In this document: piece after piece, positions 1-64,000 of the stretch
Layout: each line of letters opens with the position of its first letter
How positions within the stretch are numbered: the stretch's first letter is position 1
From: Psilocybe cubensis
Taxonomy: Eukaryota
NCBI GenBank assembly: GCA_017499595.2
Contig: CM039000.1
Coordinates: 62,001 to 126,000 of the forward strand
Length of the DNA stretch: 64,000 nucleotides
Direction of reading: 5' to 3'
Made by a program: the position numbers and the translations under genes
The notes under the pieces: generated by a model
The model's database searches: none
Seen by the model: the letters and a program-made list of their open reading frames with translations, nothing else
Told to the model about the DNA's origin: nothing

Positions 1-119
1 GCAACAGGACCAGCAAAAGAAAATATAATATTTGCGAGAAAAAGAGACAGACCACACAAAGCAAAGCAGAAATCACACAACGCAGAAACCACGCAACGCA
101 GAACCTTCAAAGCAACCTA

Positions 120-700
120 GCTTCAGGGTTCAACGTTCGATGGTCGACAGTCGATGGATATTCAACTTCAGGCCGAACCATGCAAAGCAAAGCAAAGCTG
201 AACCACGCAAAACAGACCACACAACGCAAAGCAGAAATCACACAAAGCAAAGGAGAAACCACACAACGCAGAACCTTCAAAGCAACCTTCAAAGCAAAAC
301 CACGCAAAACCACGCAAAACCACGCAAAACCACGCAAAGCAGCGCAAACTAACCAAAAAAATAACGCTACATTCAAATTCAACCCAACTGAACAACAACA
401 ACAAATCTAGCACTAGCACGCCCATAGCACACTTGGACACTTGGAGACTGAGGTGCGGTGCGGTGCGGTGCGAGGGGGTAAGTAATATACATATACAAAT
501 ACATACATGGATAGGTGATTAAACAGGGATAGGTATGTGTATGTGTATGTGGGAGATGGTCCAGGGATGGCTATGCTATGCTACAGATTTCAGAGATCAG
601 AGATCAGACGATATATCAGACGGACGTCCGACGAGACGAGGGGAGGGAGTTGGGAGTGTGGGGTTGAGGGTGTGGGGTAGAGCAGGAGACGAGACAAGGG
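120..700. repeat. Left arm of a diverged inverted repeat (partner ~5830-6490), rich in short tandem motifs
   Basis: Blocks such as GGATAGGTGATTAAACAGG, GGGATGGCTATGCTATGCTACAGATTTCAGA and (GCAAAACCAC)n are reverse complements of CCTGTTTAATCACCTATC, TCTGAAATCTGTAGCATAGCATAGCCATCCC and (GTGGTTTTGC)-like arrays at 5830-6490. The blocks occur in mirrored order. Boundaries are approximate. Confidence 0.85.
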
Positions 701-1199
701 GTAGGGTAGGGTAGGGTAGGTATAGGTGTAGTCGTGGTGTTACCGAATCTCACCATACCAGTGAGTCGAGTCGCGGGACGAGACGAGACCAGACCAGACG
801 AAAGGAGGAATCCAGAGAGTCCAGACAGAACGACGAGATAGAATACAAAACGACGTATACACACACACACACACACGCACACACACACACGCACCGTGGG
901 TACCCGTCCAGCTCCCAAGCACCGTTCCCAAGCACCGTTCCAAACCAACTGACCGTCTACAACGCGACTCTTTGAATTTTTCAACCTATCATCGCACCAC
1001 CGCGCACCGTTCGCAGTACGCGTACGAGTTGCCAATAGCAAGTGGATCGAATGGGATGGAGTTGGAGTCGCAGTTGTCGATGTAGTTGTAATTGGGGGGT
1101 GGGGGATATGAGTATGTATAGCGCTGCAAAGCCAGCCAGAACCAGACGAGACAAGCCGATACGACATCGCATAACCGACTTATACCCAAGTAAACCCCG

Positions 1200-2365
1200 A
1201 CCCCCTCCAAACTCAAACTTAACCTCAAGCTCAACCTCCAACGACACCGCACGGCTCGGGACAATCACTCACATCCCTGAACGCCCAACAGCACAACGCC
1301 CAACAGCCCAAAAGCCCAACGACCCAGCCACACCGCCAATGTCATATTCACAGGACAGAACGCAGACACGCGCAGCACAGAACGCAGAACGCAGACACGA
1401 ACGCTAGTTCAGAACGTCTGGCATAGGATTCAGATTCTGATGCGTATGTACGACATCACGGTGTGCGTTATGAGTATGCGTGTATTGTGCCGGGTGGCGG
1501 GTGGCTGGTGGCGGGGGTTGGTGGCTGGCAAAGGTGTCGGATAAGGTGCGATAGGGTATCATTGGCAGGATGAGATGGATCAAGGGGGCGGTGATAAGAT
1601 AACGCGAGCGAGTGAGTGAGTAGAGCGTTACACGAGGCACGGGAACCGAATGCGCAGATGCCAGATAGCACATACCCCTTCAAGTTCCAAGTTCCAATTC
1701 CAAAGGACAAGAACAAGAACAAGGGAGAAATCGCGTACATCCTCCCAGAACAACCCTCCCCTCCCCTCTCCAAGCTTAATATCAAACTTAACACCATCGC
1801 TCACATCCCTGAACGCCCAAAAGCCCAACAGCCCAACGACCCAACAACCCAAAAGCCCAAAAGCCCAACGACCCAGCCACACCGCCAATACTGATATTCG
1901 CAGGACAGAACGCAGACGCGCGCCGCACAGAACGCAGAAACGCAGAAACGCAGACCCTCGCCGCACAGAACGCTAGTTCAGAACCCAGTACTTGGCGCAG
2001 CGCGGGGCGAGTTCAGACTGCGGCGTGCGGCGTGCGGCGTGTGTACGCGCGTTATGAGTATGCGTGTGTACGTGCGTTATGGATATGCGTGTATTGTGGC
2101 GTGTGGCGGGGGATGGTATCGGATAAGGTGCAAGGTGCGATGGGTTATCACTATCAGTGCGAGCATTGGGATGGATCATGATGCCCGCGAGATGGGGGCG
2201 GTGATAAGATAAAGCAATCGAGTGACTGAGTGACGAGTGAGAGAGAGGACCGTTACACGAAGCACGGGAACCGAATGACAGTTGAGCACATACATACCCC
2301 TTCCAATTCCAAAGAACAAGAACAAGGGACAAAATCACGTACACCCTCTTCCTCCCAGAACCGCC
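1200..2365. repeat. Diverged tandem duplication of a ~550-600 bp unit upstream of the HMG gene
   Basis: CTCACATCCCTGAACGCCCAA, GACCCAGCCACACCGCCAAT, GAACGCTAGTTCAGAAC, GGGGCGGTGATAAGATAA, GCACGGGAACCGAATG and GAACAAGAACAAGGGA each occur twice in the same order (copy 1 ~1200-1755, copy 2 ~1765-2365). Confidence 0.85.
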
Positions 2366-2993
2366 GAACCCAGAACTCGCAAGCGCGCTCGCAGATAACT
2401 TTATCCACCCAGCCACCCAGACCAGACCCGTAAACGAATAAACGAATACGAATAAACGAATGCCCCAAACAAACGAACGTCCAAAACCGGCTCAATACCA
2501 CCACGCGCGCGAAGACATCAGAATCCACGCTAAATGAAAAAGAATTCGGAGGGGGGGAACAAGGGGAGTATCTTATTTGGGACGATGTCACGGTGGATCA
2601 GGTGGGAGTCGGGCGCAGAGTGGGAAACAGATCAACTTGGACCCCGGAGTGCGTTTATGTGCACCTTCAGAGATCCTCTATGTGTAGTGAATACAGTGAG
2701 ATGGTTTTCGAGGATGTAGTAAAGAGTTGTTGTATAATATCAGAGTGGTTGAACAGCGCTGTTGCCAGGGAGGGAGGGAGGGAGCCTGGAGTGTGAAAGG
2801 GAACTGGAAGCGGGGAAGGAGAGTCCGGGGTCCTATGCCAGTTGGACTAGTTCTGATTTTGATGGGGAGAAGACAGATAGATGTCAGTATAAGAAGCCCA
2901 AAAACAACAACCACTCTTTCCGTCCGCCCCTCCCACCCATTCCCTTTCACAACCCACTTTCCCCTTTCCCTACACACAACCACAAACGACAGA

Positions 2994-5497
2994 ATGCCCG
3001 CCCACCGCCTCGCGAACCGCCGCCGCCGCTCCTCGCACGCCCTCCTCGGCTTCACCCCCGCCAAACCCGGCATCTACGGGTTCACTCCCACCGCGCGCCC
3101 CGTACCCGTCACATTCGCACCGAACGTCACACCCATCTCATACACCTCCGCGGACCCCGACGACGACGCCGACCCATCCAGCCCTCTCTCCTCCTACGCA
3201 CTCGCCGCTGCCCTCGGGAACCCCTCCGCGTCCGGTCTGCTAACCTCGAAACTTTTCCCACCGAGCGCGACGCCCGCGCCGCCCCCGACGAGGAAGAGGT
3301 GTCCGCCGGGCAAGAGACGGAGTCAGGGGTACATCCCGCGCCCGCCCAACGCGTTCATGCTCTTCCGCGCGGACTTTGTAAGGCAGAAACACGTCCCGGG
3401 GAGCATCGAGACGAACCACGGGAGTCTCTCCAAGATCATCGGTGCGTATCTCTCTCTCTCTCCGCATCCATCGTAATTGCCGTGGCTGATTATAAGGTGA
3501 CAGGGACATGCTGGCGCCAGCTCCCTCTCGAGGAGAAGCGTGTGTGGGAGTTGAAAGCCAAACAGGAAAAAGCAGCGCACAAAGCCATGTTCCCCGACTA
3601 CCGCTTCCGCCCCGTGCACAACAAGAACAAACACGCCAACGCCTCCTCCTCCTCCTCTTCCACCTCTCCCGGTACTACCACCAGCGACGAGTCCAGACGT
3701 AAGGAGAAACAGCCGACGACGGAGGAGGATGAGCGGCGGTGCGACGAAGTCGCTGCTTTACTCTTAGAAGGCAAGAAAGGCGAGGAGCTCGCGCGGGCTG
3801 TGCGCGATCTCGATCGTCAGCGCGAGGAAGAGGAACGCGAGCGCGAGTTAAGGGAGATGGAAGAATACGACCTCGACGTCGACCTCGGAACCGACGACCT
3901 CCCACTCCCCACACCGCACGACGACGGATCAGCCGCACTCCGCATGCCCGCTCCATCCTTCATCGACCCCTTCGCAAACTCGCAATTCGCATCGAATACA
4001 CATATGTACCTTCCTAATGCCACCTCTTTCCTCCCTCCCCCTCCTCCAAACGCGATGTACCACCGCCGCTCATCGTCCGTCCCGCTCCCGAACGACTGGC
4101 ACCCACACAACTTTTCCCAATTCAGCACTTTCACACAGGGCACCAATGCCAGTACCAGTTCCGGAATCGCACTGCCCACGCTCCCAGCGTTCACGTCGCT
4201 CTCGCGCCCTGTGTCGCCCGTAGGGTCGATTGCTCGTTTCACCACGCAGACGCAGTTCACCAACCCTTTCTCGTCATCTCACAACGCGAACACGAACGGG
4301 AACGGGAATGGCGAATACGAGTTCCTCCCCATTCCGGAATTCACACCCGCCGGCTCATCCTTCCCATCCACCGCCCCCTCCTCATCTTGCTCCTCCTCCT
4401 CTCCCCACTCAATCCCCCCCTACACACCCACAACACAAATCCACCACCCACAACCAACCCCCCTCCCCCTTCTCCCATTCATGACCCAAACAACGCCGCG
4501 CTCGTCGTTAGGTCTTGGCCAGAGGAGAGCGAGTTCGGCGCAGGGTGTGTTGATGCGGGGGTGGAGTATGCCTTTGGGGTCGATGGGGGGGATGGGTTCT
4601 ATGGGTGGTGTCAATGGGATGGGCGGGATGAACGGGATGAACGGGATGGGATACGAACAGGCCGGATCGTTCATGCACGATAACGTATTCGACTACTCTA
4701 TGGACTTCTCCATGCCCTTGAACATGCCCATGGATATGTCTATGAATATGAATATGGGAATGGGAATGGGAGTGGGTGCAGTCCAGCGCGACCCCAGCCC
4801 CTTACCGGACGTCGAATCCGGTCTCTTCTCCGACTTCTCCTTTGGCTCATCAACCTCCTCATCTTCATCCAACTCCACTGTGCCTGCCTCCTCCACCACC
4901 TCGCCTTCTTCCCATCCCTCTTCCGCGTCGCTCTCCTCTGCGTCTTTTCCCTCCCTCTCCTCAAGCACCCCAGCATCCACATCCACAAGCACAAGCACAG
5001 GCGGTGCCTCCCCCCACGCCCACGCCCACACACACTCAACCTCCCTCTCAAAACTGACAACCGAATTCTCCTTCTCACCCACCGAGCTCCCGCCCGACTC
5101 TGCGCTTTCTCCATCCCCCTCACCATCGTCCTCTTCCGCGAGCTCGCCGTTGAGTGCGGGCGGCGCACTACTTCCCGAGACGCCTTCGACGGGTGTCCCA
5201 CCGGCGTCGGTGCAGGATGTTGAACAAGAACACCCCGTAGACGCCACCGCCGCCACAGCCTCCAGCGCCGACTCTAACGCCCAGGCTGGCACCGAAGCCG
5301 AAGCAGATAGAGGAAGACTCCCAAGCCTCGATATATCCGCGTATATGCACCTCGATGCCCATCTCGACGTGGATGGGCTGTACGCCGGGGATGCGTACGG
5401 GTTTGATGGGCACTGGGGTGTGGATCCGGTGGATAAGCGGAGTGGTGCCGAGAGTGTTGGTGTGAGTGGGGGAGGGGCGGAGTTTGCTTGTGCGTAA
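2994..5497 (+). CDS. HMG-box transcription factor (MATA_HMG/Rox1-like box); exons 2994-3441 and 3504-5497
   Basis: Splicing the 62 bp GTGCGT...GACAG intron (3442-3503) joins YIPRPPNAFMLFRADFVRQKHVPGSIETNHGSLSKIIG to TCWRQLPLEEKRVWELKAKQEKAAHKAMFPDYRFRP, a complete HMG box. A long Ser/Pro/Met-Gly-rich low-complexity C-terminus follows. Confidence 0.92.
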
Positions 5498-5829
5498 GTG
5501 TACGCTGTGGCTAGCGTAGCGATGGCATGAGTGCACGCATTCGCGTTCCACATTGCCGCCGTCTCCGTCTCCGTCTCTCAACTCTCAACTCAACTCTCAA
5601 CTCTCATTTTAAAACGAACCTCACGATAACCTTTCCATTTTCTCTCTCCGTTTTTTTTTTTCTTTTCATTTCATTTCCACTTCTTTCCACTTTTTCTTTT
5701 TTTCTTCCTGTTCTCAAGTCCAAGTCTAATCACACCCGCCCGCTCACACTGCTCGTATCGTATCGTATCGTATAAACTGTAGCCTTACCTCTCGCTTTCG
5801 CTTTCGATTTCTTTTTCTTCTCTTGTCTC

Positions 5830-6482
5830 GTCATCGTCATCGTCTCGTCTCGTCCTCATCTCCTGCTCTACACCATACCCACACCCCTAACACTCAACCC
5901 CCTCCCATCGTCCGCCGTCCGCCGTCTGAATCTGATATACCGTCTGATGTCTAGTTTGAAATCTCTTCTGAAATCTGTAGCATAGCATAGCCATCCCATC
6001 TCGCACATACACATACACATACACATACCTATACCTGTTTAATCACCTATCACCTATCCATGTATGTATATCACTCTCTTCGCACCTCAGTGTCCTAGTG
6101 ATGCAGCTGTGCTAGATTTGTTGTTTAGTTGGTTGGGTTGAATTTAAATGTAGCTTTATTGTTGGTTTATTTTATGTTGCGCTGTGTTGCGTGGTCTGTT
6201 TTGCGTGGTTTGAGTGGTCTGTTTTGCGTGGTTTGCGTGGTCTGTTTTGCGTGGTTTGCGTGGTCTGTTTTGCGTGGTTTGCGTGGTCTGTTTTGAAGGT
6301 TGCTTTTCTTTGAAGGGTGCTTTAAAGGTTGCGTTGCGTTGCGTTGCGTGGTCTGTTTTGCGTGGTTCTGCGTTGTGTGGTTCTTCTTTGCTTAGCGTGG
6401 CTTCTTCTTTGCTTAGCGTGGTTTCTGCTTTGCTTTGCGCGTTGTCTGCATGACCGTCGAACATCGAACGTCGACCTTCCTG

Positions 6483-6490
<8 letters not shown>
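5830..6490. repeat. Right arm of the diverged inverted repeat flanking the HMG gene
   Basis: Reverse complement of ~120-700 (see left arm). Confidence 0.85.
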
Positions 6491-6554
<64 letters not shown>

Positions 6555-7033
6555 CAAGGTCAAAGCCTGAAGCTTGAAACTTGAAGTTTGAAACTTGAAG
6601 TCGAAGCCTGAAGCCTGAAATTCCACCAACATCCGAATTCCAAACTCTCAATTTCAATTCTGTTCTGCCAACATACCTTGATTTCAAGTTGGGGTTGAAC
6701 TTGACGTTAAAGTGGAAGTTGGGGTTGAAGTTGAAGTTGAAGTTGAAGTTGAAGTTGAAGTTGAAGTTGAAAGAGGCTGAAAGAGGCTGAAAGGGACCGA
6801 TACCAACAACCAACTTTCGAATTTTCTCGTTCGTTGAATCATCGAATCTACACCATGTCGTGTAGTACCGTGTCGCGCGCGGATCGGACTTGGGATTCGG
6901 GATTCGTGTCGTTCATCTCTTACTAAGTATTCCTTGGACTTTCGCCTTCAACTCGCAGTGAGAATATCGATGTCAATGTCGTTGTCGATGTCCCCGCGGA
7001 GTCCTGAGTCCTGAGTCCTGAGTCCTGAGTCTT
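6483..7033. repeat. Microsatellite cluster: (TCGAACA)10 at 6483-6552, (GTTGAA)8 at 6724-6771, (GAGTCCT)~5 at 6999-7033
   Basis: Read directly from the sequence. Confidence 0.95.
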
Positions 7034-8829
7034 GACATAACGCTGAACAATAAAATACCAGACTCCAAACATCGTCGACGTAGATGTCGAAACCCAGTCC
7101 CCATACCGGTATCCAGAGACGGGCGTTACTGTAACCGGTTCAAATGCTCAAAGGTAATGGCTCAATGCCTCAAACGCACAAAGGTTCAATGCCTCAAAGT
7201 CTTGAAGTCTCGAAGTCTCGAAGGCTAAAATGCTCAAAGGTTCAGAGGTTCAATTTAAAGAAGCGAATCCCGTACTAATACCTCTACTTTAACCTCGACC
7301 TCGACCGCCACATCAACCTCGACACATACAAAAGGCGAAAAAAGCACATACAGACACCAAACGCACACAAATTTAATAATTTATAATTTAGTAAATGTGC
7401 ATACACTCCAACACTCCGCCACGGACCCAGAGGACACGCGGACACACGGACCCAGACGACCCAGAAGACTCAGAGCGACGCTGTTAGATTACCTGCACGC
7501 CCCATACCCCACACCCCACGCCTGGAGACCTGAACTATACCATGCCATACACCATAAAAACAGAAAAATTTAAATTCGTACATGTCCAGCTCTCCTCGCA
7601 AGACACGTCACACCTCTACACCTCCCCAAAAAGCAAAAAAAAAAAAAAACAGCAGCACAGGGATAATTATAATACGAACATGTCATTGAACGCGAGCGGC
7701 CAGAGGTAAGTGGGGAACAGGCATTTTATAAAGGAATTATTCCTCAGCTCTTCAGCTCTTCAGTTTTCGGTATGTTCGTTACCCGCTACGGAGACGAAAG
7801 CGAAAACGGACGGATAAAAAGGCAAGCACAAGGCAGCCTCCGAGTCCGCTCTTCAATCACCGATGCCGAATGAGTGTCAATGAGACGAGTAAGGGGCGAT
7901 TGAGACGCAACCGACAACGCCAACGCCAACGACAACAACGTGGTGCGCGGTAGGCCTTCGAATTGTCCAATCTATTCCACTTCTACTTCCATCTTTTTTT
8001 GAGCGTAGCACGCATGTTCAACTTTTGCAGAAGAACGACTCGGATACGCGCAGTTACGTCGATAACTTGGCAAGGTGATTTGATTATTCTGATAGTTCCC
8101 CAAGCCAGAAACGATTCAGAATAAGTGTCGACGTCTTAGTGGATTGTAAAAATGTAGCAAGTTCGTCGATTTCTTCTACTAGCATGTCCGGTTCTCATTT
8201 GACTTCTTGAAATACTAGCTATTATCCCCTTCAAGTCCGACCACTATTTTATAACAAACATACAATCCAATTCAAGATCATCATCACTCTGACTTGTGCA
8301 ATTGTACTAAAAAACGTCGCACGCGGCACGGCGCTGGTATGACAAAATGTCATCTCTATTTCAACAACACCAGCACTGTATTCACATCCATTTAATTTCG
8401 ACCTGAACAAGAATATCCCAGAATAATCACCGAATGATCATGCGGACTCGGAATTCTGACTATCCCACCCGTCTTTCTCGCAATGGCTCTGATAAGATAG
8501 TCTCATAATTCTCATGGCCGACGTGTGCTGCGCATTTTGCATCTTGAACTTGAACTCACACCACAATTGAGGTTGTCCTCAATTCCTATCGCATGATCAT
8601 CCGCCGCTGCACAATGCGCACCCTTTACCACTGTGCTGAACATCATCACATGCGCACCATGCTATCTACCAGGTTACACGCCAAATCATACAAGTTGCAC
8701 GGTATGTAACATCCTCTACAACTTTCCCGTAGCAAGGTATACTAAATGAATGCCATACAAATGACAGAATATGCATCAAATACAAATACACCCCCAATCT
8801 CAATGTACTTTGATAACACGTAAGTAAAA

Positions 8830-9880
8830 AGTCCATGAAATGAATTAGAGCAGCATTAATCTAACTCTAGTCTCTCCATTTGCTGCCAAAGGCACTTTGT
8901 AGACTTTGGGCTCACTTGGTTCCAGGTTGAGCAGACCCAAAAAATGGTCAAGTTGCACCAACAACTTGAACAGGCTAGGTAGGACTGGCCATCCTAGCAT
9001 TTTTTTGACAAAACTGTAGACTAACACCACTGGACTGTGGAATCAAGGTTATTATCATTGGCTGAGGCCAAGATTACCGAGGCTGACCAGTAGCTTGACA
9101 TCAAAGCTATGCAACAGAAAGTTACACCCCAGTCCCACTTTCTTCAAGCAAGTCATTCAAGAATTCAATTTATCAGTTCCACCCAATCTAACAAATCAAT
9201 CATTTTACATCCATCCATCCACAGTCAATTTACTTTTCATTAACAAAGGATTTCATAGAAGATAGTCCCCCATATCCTCCAATGCATCTTCTCTCCCACA
9301 TTGAACAACACAAACCCGCTTCTATCCAGACATCCAGAACCTCTCTCTATCCTAACCTCCATTCCATTTATTACCACACTTTCCCCTTCAACGCCTTCCA
9401 ACCATCACCATTAGGAGTTTATCTATTAATCCAAGACATCTTTATCTCCATCAAACTCTTTTGAAGCAATCTCATTAGAGTCAAGCTTAGCCTTTCCCTC
9501 TCAATCCAGCTAATACTCCTGCAAAGGAGAAATTTCTATATTTTCTTACTAGTACTCAAATTTGAATCATGGGCAAGATCTCATATGAGAATTTGAATGT
9601 TAGAATCATTCATAGGGTTATGATACTACATTGTAAATAGATACTTGATGCCTTTAAATGTACATTTTATTGCTTGATATATAATTGAAGAGTATTACTG
9701 AGAACAATAACTAATCACATTGGACATAAAACTCCCCTAAGTCTGGAAACATAGAGTACATATATAGCTTGCAGTAGTAATGTTGTAATGCTACAGAGCT
9801 CAACAGAGCATCCCACCAATAATACATAATGTTATAACAGTCTATAGCCCACTTTGATGCTGCCCACTTTGATGCTACAC
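8830..9880. other. CpG-depleted, ORF-less segment; possible decayed transposon relic
   Basis: Only a handful of CG dinucleotides in ~1 kb, against CG-rich flanks. No recognisable protein motif or termini. Confidence 0.3.
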
Positions 9881-10344
9881 CCGGTTGGTGGGACACTATT
9901 TTGAGCTACCTCCAAAAATCCGGATTTACTGATATAATTAGCTGGCTCCAATCGCCTTCGTTTGAAGGCATTTACGGCATTAGATCGTTCGTTCAATCTC
10001 CGCTCAGAATTTGATCAATCCAATCATTAGACAAGGAAATGTCCCTGCCATTACCAGCCAAAGCAAACACAGAGAAGCGCACCATAACACGATCCATCAC
10101 TATGCCACTGCCCGTAACATACATTCCACTACATAAACATCCAGATATAGACGAGGTGGATGCTTAGCAACCATATTAATGTTCCGTGGAAGCTATTGGG
10201 AAGTATGCAGAAGCCGAAATAGAGATATAATTAATAATGATGCGCCAGCGCCTGACCGACCACAAATTCAATCCCCAGGAGATGATCATAATCCGAAATT
10301 GGAGAATCGAGCTGACATGCTTGTGAAAGCACGTAGGGCGCACT

Positions 10345-11666
10345 CTACGCCATAACATCCTCCCTTCGCGACTCTGCTATAAGGTCGATAATCGCGCCTT
10401 GATCTTCATCTCCATTTAATTCATCGACCATGGAGCCGCTCTCCGCACTGGTCCTGCTTTCCGGACTCGCAGATGCACTCTCGGCTTGAAATTGGGAGCC
10501 GTCTGAGTCGATACCACATATATGTGTAATAGTACTAGAAAAGTCTGCTTTGGCTGTATTGGCAATCGCAAGCCGTAAAACCATAACTGTCGGCGCAAAC
10601 CCCTAATCATTCTTCAATGCGGTCCATTGTGTCAGGTTAATTACAGGGCACACATACCGGAACGAAATTTAACGCGAGCGAAGTGTAGGCACTCATTTCA
10701 AACCACGGGGACTCTATCTCTCTGGAAAACCGTGTAACAGTATGAATCGCCAGCACCAACAAAACCAGTGAATAAACTGCCGACGATTCGATGATGGTAG
10801 TGATTATGTGCGTGTATTTGGATCGACCTATATGTCCAGAAGCAGTGTATATTCTCCAGCCAATAAGGAATGTTGCACAGGATGTCGTGGCTAGAGAGAC
10901 GAAAAATAGCGCCACTAAAATGTTGTCGTCCAATGTCATGTTTTTACCATTGGTAAGATCTGTAGAGAGAATATTGAGTACCGTAGCTGCGAAAGCCAAA
11001 ACTATCCAGATAAATGAGAGCTTTTTCATATACAAGAAACCCTTATACATACCCAACTCTGCAAAGAGGAGCAGAAGTGGAACTGCAATCATCCTCACGG
11101 ATTGACCCCAAACGTGGTAACACCTCCAGATCTGTTGCAAATGTTAGCGATAATTTCGACAAAATCTAAATTACAAACGAGAAGTGCATCAGAAATAACA
11201 AATATTATATTTTCGATTACGCTCGACAATGCAGAGATCCAAAGTGGAACCAAAAGTGACGACCAGAACATCGAATTCTTATTGCCTCCATTGAGAACCA
11301 AAGACCATGTCAAAGAATTCCACATAGACGCCGAGTTTAGAAACGTTAGCCAGTAGAGCGCAGAGATTCCTCCAAGAACAATCTTGCGGTGGTGACCCAC
11401 ATCTGATGACGCCTTTGAAACTGACGACCATATTAGCATCAATTTACAGCATGTAATGGACTTTTGTAGTCACATACGGTAGATGTATACCGTGATGCCG
11501 TACACCGCTGTGTATATACCTAATGAAATGGATTTATTCATGTTCACCAACCCAATAGAAATGGGAACCTGCCTATAAGCAAGTTGTAAAGCATTGAAGC
11601 ATTGAGGCTTCCTCTGATTGTGTAGTCTTCAATCCGAGCCGGAAATGATATGTTGGGGTGCAACAT
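10345..11666 (-). CDS. Multi-exon multi-pass membrane protein of unknown function
   Basis: ATG at 11666 (MLHPNISF...LNASMLYNLLIG), then exons reading IYTAVYGITVYIY, HRKIVLGGISALYWLTF...ISDALL, IWRCYHVWGQSVRMIAVPLLLLFAELG, IITTIIESSAVYSLVLL and a final exon ending at stop 10345. Short introns and several hydrophobic segments. Confidence 0.8.
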
Positions 11667-14600
11667 GATAGTGCGTTTTGGATATCCAAGATAATACCGA
11701 GCAAAACTCACTACTTATACATTATCCAATTTTCCAGTAAACTGTCAAATGCTCTCATAAGACACGTCGATCGGAAGTCACGACTCTACCTCAATAAAAT
11801 GCTTGCACAATGCAACTTTTTGCCAGTTCCCATGTTTCTTGGCACAATATGTGTCCATAAACATCCGTATGCTGCATACGTACATATTTTAAGATATTTT
11901 CAATTACTACCGATTCGATTTTGACTATTCTAATCCACAACCTTGAGAATTTCAGGCGTGTTGCGATGGCATCCGTCAGGTAGTTTGGTAATCAGAAACA
12001 GAATGGCAGGTTGATAACCACAACCTAGCCCAGTTCATCAGAATATCAGAAGGGACTGAGGGACGAGCATTTATCGTCCACATGCTCAGAAACTATGCCG
12101 TAAATTTAATTTTGACTTTAAATGCATCATATCAACATTGTGCGAGTGAAAGAGGTTATCGTTATGCACTCGTATTCATCAAAGCGCAGAACCGCACTTG
12201 AGATAAGGGTAGTTATAACTTAACTTTCTTTCCATGCATTTATATGTACTTCATACAGGAGTGGAGAAGCATCGAATTCACTATGCGTCGTGCAAGGAAT
12301 GAGGAGGCCACGTCAAATGATGGTCGGTCGTAAATAGTCTCCAAGCATCACATCGAGCGTGAGCCTGGTTGATATTAATCTTTGATCACAATAACAATGA
12401 GAAATACCTGGTATCGATCACATATCGAGCCTTGAAAATTTGAATTTGATAGATAATTACTACATTCAATTCCATGGAGTACACCACCTCATTTCCTAAT
12501 AACGTAGATGAATGTTGTAACGACGACGACAAATCCAACGCGGTATCAGAATCCAGTAGATACCACCTGAAAATTGAGAATTCTCCCCTTCACGAAAAGG
12601 CAGCTCCTACAAGTGAGTTTTCCCACTGCCAATACTCGAATGCTGGTCGAGAAATTATGGTCTGACAGCAGGCTACGACGTGTATGCATCATACCAGCTA
12701 ACATTCAGCATCCTTGCGTAAGCTCACGGATGGAAACTAGCTACACAACTATCAGATTCCCGAGTGCCAGTGTTAATATGCACTAGGTTTTTGCCTAATC
12801 ATTGGATTCAGGGTTTTAGAGGAAATTAAAACGCAAGCGCAATCGGAAAAGCCAACCATCGATGTGATTTGAGTTTAAACAGGAATCGCCTGGTGTGCCC
12901 CAGAATCGGCTTAAACGCGTCCTCAGGAGCTAGGTAAAAGTGATTATGAAAAAAGTTGTCAAAATGGAATAATCACCACGGACAACTGGCCCTTGTGAAG
13001 CCGAACCAGCTGCTAAATTCAAAGCTCCGCTAATGGATCAGTAGTCAACCAACAGCCCCGAAGTCGAAGATAAGAGCACAAATATGTAACATTTTGGAAG
13101 ATTCATTGTAGATTGAGTCCCCAACGCTGTTCCGAGACAACCCGCTTAGTTTCACGTTTAATGGCGGAGAACCTATTTAGAGAACGTATTCTTACTATAC
13201 ATGCTTTTTTTTAGAATAGTTATTGGAATCAACACTTGTGAAACTTTCACCTACTGAGCTGGTTTCCAGAAGTCGACGCCTTTGTTAGAGTCACGAGAGT
13301 GTAATATGTTATAACGGCCAAAGAACCCCAAAAACCTGGGTCTAAGTTGACTACTTTGATCTCGAGTTTTAGTTGAGTACCATTCCAGTTCGGAAGGTTC
13401 AGTGTCCTAATAGTAACGTTTTAGTCCGCAAAGGACACAGTTAGAAAGTTGGAGCATTAGTTTAAGAGGTTTTCAAGTTATTGTTGGTGTCCTCCCATTC
13501 CGAAGTCGTTATTCTTGATGAAGAAGAACAAAATTCACAGCTTCCGTGAGAACCCTGCTATTAAAGCTGCCAACGGGTCGCGGAAAGGCACCTATACTTA
13601 GTTGTACCATGAACCATTGACACTAATTATAATATGCAAAAAATATGTAGTTATTTCCGTCGACTCAAAAGATAAACATATCTTTCTCAGAGATGATTTT
13701 TCTTTCCGATATATTCCGTTCCGTTGATCTTTTGGCACATTTGTTCTGGCTATCAGGTATTTCTAGACAAACCATTCGTACATTATGCTGCACCATTTTT
13801 CTTGCTTCATTTCGAACATACATACATATATTAAAATTAATCTCCCATTATTCATCCTCACAAGCAATGGTGGTTGAGCATATATGTTTAAGAGAGAGCG
13901 CAAAACTTGATCGTTCAACTCAAATCTTTTCGTTCTACTATTTGCGTTTTTGAACTAGCAAAGTTAATCCTCCATTGTAGTTCCCACGCTAAATATTCTT
14001 TCACACCCGCCGGCCCATGGATTGTCCACGTTCATCAGTCATCATCGCCATCAGCTGGTCAAATGTATCCGCATCCGCATTCTTCTCGTTTTGTTTTTTC
14101 TCTTTACTGTAAACTATTCATTCCGGTGGGGTGGATCCGGCTAAGAGAAGAATATTTGAGAATCAAAAAAAGGAGGTTTTTGAAAGTCATAGGATCAGAT
14201 AGGGTGAGCGGTACCATTGGTGTCATTCCAAATAACGGCGCTGATTATACCTCAATCAGCTTTATCGATATTCTTGTATCTAGTCATACCATCGTGATAT
14301 CGTCGCTTTTAAGCCGGACCATCGAGTGTTGAGAAAATGAACCTTGAGAGGGAAAGGTTCAGACGTGTCTATTGGACCCACCCATTGGCCTCGCGTGCGC
14401 CTGGTGCTTATCTATTCATCTTCGTCTATTCACCCCGCTGAATGTATACAGGATGCTAAAAATGGGCCGATGACAGGCACATTGAATTGAAGATGACAGG
14501 CTATACCCTGTCGAAGATACGATTCCTTGGGGATCTGTTCAAAGAGATGATCGATGGACCACACATACTTACCAGGTTTTCCTTCTCATTTGGATACTCA

Positions 14601-15001
14601 ACGTCGTTTTACGAGACTAACACAATAACAATTAATCCAACTGGCGAATGCGGAGGAACCCTCGGAGCTAACTGAACAAACCTCCTTTAAACCCGAACAA
14701 CACACTCCCTTTGGCATAGGCACTTCCTCGTCACCGGATTGGCTTCTTATTGCTGTATATCATCGGTATAATCGCTATCCATTAATCCATCCCGGTGTTC
14801 CTCGAACGGCCGCCTCGTTGGCCCTAGTGCGCTGCCCCGCGTGAGCCGAAAACGGCTCGCATAATACTTTGGCGAATCTCGATACTTAGCCGTGCCTAGC
14901 GAAGAAGCAATTTCCTCCGGCGCAGCGCGGATTTGTATAAGGACTCCGCACGCGAGCCAATCCATCCTTTCTTACCCCAGATTTCCCCCATACTCCACTT
15001 C

Positions 15002-16834
15002 ATGACGATATCCATGTTTAGATGGAACCACACCAGCTTATCCTCCAACAAGTCAAAGTCCCATCGTGAGCTCCGCTACGCCACATCGCCCCCTCTTCTA
15101 CCCCCTGAGCTCATCGAATCTATCATCGATGAAGTAGGCCTCTTGGACGACATCCCCACCCTCAAAGCATGTGCGCTCGTTGCTACCCCTTTCGTCTTCC
15201 GCGCTCAGAGCCACATCTTCCGCACCATCGACCTTGACCGTAAGGTTCCCCGCTGGAAGACCCACCATAGATTTCACCGCCTCCTTCTTGCAAAGCCCCA
15301 TCTGGGATTGCACGTGCGCCGGATCCGTGTCGGCGATGATGCAGAGGACGAGTTCGGGAGCCGCGGCGGCAGCAGTAGGCGGCGCGCAGGTGGGGGTGGG
15401 GGCGGGTGGGGAAACAGCGCTACGTGGAATGGGGCTGAATCTGGAGGGTGGATACTGTCATCCAAGACACTGCCTATTACTCTACAGCTCCTCCCGCGGC
15501 TGGAGGGGTTCTCGTTGAGCTTCAACTCAGAAATGACTGACTGGAGGATTATCCCGCCTGAGACACGCGCCGCGATTGGGAGGCTATTCAGACTACCCAC
15601 TCTCAATGCAGTCTCTCTCGAATTTATCAGGTCATTTCCACTGCAGCATCTTCTATCCCTCGCGCGCCTGCGGTACATCGGCCTGTCATGCGTCGAGGTT
15701 GAACCAATGACTATAGGAGCCGCCAATATGCTTCCTCCGGAGCTGGCGGAGGGACGCTGGGTGCCCCGCTTGGAATCTTTGTATCTACGTGGGACTTCCT
15801 CTGCTACCATTAAAGCAGTCGCTCATTCCCTTACATTGTCGTCGTCGTCGCCGTCCCCTCAGACTCTCAAGAAACTTTCCATTACACCGACATTCGAGGA
15901 AGGCTTCTGCGATTCCATAAGCGAGATGATCAACGCTACTGGATCTAACATCACGGTGTTCGAATGGCTCCCTTCAATCCATTTTTGTAAGTGGGATTTT
16001 TCTAGCTTTCTTTTTGTTTTTTGCTCTGTGCATGGTCAGTTGAGGTTTTGTGACTGTGTATGCTGCTTCGTTGGCGGAAGATTATTCTTCTCGGAATCGC
16101 CTTGGCGATCCCTTGGATGGTTCTGAATTTGCCGTCCCTTCTTCTTTCGCCCCACTTGGTTCCTACCCCACATTCGGCGCTTTTGCTTCGGGATTTCCCA
16201 ATCCCTACAATCGCGGTCACTCTATCATCTACCTTGCATTCTGAACACTTTCCTTTGATAACGGTATCTCGAAACTGGTACTAATTTCCCTTTATTTTTG
16301 CAATCTAAATCGCCATATCCAGGCAGCTCAATTGGTTCGATCAATATGGGTGCTCTCCCTTACCTGCGTGTCCTACGCTTCCTCGTGAGTTTCCGCAAGA
16401 CACACTCGCACGGGCCATTTCCAGAGGTCCTGCGCCTTCTAGGCCAAATTTCCTCGTCATCATCCAATGCCGATAATGCACACACACACACACCCAATCG
16501 TATCGAAACGATCATATTTGACTGCCACTGCATTCGTACACCCACCTCCTCCCACCGGTCCCATAGCACACTAGAAAACCCAGACGCAGACCTCAAATCT
16601 CTGCACGCGGACTGGCGTCCCATCGACAAAATTCTTTCCCGCCCCGCCTTTGCCTCCTTGAAGAGCGTGCAGATTCGGCTGTCGACGAGCACGAGTGTGC
16701 CTGCCGCGCGGGAGCGGTTTACGCGCGCCTTTGCGTTCTTGCTACCGGCGCTCCAGGCGCGTGGCGTGGGAATCAGTGTGCGCACTAGAGAAGATGGGGA
16801 TGAGCGATTTGTGTTAGAGGACTTCGGGATTTAG
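15002..16834 (+). CDS. F-box-like protein with LRR-like C-terminus; exons 15002-15986 and 16323-16834
   Basis: N-terminal LPPELIESIIDEV...TLKACALV motif typical of fungal F-box-like proteins. Leu-rich segments LEGFSL, LNAVSL, LESLYL. The GTAAGT donor at 15987 and CAG acceptor at 16322 keep the frame. Confidence 0.8.
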
Positions 16835-18515
16835 ATTGGTGTGGCTTTGCATTCTTCCCTTTTCTTTTGTTTACCAGGATTTTGACCTTTCATACATACT
16901 ACCTCCCTTGACGGACATGATGTTTGTATCATAGCACGTTGTATCGTTTCATCCCTTCCGGTTCGTTCCATGCAGTGTCATTTTTTGTATTAGTATCAAC
17001 TCCGATCAGAATATGACTAGAATGTGTCTTGTATTGGTGACATCTAAGGACGGGTGGCTAGTTACAAGTTACAGCATGGTTTTAATCGCAAGGTCTGTAC
17101 ATCACCGCCTGTTGTCCAGTCCAGGAACTAGACATGATATGATTTACAAAGCTTTCACACATTATCTCTCAAATTAATTGGTACAGTACGTTGTATTTCA
17201 TTCCTTGGGATGTTGTACATAACGCCGTCGCGTCTCTTCACATCAGGGCTAGCCGATCTCTGTCACGTAGGCCACAAACAAGGCGATGGGCGCGACTACT
17301 CGTATCATGCCCTCTCCGTACGTTGCACCAACGAATATTGTAATTGCCAGAAGAAATTTGAGCAACTTGGTCAGACTTGATGCTGATAGGTGGTGCCTGC
17401 TTGTTGATGTGGCTGTGGATGATACTGAGGATGTTGATGAAGGCGATTTAGGCCTTTGTTTGAAGGTCATTTTTGCTCTGGTGTCATTGCTAGCACTGGT
17501 TATTGGGAATGGTGGGTTGCGAGGGTTGCTCATTTCTGCACACCCTGGGATCATCGATAAGAGTAAGGCAACTGGGGCTGATCCTGGTGAAGAATTTTTA
17601 CACACCTACCCAAGCGTGTTCCTTGAGGGCGTAGGTCTGCTTAGGTCTGAAGTTCAGTGGTGGTCAGTGCTCGATGGGATGAAGGTTGTCTCTGTCAACA
17701 TCTGTCAACATATTAAAGGAGACTTCCCTCCTCTACACAGTAAAACTTATCTACCAGCGGTACGTAAAAACCCCTCATCCTGAGTTTTCTCTTCTCTATT
17801 CGGCACCGCTTATCGCGGTTGCTTTTGTCGTATAAAACGGCATCTCTATGGTATAATGTTTGTAAAAATGGTCCGCCATTTTATGACATACATGTGGCAC
17901 CCCAGAGATACTTGCAGCTCTTTGATCACTCGTAACTCGTGCGCTGTACAAAGACACATTTGAACATTCACTTCTATCCAGGTCGAAAACCTATATGCCG
18001 AAAGGCAACTATATTAGGAGCGTGGACAAGACGATGAGGGGTCTGCAGAAACGATTTCGAGACTGTTTATAAATACACGCCGAAATGTTGCTGGCCACGG
18101 AATCCGATCTCCGCCCCCTTCCAATTTCATTTCCGTGTGTATGAGAATTTGGTGGATAGGCATATCGATAATTTCAGCATATAGCTATGGATTGCCAATT
18201 ATAATTTATGTAAATTCAAAGGTGGTAGAACATCTGACATCGAAAGGTCTAAGTACAACCCTTGAAGCTTGCGGCTTATTCGGCTCCCTCTGAGGAGTAG
18301 CTGTTAGCCCTCTCTCCATGCTGAGTCTCGTTACATGTGACGCGCTTTGACAACCGTGATTTTTTGGACATAATACAACAACTTTGAAACTGCACAATCC
18401 GAGAATCTACCTATGGATTCAGAATTACACATTTTGATAGCAATCACGATACCGACATGCGCAGAAGCGGTTCCTAATCAAAGGCAGTGATAACTTCCTT
18501 GTTACTGCTGCAAGG

Positions 18516-19883
18516 TATGGCTGCCCAAGTGGGGAAATATTCCCCGTAAACTTGTTTAGGTTTTTTTCTTATTGCGTGAATCTGTAAAAACTATGTTGGA
18601 GCGCGGAAACATTTTTTGAGTGCGCAGATTGTTTTTTAGGTTAGCCATAAAAATATTTGACTGCGCGGAAACATATTTTGGGCATATTTTTCCAGCGCAT
18701 ATAAATTTCTACTGCCCTCAATTATATTCAATGCATAAACCCTGTGCGCGTAGATACATTTTGTGCCGCAAACAAATTTTTCGATGCGCGGAAAACATTG
18801 TTCAGTTGTACTATTTCTAGCCCAAAGTGACCAGCCGTTATGCCGAGATTATGTAAAATGATCTAAAATGGCACTTCGGCACACCTAAACGAGTTCAAGC
18901 TCCACCTGACAGTGATATTGAGGATTGTGTATTGCAAGGCTAACCCACATTCATTTAATTACAAATTTCTTAGTATATCTAATCTATGCTCTTTTGAAAT
19001 ATATTAATGTTGTTTTAATCAAGTAATGTGGGATAATCGTCTTGAAATCGCCGTGAACGTTGCTTGAACGTGAAGTGTCGCTTTCTTGCACAGCCACTAA
19101 TGCGCAATTGTGATGGCCGCTGCTAATACTTTACTTCGTACACAGTAGTTGCGGGTAATATTTTGACATATTCTCGTAGATACCTATGTAATACATATCT
19201 TACCATGCTTTTCAATTTTATTCTCCTATTCCCTACTCTCCAAATGCACAAATGCGCTCAAGAATGCACTGATTGATGTCTTTCCCACGATAGATGAGGT
19301 TATTTCACACAATGCTAGAGATGTCTGAAATGGCGCACTAGCTGCACCACTAATGGGGAGACCCCAGAACCACTGGGGATTTGCTAATGCTACATGTAAA
19401 GCACTGCAGAAATTGTTATTTTGTCCTATAAGGCAGTACTAGATAGAATAACCATGCATTGTGTATACAACTGTCGGAGTTTGAACTTGTTTTGGTGTGC
19501 CGAGGTGCCATGTTAGATCATTTTACATAATCTCGGCATAACGGCTGGTCACTTTAGGCTAGAAATAGTGCAACTGAACAATGTTTTCCGCGCATCGAAA
19601 GATTTGTTTGGGGCTCAAAATGTTTCTATGCGCATAGGATTTATGCATTAAATATAATTGAGGGCAGTAAAAATTTACGTGCGCTAGCAAAATATGTCCA
19701 AAATATGTTTCCGCGCAGTCAAATATGTTTCCGCGCAATCAAATATATTTACGGCTAAGCTAGAAAACAATCTGCGCACTCAAAAAATGTTTCCGCGCTC
19801 TAACATATTTTTTACAAATTCACGCAGTAAGAAAAATACCTAAATAAGTTTACGGGGAATATTTCCCCACTTGGGCAGCCATA
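18516..19883. mobile_element. Non-autonomous DNA transposon (MITE/foldback-like) with ~400 bp imperfect TIRs and a 6 bp TSD GCAAGG
   Basis: Begins TATGGCTGCCCAAGTGGGGAAATATTCCCCGTAAACTT and ends AAGTTTACGGGGAATATTTCCCCACTTGGGCAGCCATA. Inverted similarity extends over ~18516-18910 and ~19470-19883. GCAAGG at 18510-18515 and 19884-19889. No transposase ORF inside. Confidence 0.92.
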
Positions 19884-20081
19884 GCAAGGGACTGGGTTCG
19901 CGAAGATTGAAACCCTTGATTTAATCTTGCAGATGAAATAAATTTCACAAATGATTCTCAGACCTAAGCAAAGTACATGTTAGCACGAAATGTGGCGACC
20001 GAAGAGAATGATCCCTTGCCGATACCAGTGGTATAAGTACCAGCAACCCACACCAACAGCTCACTCAAAACCTCAACAGAA

Positions 20082-20735
20082 ATGTGGCGACCTACAACAA
20101 GATCCCTCGGTCAAAGTGGTAATGCTGCGTCTTCTCTGGGTACAGTGGCTCTACCGTGGATGTTTGACTTCATTGCTGACAAAAATGGGTCTAGATGGCC
20201 AGACAAAACAAAACTATCCCTACCAAGGAGGGACTGGCGGCAAGCCATTTGACGACTTCCACCCAGACCGAAAAGTCATATCGCACATCCGCATCAGGGC
20301 AGACAAGACAATTGATGCTATCCAGGTTGTATACAAGGACGATCCTGAGCCTACCCAGCTTCACGGTGGCGACGGTGGGGACGCTTACGAGTTCTACCTT
20401 GAGGAAGGTGAGACGATTGTCGAGATTACTGGCCGCGCCGACAAATACATCGACCAGCTTGTGTTCGTAGTCAGCACAGGTAAGTACTGTCGTGCCATAT
20501 CTGATGTTTGGTAAATGAAAATGATATTATAAACTTCATAGGAAGGTCATCTCCCACCTATGGTGGTGATGGTGGCCAGCCTTTTAGCTGGACGGCTGAG
20601 GATGGTTATCATTTCAGGCACTTCACCGGTAGGAGGTAAGTGTAGCCAAAAGTCAATAATTTCACAGGCTTACTTAAGATATCATGCAGTGACAAGAGAG
20701 TTGACGGACTTCAACCTTTCTTCGAGGCCGATTAA
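20082..20735 (+). CDS. Jacalin-like lectin domain protein; exons 20082-20118, 20195-20479, 20542-20635, 20690-20735
   Basis: The spliced product has the three Greek-key motifs GGTGGKPFDD...IDAIQVVY, HGGDGG...LEEGETIVEITGR...IDQLVF and YGGDGGQPF...FTGRSDKRVDGLQP. All introns are GT-AG and in frame. TATAAG at ~20032. Confidence 0.9.
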
Positions 20736-21606
20736 ACAATCAGAAAAATGGTCGAGCCACGGGACATTAAATAGTGGGCAATTTATCGGAAACCGTGAAA
20801 TATATCGTTGAAAAGTGCTTGATAAATACAATTTGTTGTCTTATGGATTTAATATCGACTGAGAGTAACAACACATGATCAAGTTCGGGGTCCAGTTCTA
20901 TAGGCAAACACCGACTTGGCAAGTCGGGGCTATGTCAAAATGATGCTGTCGGGGAAAGCGAAAGAAACTACTGCTTAGGCCATTCAGGGGCACCGTAGCA
21001 GCCAATTCACGGTAAGGTCAACTAAGCCAACCCAGTTTACCAACCCAAATTTACCAAATTCAATGGAAGGCAAGAAGATGACTGGAGGTCAATGACGAAG
21101 CGATACTGAAAAGGCTACTCATCGAGCGAACACACCGGACGACGAATAAAAAAGAACTGAGAAAGCCACAAAAGAAAAAGGACTGCATACACGCGTGTTC
21201 ATCAAGTCTGGAAGTTATATGTATAATTAGAAAAAAAGACGAGAACAGTAAAGCGAACAAACGCGAACACTTTAAGACAAAATAGAATGTCGAATTAAAA
21301 GAAAACCAAAATCAAAAGAGACAAGGAAAAAGGGGGATCGTACAACAGACTATATATCAAAAACAAACAACAAACGCATCGACAAAAGTTTAAACGAAGA
21401 AAAAGATATAACAGCCATAAGTCAAACCCATAGGCACTCGTTGGCTCCACAACAAACACACATTCAAAACTCCTCTAATCCATCCTACAACGTTTACTGT
21501 AAATGCTATCCTTTCTTCGATACCCGCTTTATAGCCTCCTAAAGTCTATATCCACACCGGACAAGCAATCGCAATCCAGGTAAGTTCTATCACAAAGTCA
21601 GTTATC

Positions 21607-24645
<3,039 letters not shown>

Positions 24646-25156
24646 TTATCGGGATTCGATGGATTGGGATCCTGTGATGGCGCGCAGGGCTGGGGTTCGT
24701 CTGTGGAGAGGATTCAAGATAGGAAGAGATATCTTAGCGGAGTAAGGCAGGTCGACGGGGTCGAAGAGATAAGAGAGATAAGCAAAAAAAAGCCCGGGAA
24801 AAAATTTATGGCGTTGGGCCCCTCACCCGGTGAATATAGTTTGTTCCCCCTTGGTATACTCTCTTTCGTTGTTTCTCGTCGTTATTATTCGTGATGAGCG
24901 CCGATGTCGTAGTTGGCGGTGTAGTGGATGTAGCTTAGGCGCGTGTGTAGAGATGGTGGTCGGACGACAACATTAATATATAAATCCGAAATCAAATCAG
25001 ATCAACTCAAAAAAATGCCAAGGAAAGTGTGCCGGAAATGGAAGATTCACCGCGGGAAATACCGGGTTCCTGGATTAAAATCATTGACCGTCCGGCTGGA
25101 GCGCCGCTTGAAAGCTAATGAACTCCGATCTAAGTGGGTAGGCATCGTGGAAACGT

Positions 25157-25802
25157 TTTTGATACATATATATTATGAGAAGTCTTTTTCGTACTAATGA
25201 TATGCATACTGAATATGTATATTCTTCCTTTTGGTTACTACTACTAATGATATGCATACTGAATATGTGTATTCTGCCTTTAAAGAAGAACAACACTTAT
25301 TTAATTGAATGTTATTTCACATATACTAATGGGAACTAGCAATGTGACATGTATAGTGAATAACTGTGTTTTAATTGTACAGTAGACTTACTGTATTCAA
25401 TTGCATACCCCATATATTAGGGGAACATGGTAGATGCAATGAATATGTATATTGTGGTATTATATACAGGTGTTGCATTTTGTTTTCTAAAGCACTATTT
25501 CTTTTTGTATGCTATTAAGGAGGCTTGTGGGTGTTGTAAATTGGCATTCATGCAGCTTGCATATGTAGTATGCAATTATTATGCTGAGATTTTATTGAGG
25601 ATCCACAATTATAAGTATTCTGGAGGTGTAATTTGGAGGTTTTTGTATTATGTTCAAAGTTGTGATGCAACGAGTGGACGGTACGGCCACTGCCTGGCGA
25701 AAATTCTCTCGTCCTGAAGGGGGGATTTGAACCAATAACCACTTCACTCCTCCGGCAATGCATCGTTGAAGTGAACGCGTATGCAGCTATGCCATCCTGC
25801 CC
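25157..25802 (-). mobile_element. Candidate tRNA-derived SINE (or decayed tRNA pseudogene plus AT-rich flank)
   Basis: The minus strand starts GGGCAGGA, then A-box-like TGGCATAGCTGC (25794-25783), a TTCACT/AGTGAA stem and B-box GGTTCAAATCC (25733-25723). An AT-rich body follows, with a duplicated ~50 bp unit near the 3' end and a short A tail. AACGT lies on both sides (25152-25156, 25803-25807). Confidence 0.45.
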
Positions 25803-27852
25803 AACGTCATACCTAACATCCAGCGGGTTTTGAAGTCCAAATCAAACCTTTCGGCAATCAATCGGCATTGTGCCGACAATGATAAAAAAAGGAAGTACTT
25901 AAGGGCATAATCCACGTGCGCCCATTGGCCAGTTATTGTCCGGATCTTGCGCGCTTGAAAAGCGAGCCAAGGTTCCAGTATTTTCCATGACAGAGCACAG
26001 CGAGCAGCGCATTCCGCAGCGCATATATCGTCGTCGCCGTGTCTCTAAAACCTACCAAAAAATTCACGATTTACTCATGCACTCCCCCGGCAACTTCTCT
26101 GGCTATTGCAACTCCCGAGAGTGTGCTGGGTTTGCGATCCTCATTTTTTCACAGCGTGTTGAAACCCGCAGCAGCTCTGCGAAAATTTGCGCGTTGTCTG
26201 CGAGCATCGAGTCGGTTATGATCTGGGAGGATGGACGTGTGTGTGAGTGCAACTCGTTTGTGTTGTGCAATGGATCGTACTGCGGTTTCTAGGTTCAAAT
26301 GTGCACGCTACTGTCGACGTCCAAGACCTTCCCAAGATGACAAGGCCATGCCCAACGTCCTCCTTTGCAAACCCATTCCGAATTGCGAATCTCGTTTATA
26401 CACTTCTTGCTATCTACTTCTCGGTTCCAAATCCCATTTCCGTTTCTTTCCGGGCCCTCATCCTGTCTCCTTTCCGCGTTTTACCTGACAGGATTGTGAT
26501 TCAGGTTTTGCATGTCAAGCCGCAACCGGACTGTCAGCTTCGAAATTGGGTTGGAACTTGAGGGTAGGATTCGGCCTTTGACTTGGCGTGTTCTTGGAAC
26601 TGGAATCGGAATGAGAGAATCCACGTCATTCACACCCCCACACCCCGCAGCAGGAGCTCCTCATCTAAGTATATCTCTGGTACCTTCGCACTTTAACTTT
26701 AGGCTTAGACTTGGCTTGGGCTTGGGCTTGGGCTCAATTGTGTACGGATTGAATGCCGTTGCGGAAGTCTATCTAGTGATCTTCTGCCAGGCGCTTTCTT
26801 TCTTAACTGCGACACGGACGCGGATAAATACCCCAAACCTCAAAATCTATCGCTTCTATGAATCAAGACAACGGAATGGATCGAAGGCCTTTATGAAAGT
26901 CAATGAAGATAACAAATCGCTGACTCGTCGAATGCGTACAAATCGCATATCACAGCTCCATCGTCTCGCCGCACATCCCAGTGAGTCTGGGATGTGCGGC
27001 TAGTATACTAGCAAAGCGCTGAGTTGAGAAGCCTCTGATGCATCACTTACCTGCGCCACTAGATCCTCATTCCGAGGCACTAATGTTGTGAAAACAAGCC
27101 ACGGTGAGCCAACTCACAATATTATTGACTTACATGCTTATGATACAGTCGATCACCGTCATTGGGTTCGTCATTCTTTGCTATGGTGTCCTGAAGTACA
27201 TCTACGCTTTCAAGGTAACCCAAATCCCAAATATTGATTGAAACTACGACATGCATTATCGCAGAATTCACATTCATTTCATTCGTAGAGTCATGTACAC
27301 GATGGACGGTGAGCAATTCATTATTCTAGCGGCGAGTGCAGGGTACCAAGCTTAATTATGCATGCGCAAACGATATAGAAAAATCCCTCTACTGTTGCGC
27401 TGACGACCAAGTAGGCGGCTATTCAAATCCATCCACTCTGGACAATACGCGAAAACATCGTTCTCTTGCTTTGTTTTACGCCATCCAGATCACCTCGCAA
27501 ACGGGACTGACGAGGGTTCAGAGCCCAGATCACGCCTTCCCATAGCGACAGAACGGCACGGAAGTTTGGACGAGGCCGATTGTTGGGGACTTCGACGTTT
27601 TATCGAGGAATAAGATTACCTAGCCATCCACTCTTCATGTACTTCCTGTAGATGGACTCTCGGGGTAGGTTGTACACACAAGCACGTTATCGGACAGATG
27701 TTTTTAGCCTCTCATTCATATTTCGCGTACGGCAGGATATGCAAGATATCATGGGCGGCTCTCCCCCCTTCGCGCGCTGCTACTTAAGTGGTACATGAGT
27801 ATTTTCGTACATATCTCTGCAGTAACCCAGTTGTTTATTGTTTAACAATCCC

Positions 27853-28870
27853 TCACGAATCAACCTTTACTTCTTTCTCGCGCTTCAAGTGTCTTTTTCT
27901 CTTCTTCCGAATCGGAAAGCCATTGTCATCCAATCCTAAACAAAATGAGCAAATAGATATAACCATTCCGTATTAAAGAGCTTACCCAATTTTGCGCTTC
28001 CCATCATCAATAGGATCCCACTAACTATTGCCATTGAACGGTAGTTGGGAGAGATGGGCCAATTTAAGCAGGCTGCTACATTCTTTCCAAACTCTTTGTC
28101 CTGAAAACTCATAGCACGGACTGTAAATTGTGCAAAGGATTCGGGAAGGATCGAGACCATCTCGAAGTCAATAAGGCACACCTTTCCACTTTTATCAAGT
28201 AGAAAGTTGCTTCGGGCCATGTCCGACTGGGTGAAAACCAGTTTTTCCCCTGCAAAACTTACTTTTGATGGCCTTGAGTACGGATGCGTATGATCGACTC
28301 CCTACGATGATATAGTTAATGGTGTATTACAACTTTATCCACTATTTTACGCACCTTGTTCACGTATCTCTCAAGTGCATCAATGCTCTCGAAGCGTAGA
28401 GGGGCATCGTAATCTTTAAAAAACCTATTATGCGCATAGCCGCCTCCAAGGTCTCCTATGCCTGCCCCGGGAGGAATAGGCACGTCGCGTAGCCACTGAA
28501 TTGCCTTCGCTACTCCCTCGTACGATGTATCCGCTGGAGATGCGCCCTCAATGTTCTCCATCACAAAGTACCACCGTCTATCATCATGTTCGCTGAAGTC
28601 GTCATCCATATCCTCAATCTCCCCCTTGGATGCTTTAAAGAAATCCACCGGTTGGGGAACATGTGGAGCTTCTGGGTCCTCCGCAGACATCCTATAGATG
28701 TACTTCTGAGTGTGGTACTGGAATCTTAGATAGCTACAAAAGCCGTATTTGATGAAATATTTTCCCATGACAGTGCAAAGGCGTGCAGGAGTGACGCTCG
28801 ACTTCATTTCCTCCATGCAGCAGTGCTGAACAATTTCCAACCGTTCTGACGTAAATAGTGTGGATTCCAT
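27853..28870 (-). CDS. Protein kinase-like / APH-family phosphotransferase, copy 1 (3 exons)
   Basis: YFIKYG, PHVPQPVDFF, YFVMENIEG, catalytic-loop-like FTQSDMARSNFLLD and CLIDFE. Intron 28354-28302 is in frame. The last exon is GLDDNGFPIRKKRK...DS*. Confidence 0.8.
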
Positions 28871-29865
28871 AAGAGATAGACTGTAGGTGACTGTTTGTAT
28901 GAGGTTTGGGGATGGGAAAGTTCATGTCGGATTTCGATGGCAACTTTTATAGAACCGGCGACGCACACAGGCAGCGGAACTTTCGGCTAGTCAGGGTCGG
29001 CCAAGGCAGTAGTCCAAAAATGATTATCCCCACTAGATGACTTGGTACGACTAGTTCAAATCAGAGCAACTCACAAAACCATTTCACAATGGCATTATGG
29101 TATGCAGTATGTAATTCTTTTCCTAAATACCCGGTGCACAAATTCGTAGCTATTAGAAGAAGAAACTGTTCAACTTGACTGCCGTTGTGTCTGAATACTC
29201 GGTAACAAAAAACAAAGTAATTGGCCACGGCATTAAGGTGGCATTACTGTGAGATTGCAGTCTAGACCAGTAGCGACCGTGTATATGTCACTCAATTACA
29301 CGCCTAAACTAACCCACGGTCGTCAACATTTACCTGAGCCTGCAGTGTTGATGCGTGGCGAGACTATATATGTTGAAAGGATTTGCTGGTGCCTGCTTGA
29401 TAGTGAGGACATGTGGCATATTGAAGAAATGAGCGTATGATGATGGGCAGCAAGTTGGGACTGACCATATTAATAGTCGTGCAGTTGGGGGAGCAAGGTG
29501 TATAGAGGGTATATATATCAGGACGGGGGGAGGTGAGTGACCAATAACATTAGATGCGTTCATATGGCTCACTGCGCACAGAAGACGAGGACGGAGTACG
29601 AATGTCTCGTCAACGCACCTTGCAACTCACATTGGCACGCTGCCCTCAAGTCGGTGAACCTCGTGTAGGTGCATTGAGAGGAAGGGAGGGAGTCGGACAC
29701 ACTCAGAGTGAGCTTGGTACAAGAGAAACTTTGGCCCTGGCTCTGTTTCTGGCCGTACACAATGGTCCCATCTGCTTCATTCTCAGTTCTTTGGCACAGT
29801 GGCTCTCCCTCCAGTACGCACTGCTATTAAAGTGGTACACAAGTATGTCTATATACGAGTCTGTA

Positions 29866-30913
29866 TCAACTCTGCTGCTTGACACCTATGCGCCCTCGAG
29901 AATTAACCTTTCCTTCTTTCTTGGGCTTCAGGTGTTCTTTTCTTTTTTTCCGAATCGGAAAGCCGTTATCATCTAATCCTAAACAAAATGAGCAAATGGA
30001 TAAAATGATTCCGTATTAAAGAGCTCACCCAATTTTGCGCTTCCCATCATCAAGAGGATCCCACTGACTCTTGCCATCGAATAGTAGTTGGGAGATACGG
30101 GCCAATTTAAGCAGACTGCTACATTTTTTCCAAACTCTTTGTCTCGAAAACTGTTACCACGGACCGTAAATTGTGCAAAGGACTCGGGAAGGATCGATAT
30201 CATCTCGAAGTCGAGCAGGCACACCTTTCCACTTTTATCAAGTAGAAAGTTGCTTCGGGCCATGTCCGACTGGGTGAAAACTAGTTTTTCACCTGCGAAA
30301 CTCACTTTTGGTGGCCGTGAGTATGGATGTAAACAATCGACTCCCTATGGTGATAAATTTAATAGAGTACTATAGCATTATCCAAATTTCTACGCACCGT
30401 ATTCACATACCTCTCAAGCGCATCAATGCTCTTGAAGCGTAGAGGTGCCTCGCAATCTTTAAAAAACTGGTTGTGTGCATATCCGCCTCCAAGGTCTCCT
30501 ATGCCTGCCCCGGGAGGAATAGGCACGTCGCGTAGCCACTGAATTGCCTTCGCCACTCCCTCGTATGCTGTGTCGGCTGGAGATGCGCCGTCAATGTTCT
30601 CCATCACAAAGTACCACCGCCTATCCTCGCGCTCGCCGAAGTCGTCGTCCATATCCTCAAGCTCGCCCTTGGATGCTTTAAAGAAATCCACCGGTTGAGG
30701 AACATGTGGAGCTTCTGGGTCCTCCGCAGACATCCTATGGATGTACTTCTGAGTGTGGTACTGGAATCTTAGATAGCTACAAAAGCCGTATTTGATGAAA
30801 TATTTTCCCAGTACAGTGCAAAGGCTTGCAGGAGGGATATTCGATTTCATTTCCTCCATGCAGCAGTGCTGAACAATTTCCAACCGTTCCGACGTAGTTA
30901 GTGTGGATTCCAT
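29866..30913 (-). CDS. Protein kinase-like / APH-family phosphotransferase, copy 2 (3 exons)
   Basis: Closely similar paralog of copy 1 offset by ~2043 bp, with the same intron positions and motifs (FTQSDMARSNFLLD, CLLDFE). Confidence 0.8.
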
Positions 30914-31701
30914 AAGAAGTAGACTGTGAGGTGGTTGTTCGTACGATGAGGCTTGGTGAGTGGGAAATCAACGTGTCAGCTTTTACGGAGACGGCGGAAA
31001 CTGAAAGTCCAACACATCAGCAACGGTCCGAATTGTCCGATTGGTCCGAAGACCAAAACATGACTCTGAACTCACGAGGAGTCAAGCCACCATTTTAAAG
31101 TCAAGATATAGATCGCATTGAAATTATTCTTCCCAAAATTGTTGCACATCCGTATGTGGCATCAAGGTAGCATCAAGAAACCTTTAACAGACTATAACTT
31201 ATCACCAGTCTTAAACTTACCTTGTACACATACTCATCCTGCCGCCTGCGTCCACTATAAATTCTTACACAATTTTGGTTGCAATTGTCGGAAGCTTCGC
31301 ATATGACTCAATATCCAGCCGCTCTGAATCAACCTTGATATACATTCCGGAAGTTAAAATGAGTGTATCCATAATTCCGGAGTAAAATCGTCCTTTGGTC
31401 CTGTAGGTACTTTCTCATACTGATCTGTAATGCGATAAACCCAAAATAGGTTGTCGAGGAAACATACTACACGTTGCCGGCTTTCATTGTTTGTGTGCAC
31501 TGTGGCACCACATTTTTTGTTTAGGAGTATCCTGAAAACTTATTTAAGGCGACAGTTCTCTTAGTTTTCTCCCCACCGAACGTCCAATTACAACGAGTCC
31601 CATATCGACACCATACCATCACCACAGTGAGCTTTTACGGTTCCTTTCCCTCCGCAGCATGACCCATCTGTGGCGACACACTTTACTGACAATGTACTTA
31701 G

Positions 31702-32673
31702 ATGTCTTCCAGCCCAAATGATTATACCGATTACTCATCCGATACGCCATCGGAGAGCCTTTCTGATGAAGATCATATACCTATCATGGACTTTGACCAT
31801 CATGGTATGTGGGATGGCACTGAAGGGCCCGCAATACACACCCCTGAGAACATAAGACGTATATGTGCCAAAATGTTCATCATCGAATATCTTACTACGT
31901 ATCAACCTGAAGAGGATGAGAGAAACGATAATGAAGATGATCTGGAACAAAATCATATCGTTTCTCTTGTCCCTTTCACCGAGAAATTCTGCTACAATGA
32001 TATGACATTCCATGCTGCTCGCATATCTATGGAACTTGTTAAAGGAGGGTTTGAGACCGATACACTTTCGGTTGGACAAGTAAGTTCAGTCTTATATTTA
32101 CCTACTCGTTTACAGCTGGCTGATTTATCTTGATACTACCCAAGCCAATTTTACTTAAACATGCTGTCGATCACCACTACGGTAACTTTGAAGTAAAACT
32201 TGTAACATATATAGGTTTTAGTAAGGGTTCCCTCAACTCAAGATCATACCCTCTCAGAGAGGGCGTTACTATTGGCGAAATAATAGATTGCGTCATTTCA
32301 AATAAAATGCATCACTTCGCCTTTCTTCCCTACAAACTTGGAAACGATGTTGGATGGAAAGGTTGTCGTGACTTCATGTACGTTACTAAACTAATTTATG
32401 ACCTATTCATCTAATACAAAGGTACCTCTTAGGCTACAATTTTGGGCGGAACTCATCCGCACAGGAATCATTACTACCAGCGTACCCGAGGAAGAATCAG
32501 GAAAGAATTCTTCACTTGCCTGGGACCTATGTGTAACGTACAACCGTGATGGTAGTAGTAGAAATGATTTCATTGGTGGAGGTCATTACTACAGTTTTAC
32601 GCCCAAGGACGATGAATATTCACCTGGTCACTGTGTCTCACGTGCGGGGCTATCCGTAAGGAAAGACCTGTGA
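31702..32673 (+). CDS. Hypothetical protein; exons 31702-32079, 32145-32377, 32433-32673
   Basis: Three ORF-track segments are joined in frame by GTAAGT..AAG and GTACGT..TAG introns. Upstream TATTTAA and a probable 5' UTR intron ending at 31701. No recognisable domain. Confidence 0.7.
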
Positions 32674-34769
32674 TCAAATCAAGTATTAGTAGCGAGGTCA
32701 GGATTTTGGACCCATACGGTCATTGTTCTCATATTTTCTGAAGTACAAGTAATTGTATGGTTTCTTTACTTACTGTTGTTATTCGAATATATCCAAAGTT
32801 TATGGGCGATCTTTATTCTTTGCTCTTTGGGAAGAGGGAAATGCACAATTGGTCCTTAAGCACTTTTATATGTGGACAATAGATGACCTCTTTGAACCTG
32901 TTACCCACCAGGAGATGTCAATCGAAGACTGAGGTGTGAATTAGTCCGATTAGCACTAAAGGGATCAATAAAAGCGACCTGAACGATATGCGACTAGTCA
33001 GACGGTCTTTGAATTACGGAATGTCTTGATTATTTACAACTCTTTCGTGTTGTAGATTCGGGTTCTAGTGTAAAATATACTGTTTAGTTCTCATTCCTGT
33101 GGGCAGCATGTACGCTCACCATTTTTTTCTGGGAAACTTACAAGACCTACCATGACCTACCATGTCATCTAGACTGAATATGCATGTATAGCGCAAACTC
33201 TGTGGACCATTGAAAACTCTGGAAACAATCTGTGTTGTACCTCACATCTCCCCATCATGTCCTATCATGAGGTTTCCCTCAGGAGCGTACGACTCACCTT
33301 TTGTCATTGTACGTTGGGCTGGGTTCTGATTGTGGTTTTCTGTCGTCCGCTTGTCTCACTTCTAAGTGCCGGCTACCGGAGTGGCTATTATCCTGTTCAA
33401 TGCGTATATAACTTACTTCAGACCTCAAATCTAAATTATATTTGCGTATTCGTTTCGTAAATCTCGCCTCTATCACTCCTTTTGTCAACAATCATATTGA
33501 ATAATTCCCTGACTCTGAAATTTCGCTTCTGATTGCTTTCCTGGCATCCATAATTCCTCAGGTTGTATATTTGAAGTCTTCATTCTCCTAGTCGTGGTTC
33601 CGCGTATCCACTGGTATTATTTGTTAGTTTCTTGTAAGTATATTGTCCAGAGATTGGCGTCTCAAATCATCGTTACGCTTAAATGGGTGATATGTAAATC
33701 AATCTGCCACATTTGGAACAAGTAAGTTGTTGTAGGGATTGGTTACCCGCATATGGCACCCGGAATTGGCCCTCCAATTGATGGAGTGGAAGCGTCGATT
33801 CTTTGTCTTGTTAAGCTGTGTATTTGATTTGTACTTTCTCAGAAAACATCTGTTTTTACCTTTCCTCAAAATTGTTGCCGAACGGACTGTTGTAGTAATT
33901 AAGTAATAGAACTTTTTGTAGAACTTTTTATATCAATCAGTTGTTACTCCAGCCAACTTTGTGGGTTCATGATCAAATTCTCAAATTTGAATAGTTGATT
34001 TGGGTTCACCCAAATTTTGTTTGCAAATATGCAAGATAGTGGAGTTTATAGAGCGGGTTGTTCAAATGATAAAGATATATTTTGTTGAGTCCCGCACTGC
34101 ACGTCCCTTGAACTTCCCTTGCTTCCCCTGCAAGGTACATTTCCTATGCCCATTATTGACCATTATCCTCAGCTCACCAGAATTTCATTTGAAAGCATGC
34201 AAGACAAGAAGTATTTTTATTGAGTGCTAATCTGAATACAATCCTACTGAAAATCGCCTGTTTTAGCGATCGTCAAGAAGCATCGCGGCCGATGTGCATG
34301 AAATTCTCACGCACTCGGCCATCGATATCATTGAGGTCACATAGGCCGGAAGAAAATGGTGAGCTTGACGCATCACCATTTTCTGGGTCGACCACCTTTG
34401 GATCCCTCATCCCTATAGTCGCTACCAGCTGCGCTGCAGCATTGTTTCTCACATGCGGGTGTATACTGCCGAGAGAGGTGCTTGTCAGGGTGTGTGATTG
34501 TGAATGAACAGAACACTTACGGTATGTGGATCATCTCCTTTTTCTTGGTCCCTGGTCACCCTTTCTCCACCTAGATCCCGGCCAGGTTGACGAACCGGAT
34601 TCGGTTGTCATTCCGCCTTTGCTTGCGCTCTCGGGTGACGCTGATGTCAAACCCCTTCATGCAGTTGGGGATATGACCTTGGCTCTCTTCCGAGCTTATC
34701 TCGGTCGCCGGCTGTTTGACCGCGAGACTGCGAGCAAGGTCCGACTTTTTCAGAAAATTTTCTACAGTG

Positions 34770-35857
34770 TACAGAGAATGAAGGAAATGTTAATACCTTG
34801 CTTGAGAATCCGTGGAATTCTCGCATAGCCTGTTACTGGGCACGTCCAACCGGAGACCATTAACAAATACCATTCGAGAAGGGGAAAACATGCACATACC
34901 TTCCATAGCTGTCAGGCTTACTCTGTTGATGCTCGACGGGGAGATCCCCGGAGCTTTTATCCACCAAGTATTTCCTTTCATTGATGGATAATATGTTGCA
35001 ATAGTTTTCCCCTCCTCCAATCGTATAGGAGGCTATGACCACAAGTAAAGATGGAAAATGTGAACATTGATCTGTAAGCGCAAAACTTGGAGATCACTGG
35101 AATTAAGTGCTTACGATTCATATAATGGTCGTCTTGATTACTTTGACTCCCGCTTGAAAATGCGAAGTTATTAAGGGCACTCTCGTTAAATGATCGCGTG
35201 TCAAATGGAGCCGGGAAGTTGCTTGATACACTATCTTGGTCAGCTACAAGTAGCTTGATGGTATGGTACTGAATTGAATCTTACATGAGGGATGTTGATT
35301 CCAACGGGTTAGAATCCTTGAATGCTGGTTGATTGAGCGTATCACACAACATATATCTTGGAAAGTGGGTGGATGACACTGTAAAAGAACAAGTTCATTA
35401 GCTAAATAGTAATTTGTATCTAAGAAAATGACACACATTGGTGATCATACTCATTGATCAAATGCTCACCTACACCTTGGGATATAGGGAGGGGCGGTAC
35501 TACCATCTCACCTCCCTCGGATAAATTGGGTGTTATGGATATGGATGATGACGGTGAGTACATGACTAAAGGTGAACCATGATGTATAGGAAATGCGGTA
35601 TTATTGATGCCACCGTGGTTTCCTGCTTGGAGGCACACATCGACACTCCAAAAATCTTCGTTATACCTCCAACTTGGTCCCAGATATTTATCATAAAGTT
35701 GTTCGGGTGCTGCATGAGACAATGAGACGGTTAGTGAGCCAAATCTTCAGTTTCATTGTGTTATTTGCCTACATGTACAACTGAACAGATCGTCGAAGAA
35801 CCCAGGCATGAAGTCCTTCCATGATATATCTGAGGACGAAATTTGTTGGTCGGCCAT
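34770..35857 (-). CDS. Possible multi-exon hypothetical gene or pseudogene (3' end unresolved)
   Basis: ATG at 35857 (MADQQISSSDISWKDFMPGFFDDLFSCT) can be spliced through several GT-AG introns into SPEQLYDKYLGP... and further short exons. I could not keep the frame open beyond ~34600. Confidence 0.35.
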
Positions 35858-37705
35858 GACTATGAGCAAGTGGAGGGAAGGAGTGAAGCACAGATAGGGC
35901 TTTGTGGGGAATCAATACACAGGGGATGCCTTTTGATCAAAACACAGGGTCATGAGTGGCGACGAATGTGAAAAATCCCCAGGCTAATTAGCCAGTGTCG
36001 TGTTTTCAACTTCTGACTCACCTTTGAATCGCGTATGGGTGCTGCTGCTGTACATATCGTATTTTATCCCACACATAGGCACTAGCTCCTCTTATTCTCC
36101 GCGGCCCGTGTTTGGGTGGCTGAGTGAATTACCTGTGTCGGAACCTCGAGGCAGACATGTTAGGGTCTTCCTTAACCTCATTCCCATATTTCCTGTGTGG
36201 AACTTCTACAATCCCTAGCTGGGATCCGATAGTCCTTGCAATTTCCAACGCCCACCACCTTTTAAAATTCGATTTTAAGCAACTTTGTCCCCTTCTATGC
36301 TAATATCGACACATGTGTAGTTAAGTATTCCTCCCACCACCTCATTGTTTTCAGCTCGGGATAACACGGGTATCAGGTGTCAAAACGGGGCTTATAAAGA
36401 CGTCGTATAGCTAAGCAGCGGATACTGGCATACTGGAAACCAGGAAGCAAAAAACAATAGTACACAAAGCTATATCATCCCTTCTTCGATTATCTAGGGC
36501 AATCAGCTGTAAGATTCTTCTTCCAGTACATCTCCTCGTGCGCAACGTCTACCGGCGCTGTAAATTATGTCGGGGGATTAGACTTGAGAGTTAAACAAAT
36601 TTGTTAAAGACGTCGACTTGGCTTGTTTTCAGCAATGCCTGCTAATTGTTAAAAAGCTTCGCAGATCTATTGGCGTGGTATCAAATGTAATTTGTATGCC
36701 GTTATGGATTTACATATGTGCGCTTAATTCAAGCACAGAATCTCCATCCACTGGCACTAATATTTTTGTAGATCATGTACCATTTGTAATTATCACGCTA
36801 AGGCCGCCAACACTTGCATTCTAAATCAGTATAATCTTCCCCTACTCAGTACGAACCTTCCTCTCAAATCATTTTGTATTGGGTTCACTGTTCAATGCTA
36901 TAAAAAAACGTTCACGGTACAAGAGTTCCGCTTGATCCAGATTCTGTATTATTTTTGTAAAGAGAGGTTCGGCGTTTCGCCATTGGATACACCAGAGACT
37001 GGCTACTATAGGTGTGTACTTTCTTCCCTAACAGCTTAATATTCTTTCACTCGCCGATTCCTCATTTCAGACAGCTCCTCAGATTTCAATCGCGAAAAAG
37101 GATCGACACATATCTATAAATCATACTGCTGCTAACGTGTTTATTCCTATTACTATCGAAGTTTCGACCTCTCCCTTTACAAGCACATGGCTGCATTGGC
37201 AAAATAGAAATACTTGAACGCTGACACACAAACAAAAATATCAGTGATCATTTCTTACTTAAGTTTACGTTCATAAAATACACCTTCTTGCATCATCTGT
37301 AGCTCTGGAGTGGTTAATAAATTATCTCGTCCTTGAATGATAATCTTGTGTTCCTGTCAAATCCCTATCTTTGTCAACAAAACTCCCGTCGGAGTGTCGA
37401 TGCTATAAAAGGTCCACGGCCGGCAACGCCGCTGGGAAAACTGAGTCACCGACCGAGGATGGTCCGACTTTCTTCTGAATTATCAATGAAAGGCACACTT
37501 CACTCATGTCACAACACGACGACTACTCAGGTCGCAGATAAGCTGCACGATATTATTCAAAATCGTAAAACGTGGCAATCATCATAAGGATTGAAGGCTT
37601 ATTGCACTCACACCGAAGAATCTCCAGGTTATCTATCTTGTACCAGATACCAGCATTTTAGGTGGACCTTGAAACCTTTCAAAAGTACGTCTCCGTATAT
37701 GGCTG

Positions 37706-38075
37706 TGTAGCAACTCGAACAGATTGTAACTATCTTATCTTATCATCTCTTTAGTTTTTGATTTGATCTAGCTATGACACTTCGATTACTTTACTTTAGT
37801 CTTCGTCATTCTGCTCCTACAAACTCACCCTCTTAATATGTATATACATCACTATGACCTCCTACTCCAATTACTACTCCAATGCTCCAAAGTATCTAGT
37901 GTATATAAGTAGTTGTAAATTGTACCAAGGAGGAACAACTTGAAATACGAACCCAAACCTTTAAGCTGTCTGTTTTATCACCTTTCCTCTCACCTCTCAC
38001 AATCATATCTCATCTCGTGTGGCTGTACTTAGATTAATAAGCGTAACTGTACGAATTAGTCTGACTACCGTCACA
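37706..38075 (+). repeat. 5' LTR of element A
   Basis: TGTAGCAACT...ACCGTCACA. Matches 61094-61463 except T37913 vs C61301. Confidence 0.97.
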
Positions 38076-38293
38076 TATTTTTTGACAAGCTCCACAATAA
38101 CTTTACCCGCCGATTCCTCGACCCTGGATCGACTTCCGTGACTGACAACATATCTGCTTGAGCTATAATCTACTTGTCTATTGTCTGGTACCCGAGGACT
38201 GATCACCCGACGACCTCAGCAATAGAAATTTAATCTGTGTTTTAATCTCGACAATTTTCCCACACCACTAGTACTAGTAATCTTGTTATAACA

Positions 38294-38820
38294 ATGTCTC
38301 GAACAAATGTATACTCTACTCGACTTAGATCCGGACGAGGATCTTCTGCTCGGAATGAGCAATTAGTAGCAGATTTGGCTGAGCCCATTGATGAGCCAAA
38401 AATTGAAGAACCTGATCATGACGATGATCAGGATGAGGACTCCTTTGATCCAAGAGGATCTTTGAGAAGCCCGTTTGAATTAAGACAGCCGGCCGCTCGG
38501 GGCAATTTGGCCGCTGAGTTTGCGCGAGTAAATGTTGGGTCACAGCCTGATCAAAGTAATACACTTGACGAGACGGCTGAACCGCGTGAACGTCTTGATG
38601 ATTGGATTAGAAATAATCCAAATAATCTAAGAAATCAGAATACTGAGACAGATCAAGATGATCCAGTTGCATTAGCCGAAAATGCATTAACCCAATCCCA
38701 GAAAGACCAAATATCACGGCGTAATGCTAAAGTAATGACGAATGTGATTAGACCTGAGATAACTCGGAATGAATCTGACGTATCTAAAGGCGAAGGACCG
38801 TCTAAACCCAATAAAGGTAA
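38294..38820 (+). CDS. gag: Element A gag-pol, 5' part (interrupted by element B)
   Basis: Removing B plus one GTAA copy joins ...KPNKGK to GPDPREWG in frame with the ORF ending at 60071, giving a single 2532 aa Gag-Pol. Confidence 0.93.
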
Positions 38821-39445
38821 TGTGGGAACCCACTACCGTCTGCGATCAAAAGCGCGCGCGATAGCAAAAGCCTGGCGTCACGAGACAGAGCAAAAGCCCA
38901 TAGCTGTGCCGACGGATGCGACTTCCGACGTGATACAGGAGCGCTGCACCGATGACCTTATCACACACAGGGGAAGATAAGGGACAAAATGCAAGATAAG
39001 TCTTTTCAAACTACAGCATACGAGTGCGTGCGCCACACTCGCCAAGGGGGGTCGAATAAGGAAATAACCACGACCGCCAAGCATTGATGAGCCCCTGTCA
39101 AAGCGCCCACAGGCGCAACGAACAAGGAAACGAGTGTCACGGAGGAGGTGGTGTCTGGCTCAGCACGCAGCAGTAACAGCTTGGCGAAGATAACAAATTA
39201 CTATATATTAACTTAGGTAGTGGGAGACAAGACTTTAGTGGAATACAGAGCTATTTTTTTTCCCTCACATTTCGTCCACCTTGTCTCGGAGTGAATCGCA
39301 CTCGGCAAGGATCGATCTGTTTCGATTTTCTCTCAATTAAAACTCCAACTTGCATCTTGCTACACCATTCAGACATTATCTACAACCTTGGACATTGCAG
39401 ACGGAGTCTGCAAGCTTCGCACACACACAACTTTAACTCACTTCA
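38821..39445 (+). repeat. 5' LTR of element B
   Basis: Matches 52371-52995 except C39323 vs T52873. Confidence 0.97.
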
Positions 39446-39447
39446 AC

Positions 39448-39466
39448 TGGAGCCCACCGCGAGGGG
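39448..39466 (+). promoter_or_regulatory. tRNA primer-binding site of element B
   Basis: TGGAGCCCACCGCGAGGGG lies two bases after the LTR and is complementary to a tRNA 3' end ...GGGCUCCA (Lys-like by recollection; unverified). Confidence 0.8.
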
Positions 39467-39704
39467 TTCTAAAGGTTGTAAACCACCCTATCCTTGATTC
39501 TTGAGTGCCCCAAACAAGGAGGGACTCGAGAACACCCAAGACGCCACGGAAACGCGTCCAACACCTACATATTTTCCCCATTATTTTCACTACCGCCAGC
39601 CTTTATCTGAAACCGATTCGTCATCGGATTCATCGAACGCCTTTGCACAATCGTCCCCGACTCGACCCACATTTGTTCCAGTAAATTGGGGAATTGCAAC
39701 CAAG

Positions 39705-40846
39705 ATGGCGCCACCAAATATGCCTAGCAAGAACCATAGCTCCGCTCCCAAGTTCGATGGAACTGCGGGGTCACTTCCTATGTTTCTAGACGACATTGAA
39801 CAGCTAGCAACGAGCTGTGAGCTTACCCCCAAGCAGACCATCGATTGGACGATTCGTTATGCCCCAGGAAGCGACGAACACGAGCTATGGAGCGGTTTAG
39901 ATACCTCGTCAGGCGATGACTGGATTGCTTTCAAACGCGAGCTGCTTGCACAGTATCCCGGATCGACAGGAGACAGGAAATACTCAGTTGCAAATCTGGA
40001 AATGCTCACTGAAAAACAAGCTGCCGGACAAATCACGAACTCGGAACAATTTGGAACATATTACCGCGCATTTTCGAAAATTTCACGGTTTCTTAAATCG
40101 AAAAACAAGTTGAACGATCGTGAAATAAGTAACCTGTTCATGAGAGGTCTAGACTATGCCTTCAGAGTACAGGTCCGAGCCCAGCTAAGGGCTGAAAACC
40201 CGAAGCATCACAGTGACGACCCTTACACGCTAAACCAAATATGCGAGGCAGCACTATTCATATTATCCTGCAACCACGACGACACCGAAATTGTGGCGCC
40301 AGCACTCGAAGCGTCTCCCTCAGTCAAGCGCGAGCATTTTGATATATCTAGTATTGCTCCAGCACTGCAACAAACGAGCAACTTCAACATGAGTGCCCTG
40401 GCACTGGAACTCATAAAACAGATGAACTTACAACATGCTCCATCAAACGTGTACCAAAACGCCCAGAATCAAGGGTACCCGACGTTGCAAACTCAAGGAG
40501 CACCTACACCTCGCAACAACGACTGTTCCTTCTGCTCTGATCCATCACATTATCAACATAGTTGTGCCAAAGCGGTGGAATATATCAAAAAGGGGCTCTG
40601 TGTGCGCAATAGCGAAAATTTCTTGGTGCTACCAGATGGGACACGTGTCACTCCTCGAACCGCACCGGGAAGGAATATCATGGAACGTGTTGATAACTGG
40701 CATAAAAGCAAATCTGCTAACTCGCCAACTGTATCATCAAACATGGTGAGTGCAGGTTCGGAGTTCAAATGGGAGATTCCCACGACGTCGGCTTTCGCCG
40801 CCGCGATGGACTTTGCGCACAACGAGGTTGCACCACCTACCGAACG
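39705..40846 (+). CDS. gag: Element B ORF1 (Gag-protease), 5' part, interrupted by element C
   Basis: MAPPNMPSKNHSSAPKFDG..., Zn-knuckle-like CSFCSDPSHYQHSC. Rejoins 47242-48166 in frame (PTER-EIEDLQIMES), 688 aa in total. Confidence 0.9.
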
Positions 40847-41296
40847 TGTCAGGGCAACACTATAATCAGTGTGACAAGGCCACCAACAAAGATTAAGCAA
40901 GAGAGAGAGAGAGAGAGCAGAGGGAGAGTAAGAGAGCAAAGAGAGAATAAGAGAGTGAGAGAGATTCAATGGTTCTAAGAGATCACACCAATGATAGTGG
41001 ATATCCTAAGAGATTGAAGCTGAAGCTACAGCTACCTACAAGTCCAGTATTTATACTCTACAGCTATTCTAGAATATTCCCTACATTACATCATAAAGGA
41101 AGGTTAAAGAATAAAAGTGACATCATATAGAAAAAGGATGAGTAAGACTAGGAATCATATAGAATTTACTAGAAAGAAGTGGAGCAAGAAGGCTGTGATG
41201 AAAGAAATAAACTATCTAATCAGATAATTGATAAGATAATGAAAGGATAAGATAATTCTGTAAAGATAAAGAGGGGAAACTGGAGAAACCCTGACA
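40847..41296 (-). repeat. 3' LTR of element C
   Basis: Matches 46787-47236 except C41280 vs T47220. Preceded on the minus strand by PPT AGAGAGGGGGTGA, which also holds the pol stop codon. Confidence 0.97.
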
Positions 41297-44200
41297 TCAC
41301 CCCCTCTCTAAGGCACATTTTCCACAATGTGCACATGGATGGGTTAGTTTAGAGGGTTTAAGAAGAGGAGGAGGTTCAGTAAAGTTAATAATAGGAGTGA
41401 AAGAAAGTCTATCAAAGGTCACAGCAGAAATCCTTCTAGGTGCTGAAGGATGTTTGGCATGGAAGTCCTTGATAGCCTTAGAAGCATTTTTCAAATGCTC
41501 TGCAGGCTCCCAAGTGCATTCTTCATTAGGATAGTTCTTCCACTTGACCAAATATTGAAGTTTGTTTCTAAAAAGTCTGCTGTCCTTGATAAATTCAACT
41601 TCCCACTCAGGATTTTCTCCTTGAATGACAGGAGGTGGTCTAGAAGGAGGCTTTCTTCCTACAATATCTGGGTGATAAGGTAGAAGTTTAACCACATTGA
41701 ACACTGGATGGATTTTCATGGTAGATGGCAGCTTAAGCTCATAGGCATTAGGGCTAATAACTTTGGTAATTTTGTAAGGCCCATATCTTTTATCATCCAA
41801 TTTCTTGGAGGGCCTATCAGTTTTGAGGTCCTTGCCATCCAACCATACCAAATCCCCAACTTTGTACTGAGTTGGAGTACCTCTGTGTCTATTATAGAAT
41901 TTAGCCATATCATCAGCAGCTTTTCTAAGTGCAGACTCTGCTTCTTTCCTGGCTTCTTCCATATTTTTCACAAAGGTATCCACAGTGTCCATTTTACTAT
42001 CTCTAAGGGGTTCAGTGCCCATTCTGGGATGTCTGCCATTATTGAGCATGAATGGTGTCTGCCTGGTTGAAGCCTGAACTCTATTGTTATAAGAGAATTC
42101 AGCTAGAGCTAACCATTCAACCCAATCATCTTGTCTATGGTTTATAAAGAGTCTAAGATACTGCTCAATTTCTTGATTAACTCTTTCAGTCTGACCATCA
42201 GTTTGGGGATGGTAGGCTGTAGATGAGGCTGTCTGGATACCAAGTATTGAGTTGAGTTCTTTCATAAACCTTGAGACAAACTGTGGACCTCTATCATACA
42301 GAATTTTAATGGGTAAGCCATGGTGTTTCCAGACATAATCTCTGTATAGTCTGGCTGTCCCTTCAGAAGTGACTTCATCTGTAGTAGGGATAATGTGGAT
42401 CATTTTACTAAGTCTATCCACAACCACCATAATGGCATTATACCCTTGACATTCTGGTAACCCCATAATAAAGTCCACAGAGATGCATTGCCAGACATCA
42501 GAGGGAATCTCAGTAGGAATTAAAAGACCAAGAGGTTTGGCTGGAAAGGTTTTGGTTCTGTTGCATCTATCACAACCTCTGGTATAGGCTGCAATAAAAT
42601 GTGACATTCCTGGCCACCAATAATTCCTAGAGACTAGCTCAATTGTCTTCCATTTCCCTGGATGTCCAGCAATGAAGGCATCATGGTGCAGTTCCACAAT
42701 CTTTCTTCTAAGATCTTTGTCCTTGGGAACATACACCTTCCCCCTGTAGAGAATAAGGCCTTGTTCTTCTGACCATTCCTGTCCTTCAATCTTCTTGGTA
42801 GAAGATTTCTTGAGCTCCTGAACTGCCTTGACCACCTTTTCATCCATCTCCTTAGCTTCTCTAATCTTCTTAAGAAGATCATTTTCTGCACCAGTAATGG
42901 TAGCATGACCCTGCTTGAGAGCCTGGATTTTAAAGTAGGAAGGTTTGAGGAGAACTACATTTTGGTTATCATTCTCTCCCTTTTTATGATCTGGTCTCCT
43001 AGACAAAGCATCTGGCTTAAGAGATCTTTTACCAGGCCTATGATGAAGAGTAAAATCAAATCTGGACAGGAAGAGTGACCATCTGGCTTGCCTTCTGCTG
43101 AGCTTTTGGGCAACCATAAAGTACTCTAAGTTTTTGTGGTCTGTCCAAATCTCAAAGGAATATTGGGTTCCTTCAAGATAATGTCTCCATTCATCTAGTG
43201 CTCTGATAATAGCCAGCATCTCTTTGTCATGGATCTCATAATTCCTTTCTACTTCAGATAGACTCTTAGACATAAAGGCTACAGGATGCCATTTCCCATC
43301 TGATCCTTCCTGAGATAAAACAGCCCCAGTAGCATAATCTGAACTGTCTGCTTCAACTTTATATGGCTTGTTATCATCAGGGAAAATCAAGACAGGTGAA
43401 GAAGTGACTTTCTTCTTTAACTGGTCAAAGGCTTCCTGCTGTCTAAGACTCCATCTCCAGACTGTTCCTTTCTTTGTCAATTCATGAAGGGGCTTAGCAA
43501 TGTCTGCAAAATCCTCTATGAACCTTCTATAAAAATTAACAAATCCCAAGAATGATTGGACATCCTTGACATTTTCAGGTTCAGGCCATTTAGAAACTCC
43601 CTCTACCTTGACAGGATCCATCTCAATCCTGCCTTGTGAAATGATTAGTCCAAGATATTCAATCTTTTCCTTTTCAAATTCACATTTCTCTGCTTTAAGG
43701 TAGAGTTTGTTCTGTTCTAAGATTTGCAGAACTTGCTTGACTACCTCTCTATGATGATCAAGAGTCTCAGTGAAAATTAAAATGTCATCCATGTAGACAA
43801 TGACAACATTTCCATCAATGAGCTCAATAAAGATATCATTCATCATAGTTTGGAAGGTAGCAGGACTATTGGTTAAACCAAAGAACATGACCAATGGTTC
43901 AAACAGCCCTCTATTGGTTCTAAAGGCTGCTTTCCATTCATCTCCCTTTTTGATTCTGACATTGTTAAATCCCCACCTAACATCAAGTTTGGTGAAGTAT
44001 TTGGCTTTGCTGAGTTTGGTGATGATGTCAGAAATCAATGGAAGGGGGTAGGAGTTCTTGATGGTCATTTCATTCAGTTTCCTATAGTCCTGGACAAGCC
44101 TAAGAGATCCATCCTTCTTCTTGACAAAGAATACAGGGGAGGCCATAGGTGACTTGGAGGGTCTAATCCTGCCAGACTTCAGATTTTCCTCTAAAAAGGC

Positions 44201-45178
44201 ATCAAGTTCCTTTTGTTCATTGGGAGAAAGAGGATAAATCTTGGATCTGTAAGGTTCAGAACCAGGTTTCAGCTCAATAGCATGATCCCAAGGCTTTCTG
44301 TCTGGTAGCCTATCAAAAGATTCCTTTGAAAAAACACCTTTAAACTGATGATAGTGCTTAGGAACAGTTTCTTCAAAGGTTTTCTTAGGGGAATCAGCTT
44401 GCTGATGAGACTCTTCTGCTAATCTTTGAGACATAGTAGAAGTAGCATTAATAGACTGCTTCTGAGGATGCAGGTATGAGATGAAAATTCTGTCCTCAGG
44501 CTCAATCTCAGAATCAGAAGAATCTTCAATAGAATCATCTTCTTCTTCATCAAATTGAGGGAGTTTCCTCCTTTTGACTGCAGCTATTCTCTGCCTCTTT
44601 CTTCTGGCTCTTTTGGCTTCCATTTGGCAGTCAGAGGGACATCTAATAAACTGGACATCCCCTGTCTTCCAATCAACATCTGGATTATGGTGCCAAAGCC
44701 AAGTATGTCCAATAATAGCAGATTTGTCTCCCAAGTCACAAACAGCAAAGGTGGCCCTTTCTGTATGGTTTTTGTGTACCATAATTAAGTCTACTTCCTC
44801 ATGGATAGAGCCACTCTTGTTGAGAGTACCATCAACATTATAGACTGGAATGGCTCTAGGAAGTTTCCTTGTGTTGAGATTATGATACTTCACAAAACCA
44901 GAATGCAGAAAGAGGCCAGTAGCTCCAGAATCAAGCAAAGCATCAACAGATAACCTTTTCTCTGTGTCCATTGTCTTTAAGATGACAGACAAATGGGTAG
45001 AGGTTTTAGGATTATGGTTGAGGATGTAGATCTTTTCAGGGAAGGTAGAAAGAGAGGAAGAAGCAGACATGATTTCTGCACCAGAATCTGAAGACTGAGG
45101 ATCAAGTCTGTCAATTTCATTTTCTAGTACATTAAATCTATTCCATTGGGACATGTCTTTCACCAATGGTGCTTCTAA
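41297..45178 (-). CDS. pol: Element C Pol (PR-RT-RNase H-IN-chromodomain), entered by a -1 frameshift
   Basis: LLDSGAT, YMDDILI, EADSSDYATG..TDHKNL, HHCC and D,D,E integrase, GPY, and chromodomain EWEVEFIKDS..YLVKWKNY..CTWEP. Slippery A AAT TTT immediately before the gag TAG. Confidence 0.95.
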   Translation of the reverse strand, partial: LEAPLVKDMSQWNRFNVLENEIDRLDPQSSDSGAEIMSASSSLSTFPEKIYILNHNPKTSTHLSVILKTMDTEKRLSVDALLDSGATGLFLHSGFVKYHNLNTRKLPRAIPVYNVDGTLNKSGSIHEEVDLIMVHKNHTERATFAVCDLGDKSAIIGHTWLWHHNPDVDWKTGDVQFIRCPSDCQMEAKRARRKRQRIAAVKRRKLPQFDEEEDDSIEDSSDSEIEPEDRIFISYLHPQKQSINATSTMSQRLAEESHQQADSPKKTFEETVPKHYHQFKGVFSKESFDRLPDRKPWDHAIELKPGSEPYRSKIYPLSPNEQKELDAFLEENLKSGRIRPSKSPMASPVFFVKKKDGSLRLVQDYRKLNEMTIKNSYPLPLISDIITKLSKAKYFTKLDVRWGFNNVRIKKGDEWKAAFRTNRGLFEPLVMFFGLTNSPATFQTMMNDIFIELIDGNVVIVYMDDILIFTETLDHHREVVKQVLQILEQNKLYLKAEKCEFEKEKIEYLGLIISQGRIEMDPVKVEGVSKWPEPENVKDVQSFLGFVNFYRRFIEDFADIAKPLHELTKKGTVWRWSLRQQEAFDQLKKKVTSSPVLIFPDDNKPYKVEADSSDYATGAVLSQEGSDGKWHPVAFMSKSLSEVERNYEIHDKEMLAIIRALDEWRHYLEGTQYSFEIWTDHKNLEYFMVAQKLSRRQARWSLFLSRFDFTLHHRPGKRSLKPDALSRRPDHKKGENDNQNVVLLKPSYFKIQALKQGHATITGAENDLLKKIREAKEMDEKVVKAVQELKKSSTKKIEGQEWSEEQGLILYRGKVYVPKDKDLRRKIVELHHDAFIAGHPGKWKTIELVSRNYWWPGMSHFIAAYTRGCDRCNRTKTFPAKPLGLLIPTEIPSDVWQCISVDFIMGLPECQGYNAIMVVVDRLSKMIHIIPTTDEVTSEGTARLYRDYVWKHHGLPIKILYDRGPQFVSRFMKELNSILGIQTASSTAYHPQTDGQTERVNQEIEQYLRLFINHRQDDWVEWLALAEFSYNNRVQASTRQTPFMLNNGRHPRMGTEPLRDSKMDTVDTFVKNMEEARKEAESALRKAADDMAKFYNRHRGTPTQYKVGDLVWLDGKDLKTDRPSKKLDDKRYGPYKITKVISPNAYELKLPSTMKIHPVFNVVKLLPYHPDIVGRKPPSRPPPVIQGENPEWEVEFIKDSRLFRNKLQYLVKWKNYPNEECTWEPAEHLKNASKAIKDFHAKHPSAPRRISAVTFDRLSFTPIINFTEPPPLLKPSKLTHPCAHCGKCALERG

Positions 45179-46281
45179 AAATTTTTCTTTTCCTCATCTT
45201 TCTGCTCCTTGCCTTCCAAGATTAATTTCCCAAAGTAGTCAGCCAGTTCTTCATGGGTCATAGCATTGATGTTAACTGATGACCTGCAGTTTACAGCCTT
45301 ATGACCAGGCTTTCTGCACTTGAAGCAAACAATTGGCCTAACTGACTTCCATCCAGAGTCAACCTCCATGGGAACTACATCTGGTTGCTTTGCCTGAGCA
45401 CCAAAGGTCCTTGAGCTGCTGTTGGAAAAGACTGGAGGATTTGGAGTAGGCTTAGGACCAGCCTTGGGAGTTGGGGCTTTAAGGAAGGGAGAAGAAGAGG
45501 AGGAGGAAAGAGACTTGGTAAAGGCCTCACTCTGTCTCCACTGCCTATCTAGCCTAGTACTCCATTTAATCCATCCATCCAAGGTTTTGGGCATGTCAGG
45601 AACATAGTAGACTGCATTCCTGAGATTTTCATTAAGCCCAGCCTTGAATTGGTCTACCAAAGCAGCATCATTATACCCAGTATCTGAGATCAGAGCCCTG
45701 AAGCTAGCAACATACTCATCAGCAGTCTGTCTGCCTTGCTTGAGCATGTGCATTTTATGCTTAGCTGTGTTGGAGGGGTCTGGATCTGCAAACACTTCCC
45801 TAAATTCATAAACAAAGTCAGCCCAAAGACCTTCTTGGGACTGAGCATTGTCTATTACTTTAGTCTTCTCATATGCCCACTTCCCAGCAGTACCTCCTTT
45901 CATATGAGATAGAGCACAAATAACTTTCTGAAAGTCATCTGTAATCCCTTTCCCATAGAAATATAATTTAAGCTGACTGAGGAAGTTTTCTGCCTTCTCC
46001 ATAGAACCATCAAATGGATCTGGAGGTGAGACTTTAATGGCAGAGTGTGAACAGGAAGGGGCAACATGAGGGGTAGGGAAAGAGTGAATATCTAGAGCAG
46101 CAGGTGGTGGTGGTGGTGGTGATGGTGACTGACTGACTGGTTGCTGAGGGTGTGGTGGAGTGGATAATGACTGCTGCTGCTGTCTAAGAAAATTCAACTC
46201 TTGGGTAAGGAGCTGGACCTGATGCATGAGCTCTTCCACAGAAGGAGTGGTGGGAGGCAATTGGGAGGGGTCCATGTCCAT
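45175..46281 (-). CDS. gag: Element C Gag (368 aa)
   Basis: PDPFDG, LKQGRQTADEYVASF, PMEVD and the CCHC knuckle CFKCRKPGHKAVNC. Confidence 0.95.
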   Translation of the reverse strand: MDMDPSQLPPTTPSVEELMHQVQLLTQELNFLRQQQQSLSTPPHPQQPVSQSPSPPPPPPAALDIHSFPTPHVAPSCSHSAIKVSPPDPFDGSMEKAENFLSQLKLYFYGKGITDDFQKVICALSHMKGGTAGKWAYEKTKVIDNAQSQEGLWADFVYEFREVFADPDPSNTAKHKMHMLKQGRQTADEYVASFRALISDTGYNDAALVDQFKAGLNENLRNAVYYVPDMPKTLDGWIKWSTRLDRQWRQSEAFTKSLSSSSSSPFLKAPTPKAGPKPTPNPPVFSNSSSRTFGAQAKQPDVVPMEVDSGWKSVRPIVCFKCRKPGHKAVNCRSSVNINAMTHEELADYFGKLILEGKEQKDEEKKNF

Positions 46282-46773
46282 GGGTAGGAGTAGGTAGGCT
46301 CTCTGATGTGTGTGTGGGAGAAGCTATCTACTGAAAGTGCCCTTGAAACTATACTAAGTATTCTAAAAAAAATATCTATCTACTGGATACCCAGTTGTCA
46401 CACCACTCAGGGCTCTAAACCTAGGATCACAGGGTTACTGGATATTTCCTAGACCACCAAAAACAGAACACTAGTAGGACTGTGTCTGCCCCAACAGTTG
46501 GTATCCCTATCTACTAAGTTCACACACAGCACACAACAGAGAGTAGGAAAGATGATGAGCCAAAGGTCTTGAGGAAAGGTTTTGAGGAAAGGTTTTGAGT
46601 AGGATATTGAAGATTGGTGGAGATGTAGAGATTGGTAAGAAGATTGGTGAAGAGGTTGATGAAGAGGTTGGTGGGTTGGAAGTGGAGGAAGAAGGTTGAG
46701 GTAATGGTGTTGAAGAGGTTGAAGAGGTGAAGAGTTTGGTGTTGAAAGAGAGATGGTGGAGTTGTCTTGAGAG

Positions 46774-46784
46774 AGCTTCAATCT
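46774..46784 (-). promoter_or_regulatory. Putative self-priming PBS of element C
   Basis: AGATTGAAGCT (minus strand) is the exact 11 nt complement of AGCTTCAATCT at 46961-46951 within the 5' LTR. No TGG tRNA-type PBS is present. Confidence 0.8.
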
Positions 46785-46786
46785 TC

Positions 46787-47236
46787 TGTCAGGGCAACAC
46801 TATAATCAGTGTGACAAGGCCACCAACAAAGATTAAGCAAGAGAGAGAGAGAGAGAGCAGAGGGAGAGTAAGAGAGCAAAGAGAGAATAAGAGAGTGAGA
46901 GAGATTCAATGGTTCTAAGAGATCACACCAATGATAGTGGATATCCTAAGAGATTGAAGCTGAAGCTACAGCTACCTACAAGTCCAGTATTTATACTCTA
47001 CAGCTATTCTAGAATATTCCCTACATTACATCATAAAGGAAGGTTAAAGAATAAAAGTGACATCATATAGAAAAAGGATGAGTAAGACTAGGAATCATAT
47101 AGAATTTACTAGAAAGAAGTGGAGCAAGAAGGCTGTGATGAAAGAAATAAACTATCTAATCAGATAATTGATAAGATAATGAAAGGATAAGATAATTCTG
47201 TAAAGATAAAGAGGGGAAATTGGAGAAACCCTGACA
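46787..47236 (-). repeat. 5' LTR of element C
   Basis: Contains minus-strand TATAAATA at 46995-46988 and a (GA)n tract. Confidence 0.97.
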
Positions 47237-47241
47237 GAACG

Positions 47242-48166
47242 CGAAATTGAGGACTTACAAATCATGGAATCGCTTGTGGCATCTACACAAAAGAAAATTG
47301 ACGATACCAGAAAGAAGTACTTCGGGACCAAGGGAACCGGGGGACCAGCAACGAGAAGCAAAACCAAGGCGGCAGATACGATTTCCCACGACCCGACCAA
47401 GACACTCGCACCGGCCGTTCCAACCATACCTGCATCGCACTCGGCCAACAGTACACATTTCAGGTACTCTACACCCATAGAAGAGGTAAAAATCGTGAAG
47501 AAAGTACTGGATACAGCACTAGACGCCACAGTGACGCTGTCCAACAGGGAACTGCTGGCAGTGGCACCAGAGGTGAGGAGACAGTTCAAGGACCTGACTA
47601 CGGCCAGACGCATCCCTACCGAGCAGACAGGGTCTAGCATGGTAGTAGGAATGCCTCAGAGTGAAGAATACTCGGCTTACCTTGCTTCGCTCTTGCCCAA
47701 CAAAGAAGGGATGGTAGTGGCAGACCATGTACAAGAGTTGAGATGTCTAGACTTTACCATTGGGGACATGAAGGTCGAAGGGATCATGGATGAAGGGTCC
47801 CAAATTGTTGGAATCAGGAAGGACATCTGGGAGAAGCTGGCAGTTCCAATCAGGTCCGACCATGTGATGGTTATGGAGTCAGCCAATGCAAGCAAGGACA
47901 AGACACTCGGACTCATACAAAACCTGAAGATATCCATTGGAGGATATGACTTCTATGTGCAGGTGCAAGTGGTCCAAAACGCACCATATGAACTCTTGGT
48001 AGGACTGCCTTTCATGTGCCTCACGCGTCTGGTCACTAGGCACTTTGAGGACGGGTCATCTGAAGTAACTATGATTGATCCTAACTCTGGAGCGGAAATA
48101 ACAGTTCCAACTCGCAAACGGGACCGAAGCAGCACAACAGCCGCCACAGTCAGTGTGGATTTTTAG
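47242..48166 (+). CDS. Element B ORF1, 3' part including the aspartic protease
   Basis: IMDEGSQIVGI protease motif and YELLVGLPF. Ends G GAT TTT TAG (slippery heptamer). Confidence 0.9.
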
Positions 48167-51100
48167 GGGTTGATGAATCGAATATAAATCGAGGAGACCA
48201 GAGTCTTCACATCATAAATACGTCAAATGTTTCTATTTCTCAATCCAATTCCTTTTCTCGCTATTACACGTCTGATAACCGAAATCAAAACGCATCGCTC
48301 GCATATAAAAAAGTCGCCAATCAAATTAAACCCGTCGCAACAACGCTACCCGAAAAGTTTCGCATTGTACGACGCATTCCGTCAGACCCGCTTGCAGATC
48401 TGCCTGCTCTTCCGACCAGACCGCCCGAATTTACACCAGGACAACGATACACACTACAAAGAAAAGAAGCCATGAAAGTTAACCCAGACGGATTCCTCTG
48501 GCCAGAGGAAGAGAAATTGGTGCACCACATAATACTGTTACACAAAACCGCGTTCGCATGGGATGAATCCGAGAAAGGAAAGTTTAGTGACAAGTATTTC
48601 GACCCAGTGGTGATACCCACTATTGAACATGTCCCATGGGTTCTGCGTAACATCCCCATTCCTCCAGGAATCTTCCATCAAGTGGTAGAGGTCATCAAAA
48701 ACAAAATATCGTCGGGAATATATGAACCATCAAATTCATCGTACCGGTCGCGTTGGTTTTGTGTACTCAAGAAAGATGGGAAATCTCTACGAATTGTGCA
48801 CGACTTACAACCATTAAATGCGGTCTCAATTAAGGATAGCGCACTTCCGCCCATGGTAGAACAGTATGCTGAAGCCTTTGGCGGACGAGGCTGCTATGCA
48901 GTGTTTGATCTGTTTGTAGGGTTTGATCAACGGTCTCTGGCAGTCGAATCACGCGATTTGACAACATTCCAGACGCCTTTAGGCACCTTCCGATTGACAT
49001 CTATTCCAATGGGGTACACAAACTCGATGCAAATCCAACACGGCGACACAACATTTCTACTACAAGATGAGATTCCCCATATAACAATGCCCTTTGTGGA
49101 CGATATTCCAGTGAAAGGGCCGGCAACGCAATATGAACTGGAAGAGGGATCCTTTGAAACGATCAGAGAAAACCCAGGGATTAGGCGCTTTGTATGGGAG
49201 CATCTCCAGAATGTAAATCGGGTGATCCAACGAATCAAACACGCAGGGGGTACGTTCTCAGCGGCGAAGTCATTCCTGTGTGTCGAAAGTGCCATTGTTG
49301 TTGGACATAAGTGCACGTATAATGGTCGCGTGCCAGACGAATCACGGGTTCAGAAAATAACAGATTGGCCAATTCCACAAAACCTTACGGACGTCCGTGG
49401 CTTTCTGGGTACACTAGGGACCATACAAATGTTCATCAAGGATTTTGCTATTCATGCCAAACCGCTTGTACAGCTCACCCGAAAGGACATGGACTTCGAG
49501 TTTGGGGAGACTCAGTTTGCATCACTGGAGAAGATGAAGATACTGGCCAGAACGTGTCCGGCTATCAGGGCAATCGACTACACATCTGGAAACGAGGTTA
49601 TACTCGCAGTAGACTCGTCGTGCATCGCGGTAGGATTTATTCTATCACAGCTGGGTGACGATGGGAGAAGATACCCGTGCAGATTTGGCTCCATAACATG
49701 GAACGAACGCGAGCAGCGATATTCACAAGCAAAAATTGAGCTCTATGGCCTCTTCCGGGCACTCAAAGCGTACCGGGTGTTCATAGTCGGCGTGCACAAC
49801 TTAGTGGTGGAGGTCAATGCAAAATACATAAAAGGTATGATCAACAATCCAGATATCCAACCGAGCGCAACCATAAACCGGTGGATCGCGGGTATCCTCC
49901 TATTTGACTTCAAACTTCGGCACGTCCCTGCCAAAGACCATGCGTCTGCGGACGGACTATCGAGGCGACCCAAAGCAGACAATGATCCAGACGAAGCAGA
50001 AGATCATGACGACTGGATAGATAATGCATATTCCTTTGCAATAGAGTGCTTGAACCACCAGGCTGTGCGTGCGGCTCAAGTCACCAGTAACAACAAAGCA
50101 TTACGAATGGATGCATCTGCTCTTGTAGCAGCAATACATGTCAATATGGCTATTCCTCGTAACAGCAAAAGCGAAGCGCGCGATCGGGACCTCGAAGCAG
50201 TTCATATGTTTCTAGAAGCACCCAAGCGACCAGACAACATGTCTGACGCAGAATATACCAAATTTCTTCGTCTGGTATCAAACTACTTCATCTTGGACAA
50301 GCAGCTGTGGAGGAAGGACAGGCATGGCAGACACAAACTTGTCATTTCGCCCGAGCTACGCTACAAACTTCTCAAACAAGCACACGATGATTTAGGTCAT
50401 AAAGGGATCTATACAGTGCGGATGCGACTTCTCGAACGATTCTGGTGGCCAGATCTGGAATTGGATGTCAAATGGTTTATAAAGACGTGTCACGAATGCC
50501 AGACCCGAAATACCATGAAAGTTTCGATACCAGCGACAGTGCCAATGCCGGCAGGGCTTTTCAGAAAGGTTTATGTTGACACTATGCTCATGCCAAAAGT
50601 GCGCGGATTCCGCTACATAATACACGCCCGTTGCTCGTTAATATCATACCCCGAATGGGTGGCCACTCGAACCGACGACTATACGGAAATAGCCGCTTTC
50701 CTGCTTCAGATCCTGACACGGTGGGGTGCAATAGAAGTGATTGTGACAGACAATGCCCCCCAGTACCTGCTTGCTGCCAAACATCTTGCAGAACGATATC
50801 ATATTCACCACATCCGAATATCTCCTTATAACTCTTGTGCACAAGGCCCGGTTGAACGTAGGCATTATGATGTACGAGAAGCAATAATAAAAGCCTGCAG
50901 AGGGGACGAGTCAAGGTGGCTGGATGTGGTGAGTTCGGTGTTCTGGGCGGAGAGAGTTACCATACAAAAGTCGACGGGTTATTCACCCTACTACCTCGCA
51001 CACGGCGTCGAGCCTTTATTCCCTTTTGATCTCGCTGAAGCAACCTATTTAGCACCGCCTTTGGAGTCCTTGGTATCGACAACAGACCTTATTGCACATC

Positions 51101-51525
51101 GAGCTAGAATGCTTCAAAAGCGGCCAGCAGACTTACAACGTGTCAAGGAACAGGTATTCAAGTTGCGTTGGGCAGCAGTGCAACAGCTAGAGAAGAAACA
51201 CATGGAAAACAGGACCGATTTTGACTTTAAACCGGGAAGTCTAGTGCTTATCAGAAATTCACGTTTCGACAAGGGCCTACAAAACAAGACAAAACCTCGA
51301 TATGTCGGACCAATGCTGGTAGTGAAACGAACACAAGGAGGCTCATATATTCTCAGCGAGCTAGATGGAGCCATATCCCGCTTGCGCTTTGCAGTGTTCA
51401 GGCTGATTCCTTATTTCCCACGGACCCTAGCGTCGGTTCCTGTTACATCCATGGTTGACGATGACCTCGCCAACGTTGAAGAGAATACTCACGACAGCGG
51501 AAATGTATTGGACGTCGAATTTTGA
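48163..51525 (+). CDS. pol: Element B Pol (RT-RNase H-IN), entered by a -1 frameshift
   Basis: The frame is open from 48163 into the track ORF 48472-51525. Motifs LRIVHDLQPLN, FVDD, AVDSS, HHCC, VTDN..VERRH and YVGPM. Confidence 0.93.
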   Translation, partial: LGVDESNINRGDQSLHIINTSNVSISQSNSFSRYYTSDNRNQNASLAYKKVANQIKPVATTLPEKFRIVRRIPSDPLADLPALPTRPPEFTPGQRYTLQRKEAMKVNPDGFLWPEEEKLVHHIILLHKTAFAWDESEKGKFSDKYFDPVVIPTIEHVPWVLRNIPIPPGIFHQVVEVIKNKISSGIYEPSNSSYRSRWFCVLKKDGKSLRIVHDLQPLNAVSIKDSALPPMVEQYAEAFGGRGCYAVFDLFVGFDQRSLAVESRDLTTFQTPLGTFRLTSIPMGYTNSMQIQHGDTTFLLQDEIPHITMPFVDDIPVKGPATQYELEEGSFETIRENPGIRRFVWEHLQNVNRVIQRIKHAGGTFSAAKSFLCVESAIVVGHKCTYNGRVPDESRVQKITDWPIPQNLTDVRGFLGTLGTIQMFIKDFAIHAKPLVQLTRKDMDFEFGETQFASLEKMKILARTCPAIRAIDYTSGNEVILAVDSSCIAVGFILSQLGDDGRRYPCRFGSITWNEREQRYSQAKIELYGLFRALKAYRVFIVGVHNLVVEVNAKYIKGMINNPDIQPSATINRWIAGILLFDFKLRHVPAKDHASADGLSRRPKADNDPDEAEDHDDWIDNAYSFAIECLNHQAVRAAQVTSNNKALRMDASALVAAIHVNMAIPRNSKSEARDRDLEAVHMFLEAPKRPDNMSDAEYTKFLRLVSNYFILDKQLWRKDRHGRHKLVISPELRYKLLKQAHDDLGHKGIYTVRMRLLERFWWPDLELDVKWFIKTCHECQTRNTMKVSIPATVPMPAGLFRKVYVDTMLMPKVRGFRYIIHARCSLISYPEWVATRTDDYTEIAAFLLQILTRWGAIEVIVTDNAPQYLLAAKHLAERYHIHHIRISPYNSCAQGPVERRHYDVREAIIKACRGDESRWLDVVSSVFWAERVTIQKSTGYSPYYLAHGVEPLFPFDLAEATYLAPPLESLVSTTDLIAHRARMLQKRPADLQRVKEQVFKLRWAAVQQLEKKHMENRTDFDFKPGSLVLIRNSRFDKGLQNKTKPRYVGPMLVVKRTQGGSYILSELDGAISRLRFAVFRLIPYFPRTLASVPVTSMVDDDLANVEENTHDSGNVLDVEF

Positions 51526-51654
51526 CACCGTCCCAATCTTGCAGCCAACCCTACTAATCTATAAAAATTTCTTTTCTCTCAAGGACTGTCACTTAGAATC
51601 GACCGATTAAAAAACTGTCAAATAAACAAAAAACAAGCAACAAATAACTATTTA

Positions 51655-52327
51655 TTACACCCGACGCCCGCTCCTAATGCCCCACTGCAAACCACTGTCT
51701 GGAATCACCTCTGTGACATCCTGTTCCGGCTCGCCTTCATCCCTGGCCTCGTTCTCGCCTTCCAAAAGTGGCATGTCATCGGTCCCACTGTCAGAGGAAA
51801 CGTAAATGGAATCGTCCTCCCCATAAATAGCCTTCTCGATCTGCTCAATATACCACGAGGTTATATCAAACCGCTCGCGTTGCTCCCCATTTATAATGGT
51901 GTAGACTGCTGCAATGGCATCGCGTTGAGCACACTGGGGAACACGGTCCGCAGATCCTCGTTCCAATGCACTCTGGAACGTGACGAGGTCACGGTCAAAG
52001 ACACTGACTATCAAGTCAAGCTCCCGCATCGCGTGGCGGCTGCTCGCCATGCCGCGCTGTCACACCATAGGTTAATATACGTGGAAACATTTGCAGAATG
52101 GTTAGGCTTACCACGGCATTAAGAAAGTGGATAAAATTAAAGAAGTCGCCTCGCGGTCCATGGCTGCCCTCCGTAATGACGCGCATGCCGGCGGCAACCG
52201 TAAAGCTCGTGTCTCGGTGCCAGTGTTCGGTAGCAAAGAGGTTGATTCGGTGGATACTGTTTTCGGTGAAAACTCTAAGCATGATGAAAGTGGTGCTGAA
52301 GTCCGAATTGAGTGTTTGGATGGGCAT
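51655..52327 (-). CDS. Spliced antisense accessory gene within element B (exons 52327-52112, 52056-51655; ~205 aa, unknown function)
   Basis: A 55 bp intron GTAAGC...TATTAAC...GACAG (52111-52057) joins two minus-strand ORFs in frame (..FIHFLNAV-RGMASSRHAMRELD..). TATAAA at 52358-52353. Confidence 0.75.
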
Positions 52328-52370
52328 TTCCAGGTTGACACGGAGGTCAACATTTATAGTACCGGGGAGG

Positions 52371-52995
52371 TGTGGGAACCCACTACCGTCTGCGATCAAA
52401 AGCGCGCGCGATAGCAAAAGCCTGGCGTCACGAGACAGAGCAAAAGCCCATAGCTGTGCCGACGGATGCGACTTCCGACGTGATACAGGAGCGCTGCACC
52501 GATGACCTTATCACACACAGGGGAAGATAAGGGACAAAATGCAAGATAAGTCTTTTCAAACTACAGCATACGAGTGCGTGCGCCACACTCGCCAAGGGGG
52601 GTCGAATAAGGAAATAACCACGACCGCCAAGCATTGATGAGCCCCTGTCAAAGCGCCCACAGGCGCAACGAACAAGGAAACGAGTGTCACGGAGGAGGTG
52701 GTGTCTGGCTCAGCACGCAGCAGTAACAGCTTGGCGAAGATAACAAATTACTATATATTAACTTAGGTAGTGGGAGACAAGACTTTAGTGGAATACAGAG
52801 CTATTTTTTTTCCCTCACATTTCGTCCACCTTGTCTCGGAGTGAATCGCACTCGGCAAGGATCGATCTGTTTTGATTTTCTCTCAATTAAAACTCCAACT
52901 TGCATCTTGCTACACCATTCAGACATTATCTACAACCTTGGACATTGCAGACGGAGTCTGCAAGCTTCGCACACACACAACTTTAACTCACTTCA
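52371..52995 (+). repeat. 3' LTR of element B
   Basis: Direct repeat of 38821-39445. Confidence 0.97.
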
Positions 52996-52999
52996 GTAA

Positions 53000-55900
53000 A
53001 GGCCCAGATCCCCGTGAATGGGGTGATATTGACCTTGATGACACTGAAATGAGTCTTGAAGCGCAGCAAGCAGAACTCGAGAGGCTTAAAGAAGCATTTA
53101 AACAAAAGAAAAACCTTGTAAATAAGATTAAGCAATCTAAACATAAGACCATTAACGATGAGGCAAATCATCAACGAGTGCTAGGTACCCCAGTACCTGG
53201 TAATCAGTACCTTAGGCCACCGAATCAAGGGGCAAAAATGGCAACTAGTCGGGCAATTAATCAATTAGCGCCAAATAGTTATTTGGCCCGTACTTTGGAC
53301 AACATGGATCGCCTAGGAACTCACAAGGGAGACGATGGAGATCCAAGCAATGACTCGTCGGACAGCAGTACAGACGAGGACAATAACCCCAGTCCTAATC
53401 CTAATCAAGGAGACCGTGGGATGTCTAAATCTACGGATAGGTCAGACCCGCGTGAATCAAAGAAAAAGAAGAAGAAATCAAATACATCTCGTAAGTCGGG
53501 ACTAAAACCCATCGCTCCAAAGGAGTATGATGGTACTCCTGACTCTCGAATGTTTAATCGATTTGTGTCCGAGGGAACTACCTATTTAATTGATGGTAAA
53601 GTTCCTAAAGATCGTCAAGTATTTGTACTATCTTATTACCTGACAGGTACAGCATATGACTTCTACACTCAGAAGGTGTCTATGAACTTTGATGAATGGG
53701 ATTTAAAAGATTTCTTTGAGCAATTATTTGATTATTGCTTCCCCATCACGTACCGAGCTGAACAGCAAGTTAAATTAAGACGTTGTTTCCAAAATGACCG
53801 CCGGGTAGCTGCCTACGTACACGAGTTAACGGAATTATACAATTTAATTGGAACAACTGATCCAAGGGACAAAGTTGTTAAACTATGGGATGGATTGCGA
53901 GTCCCAATTCAACAAGGATTGTATCGAGATGGATATAATCCAGATATTTCTACGTGGGATGAAGTTGTTTACCATGCAGAAATTCTAGAGATTGCAGAAA
54001 GCGCTGCAAATCGAGTTAATCGAAAGAACCCACCTAATAATCAATCGTCTGGACACTCCAATTCGGGCCACAGTTCTTCTAAAGGAAAAGGGCGAGATCT
54101 ACGGTCTGAGAGGGCTGTATCTCGACCAAACCCTCGAGATAATGCTGCTGGTACCCGTCAAGCGAATACACCGTTTAAGAGTACCGTCCAGAGGTCTTAC
54201 ACACGTGAAATTAGGTCAAATACACCGCGATTTAGCCCATATTCGCGTGGGACAACAAGACCTGCGGATAAGCGCCCGTTAGAGAAATCTCGGAATAATC
54301 TATTAAATGACAAAGATAGAGCGGAGCACTTAGCTTCAGGAAAGTGTTTTACTTGTCATGAACCGGGACACATGTCCAAGAACTGTCCTAAAAAGAATAC
54401 AGTTCGTTCAAGCTCTTCTAAACCACCTGGACTTTCAAACTTTAATGTTGAAGTAGATCCAGATAAGCTACTTGAGTACGAGTCAATTCATGAACTTGAT
54501 ACCAGTGAAAATGAGGATAACCTTTCGTCAAATGATGACATAGAGTTAATGGATAATTTATCCCTTAACTTGATTGAAATACAACCATTTGAACTTCCCA
54601 AATTAGCTGTGCAAGTTAGTACTAGGCCTAGGTGGAATGACTACCATCCTGAGATGCCTAGAAGGATTCGTTTAGGAGATGCCCTTGCTAGAATGGCTGA
54701 ATATGTACTGAGTAGCTGTCAACCTTATCCAGGAGACAGTGATTATGCGTCACATCGAAATGAATTGGACCGGTTCTTTGTTTCACGAGGGCCAGGTCAA
54801 TTTTACTTTATATATGATAAATACAGGCTAATACGTATGGATATTCATCTTAGATACCTCGCAGATCCTTACTTTAAAATCTGTGATTGGTACTGTAGAG
54901 AACTAACTGCACATTTTGGAGGTTTACTTGATGGAACTAAGGTACATACCATGGGCAATGCCTATGAGTTTAATGCCATGTTGGTACTCAGAAGTGGAAT
55001 CTCTACATTATATCCTACTCGAGATCCAAATATTTATGATGAATTTCGCTTTACAGTGGTATCTAACACCACCACTACATGTCATATTCATGATGAAGAC
55101 TTTGAAGGGTTACCCCTTGTAATTCCTAAAACAAAGCTTCAAAATCCATACTTTGACATTGGAAATTGGTACAGAATTCACAGATATCGAATAATTGAGA
55201 TATCGGACTTGTCTAGTGATGAAATTTATCCACAGATTTCATCAAGTCGTAATGGCACAAGTGATGTATTGTTCTATGATTCGTCTGAATCAGAGGACTC
55301 AAATTATTACTCAGATGACTCATCTGAACATTCTCGTGTTAATGAAGTATCCGATACGGACGATGTATATGTTTTTGGGCAAGAAATTGAAGATACCTTG
55401 CCAGAGGCGCCCGTAAATGAAATAAGCGCCGAAGAACGAGCCTGGGAAACTGCTCGTTCAGGCCGTAGCATGCGTGAGGATCGCATTTTAGATGATATAA
55501 TTGCGTACCGAATGAAATATGCGTTGAATAACACACAACCATTCCCAGAGAAAGGTTATCCTATTAAAGTATCTGGAAGATTTGAAGTTAAACGTATGAA
55601 TAATGTCCTATACATGGTATATGATGGAGTGCGCAAACTTACAACTTATTTCCCCGTCCGGGAAGTCTCCGAGCCAAACTTTAAGCTTGGAGTAGAATAT
55701 GCGAAACGCATAGCGGAATATGAAGGAATCCCAATTCCAATGCATTGGCTATACAATAATTTCCATTTCTCTATGGGATATTGCATTGAACGTGGTCTAG
55801 AACAAGCGCTTCAAGCTTGTAGACCATTTGTACCAGATGTACCATTTCAAGATCAAGATAAATTCCGATTTGTAGTCAAGTCATATAAGGATAACTATAA

Positions 55901-58900
55901 TATTCCTATGCTCCTGATCACGGATACTTACTTTGAAAACAACATATGTATCCGAAGAGATTGGGTTGAAAACCCATTTTTTGAACTAGACATAGGTAAA
56001 TGGTATCAAAATCAGTTGTTTGAACTTGAAAAACATAACCTCCACTTACCTCCATCGAATTATCCGCCATTAGTACTCGATGGTAGTCTACCCCTGATGG
56101 AAGACGAAATAAATTGTCCAGAACAGGTAGAAGAGTCACTTAGACTTGGGTACATACCTGTGTATCATGAGGAAGAAGATATCCTCACGGTTAATGGAAT
56201 ACAAATTCCCCAAGGAACCTATCCTAGTGTGCAACGAAATGCTGCACAAGTCAAGGACCCTAAGCGCTCAATTCCAAAGCCGGTTGTCATTACAGTCAAA
56301 ATTAATGGACATCCGGCTCGGGCACTATTGGATACTGGATCTCTCGGAGATTTCATGTCCACAAGTCTTGCGGATCAATTAAAGGTGGAAAAAATTAAGT
56401 TTGACTCACCATTAGGACTGCAACTAGCCGTCCAAGGCTCACGTTCAAAAATTAATACAGGAACTCAAGTGAAATTTGAGTATGAAACAATTAAAGAGAC
56501 TCGTTACTTTGATATAATTAATGTATCTAACTATGATATCATTTTGGGAACTCCCTGGATGTTCCAGCACAAAATATGCGTTGGATTAAACCCCTCACGT
56601 CTAGTCGTTGGCTGTGACGATTCCCAACCAATTAAAGGTACAAATATTGCCAGTTTATCGTCACAAGCAATTGATATTATTAAACAGAACATAGAGGAGG
56701 CCAGAAATGAGTTAATCGCATATGCAGAACCTTTGTGCAAAACAGCAAATGAAACCGAGCTCCCACCTTTTAGAGCCATAAATCATACAATCCCACTCAT
56801 TGACAAGGATAAAGTCTATCCTTGGATAGCTTCACGATGCCCTGAAGCGCTTAGAAGTCAATGGGTGGAGAAAAGGGATGCTTACCTCAAATCTGGACGC
56901 TGGGAAATCACCAGTTCAAGAAATACTGTGCCAATGTTGTTTATTCCAAAGCCCCGAGCAGCAGGTGAGCCACCCAGTCTGAGAACAGTTATAGATCTTA
57001 GAGCACGGAATGATAATACCTATAAAATGACATCACCATTGCCTGACCCTGAAGGAATACTTCGGAGGGCAGCAAGTCATAAATTTCGGTCTTCAATGGA
57101 TGGTAAAGATGCCTATGAACAGATCCGGATTGACCCTGCACATATTGAAAGAACTGCTGTAACAACACCCGATGGAAACATGGTTAGCCTTGTTATTCAA
57201 ATTGGAGACTGCAATGCTCCAGCAACTTATCAAGCTTTGATGAATCATATATTTTCGCCATACATTGGTCGCTTTATGGATATATATCTAGATGACATCA
57301 TAGTGTATTCAAACACAATTACTGAGCATGTTAAACACGTCAAAATTCTGATTGATGTTCTTAAAAAAGAGAAGTTGTACCTTAGTAAAAATAAACTACA
57401 CTTTCTCGAACCATCACTCAAGATATTAGGACGAGTAATTAACGATAATGGTATCCGAATGGATCCCAATAAAGTGGATTCAGTGATTAATTGGAAAACA
57501 CCCACAAATAGAGACCTGTTACGAGGGTTTCTTGGATCCGTGGGTTATCTTGCTGACGACATACCCACAGTCCGAATTCCCATGGGAATTCTTCATGGAC
57601 TCACGGGTGACACTGTTCCCTTTCGATGGGGATATACGGAACAACGAGCCTTTGAAAATGTCAAACGGCTTGTACAAGGGGCACGAGAACATCATCGTGT
57701 ACCACTTAATTATTCAAAAACTGCGCCACAAATCTGGATGGTGACAGATGGATGCTCCACTGGAGTTGCAGGACTTGTGAGTCAAGGGTCGGATTGGAAA
57801 ACAGCAAAAATTGCTGCCTTCTACTCGGCCAAACTCAACCCTGCACAACAAAACTATCCAGTTCATGAAATAGAAATGTTGGCAGGTGTGGAAACTATGC
57901 TTAGACACCGTGATATTCTACAAGGAGCTTCGTTTAAATGGATCACTGATCATAAGGGATTAATACATTTAATTAACCAAAAGAACTTGTCTGGTAGACA
58001 AGCTAGATGGATAGAAAAGATCAGTGAGTTTTCATTTGAAGTATTATATATTCCTGGTATAGATAATGTGGTTGCAGATGCCTTATCTCGTATCTACTCT
58101 AATGACACACCCGGAACTGTTCGTGCTGCAAGTGAATATACATATTTTGATGTCATTAATGACGACGGACAAATATCCGAGTTAGGAATGCCACTTCTTT
58201 CAGGCATTCAAGCTAAAGTTGCCGTACAAAGAAGGCCCCGCAAAAAGCCCGAACCTGCAGAGACAGGTCGACCAGAAACATCTAAAGAGTTTGCCCGAAG
58301 GCTAAAGGATCATTTCGTTCTCCACGGCCCTGCAGAACGAAAGGAGGGCGGGAGTAGGAACCAATCTAAATTAAGCATACCACGTGAACTAAAATTAGGA
58401 AACTCAACTTCTAAAAGACAAGTTTCTCCGTCGCAAAGTGCAGAAATAGATAGCACAGAGCAACATGATACAGTCCAAGAACAGTTAGACGATCAAAGGC
58501 TGTATGACACGTCATTATTAACGGTTGTTTCTCAGTCTGAAACAGGAATTGACTTGTTAAAAGAACTTAGATTTAAATACAAAAATGACCCATTCTTTTC
58601 AAAGATACTTAATAAGCCAATCGAGTTTAAGAACTTTGAATTTCAGGATGGATTAATTTATCTTAAAAACAATGGGAGAAAGCTATTATGTATACCCCAA
58701 ATTGTAGTAAATGGAAGAAACCTACGAGAAATAGTTATTTCGGAAGCACATTCTGTGTTAGCTCACTTAGGAACCAATAAAACATTAACATACCTCAGGG
58801 ACCATGTCTGGTGGAAAGATATGATGACAGACACCAAAAATTACTGTCAATCTTGCGTCACCTGTCGACGTAGTAAACCACCTAATCATAAACCTTACGG

Positions 58901-60071
58901 ATTATTGAATCCGTTACCTGTACCTGGAGTACCGTGGGAATCGATAGGTGTGGACTTCGTGGGACCACTTCCTGAGTCAAAGAATAGAAACAGTACTTTT
59001 GATTGCATTGCCGTGGTCATCTGTTTACTTACAGGAATGGTTCATCTAGTACCAGCTAGAATTAACTACAATGCAAAACAAATGGCTGAGTTAATGTTTG
59101 AAGAGGTTTACAAACACCATGGTTTACCTAAACATATCATTAGTGACCGAGATGTCTTGTTCACGAGTACATTCTGGATTCAATTAAATAAACTAATAGG
59201 TACTGAACTCAAGATGTCAAGTGCCTATCATCCAGAAACAGATGGATCCACGGAACGTGCTAATCGGACTATCACGCAGATGTTGCGAAACTGTGTATCA
59301 ACCAAACAAACCGATTGGGTTAGTAAATTACCTAACATAGAGTTTGCCATTAACTCTGCTCGATCCGAAAGCACTGGATACGCTCCATTCTTTTTAAATA
59401 CAGGTCGCATGCCTCGATCAATGATCTGGGACTATGCAGATAAGTCTGAATACCCGTCCGTTCGAAGCTTTGCACTCCAACGGAAGCTTGCCATAATTGC
59501 CGCCCATGATAGCATTTTAGCATCACGAGTCAAACAAACTCAAGACGCAAATAAACGTCGCAGAATGGCTCCATTTACTAAAGGAGATCTAGTATATGTC
59601 TCTACAAAGAACATTTCATTCCCTAAAGGTTATGCACGTAAATTAGTGCCTAAGTTTATTGGACCTTACTTAATTTTAAGAGACTTTGGAAATCAATCTT
59701 TTGAAATTGAGCTGCCTCGTTATCTAAAACAACGCGGTGTACACAATGTATTCCATGCGTCTTTGCTTAGGATACACATCCCTAATGACGATAGATTATT
59801 CCCAGGAAGAAACACCACACAATTAAACCTAGAAAGCGAATTTGAACCTGAATGGGCAGTGGATAAAATTTTGAGTCACTCGGGCTCCAAAGACCATGCC
59901 ATTTTTGAGATTCAGTGGAAAGCAGGCGACAAAACATGGCTCCCATATCAACAAATTACGCACCTCAACGCTCTGAAGGAATACCTCGAGCTACTGGGAG
60001 TTGAAACCATTCTTTCTCTCCCTCCTGGGTCAGGAAAACCCCCTCAGAATGACCCACAAATTAGCCAATGA
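53000..60071 (+). CDS. pol: Element A gag-pol, 3' part (capsid, CCHC, unknown 4-repeat region, PR, RT, RNase H, IN, chromodomain)
   Basis: PKEYDG, CFTCHEPGHMSKNC, LLDTGS, YLDDII, VTDGC..TDHK, HHCC and D,D,E integrase, FIGPY, EWAVDKILSH..FEIQWK..TW. No stops or frameshifts. Confidence 0.95.
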
Positions 60072-60203
60072 CTTCATCGCACCATTCTCACTGTTTTATC
60101 GTATAAATACTCTACTATTCGTCAGTTAATTTCGTTCCCAATATCACACAGCTATCAACTCAAATCACAACCAGTTCATTTCGCTTTTTCTATCACTATC
60201 ACC

Positions 60204-61022
60204 ATGGACTCACTCAAATTCAATAAGATCACCGAATCTGCATCTGTTCGTCCAGGAACACCTCGTCCTGTTCATATTCATCACAGCCCTTCGCTTAACG
60301 CTTCGATTGTATCCGACCATGGTGACGAAATTCCAGACATTCATCTTGATGTTGCTACAGCTACAGCTGCACTCACTCCTCCTGCACCTGCTCAGCTTGT
60401 TACTCGTCGTACCATTCCTCCACGATATCCTACATTCATTCACCCATATATATCTCGTCCTAGCCGCACCACCATTCGTGTCCGCGATCAAACCAACTCG
60501 TTAAACCACCGAATCTTTCATATCGGGCAAATTGCAGTTTTCTTGTTAACTGATAAACGCATTCGTGCCGGTCGATTTAACCCTGACCTTATGCCTGAGG
60601 GTTATCTTCAATTTGCTCATGATTTTAATCACGCTAATCCCACCAACAAACGGCTCTCACGTTACTTATCCACCACGAACGAGTTCATCTGCGAAGGAGA
60701 AGCACCCACCTTTGAAGATTTTTGTATTGATCTTACTCTCATAGGCTGGAAGCCATTTTTTTCGACTCCTGTTCGTGCTAATCCTCGTTTCAATAACCCC
60801 AAATCGCTCCTTACCAAGTATAACCGCTTGACGAACGAAATTGAAAGTTTGAGGGCAACTCTGCGTGCAAACGAGTACAATTCCCACGCTTCTTCTTCAC
60901 GCCGCGTTCATAAGCGCCCGCCGCTTTCATCTTTTCCTCCACTCGCTTGCAACCCCAATCCTCTCGAGGATCAACACGACGACGACGACACTACGGGATC
61001 ATCGGCTATGGTTACTGTTTAA
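60204..61022 (+). CDS. Extra sense ORF (272 aa) between pol and the 3' LTR of element A; unknown function
   Basis: ATG-initiated uninterrupted ORF filling the pol-LTR interval. TATAAATA at ~60102. No signal peptide or TM segment evident. Confidence 0.7.
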   Translation: MDSLKFNKITESASVRPGTPRPVHIHHSPSLNASIVSDHGDEIPDIHLDVATATAALTPPAPAQLVTRRTIPPRYPTFIHPYISRPSRTTIRVRDQTNSLNHRIFHIGQIAVFLLTDKRIRAGRFNPDLMPEGYLQFAHDFNHANPTNKRLSRYLSTTNEFICEGEAPTFEDFCIDLTLIGWKPFFSTPVRANPRFNNPKSLLTKYNRLTNEIESLRATLRANEYNSHASSSRRVHKRPPLSSFPPLACNPNPLEDQHDDDDTTGSSAMVTV

Positions 61023-61093
61023 CCTCGCATTCCTCTATCACCAATCTGCCTCCCAAATAATTGAGGATTCTTGCAGAACCCTCGGAGGGCGTA

Positions 61094-61463
61094 TGTAGCA
61101 ACTCGAACAGATTGTAACTATCTTATCTTATCATCTCTTTAGTTTTTGATTTGATCTAGCTATGACACTTCGATTACTTTACTTTAGTCTTCGTCATTCT
61201 GCTCCTACAAACTCACCCTCTTAATATGTATATACATCACTATGACCTCCTACTCCAATTACTACTCCAATGCTCCAAAGTATCTAGTGTATATAAGTAG
61301 CTGTAAATTGTACCAAGGAGGAACAACTTGAAATACGAACCCAAACCTTTAAGCTGTCTGTTTTATCACCTTTCCTCTCACCTCTCACAATCATATCTCA
61401 TCTCGTGTGGCTGTACTTAGATTAATAAGCGTAACTGTACGAATTAGTCTGACTACCGTCACA
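61094..61463 (+). repeat. 3' LTR of element A
   Basis: Direct repeat of 37706-38075, preceded by PPT GGAGGGCGTA. Confidence 0.97.
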
Positions 61464-61799
61464 GGCTGTCTCGCCTCACGTTTTTTTACGTGATAACGCG
61501 ATATGGGAAACATGCGCTAGACACGTGTGTTTCTTTCTTATGACAGCACATACTCCCCGAACAACGTGTTTATCGACTCACAATCTTCTGGTCAGACAAC
61601 AGGAAACACGTCAAGGGAATTGTTCAATCCGTATCATAACCACCGCCACAGGAGAATTTGCTCGACACCCACCACCGACTTGCAATGACGTCTACATGAG
61701 GCATGGTCACCTTGCAGTCACCCCCCATCCACGAAGCTCATCTGTTCGAGCACCGTGTCATCCCAGAATCATCTTGTTCCTCTTCATAATTGTTCAACC

Positions 61800-64000
61800 A
61801 TGGACAATTCACAATTACCGCTCCCAAAGTACGCCTGTGCCTTTTTTATTGAACGCACAAACAAACATTCATGATTTTACAGAGCACATTGGAGGAGCTA
61901 CCAAACGCCCACCAAACCAGCGGCCAAGTTGCTAGAGGAAATAGTGGCAGATGGTGGTTCACACAGCAGCAGATCTTCGTCTGATTCCTTTGTATTTCTC
62001 AACCCTCCAATTCCTCGTAAACGAACTCCACCATTCCCTCCTCTTCCTTTCCACCCTCCCGTATTCAATTTCGATGGCATCACACGAGAATCTACCCCTC
62101 CACTACCACCTCTACCTGAGGGAGTGCAGCCTGCCTCGCCTGTGGTAGGCGACGATGACGTCACTTTGGACAGGAAAAGACTTGAATCGCAGACATCAAA
62201 AGAATCGAAAAGATCGGCTGCGAGCGAGCATCTCGTTGCGACTGGGACGTCGCCGACTAACTCCCATACCGGACGGCATCACCACCACCAATCCCGCACA
62301 CACGGACGGGCAAGGTCTGCGTCCGAATCAATATCAAGCTTGCTGGTTGTGACCACGGAAAGATTAACGAGGGAGACGGCGCGAGCCAATGAAGCAGAGA
62401 GAAATGCCGCAGAACTGCTAGCGCTATTCAAGACGACTCACGAGGCCAAGGTGAGGCTAGAGAGGGACTTGGATCGGGTAAGGCAGGAGCTGGGATTGTA
62501 CAAAATTCAGCTAGACATGGCCCAGAAAGGTGTGTCGACACGTATGTTTAACCATGACTACGCTTATTTTTTTAGAGATTTTTCGTGCCCAAGAAATTGT
62601 TGACAAGATTGAACGGCAGCGGGAAAATGCAGAGGAGGATGCGGCGCGAGCAAGGAGTAAAATGCATAAGCTAATGGAGGCTAGAGCTATCGAACAGGCT
62701 ATGGAGGAAGGGAGAAGGATGGGCTTCGAGGAAGGGTTGAGACAAGGACGCTTTGTTAAACCAATGAGGGAGGATCGCGAAAGCCGACGAACTAAAGCAC
62801 ATGGTGACCGCGTATCCAGGTACACCTACCCCGAAGAAGAGCCACAAAGCTCTGGTTCGTCGGGGTCTGCTAAACAGGAGCGTTCCGCGCCCAGGTATCT
62901 TTATTTCATTCATTTAGAATTGTTGAATCTAACTTATCTCATCGGATTATTGTAGACCTTCAACACCACCAAAACCTCCCACTGTTCATAAAACAGACCA
63001 GGCTCCTCGTAAACCCATTATACAACCGAGGCCTGGAACCTCGAATGATCCACCTCCCATCCACCCTCATGGAACTCCTCCCGATACCGGAACCTTCAGT
63101 AATCTTCTACCTCGTCCGACTATTACTACACCAATGCCTTTGAATATTCCGCCTACACAACCTCAGCCGGCCCCTCCAATGCCAGATCACCAACACATCT
63201 CAGTCAAGCCTGAAGAACGCCGTTCTGGTAGAGTTTCTGCTCAGTCCCAGCCTTCGGCGGACGTTAACGGCCCTATCCATCCCAAACCTGTTTGGAACCA
63301 CAGTCCCAGTGTTTTCCATGAACGAATCAAGCTACCACCTGATAACTATATTCCAACAATGGATGCAAATTCTGTGATCACTCTTCCACCGCCACACGAA
63401 CTGAGCTACCCAGTCGCACCAGAGGGAGCTTCCACGCGTGATAATCCAGCTACCCGTCCTCGATCAGGAAGTCGCCCTGAAGTATCTCAAAGGACTGCCG
63501 ATAGAGACACCATCCGAACGCGAGACTATGCTTATCCATCAAAGGCTCCATCTGGAGATGATGCAACTGCTGCTAGTGCCAATGATCAGGCCAGGCGGTA
63601 TGCGTTCCAATCTCGTGCCACATCAGCATTGTCCCGAGGCTCGACACATTTGTCTGATCTTGACCTTCTCACTACACCTCGAGATGTTCACTACAGAAGC
63701 CAGAGATATATGGTCGCCGACAATGCTTCTGAAGTATACCCAAGAAGGGATACCCCAGCTGTTGACCAATCCCCTACGCAAAGAATTGCGGAAGAATGGA
63801 GAAGTGCAAATCGCCAATATCTTGACCCCCAACCGCCGATAGTAATACCTCCACCTCGATATCAAACTCCTGGACCTCGCGTGAGTTGTTATATACAGGA
63901 AGTACCAAATCGAACTAATATCACCGATTCCAGAACGTAGATCCACCAAAGAGGCCATTCTCGGTAACAAACAACACTAGACCTCGGGCGCCGAGACGAC
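61800..64000 (+). CDS. Multi-exon coiled-coil / Pro-rich hypothetical protein, running off the window end
   Basis: ATG 61800; intron 61829-61882 joins in frame to the 61929 ORF. Heptad-rich segment ERLTRETARANEAERNAAELL..LERDLDRVRQELGLYKIQL; further introns near 62530, 62895 and 63880. Confidence 0.75.

Follow-up and report, generated by a model that had tools for sequence, protein, structure and literature searches.

A CpG-free, apparently complete Ty3/gypsy chromovirus nested within CpG-rich retrotransposons of an Agaricales mushroom

Results

Organization of the nested elements

The window, by which we mean the whole 64-kb stretch of DNA that was analyzed, contains three retrotransposons inserted into one another, with element C lying inside element B and element B inside element A. 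Elements A and B are intact and have near-identical LTRs; that both are young although CpG-rich, at the same locus as element C, indicates that CpG content alone is no bar to recent activity here. The features of the locus are as follows.

37706..61463, plus strand: element A, the outermost Ty3/gypsy element, with 370-bp LTRs (1 mismatch), TSD GGCTG, and a 2340-aa gag-pol ORF with PR, RT, RNase H, and IN
38821..52995, plus strand: element B, Ty3/gypsy, with 625-bp LTRs (1 mismatch, CG vs TG) and integrase, RNase H, and protease-like Pfam matches
40842..40846, unstranded: left copy of TSD GAACG of element C, in element B sequence, directly abutting the LTR end and carrying a CG at 40845
40847..41296, minus strand: 3' LTR of element C, 450 bp, TG..CA ends, 0 CG vs 13.5 expected
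41297..41310, minus strand: polypurine tract AGAGAGGGGGTGA (given as on the minus strand), read from the sequence, adjoining the 3' LTR and sharing bases with the pol stop codon
41297..45193, minus strand: pol reading frame, 1298 aa from stop to stop, 1285 aa from the ATG at 45154
45175..46281, minus strand: gag, 368 aa, with a Ty3 capsid-like domain and one CCHC zinc knuckle (CFKCRKPGHKAVNC)
45178..45184, minus strand: candidate -1 frameshift slippery heptamer A-AAT-TTT, directly before the gag stop TAG
46282..46786, minus strand: untranslated leader, 505 nt, 0 CG vs 20.3 expected
46774..46784, minus strand: candidate primer-binding site (PBS) AGATTGAAGCT, 11 nt, beginning 2 nt past the 5' LTR
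46787..47236, minus strand: 5' LTR of element C, 450 bp, 0 CG vs 13.3 expected
46951..46961, minus strand: putative transcript start and self-primer, positions 276-286 of the 5' LTR
46990..46995, minus strand: TATAAA box, position 242 of the 5' LTR
47237..47241, unstranded: right copy of TSD GAACG, directly abutting the other LTR end of element C

Element C occupies positions 40847-47236 on the minus strand (6390 bp; GC 0.410). From its sequence features, it is best read as a complete Ty3/gypsy chromovirus, probably of the self-priming Tf1/sushi type, that transposed recently and has many copies in the genome of its Agaricales host. Its LTRs are identical at 449/450 positions, and the lone mismatch, at offset 433, lies outside any CG in both copies. 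An earlier note, made from the letters of the window, had described a CG-bearing TSD, LTRs differing at one base, and open gag and pol frames with catalytic motifs, and our analysis bears out each of these (1/450 LTR positions; 368 and 1285 aa). Further copies or solo LTRs of element C were not found within the 64-kb window.

The domains of the pol product run in the order PR, RT, RNase H, integrase, Tf2-type SH3, and chromodomain. Along its 1285 residues, Pfam matches comprise RVT_1 (1.1e-37; residues 344-505), RT_RNaseH (1.8e-38; 593-699), Integrase_H2C2 (7.1e-20; 812-869), rve (3.2e-10; 889-983), SH3_Tf2-1 (3.7e-18), and Chromo (2.4e-15; 1184-1233), and the motifs present are LLDSGA at 86, YMDD at 467, HHCC, and a DD35E pattern. 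The integrase follows RT, the order PR-RT-RNase H-IN fits Ty3/gypsy (Metaviridae), as do the direct LTRs with their short TSD, the gag domains, and the polypurine tract, and the integrase bears the C-terminal chromodomain by which the chromovirus clade is recognized. The gag product matches Ty3_capsid (3e-10), Retrotrans_gag (3.5e-9), and zf-CCHC (3.3e-4). Its frame ends in the codons AAG AAA AAT TTT TAG, and pol, which is open from element coordinate 2044, lies in the -1 frame relative to gag with a 19-nt overlap of the two; gag-pol would thus probably be expressed by -1 frameshifting.

The candidate PBS is the exact complement of LTR positions 276-286 (11 nt; chance expectation ~6e-4 such matches), and the TATAAA box sits 34 nt upstream of these positions. 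A TGG-type tRNA PBS, looked for after the LTR of element C, was absent. By analogy with Tf1, this arrangement suggests that element C is self-priming. The leader that follows shows small indels between genomic copies, such as 13 nt missing at 46588 in 609/1532 reads.

Complete absence of CpG from element C

Element C contains 0 CG where its base composition predicts 267.5, so that the zero obtained in the earlier note by reading line by line is exact and its rough expectation of ~250 is close to the computed value. In 200 mononucleotide shuffles, CG occurred 226-298 times (mean 267.0), and a Poisson model puts the chance of zero at ~1e-116; the reverse dinucleotide GC occurs 217 times (o/e 0.81). 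The longest CG-free gap of the window extends over 6395 bp from the CG at 40845 to that at 47240, and it consists of element C plus the TSD edges, with exact boundaries; the next longest gaps measure 490 and 481 bp. Elsewhere in the window, two further long CG-free gaps, at 8819-9882 and at 25190-25671, lack a TG..CA/TSD structure and resemble neither element C nor any fetched locus. The surrounding sequence is CpG-normal, as previously claimed, with 338 CG in element A (o/e 0.85), 436 in element B (0.96), and 2090 in the remaining window (0.95).

The coding parts are devoid of CG where 57.9 would be expected in gag and 157.6 in pol. Arginine is encoded exclusively by AGA or AGG (91/91 codons; 12/12 in gag and 79/79 in pol), none of the TCN, CCN, ACN, and GCN codons ends in G (0/395), and C|G codon junctions do not occur (0/229), with the third-position pyrimidine being C in 310/694 cases before a base other than G; the codon usage that the earlier note had deduced is therefore the one counted. 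CpG avoidance in element C is achieved synonymously, and the non-coding LTRs and leader are CG-free to the same degree as the coding parts.

Among the dinucleotides of element C, the largest excess is that of AG/CT (o/e 1.40/1.37), and TC/GA and CC/GG are also raised. TG/CA stands at 1.14/1.22, close to the 1.15/1.18 of element B, CWG is at 0.99, and the GC content (41%) is the same as that of element A. Because the excess is spread over AG/CT, TC/GA, and CC/GG with no TG/CA peak, the composition is equilibrated and CG-specific, unlike that left by fresh deamination. A product of Neurospora-type RIP, for which CpA depletion and TpA excess are expected, does not match element C (CA 1.22, TA 0.69). 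A hypermutated relic, of the type described by Clutterbuck or left by 5mC decay, agrees in CpG deficiency (o/e 0.00) and fails in its other hallmarks: there is no matching TpG/CpA excess or lowered GC, both reading frames are open with their motifs intact, and the LTRs have 1 mismatch.

A CpG-free lineage among CpG-containing relatives

We retrieved the best 80 of at least 600 related metagenome stretches and examined 82 loci overall for ORFs; viral contigs yielded only 2 distant loci, and genome contigs none. Many intact relatives exist at 60-87% aa identity, examined mostly as protein, and the closest named ones are from Agaricomycetes, including a Lyophyllum shimeji match named 'retrotransposable element tf2 155 kda protein type 1-like'.

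The closest DNA relatives among the best 80 of at least 600 metagenome stretches are two loci, L041 (87% aa, 80.5% nt identity) and L002 (73% aa, 71.5% nt identity). The earlier note had raised the question of whether close relatives are CpG-rich; both of these have 0 CG, over a whole contig of 2536 bp for L041 (96 expected) and 2699 bp for L002 (116 expected). Both are dead copies, with 2 and 6 in-frame stops respectively, and the CG-free DNA of the lineage comprises three sequences. Over 20-29% nt divergence, ~68 CpG-creating transitions relative to element C would be expected in L041 and ~96 in L002, and 0 were found. T>C changes before a conserved G number 0/273 in L041, against 100/674 elsewhere, and 0/287 in L002, against 130/690; A>G changes after C number 0/218, against 106/844, and 0/246, against 165/969 (Fisher p from 1e-11 to 1e-22). 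Judged from these three DNA sequences, CpG absence is a lineage trait that has been maintained through divergence, in keeping with the earlier proposal of a lineage purged of CpG.

Conserved arginines are kept in 13/14 columns and are encoded by AGR in 13/13, whereas 12 other intact elements use CGN in 112/148. Since deamination of Arg codons yields Cys, Trp, stop, His, or Gln and never AGR, this recoding is not a product of deamination. Together with the intact ORFs and LTRs and the CG-free L041 and L002, it upholds the earlier argument against passive decay of this copy.

In a FastTree phylogeny, which was built without L041 (fewer than 300 residues of the core region covered), element C and L002 form a clade (support 98) nested among CpG-containing relatives, and the CpG-free state is therefore derived. 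The neighbors of this clade have CpG o/e of 1.27 (L001), ~0.55 (L003/L017), and 0.5-0.65 (L004/L033/L073). Fetched relatives with ORFs of at least 1000 aa range from 0.53 to 1.21, and among the 53 ORFs of at least 400 aa in the 82 fetched loci, only that of L002 has an o/e below 0.1. The other CpG-poor relatives fetched all have broken frames; in such broken relatives, CpG o/e is 0.06-0.5 (0.06-0.2 in the decayed ones) and CpA is in excess (1.3-1.6). In related contigs, decayed AT-rich sequence can run without a CG for as much as 4360 bp, from which it follows that mutation alone can strip kilobases of CpG in such fungi.

Copy number, occurrence, and CpG mutability

In raw-read run X19, depth relative to the flank, which is perhaps not single-copy, was 19.7x for element C, 0.24x for element B, and 0.21x for element A, a contrast drawn from one run and three families. 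Loose read ends at the LTR termini of element C agreed with the consensus only at 0.34-0.43, which points to many insertion sites, and 45551/72850 placed reads were at least 99% alike. None of the 12 variants inside element C among those listed creates a CG (625/665 variant rows lie outside this list), and minor variants of element C that carry CpG may exist. For this one run and one family, the high copy number is consistent with evasion of a host defense.

Near-identical sequence (0.77-0.92 of the sampled 31-mers of element C) is present in runs under five organism labels, and two further labels share 0.36-0.39, for 8 studies in all. Among the runs that contain element C, none is recorded as RNA. 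Run X14, whose RNA nature is a guess, holds six short near-identical pieces of element C, which are evidence neither way.

Between the window and run X19, 16/32 fixed transitions in element A, element B, and the flank are CpG<->TpG/CpA, with CpG bases making up 9.6% of that sequence; CpG sites in elements A and B are roughly 9-fold hypermutable by this comparison. The sole LTR mismatch of element B, CG/TG, is of the same kind.

Discussion

The earlier note started from the premise that methylation of basidiomycete transposons lies largely in the CG context, and published accounts of Agaricomycetes, in the parts that bear on this point, agree. Methylation in Pleurotus ostreatus is mostly at CpG and in repeats (PMC6191308), and in Ganoderma sinense CpG accounts for 98.7% of 5mC, methylation falls chiefly on transposons, and C>T changes in repeats favor CpG in a RIP-like manner (PMC4457147). 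Methylated transposons in these fungi are described as mostly silent (PMC4457147, PMC6191308).

Against this background, we think it probable that the zero CpG of element C results from long-term selection among element copies under a CG-directed host defense, with methylation and deamination as the presumed selective agent. If 5mC is placed almost solely on CpG in repeats, where it would both silence them and speed the mutation of every CpG, then copies of the lineage with fewer CpGs would suffer less silencing and less damage. The end state would be an element that offers no CG methylation substrate and no hypermutable sites and that keeps multiplying; element C may accordingly escape methylation and silencing in the cell. 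A stronger form of this proposal, in which the complete purge is evolved stealth that makes the lineage invisible to CG-only methylation and immune to 5mC-driven decay, we put forward tentatively. It might account for the burst of element C to tens of near-identical copies, unlike its CpG-rich neighbors, and could conceivably also account for its presence under several organism labels.

The alternative that we take most seriously, though we think it rather unlikely, is that CpG was lost without advantage to the element, as a by-product of CpG-targeted hypermutation (RIP-like, or premeiotic methylation with deamination) combined with purifying selection. Decayed relatives with o/e down to 0.06 and CG-free runs of 2-4.4 kb in related contigs agree with such a process, as do the hypermutable CpG sites of elements A and B, the CG-free state of the dead L041 and L002, and the lack of CG in the non-coding LTR and leader as in the coding parts; CpG-preferring RIP-like mutation is also described in Ganoderma (PMC4457147). 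However, ~9-fold hypermutability would by our reckoning predict an o/e of ~0.1-0.25, against 0/~480 over element C, L041, and L002. The other CpG-poor relatives are broken, with CpA at 1.3-1.6, whereas element C is intact with TG/CA at 1.14/1.22, and AGR at 13/13 conserved Arg columns needs transversions filtered by selection. Survivors without targets would be selected under this alternative too, and the contrast with our preferred explanation is mainly whether CpG loss raises fitness.

A penalty on each CpG at the RNA or cDNA level, imposed by a ZAP-like transcript sensor or by a deaminase acting on reverse-transcription intermediates, seems improbable. Loss of the last few CpGs would fit a per-site sensor better than density-dependent silencing, and the whole transcribed unit is CG-free, leader included. 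Yet the part of U3 that precedes the putative start (LTR 276) also lacks CG although it lies outside the transcript 5' end (its transcribed copy is that of the 3' LTR), the o/e of host sequence in the window is 0.95, which speaks against such pressure on host transcripts, and we know of no CpG-sensing RNA factor in fungi. It is very improbable that the composition was imported recently from a donor with a CpG-poor lineage or genome, whether through horizontal transfer or introgression. The occurrence of near-identical sequence under five organism labels, with two more at 0.36-0.39, would suit a transfer, as would the uniformity of the copies of element C amid a CpG-normal host and CpG-normal other transposons; but the labels could denote strains or sister species, the nearest protein relatives with a name come from Agaricomycetes, and a lineage that is CG-free over 29% nt divergence was under purging pressure wherever it lived, so that the cause is only relocated. 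Zero CpG is also, to our knowledge, far beyond any genome-wide depletion. Synthetic CpG-free genes exist, and we see virtually no chance that element C is such DNA or an artifact of assembly or conversion chemistry: the CG-free stretch stops precisely at the ends of LTRs that are flanked by a TSD and sit within another transposon, raw reads obtained independently span it deeply, unrelated metagenome contigs contain diverged CG-free relatives, and cytosine in non-CG contexts is normal.

CpG depletion in fungal transposons is usually taken for the scar of a winning host defense; in element C, it looks like the transposon's answer. Should selection for CpG loss be the correct explanation, element C would, as far as we know, be the first eukaryotic transposon to escape a defense by eliminating an entire dinucleotide. 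If CG-free copies prove unmethylated and active, the family would test the need for CG methylation in mushroom transposon control, inform how methylation is targeted (by sequence, repeat status, or chromatin), and show the limits of synonymous recoding in a parasite-host conflict. The nesting of CpG-rich elements A and B with CpG-free element C at one locus makes the idea directly testable, and annotators may note that a CpG-poor transposon is not necessarily dead.

Comparison with known systems

In structure, element C is most readily set beside Tf1 and Tf2 of Schizosaccharomyces pombe, which are self-priming Ty3/gypsy chromoviruses; the Tf1 PBS pairs with the 5' end of its own transcript. 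Element C resembles the Tf1/sushi group in the order PR-RT-RH-IN-chromodomain, in SH3_Tf2-1, and, if the candidate PBS is genuine, in an 11-nt PBS complement 34 nt downstream of TATA. Tf1 has a single ORF, whereas element C divides gag and pol between two frames, putatively linked by a -1 frameshift, and CpG-freeness is no described feature of the group.

Basidiomycete genomes contain CG-deficient transposon fractions, which have been ascribed to CG hypermutation (Clutterbuck 2017, Fungal Genet Biol 104:16, as cited in PMC11451569 and PMC10787394). The broken, CpA-enriched relatives of element C resemble these as they are characterized in the citing papers; element C itself differs in being intact, multi-copy, and synonymously at zero CpG with no marked TpG/CpA excess. 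In Pucciniomycotina, RIP-like hypermutation acts on TpCpG (Horns et al. 2012, PMC3318451), and Microbotryum transposons show a paucity of target sites (Hood et al. 2005, cited in PMC3318451); for the three Agaricomycotina tested by Horns et al., the main text reports no clear RIP-like signal (PMC3318451). The likeness to Microbotryum, as presented there, is that transposons counter-adapt to a C-to-T defense by lacking targets where mutation would be nonsynonymous. The difference is that the target there is the TCG trinucleotide and depletion is partial, whereas element C, in Agaricales, lacks CpG in all contexts, non-coding sequence included. Ganoderma sinense and Pleurotus ostreatus share with our system the presumed selective agent and the CpG mutation signature seen in elements A and B, but the main accounts of these species describe the defense and its victims and no target-free element (PMC4457147, PMC6191308). 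Among the main texts of the literature consulted, with Clutterbuck 2017 represented by its citations, we found no intact, fully CpG-free fungal transposon lineage.

Outside the fungi, the closest parallels are vertebrate viruses and engineered DNA. In vertebrate RNA viruses and retroviruses, CpG suppression is described as a means of avoiding the sensor ZAP (PMC10714974, PMC12582503). Such viruses and CpG-free transgenes resemble element C in being a parasite or vector from which one dinucleotide is missing, leaving a CpG-specific host system idle. The viruses differ in that they belong with hosts of another kingdom, that the presumed sensor of element C is a DNA methyltransferase and not an RNA-binding protein, and that the purge in element C is complete and not partial. 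Engineered CpG-free transgenes resist silencing, and element C, if our preferred explanation is true, would be their natural counterpart.

Nested locus and anatomy of element C

The window holds a triple nest of Ty3/gypsy retrotransposons at 37706-61463, with element C inserted in element B and B in element A:

37706-61463: element A, with 370-bp LTRs (1/370 mismatched) and target-site duplication GGCTG; contains B
38821-52995: element B, with 625-bp LTRs (1/625 mismatched); contains C
40847-47236, minus strand: element C, with 450-bp LTRs (1/450 positions different), TG..CA ends and a flanking 5-bp duplication, GAACG
gag of C, minus strand: 368 aa, Ty3 capsid-like and Retrotrans_gag domains, one CCHC knuckle
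pol of C, 1298 aa stop to stop: LLDSGA, RVT_1 with YMDD, RNase H
pol of C, 3' portion: HHCC integrase with rve core, Tf2-type SH3 domain, C-terminal chromodomain
polypurine tract of C: adjoins the 3' LTR

Because each element has exactly one LTR mismatch, all three insertions must be very recent; the sole LTR difference of B is CG versus TG. The gag and pol frames of C overlap by 19 nt, with pol in the -1 frame, and the last gag codons (AAG AAA AAT TTT TAG) place an A-AAT-TTT heptamer at the stop, where -1 frameshifting may occur. No tRNA-type primer site is present downstream of the 5' LTR of C. The 11 nt starting two bases past this LTR are the exact complement of LTR positions 276-286, the putative transcript start; a TATAAA box lies 34 nt upstream of these positions. 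The layout resembles that of Tf1 self-priming. With LTRs, gag, pol, polypurine tract and a candidate priming site in place, C appears from its sequence to be a complete Tf1/sushi-type chromovirus in which no defect is visible. The open frames, intact motifs and single-base LTR difference described in an earlier note were thus all seen.

Beside the transposon cluster, a host gene for an HMG-box protein occupies 2753-5497; its top named homologues belong to Galerina, Hebeloma, Gymnopilus and other Agaricales and, together with the Agaricomycete pol relatives, they place the host among the Agaricales mushrooms. This long, 58-63% GC open reading frame is only ~40% identical to the best of them and is a fast-evolving regulator. 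Outside recognised elements, 8819-9882 (~38% GC) has 4 CG in 1064 bp and the AT-rich 25190-25671 has 0 in 482 bp; neither stretch showed LTR-like ends, a target-site duplication or similarity to C or the fetched loci. Two 300-nt direct repeats, 27850-28149 and 29893-30192 (88% identical, 2043 bp apart), could represent LTRs, in which case their element is small or degraded.

Absence of CpG and synonymous recoding

The 6390 bp of C (41.0% GC) contain 0 CG, as the earlier note had read by eye, against 267.5 predicted from base composition, close to its rough figure of ~250; the GC dinucleotide occurs 217 times. Across 200 shuffles of C the count ranged over 226-298 CG; for a count of zero, the Poisson probability is ~1e-116. 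The longest CG-free interval of the 64-kb window, bounded by the CG at 40845 and that at 47240, matches one mobile element to the base, and the runners-up are 490 and 481 bp; together with the Poisson value, this match rules out chance. The observed/expected ratio (o/e) of CpG is 0.85 in A, 0.96 in B and 0.95 in the other 40 kb of the window. Non-coding sequence is equally affected, the two LTRs and the 505-nt leader of C having 0 CG where ~13, 13.5 and 20 are expected. CAG/CTG stands at 0.99 of expectation, which makes this a CG-specific depletion. Compensation is shared among AG/CT (1.40/1.37), TC/GA, CC/GG and CA/TG (1.22/1.14), and the deamination products, CA/TG, are not its focus.

Within gag and pol, all 91 arginine codons are AGA or AGG (AGR), none of the 395 four-fold Ser/Pro/Thr/Ala codons ends in G, and a third-position pyrimidine is C in 0/229 cases before codons starting with G versus 310/694 before other bases. 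The codon-level consequences anticipated in the earlier note (only AGA/AGG arginine, no NCG codons, no C|G codon junctions) therefore hold throughout; CGN arginine codons, NCG codons and C|G junctions are all freely present in A and B. The arginine content of pol is 6.1%, close to the 6.7-7.2% of A and B, and C keeps arginine at 13 of the 14 columns in which it is conserved (shared by 70% or more of 12 other intact elements). At these 13 columns C uses AGR in every case and the 12 other elements use CGN in 112/148. Deamination of CGN yields Cys, Trp, stop, His or Gln. Since it never preserves arginine, AGR at conserved arginines requires transversions filtered by selection.

A CpG-free lineage

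A protein search with C returned thousands of relatives, the best 87% identical and most of them on 5-6 kb metagenome contigs; the named pol relatives are Agaricomycetes. A DNA scan of metagenome contigs gave 578 confirmed relatives, of which we retained the best 80. The two closest among these 80 are L041 (87% aa and 80.5% nt identity over 2155 bp) and L002 (73% aa and 71.5% nt over 2691 bp), and in-frame stops, 6 and 2 respectively, show that neither copy is alive. The earlier note had asked whether close relatives are CpG-rich; over the whole contigs, L041 (2536 bp) has 0 CG against 96 expected and L002 (2699 bp) 0 against 116. The other 78 loci are 39-59% identical, with CpG o/e of 0.06-1.22.

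Transitions between C and L041 or L002, by sequence context

Change, C versus relative; L041; L002
T>C before non-G; 100/674; 130/690
T>C before conserved G; 0/273; 0/287
A>G after non-C; 106/844; 165/969
A>G after conserved C; 0/218; 0/246

About 68 (L041) and 96 (L002) CpG-creating changes would be expected (Fisher p 1e-11 to 1e-22). Since none is found, the lack of CpG was not inherited just once but has been upheld over a long period of divergence. In a FastTree phylogeny of the RT-IN core, which excludes L041 for its short coverage, C groups with L002 (support 98), and their clade is nested among the CpG-containing relatives L001 (o/e 1.27, intact), L003 and L017 (~0.55, intact) and L004, L033 and L073 (0.5-0.65, broken); the CG-free state is thus derived.

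Ordinary CpG decay has a different appearance. Low CpG accompanies damage among the fetched relatives: in loci at o/e 0.06-0.5 the longest ORF spans only 165-470 aa and CpA is in excess (1.3-1.6), and fetched elements that retain an ORF of ≥1000 aa have o/e of 0.53-1.21, C excepted. Across both strands of 82 loci, 53 ORFs reach 400 aa, and only that of L002 falls below 0.1; the lowest value among the 12 that reach 1000 aa is 0.53. The intact frames, the AGR recoding and the CG-free relatives bear out the earlier contention that C does not reflect passive decay of this copy. Some related contigs carry CG-free runs of 2-4.4 kb at 28-38% GC. Multi-kilobase CG-free runs, also at 28-38% GC, lie beside broken gypsy pol genes in the metagenome contigs L028 (the entire 17.4-kb locus), L055 (7845-15667) and L034 (340-5900 and 15727-19128), and these stretches look like extreme CpG decay in transposon-rich regions of related fungi.

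Copy number and variation

C sequence is contained in at least 16 runs from 8 studies, among the runs listed. Runs under five organism labels share 0.77-0.92 of sampled 31-mers, and runs under two further labels 0.36-0.39; near-identical C under five labels could mean that the species or strains are very closely related, or that C has recently spread horizontally. In the raw-read run X19, mean depth is ~75 for the flank, 18 for B, 16 for A and 1487 for the interior of C, that is, 19.7 times the flank (~20-fold being a rough figure, as the flank is perhaps not single-copy) and some 80-90 times the depth of A and B. Hundreds of X19 reads extend beyond the LTR ends of C with a consensus agreement of only 0.34-0.43, indicating many different insertion sites, and 45551 of 72850 mapped reads are at least 99% alike. 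Inside C, 3 substitutions and 9 indels were listed (from 40 of 665 variant rows), and no CG arises from any of them.

The leader (46289-46727) varies in X19, with 609/1532 reads lacking 13 nt at 46588 and 565/1386 lacking 1 nt at 46365; rarer internal deletions occur, e.g., 43059>44447 (1387 bp, 15 reads). These variants suggest subfamilies and deletion derivatives. Another run, X13, yielded contigs only ~87% identical to C over 43077-44035 (27-31 differences per ~235 bp), with a word depth of ~3200 versus ~4 for near-identical pieces, and a family related to C seems hugely abundant in the organism labelled G. Sixteen X19 reads link 38816 straight to 52996, corresponding to A without B; from these reads and the depth of A and B (~0.2 of the flank), the B insertion is polymorphic or hemizygous in the X19 isolate, and that of A probably is as well.

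Pressure on CpG and origin of the CpG-free state

In A, B and flank, X19 differs from the window by 37 fixed changes among those listed; transitions account for 32, and 16 of these 32 interconvert CpG and TpG/CpA in sequence where CpG bases make up 9.6%. CpG is thus roughly 9-fold hypermutable there, the classic 5mC signature. The premise of CG-context transposon methylation in mushrooms finds support in two papers: methylation in Pleurotus is mainly CpG and located in repeats (PMC6191308), and in Ganoderma CpG carries 98.7% of 5mC, transposons are the chief target, C>T changes in repeats favour CpG, and transposons with mutation and methylation together are mostly silent (PMC4457147).

The intact frames, AGR recoding, spread compensation and persistence through divergence argue for selection among copies against CpG, and we somewhat favour lineage selection under a CG-directed defence as the explanation. 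Copies carrying CpG would have been selected against, the likely agent being host CG-directed methylation and deamination, and the outcome would be an element with neither a CG to methylate nor a hypermutable site. C, the high-copy family at this nested locus, may by this reasoning escape methylation and silencing; against evasion, the CpG-rich A and B are likewise young and intact.

A purely mutational by-product is the less probable account, though one to take seriously: the CG-free runs of related contigs indicate that mutation alone can clear CpG over kilobases in such fungi. The ~9-fold bias by itself, however, would be predicted to leave CpG at ~0.1-0.25 of expectation, versus 0 of ~480 across C, L041 and L002, and the frames, recoding and compensation of C indicate selection. 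Removal of the last few CpGs would be poorly accounted for by density-dependent silencing; a very efficient repeat-targeted CpG mutator would do better, as would a per-site sensor of RNA or cDNA, although we regard an RNA- or cDNA-level cause as improbable. Import of an already CpG-poor composition seems slightly more improbable still, and an artefactual zero is scarcely credible. Lineage selection remains our preferred reading.

Comparison with known systems

CG deficiency of basidiomycete transposons is known (Clutterbuck 2017, as cited in PMC11451569 and PMC10787394). In Horns et al. 2012 (PMC3318451), TpCpG hypermutation is described in Pucciniomycotina, and three Agaricomycotina gave no clear RIP-like signal. 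Microbotryum transposons have few TpCpG at nonsynonymous-risk positions (Hood et al. 2005, cited therein), a paucity discussed by Horns et al. as counter-adaptation. Our literature search, which did not include Clutterbuck 2017 or supplements, so that prior mention is possible, returned no description of such a CpG-free element. The nested locus makes C directly testable beside A and B and hence of considerable interest. Unlike the known CG-deficient or TpCpG-hit transposons, C is complete and proliferating, lacks CpG in every context, non-coding sequence included, resides in a host of the Agaricales, and belongs to a clade that has kept its CG-free state through ~29% nucleotide divergence.

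Follow-up and report, generated by a model that had tools for sequence, protein, structure and literature searches.

A probable spliced antisense gene between pol and the 3′ LTR of a Ty3/Gypsy retrotransposon in Psilocybe cubensis

We analyzed a stretch of 64,000 nucleotides from Psilocybe cubensis (referred to here as the window), and its sequence supports the presence of a protein-coding gene with one intron that lies inside an LTR retrotransposon and runs antisense to it. In the interpretation that we favor, this is probably an accessory gene borne by the element, of the kind that Vicient and Casacuberta call "aORF-3R". In agreement with that class, the gene runs opposite to gag-pol in the interval that separates the pol stop from the 3′ LTR, and its carrier has paired LTRs, a target duplication, a polypurine tract (PPT) and protease, RNase H and integrase domains.

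The gene occupies the minus strand and is composed of exon 1 (52112–52327; 72 codons from ATG 52327), a 55-nt intron (52057–52111) and exon 2 (51655–52056; 133 codons plus TAA), which encodes the conserved core and an acidic tail. The intron has a GTAAGC donor, a TTAAC 16 nt ahead of a CAG acceptor and a GC content of 40%. A first, sequence-only reading of this DNA had joined two minus-strand ORFs through exactly this intron, and the exons, 52327–52112 and 52056–51655, were confirmed. The two exons occupy different genomic frames, and unspliced reading from ATG 52327 ends after 103 aa. Once spliced, the product is 205 aa from ATG 52327 or 190 aa from ATG 52282, and the length of about 205 aa and the acidic tail that had been expected are both borne out: core residues 16–150 have a pI of 6.3, and tail residues 151–205, with 16 D+E, have a pI of 4.05. 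Candidate signals are present at both ends of the gene. A TATAAA on the minus strand (52353–52358), the putative core promoter, is found on the internal side of the PPT, a few bases away from it, and precedes ATG 52327 by 26 nt and ATG 52282 by 71 nt; it had been reported just inside the PPT and is indeed present at 52358–52353, although the place implied was off by one to two bases. At the other end, a minus-strand AATAAA (51651–51656) that overlaps the stop codon is a candidate poly(A) signal.

We scanned both strands of the 64-kb window for one-intron genes under strict settings, taking the first ATG per frame, a donor of the form GT[AG][AC]G[TC], an intron of 45–90 nt, a YTRAY branch and a YAG acceptor, and keeping products of at least 190 aa in which every exon supplied at least 40 aa. 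The scan returned four loci, two of which use donor 52111, one of them from ATG 52353. The same scan returned no locus in 40 random 64-kb sequences generated by a third-order Markov model of the retrotransposon region. Because none of the 40 random sequences yielded such a locus and because conserved relatives exist (described below), the spliced locus appears to go beyond chance. Two other models of the region were rejected. The one that starts at ATG 52353 and uses a 72-nt intron was ruled out since the P. cyanescens protein P0013, introduced below, matches the other exon 1 frame. The other was the plus-strand frame 51565–52122 (185 codons), which might have been an "env-like" ORF in the sense orientation but lacks any Met and matches nothing in Pfam.

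The spliced product is identical, letter for letter, to a hypothetical protein of P. cubensis at NCBI, JR316_0002878 (P0010, 205 aa). A second P. cubensis copy, JR316_0006488 (P0003, 190 aa), is located on another scaffold, starts at the second ATG and shows two amino-acid differences. When 1.84 billion representative proteins were searched exhaustively with HMMER, seven scored E <= 0.001, the cluster of the query among them, and a profile search added P0013, a hypothetical protein of 172 aa from Psilocybe cyanescens encoded on a 1268-bp contig. Residues 13–70 of P0013 align with 52282–52109 of the window with 33 of 58 positions identical (57%) and many conservative changes (tblastn E 2e-20). 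This alignment starts at the second Met of the window protein (M16; MLRVF vs MLKVF), reaches the last residue of exon 1 and resumes over exon 2. Since similarity to the P. cyanescens protein starts at M16 and the 15 codons upstream are not conserved, ATG 52282, which leaves 57 codons in exon 1, is likelier to be the start codon than ATG 52327. ATG 52282 also has a good start context, with A at -3. A downstream start near 52282 had been offered as a possibility; with conservation beginning exactly there, it is the better of the two.

The remaining relatives are eight fungal-like ORF fragments from environmental or SRA data (P0004–P0009, P0011 and P0012), called as ORFs of 67–132 aa on contigs of 651–4553 bp. 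They are 29–64% identical to the window protein and keep the exon 2 core, and tblastn of seven relatives against the exon 2 frame gave E values from 1e-10 to 2e-46. In an alignment of 11 sequences (A4), D118 and Y124 are invariant and M127, Q131, F135, W140 and Y141 are near-invariant. Conservation extends into the tail, in the motif P-I-x-V-S-S-D...(D/E)-M-P-x-L-E, and Psilocybe-like members additionally share the C-terminal motif P-D-S-G-x-Q-W-G. One fragment, P0009 (29% identical over the core), has an N-terminus that resembles the first 23 residues from M16 and is in frame with its core. The Smith-Waterman score of this N-terminus, 38, was reached by 0 of 2000 shuffles in the comparison with P0010 and by 13 of 2000 in that with P0013. 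Frames that stay open at 29–40% identity point to conservation at the level of the protein and not to leftover DNA similarity, and the conserved sequence suggests that it is the protein, not antisense RNA alone, that is maintained.

A homologue search had been proposed earlier as a way to learn whether relatives always sit at this position in Gypsy elements. Relatives were found by the HMMER and profile searches, and the position within an element was seen in P. cubensis only. For the DNA context of homologues, we scanned metagenome contigs with the family alignment A3 and P0005, viral contigs with the C-terminus of pol and A3, and genome contigs with A3, and obtained no match in these scans. 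Within the window, tblastn of the family against the remaining sequence revealed neither a further copy nor any relationship with the ORFs at 28316–28921 and 30359–30967. Only eight clusters of the antisense protein were found, at 50–90% identity, against at least 541 relatives in the pol lineage, which suggests that the gene either is not general in the lineage or evolves too fast to be detected. Among 120 of the 541 clusters of pol fragments, none matched a contig bearing the antisense protein in length, a comparison that carries no weight either way.

When supplied with A4, AlphaFold2 produced a model with a mean pLDDT of 71.6, a pTM of 0.59 and block means of 85–97 over residues 21–130; the single-sequence run was poor (pLDDT 51). 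The model consists of an all-helical core followed by the disordered acidic tail, and its helix 63–84 spans the exon junction at residues 72/73. Pfam contained no family for the window protein and gave a stray match (E 0.079) for 1 of the 11 members, a profile search against PDB sequences had a best E of 0.77, and Foldseek returned no match at E <= 0.001. The best VIA-align hit, a designed helical protein with a Z of 9.1, is below the level that is meaningful for helical bundles, and the ESM Atlas yielded no usable match. The earlier impression of a family that could not be recognised is thus upheld, with no match in Pfam, PDB sequences, Foldseek or VIA-align, and the structure prediction and fold search that had been suggested alongside it provided a confident helical core and no fold match. 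The product is therefore predicted to be a helical domain of about 135 residues with a disordered acidic tail, which would be the architecture of an adaptor acting by protein-protein contact.

The carrier, element B, is bounded by a 5′ LTR at 38821–39445 (plus strand, 625 bp, TG...CA ends) and a 3′ LTR at 52371–52995 (plus strand), which self-blastn pairs with it at 99.84% identity. The LTR pair differs by one mismatch (C/T at 39323), and a GTAA target duplication is present on both flanks. All of its coding parts are on the plus strand. The first part of gag (39498–40846) is cut by the nested element A and gave no Pfam match. The second part, gag/protease (47242–48166), matches DUF4100 (PF13352, E 5e-7) and aspartyl protease families (E 3e-4). 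The pol frame (48085–51525) is in the -1 frame relative to gag and encodes a divergent RT, RNase H and an integrase Zn domain. Pfam matches within pol include RT_RNaseH (1e-12) and Integrase_H2C2 (2e-17); the RVT_1 match is weak (14.9 bits, E 0.023) and below the cut-off, the RT being divergent. The order of domains is that of Ty3/Gypsy elements, with the protease in ORF1 and, in pol, RVT_1 at 230–408 (weak), RNase H at 501–602 and the integrase Zn domain at 755–810. The C-terminal third of pol has at least 541 shorter relatives, the best of them 69% identical and named Agaricomycetes among them, and relatives of this pol bear the names Gypsy integrase-like or Gag-Pol. Judged by these features, element B is of the Ty3/Gypsy type. 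The PPT, ACCGGGGAGG (52361–52370, plus strand), directly abuts the 3′ LTR, and the 845 bases that separate the pol stop (51525) from the 3′ LTR (52371) form a spacer that bears the gene on its minus strand.

Self-comparison of the window further showed that three LTR retrotransposons are nested in 37706–61463, A having inserted in the gag of B and B in that of C. Element A, a Gypsy element with a chromodomain, is on the minus strand (LTRs 40847–41296 and 46787–47236, 450 bp) and duplicated GAACG within the gag of B (second copy 47237–41). Element C has LTRs of 370 bp at 37706–38075 and 61094–61463 and a GGCTG target duplication. Each of the three LTR pairs carries exactly one C/T transition, which indicates that the insertions of A, B and C are all young. 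By coordinate arithmetic, the gag frame of B runs on uninterrupted once A and one copy of its target site are removed, so B would have been intact before A inserted; with gag split by A, the window copy of B should now be dead. In element C, we also observed that gag-pol (2408 codons) ends at a TGA at 60069–60071 and that the frame resumes for 316 codons (60072–61019) up to the 3′ LTR. This continuation has no Pfam match and could be the result of stop read-through, a recent nonsense mutation, or an extra ORF in the sense orientation.

Copies of the antisense gene are known beyond the window. Contigs of a second strain, X1, cover 51666–52399 without gap or joint, and the intron within them is present and unbroken. 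Overlapping pieces in X1 link pol, the spacer, the gene and the start of the LTR, with two variants at 51575–51695. X1 also has the same junction of B in C, as a loose end before 52371 matches the 5′ flank in the window. Two other runs, X2 and X3, which were supposed to be RNA, contributed no sequence over 47237–52995, and this has no bearing on expression. Together, the X1 contigs and the two copies annotated on different P. cubensis scaffolds fit a gene that travels with its element and keeps its intron. The reasoning put forward in the sequence-only reading was that an intron antisense to the genomic RNA would not be spliced from that RNA and so would be copied intact through reverse transcription; this logic is sound and agrees with the unbroken intron in the X1 contigs.

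Comparison of the window copy of B (47237–52995) with X1 revealed 64 differences, 62 of which are transitions. The 39 differences listed for gag and pol divide into 22 synonymous and 17 non-synonymous ones, and the latter include a nonsense codon at 51298 in the pol of X1; 29 of the 39 fall at CpG sites, as counted from their contexts. The CpG transitions look like deamination of methylated CpG in a repeat. One listed difference is within the gene (51878), also at a CpG, and changes the conserved R132 to H in X1. In the window copy itself, I takes the place of the near-invariant M127, and residue 70 is N where P0003 and P0013 have D. Taken together, these differences make the copies look like decaying insertions.

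On balance, the gene is likely to be a spliced one with two exons. The same exon junction is present in both NCBI models, P0010 and P0003, and the P0013 model ends exon 1 at the same residue as the window gene; all three of these full-length models (two from P. cubensis and one from P. cyanescens) are gene predictions. The acceptor is not conserved in the predicted P0013 model, which splices to another site and omits 29 residues from the beginning of exon 2. Coverage by the eight fragments is confined to exon 2, except for the short stretch at the N-terminus of P0009 that resembles exon 1. All of them begin within or just before exon 2, P0004 at a Met equivalent to residue 82, and P0006 reads straight through the acceptor position, translating its CAG as Q, as an unspliced call would. 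These fragments are what one would expect if exon 2 alone were coding, as an antisense ORF of 131 aa from ATG 52050, with exon 1 and the intron being artefacts of ab initio prediction; the exon 2 frame, moreover, is already open 3 nt ahead of the proposed acceptor, and this ATG is its third codon. Nevertheless, we consider an intronless gene unlikely, since the stretch of exon 1 between M16 and the donor matches P0013 at 57% identity and ends at the same residue, P0009 combines an exon-1-like N-terminus with the exon 2 core in one frame, and the AlphaFold2 model unites the two exons in a single confident helical domain. In addition, ORF callers that are blind to introns could not have joined exon 1 to exon 2 on such short contigs anyway.

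A host gene, or a fragment of one, that was transduced by the retrotransposon family would be carried as a passenger and would not serve the element. Gene capture by LTR elements is documented, as described in a review of additional ORFs (PMC7264820), and both the very small size of the antisense family relative to the pol lineage and the non-synonymous changes at conserved sites among copies would be in keeping with cargo. However, no host paralogue was found in the exhaustive search, the named proteins being only the two P. cubensis copies and P. cyanescens P0013, and the contigs of P0013 (1268 bp) and of the other relatives (651–4553 bp) are short, as those of repeats are. The gene also comes with a TATA and an AATAAA of its own, for which there is room in the space from pol to the PPT, and its antisense orientation and kept intron match the conserved aORF-3R pattern and not a random fragment. 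We therefore regard a passenger origin as rather improbable. Very improbable indeed is a chance open frame, or an antisense RNA that matters by itself, through dsRNA or copy-number control, and contains a meaningless ORF. Antisense non-coding RNAs do exist in retroelements, Ty1 being one case, and the copies within the species show no evident constraint. The micropia element provides a further case of such an RNA (PMC7264820). Against this stand the 40 random sequences, none of which yields a spliced ORF of this kind, and the relatives at 29–40% identity, which keep W, Y, F, D and M positions as well as open frames where non-coding DNA would not. The part of this explanation that invokes chance is largely refuted.

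For the accessory gene that we prefer, the following course of expression can be proposed. An internal antisense promoter at the border of the PPT and U3, represented by the TATAAA at 52358–52353, would start transcription. The start site would fall near or beyond ATG 52327, and translation would consequently begin at ATG 52282 and yield the 190-aa protein. The 55-nt intron would be spliced from the antisense mRNA only; the sense genomic RNA would carry it as a reverse complement and have it copied whole at every retrotransposition. The transcript would end at the AATAAA that overlaps the stop codon, about 130 nt from the pol stop. The protein itself may act in trans on the cycle of its own element, as an accessory or regulatory factor, via protein-protein contacts of its acidic tail. 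Such a role in trans is our best guess and is made by analogy with what has been proposed for plant aORF-3R and for retroviral antisense proteins. Of the roles offered in the sequence-only reading, anti-silencing and copy-number control would be candidates only, and convergent transcription may additionally form dsRNA as a by-product.

A more specific version of this proposal is tentative, and we hold it to be rather unlikely: a Ty3/Gypsy lineage of Agaricales may have evolved a spliced antisense gene of its own, whose product, a new helical domain joined to an acidic tail that may resemble a SUMO-interaction motif, is needed in trans. If this version were true, the protein might, for example, draw in a chromatin or silencing factor of the host or counteract it, so that fungi would have an equivalent of HBZ and other antisense proteins of retroviruses, and the intron would guarantee expression from integrated DNA copies only, never from genomic RNA.

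The logic of the intron has an engineered parallel. In the his3-AI and neo-AI cassettes, which serve as indicators of retrotransposition, an intron that is antisense to one transcript stays in that transcript through RNA copying. Those cassettes differ in that their intron shares the orientation of the element, opposite to that of the marker, and is lost on transposition. Unlike them, the P. cubensis intron lies in the sense of the antisense gene and for that reason would be kept on transposition. A likeness to retroviruses is also apparent, as HBZ of HTLV-1 and ASP of HIV-1 are minus-strand genes that lie in the 3′-terminal part of the provirus and are expressed from the region of the 3′ LTR, and the HBZ mRNA is spliced. 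The P. cubensis protein showed no sequence or domain relation to HBZ and ASP, with no bZIP or other Pfam family, and the TATA of its gene falls outside the LTR, at the edge of the internal region. For HTLV, the antisense promoter is placed in the 3′ LTR (PMC7264820).

The idea that the arrangement is of a new kind is not supported, as the class has already been described and includes the fungal brtn of Boty (PMC7264820, PMC8365987). In the review's account, additional ORFs that lie antisense in the interval from pol to the 3′ LTR form a known class in plant Ty3/Gypsy elements, with gene23 of maize Grande, RIRE2 of rice, Retand of Silene and PvRetro13 of Phaseolus as aORF-3R cases (PMC7264820). 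No function is known for any antisense extra ORF of LTR retrotransposons. The review suggests roles like those of retroviral accessory proteins, or regulation based on dsRNA (PMC7264820). The P. cubensis gene shares with the plant cases, as the review presents them, its position and orientation within an LTR retrotransposon and the lack of similarity to known proteins. Compared by description, it differs from them in its host, a fungus of the Agaricales, in a carrier with a DUF4100 gag and a divergent RT, and in having one intron, a word that is absent from the main text of the review (PMC7264820). For Grande, the review states that a promoter of its own has been shown upstream of the ORF (PMC7264820), whereas the P. 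cubensis gene has only the TATAAA.

Among fungi, brtn is the sole precedent that we found, in the sources as consulted, for an antisense extra gene in a Ty3/Gypsy element. It has reportedly been described in Boty-like Gypsy elements of Botrytis cinerea and Sclerotinia by Zhao et al. (2011, Virology 417:248). In Boty of Botrytis cinerea, brtn is drawn between pol and the 3′ LTR (PMC7264820, PMC8365987, PMC4227169). Boty is an ascomycete element with a chromodomain, whereas Pfam finds no chromodomain in element B. No Botrytis protein was among the seven matches of the exhaustive search, from whose library brtn may be missing, and, as PMC8365987 reports, brtn is missing from the latest B05.10 annotation. 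Our literature search for antisense ORFs of LTR elements in basidiomycetes, or with an intron, retrieved no specific example.

The arrangement will not surprise retrotransposon specialists, and what the P. cubensis element offers is a clean, young and tractable fungal case of this class of gene. Its handles are a small conserved family, a confidently predicted helical domain, young copies with one LTR mismatch and a basidiomycete host that can be cultivated. The clear intron would let RT-PCR tell expression of the sense strand from that of the antisense strand, and the role of such genes for their element becomes testable. Additionally, a protein that two Psilocybe annotations list as a hypothetical host protein would be retrotransposon cargo, the element context having been seen in P. 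cubensis.

Several other features of the window were recorded in passing. Both copies of a tandem duplication (27850–28919 and 29893–30967, 88.8% identical) contain an ORF of about 200 aa on the minus strand; one of these ORFs passes the strict one-intron scan (293 aa from ATG 28870), and both are unrelated to the antisense protein. A large inverted repeat at 18516–19883, whose arms of about 390–410 bp are 88–93% complementary and enclose about 570 bp of spacer, could be an element of the foldback or MITE-like type. Lastly, positions 1–6650 contain short C/A-rich and G/T-rich repeat arrays with a period of 8–23 nt, which are in inverted orientation and flank a GC-rich plus-strand frame of 914 codons (2753–5497) with a predicted intron at 3442–3503.
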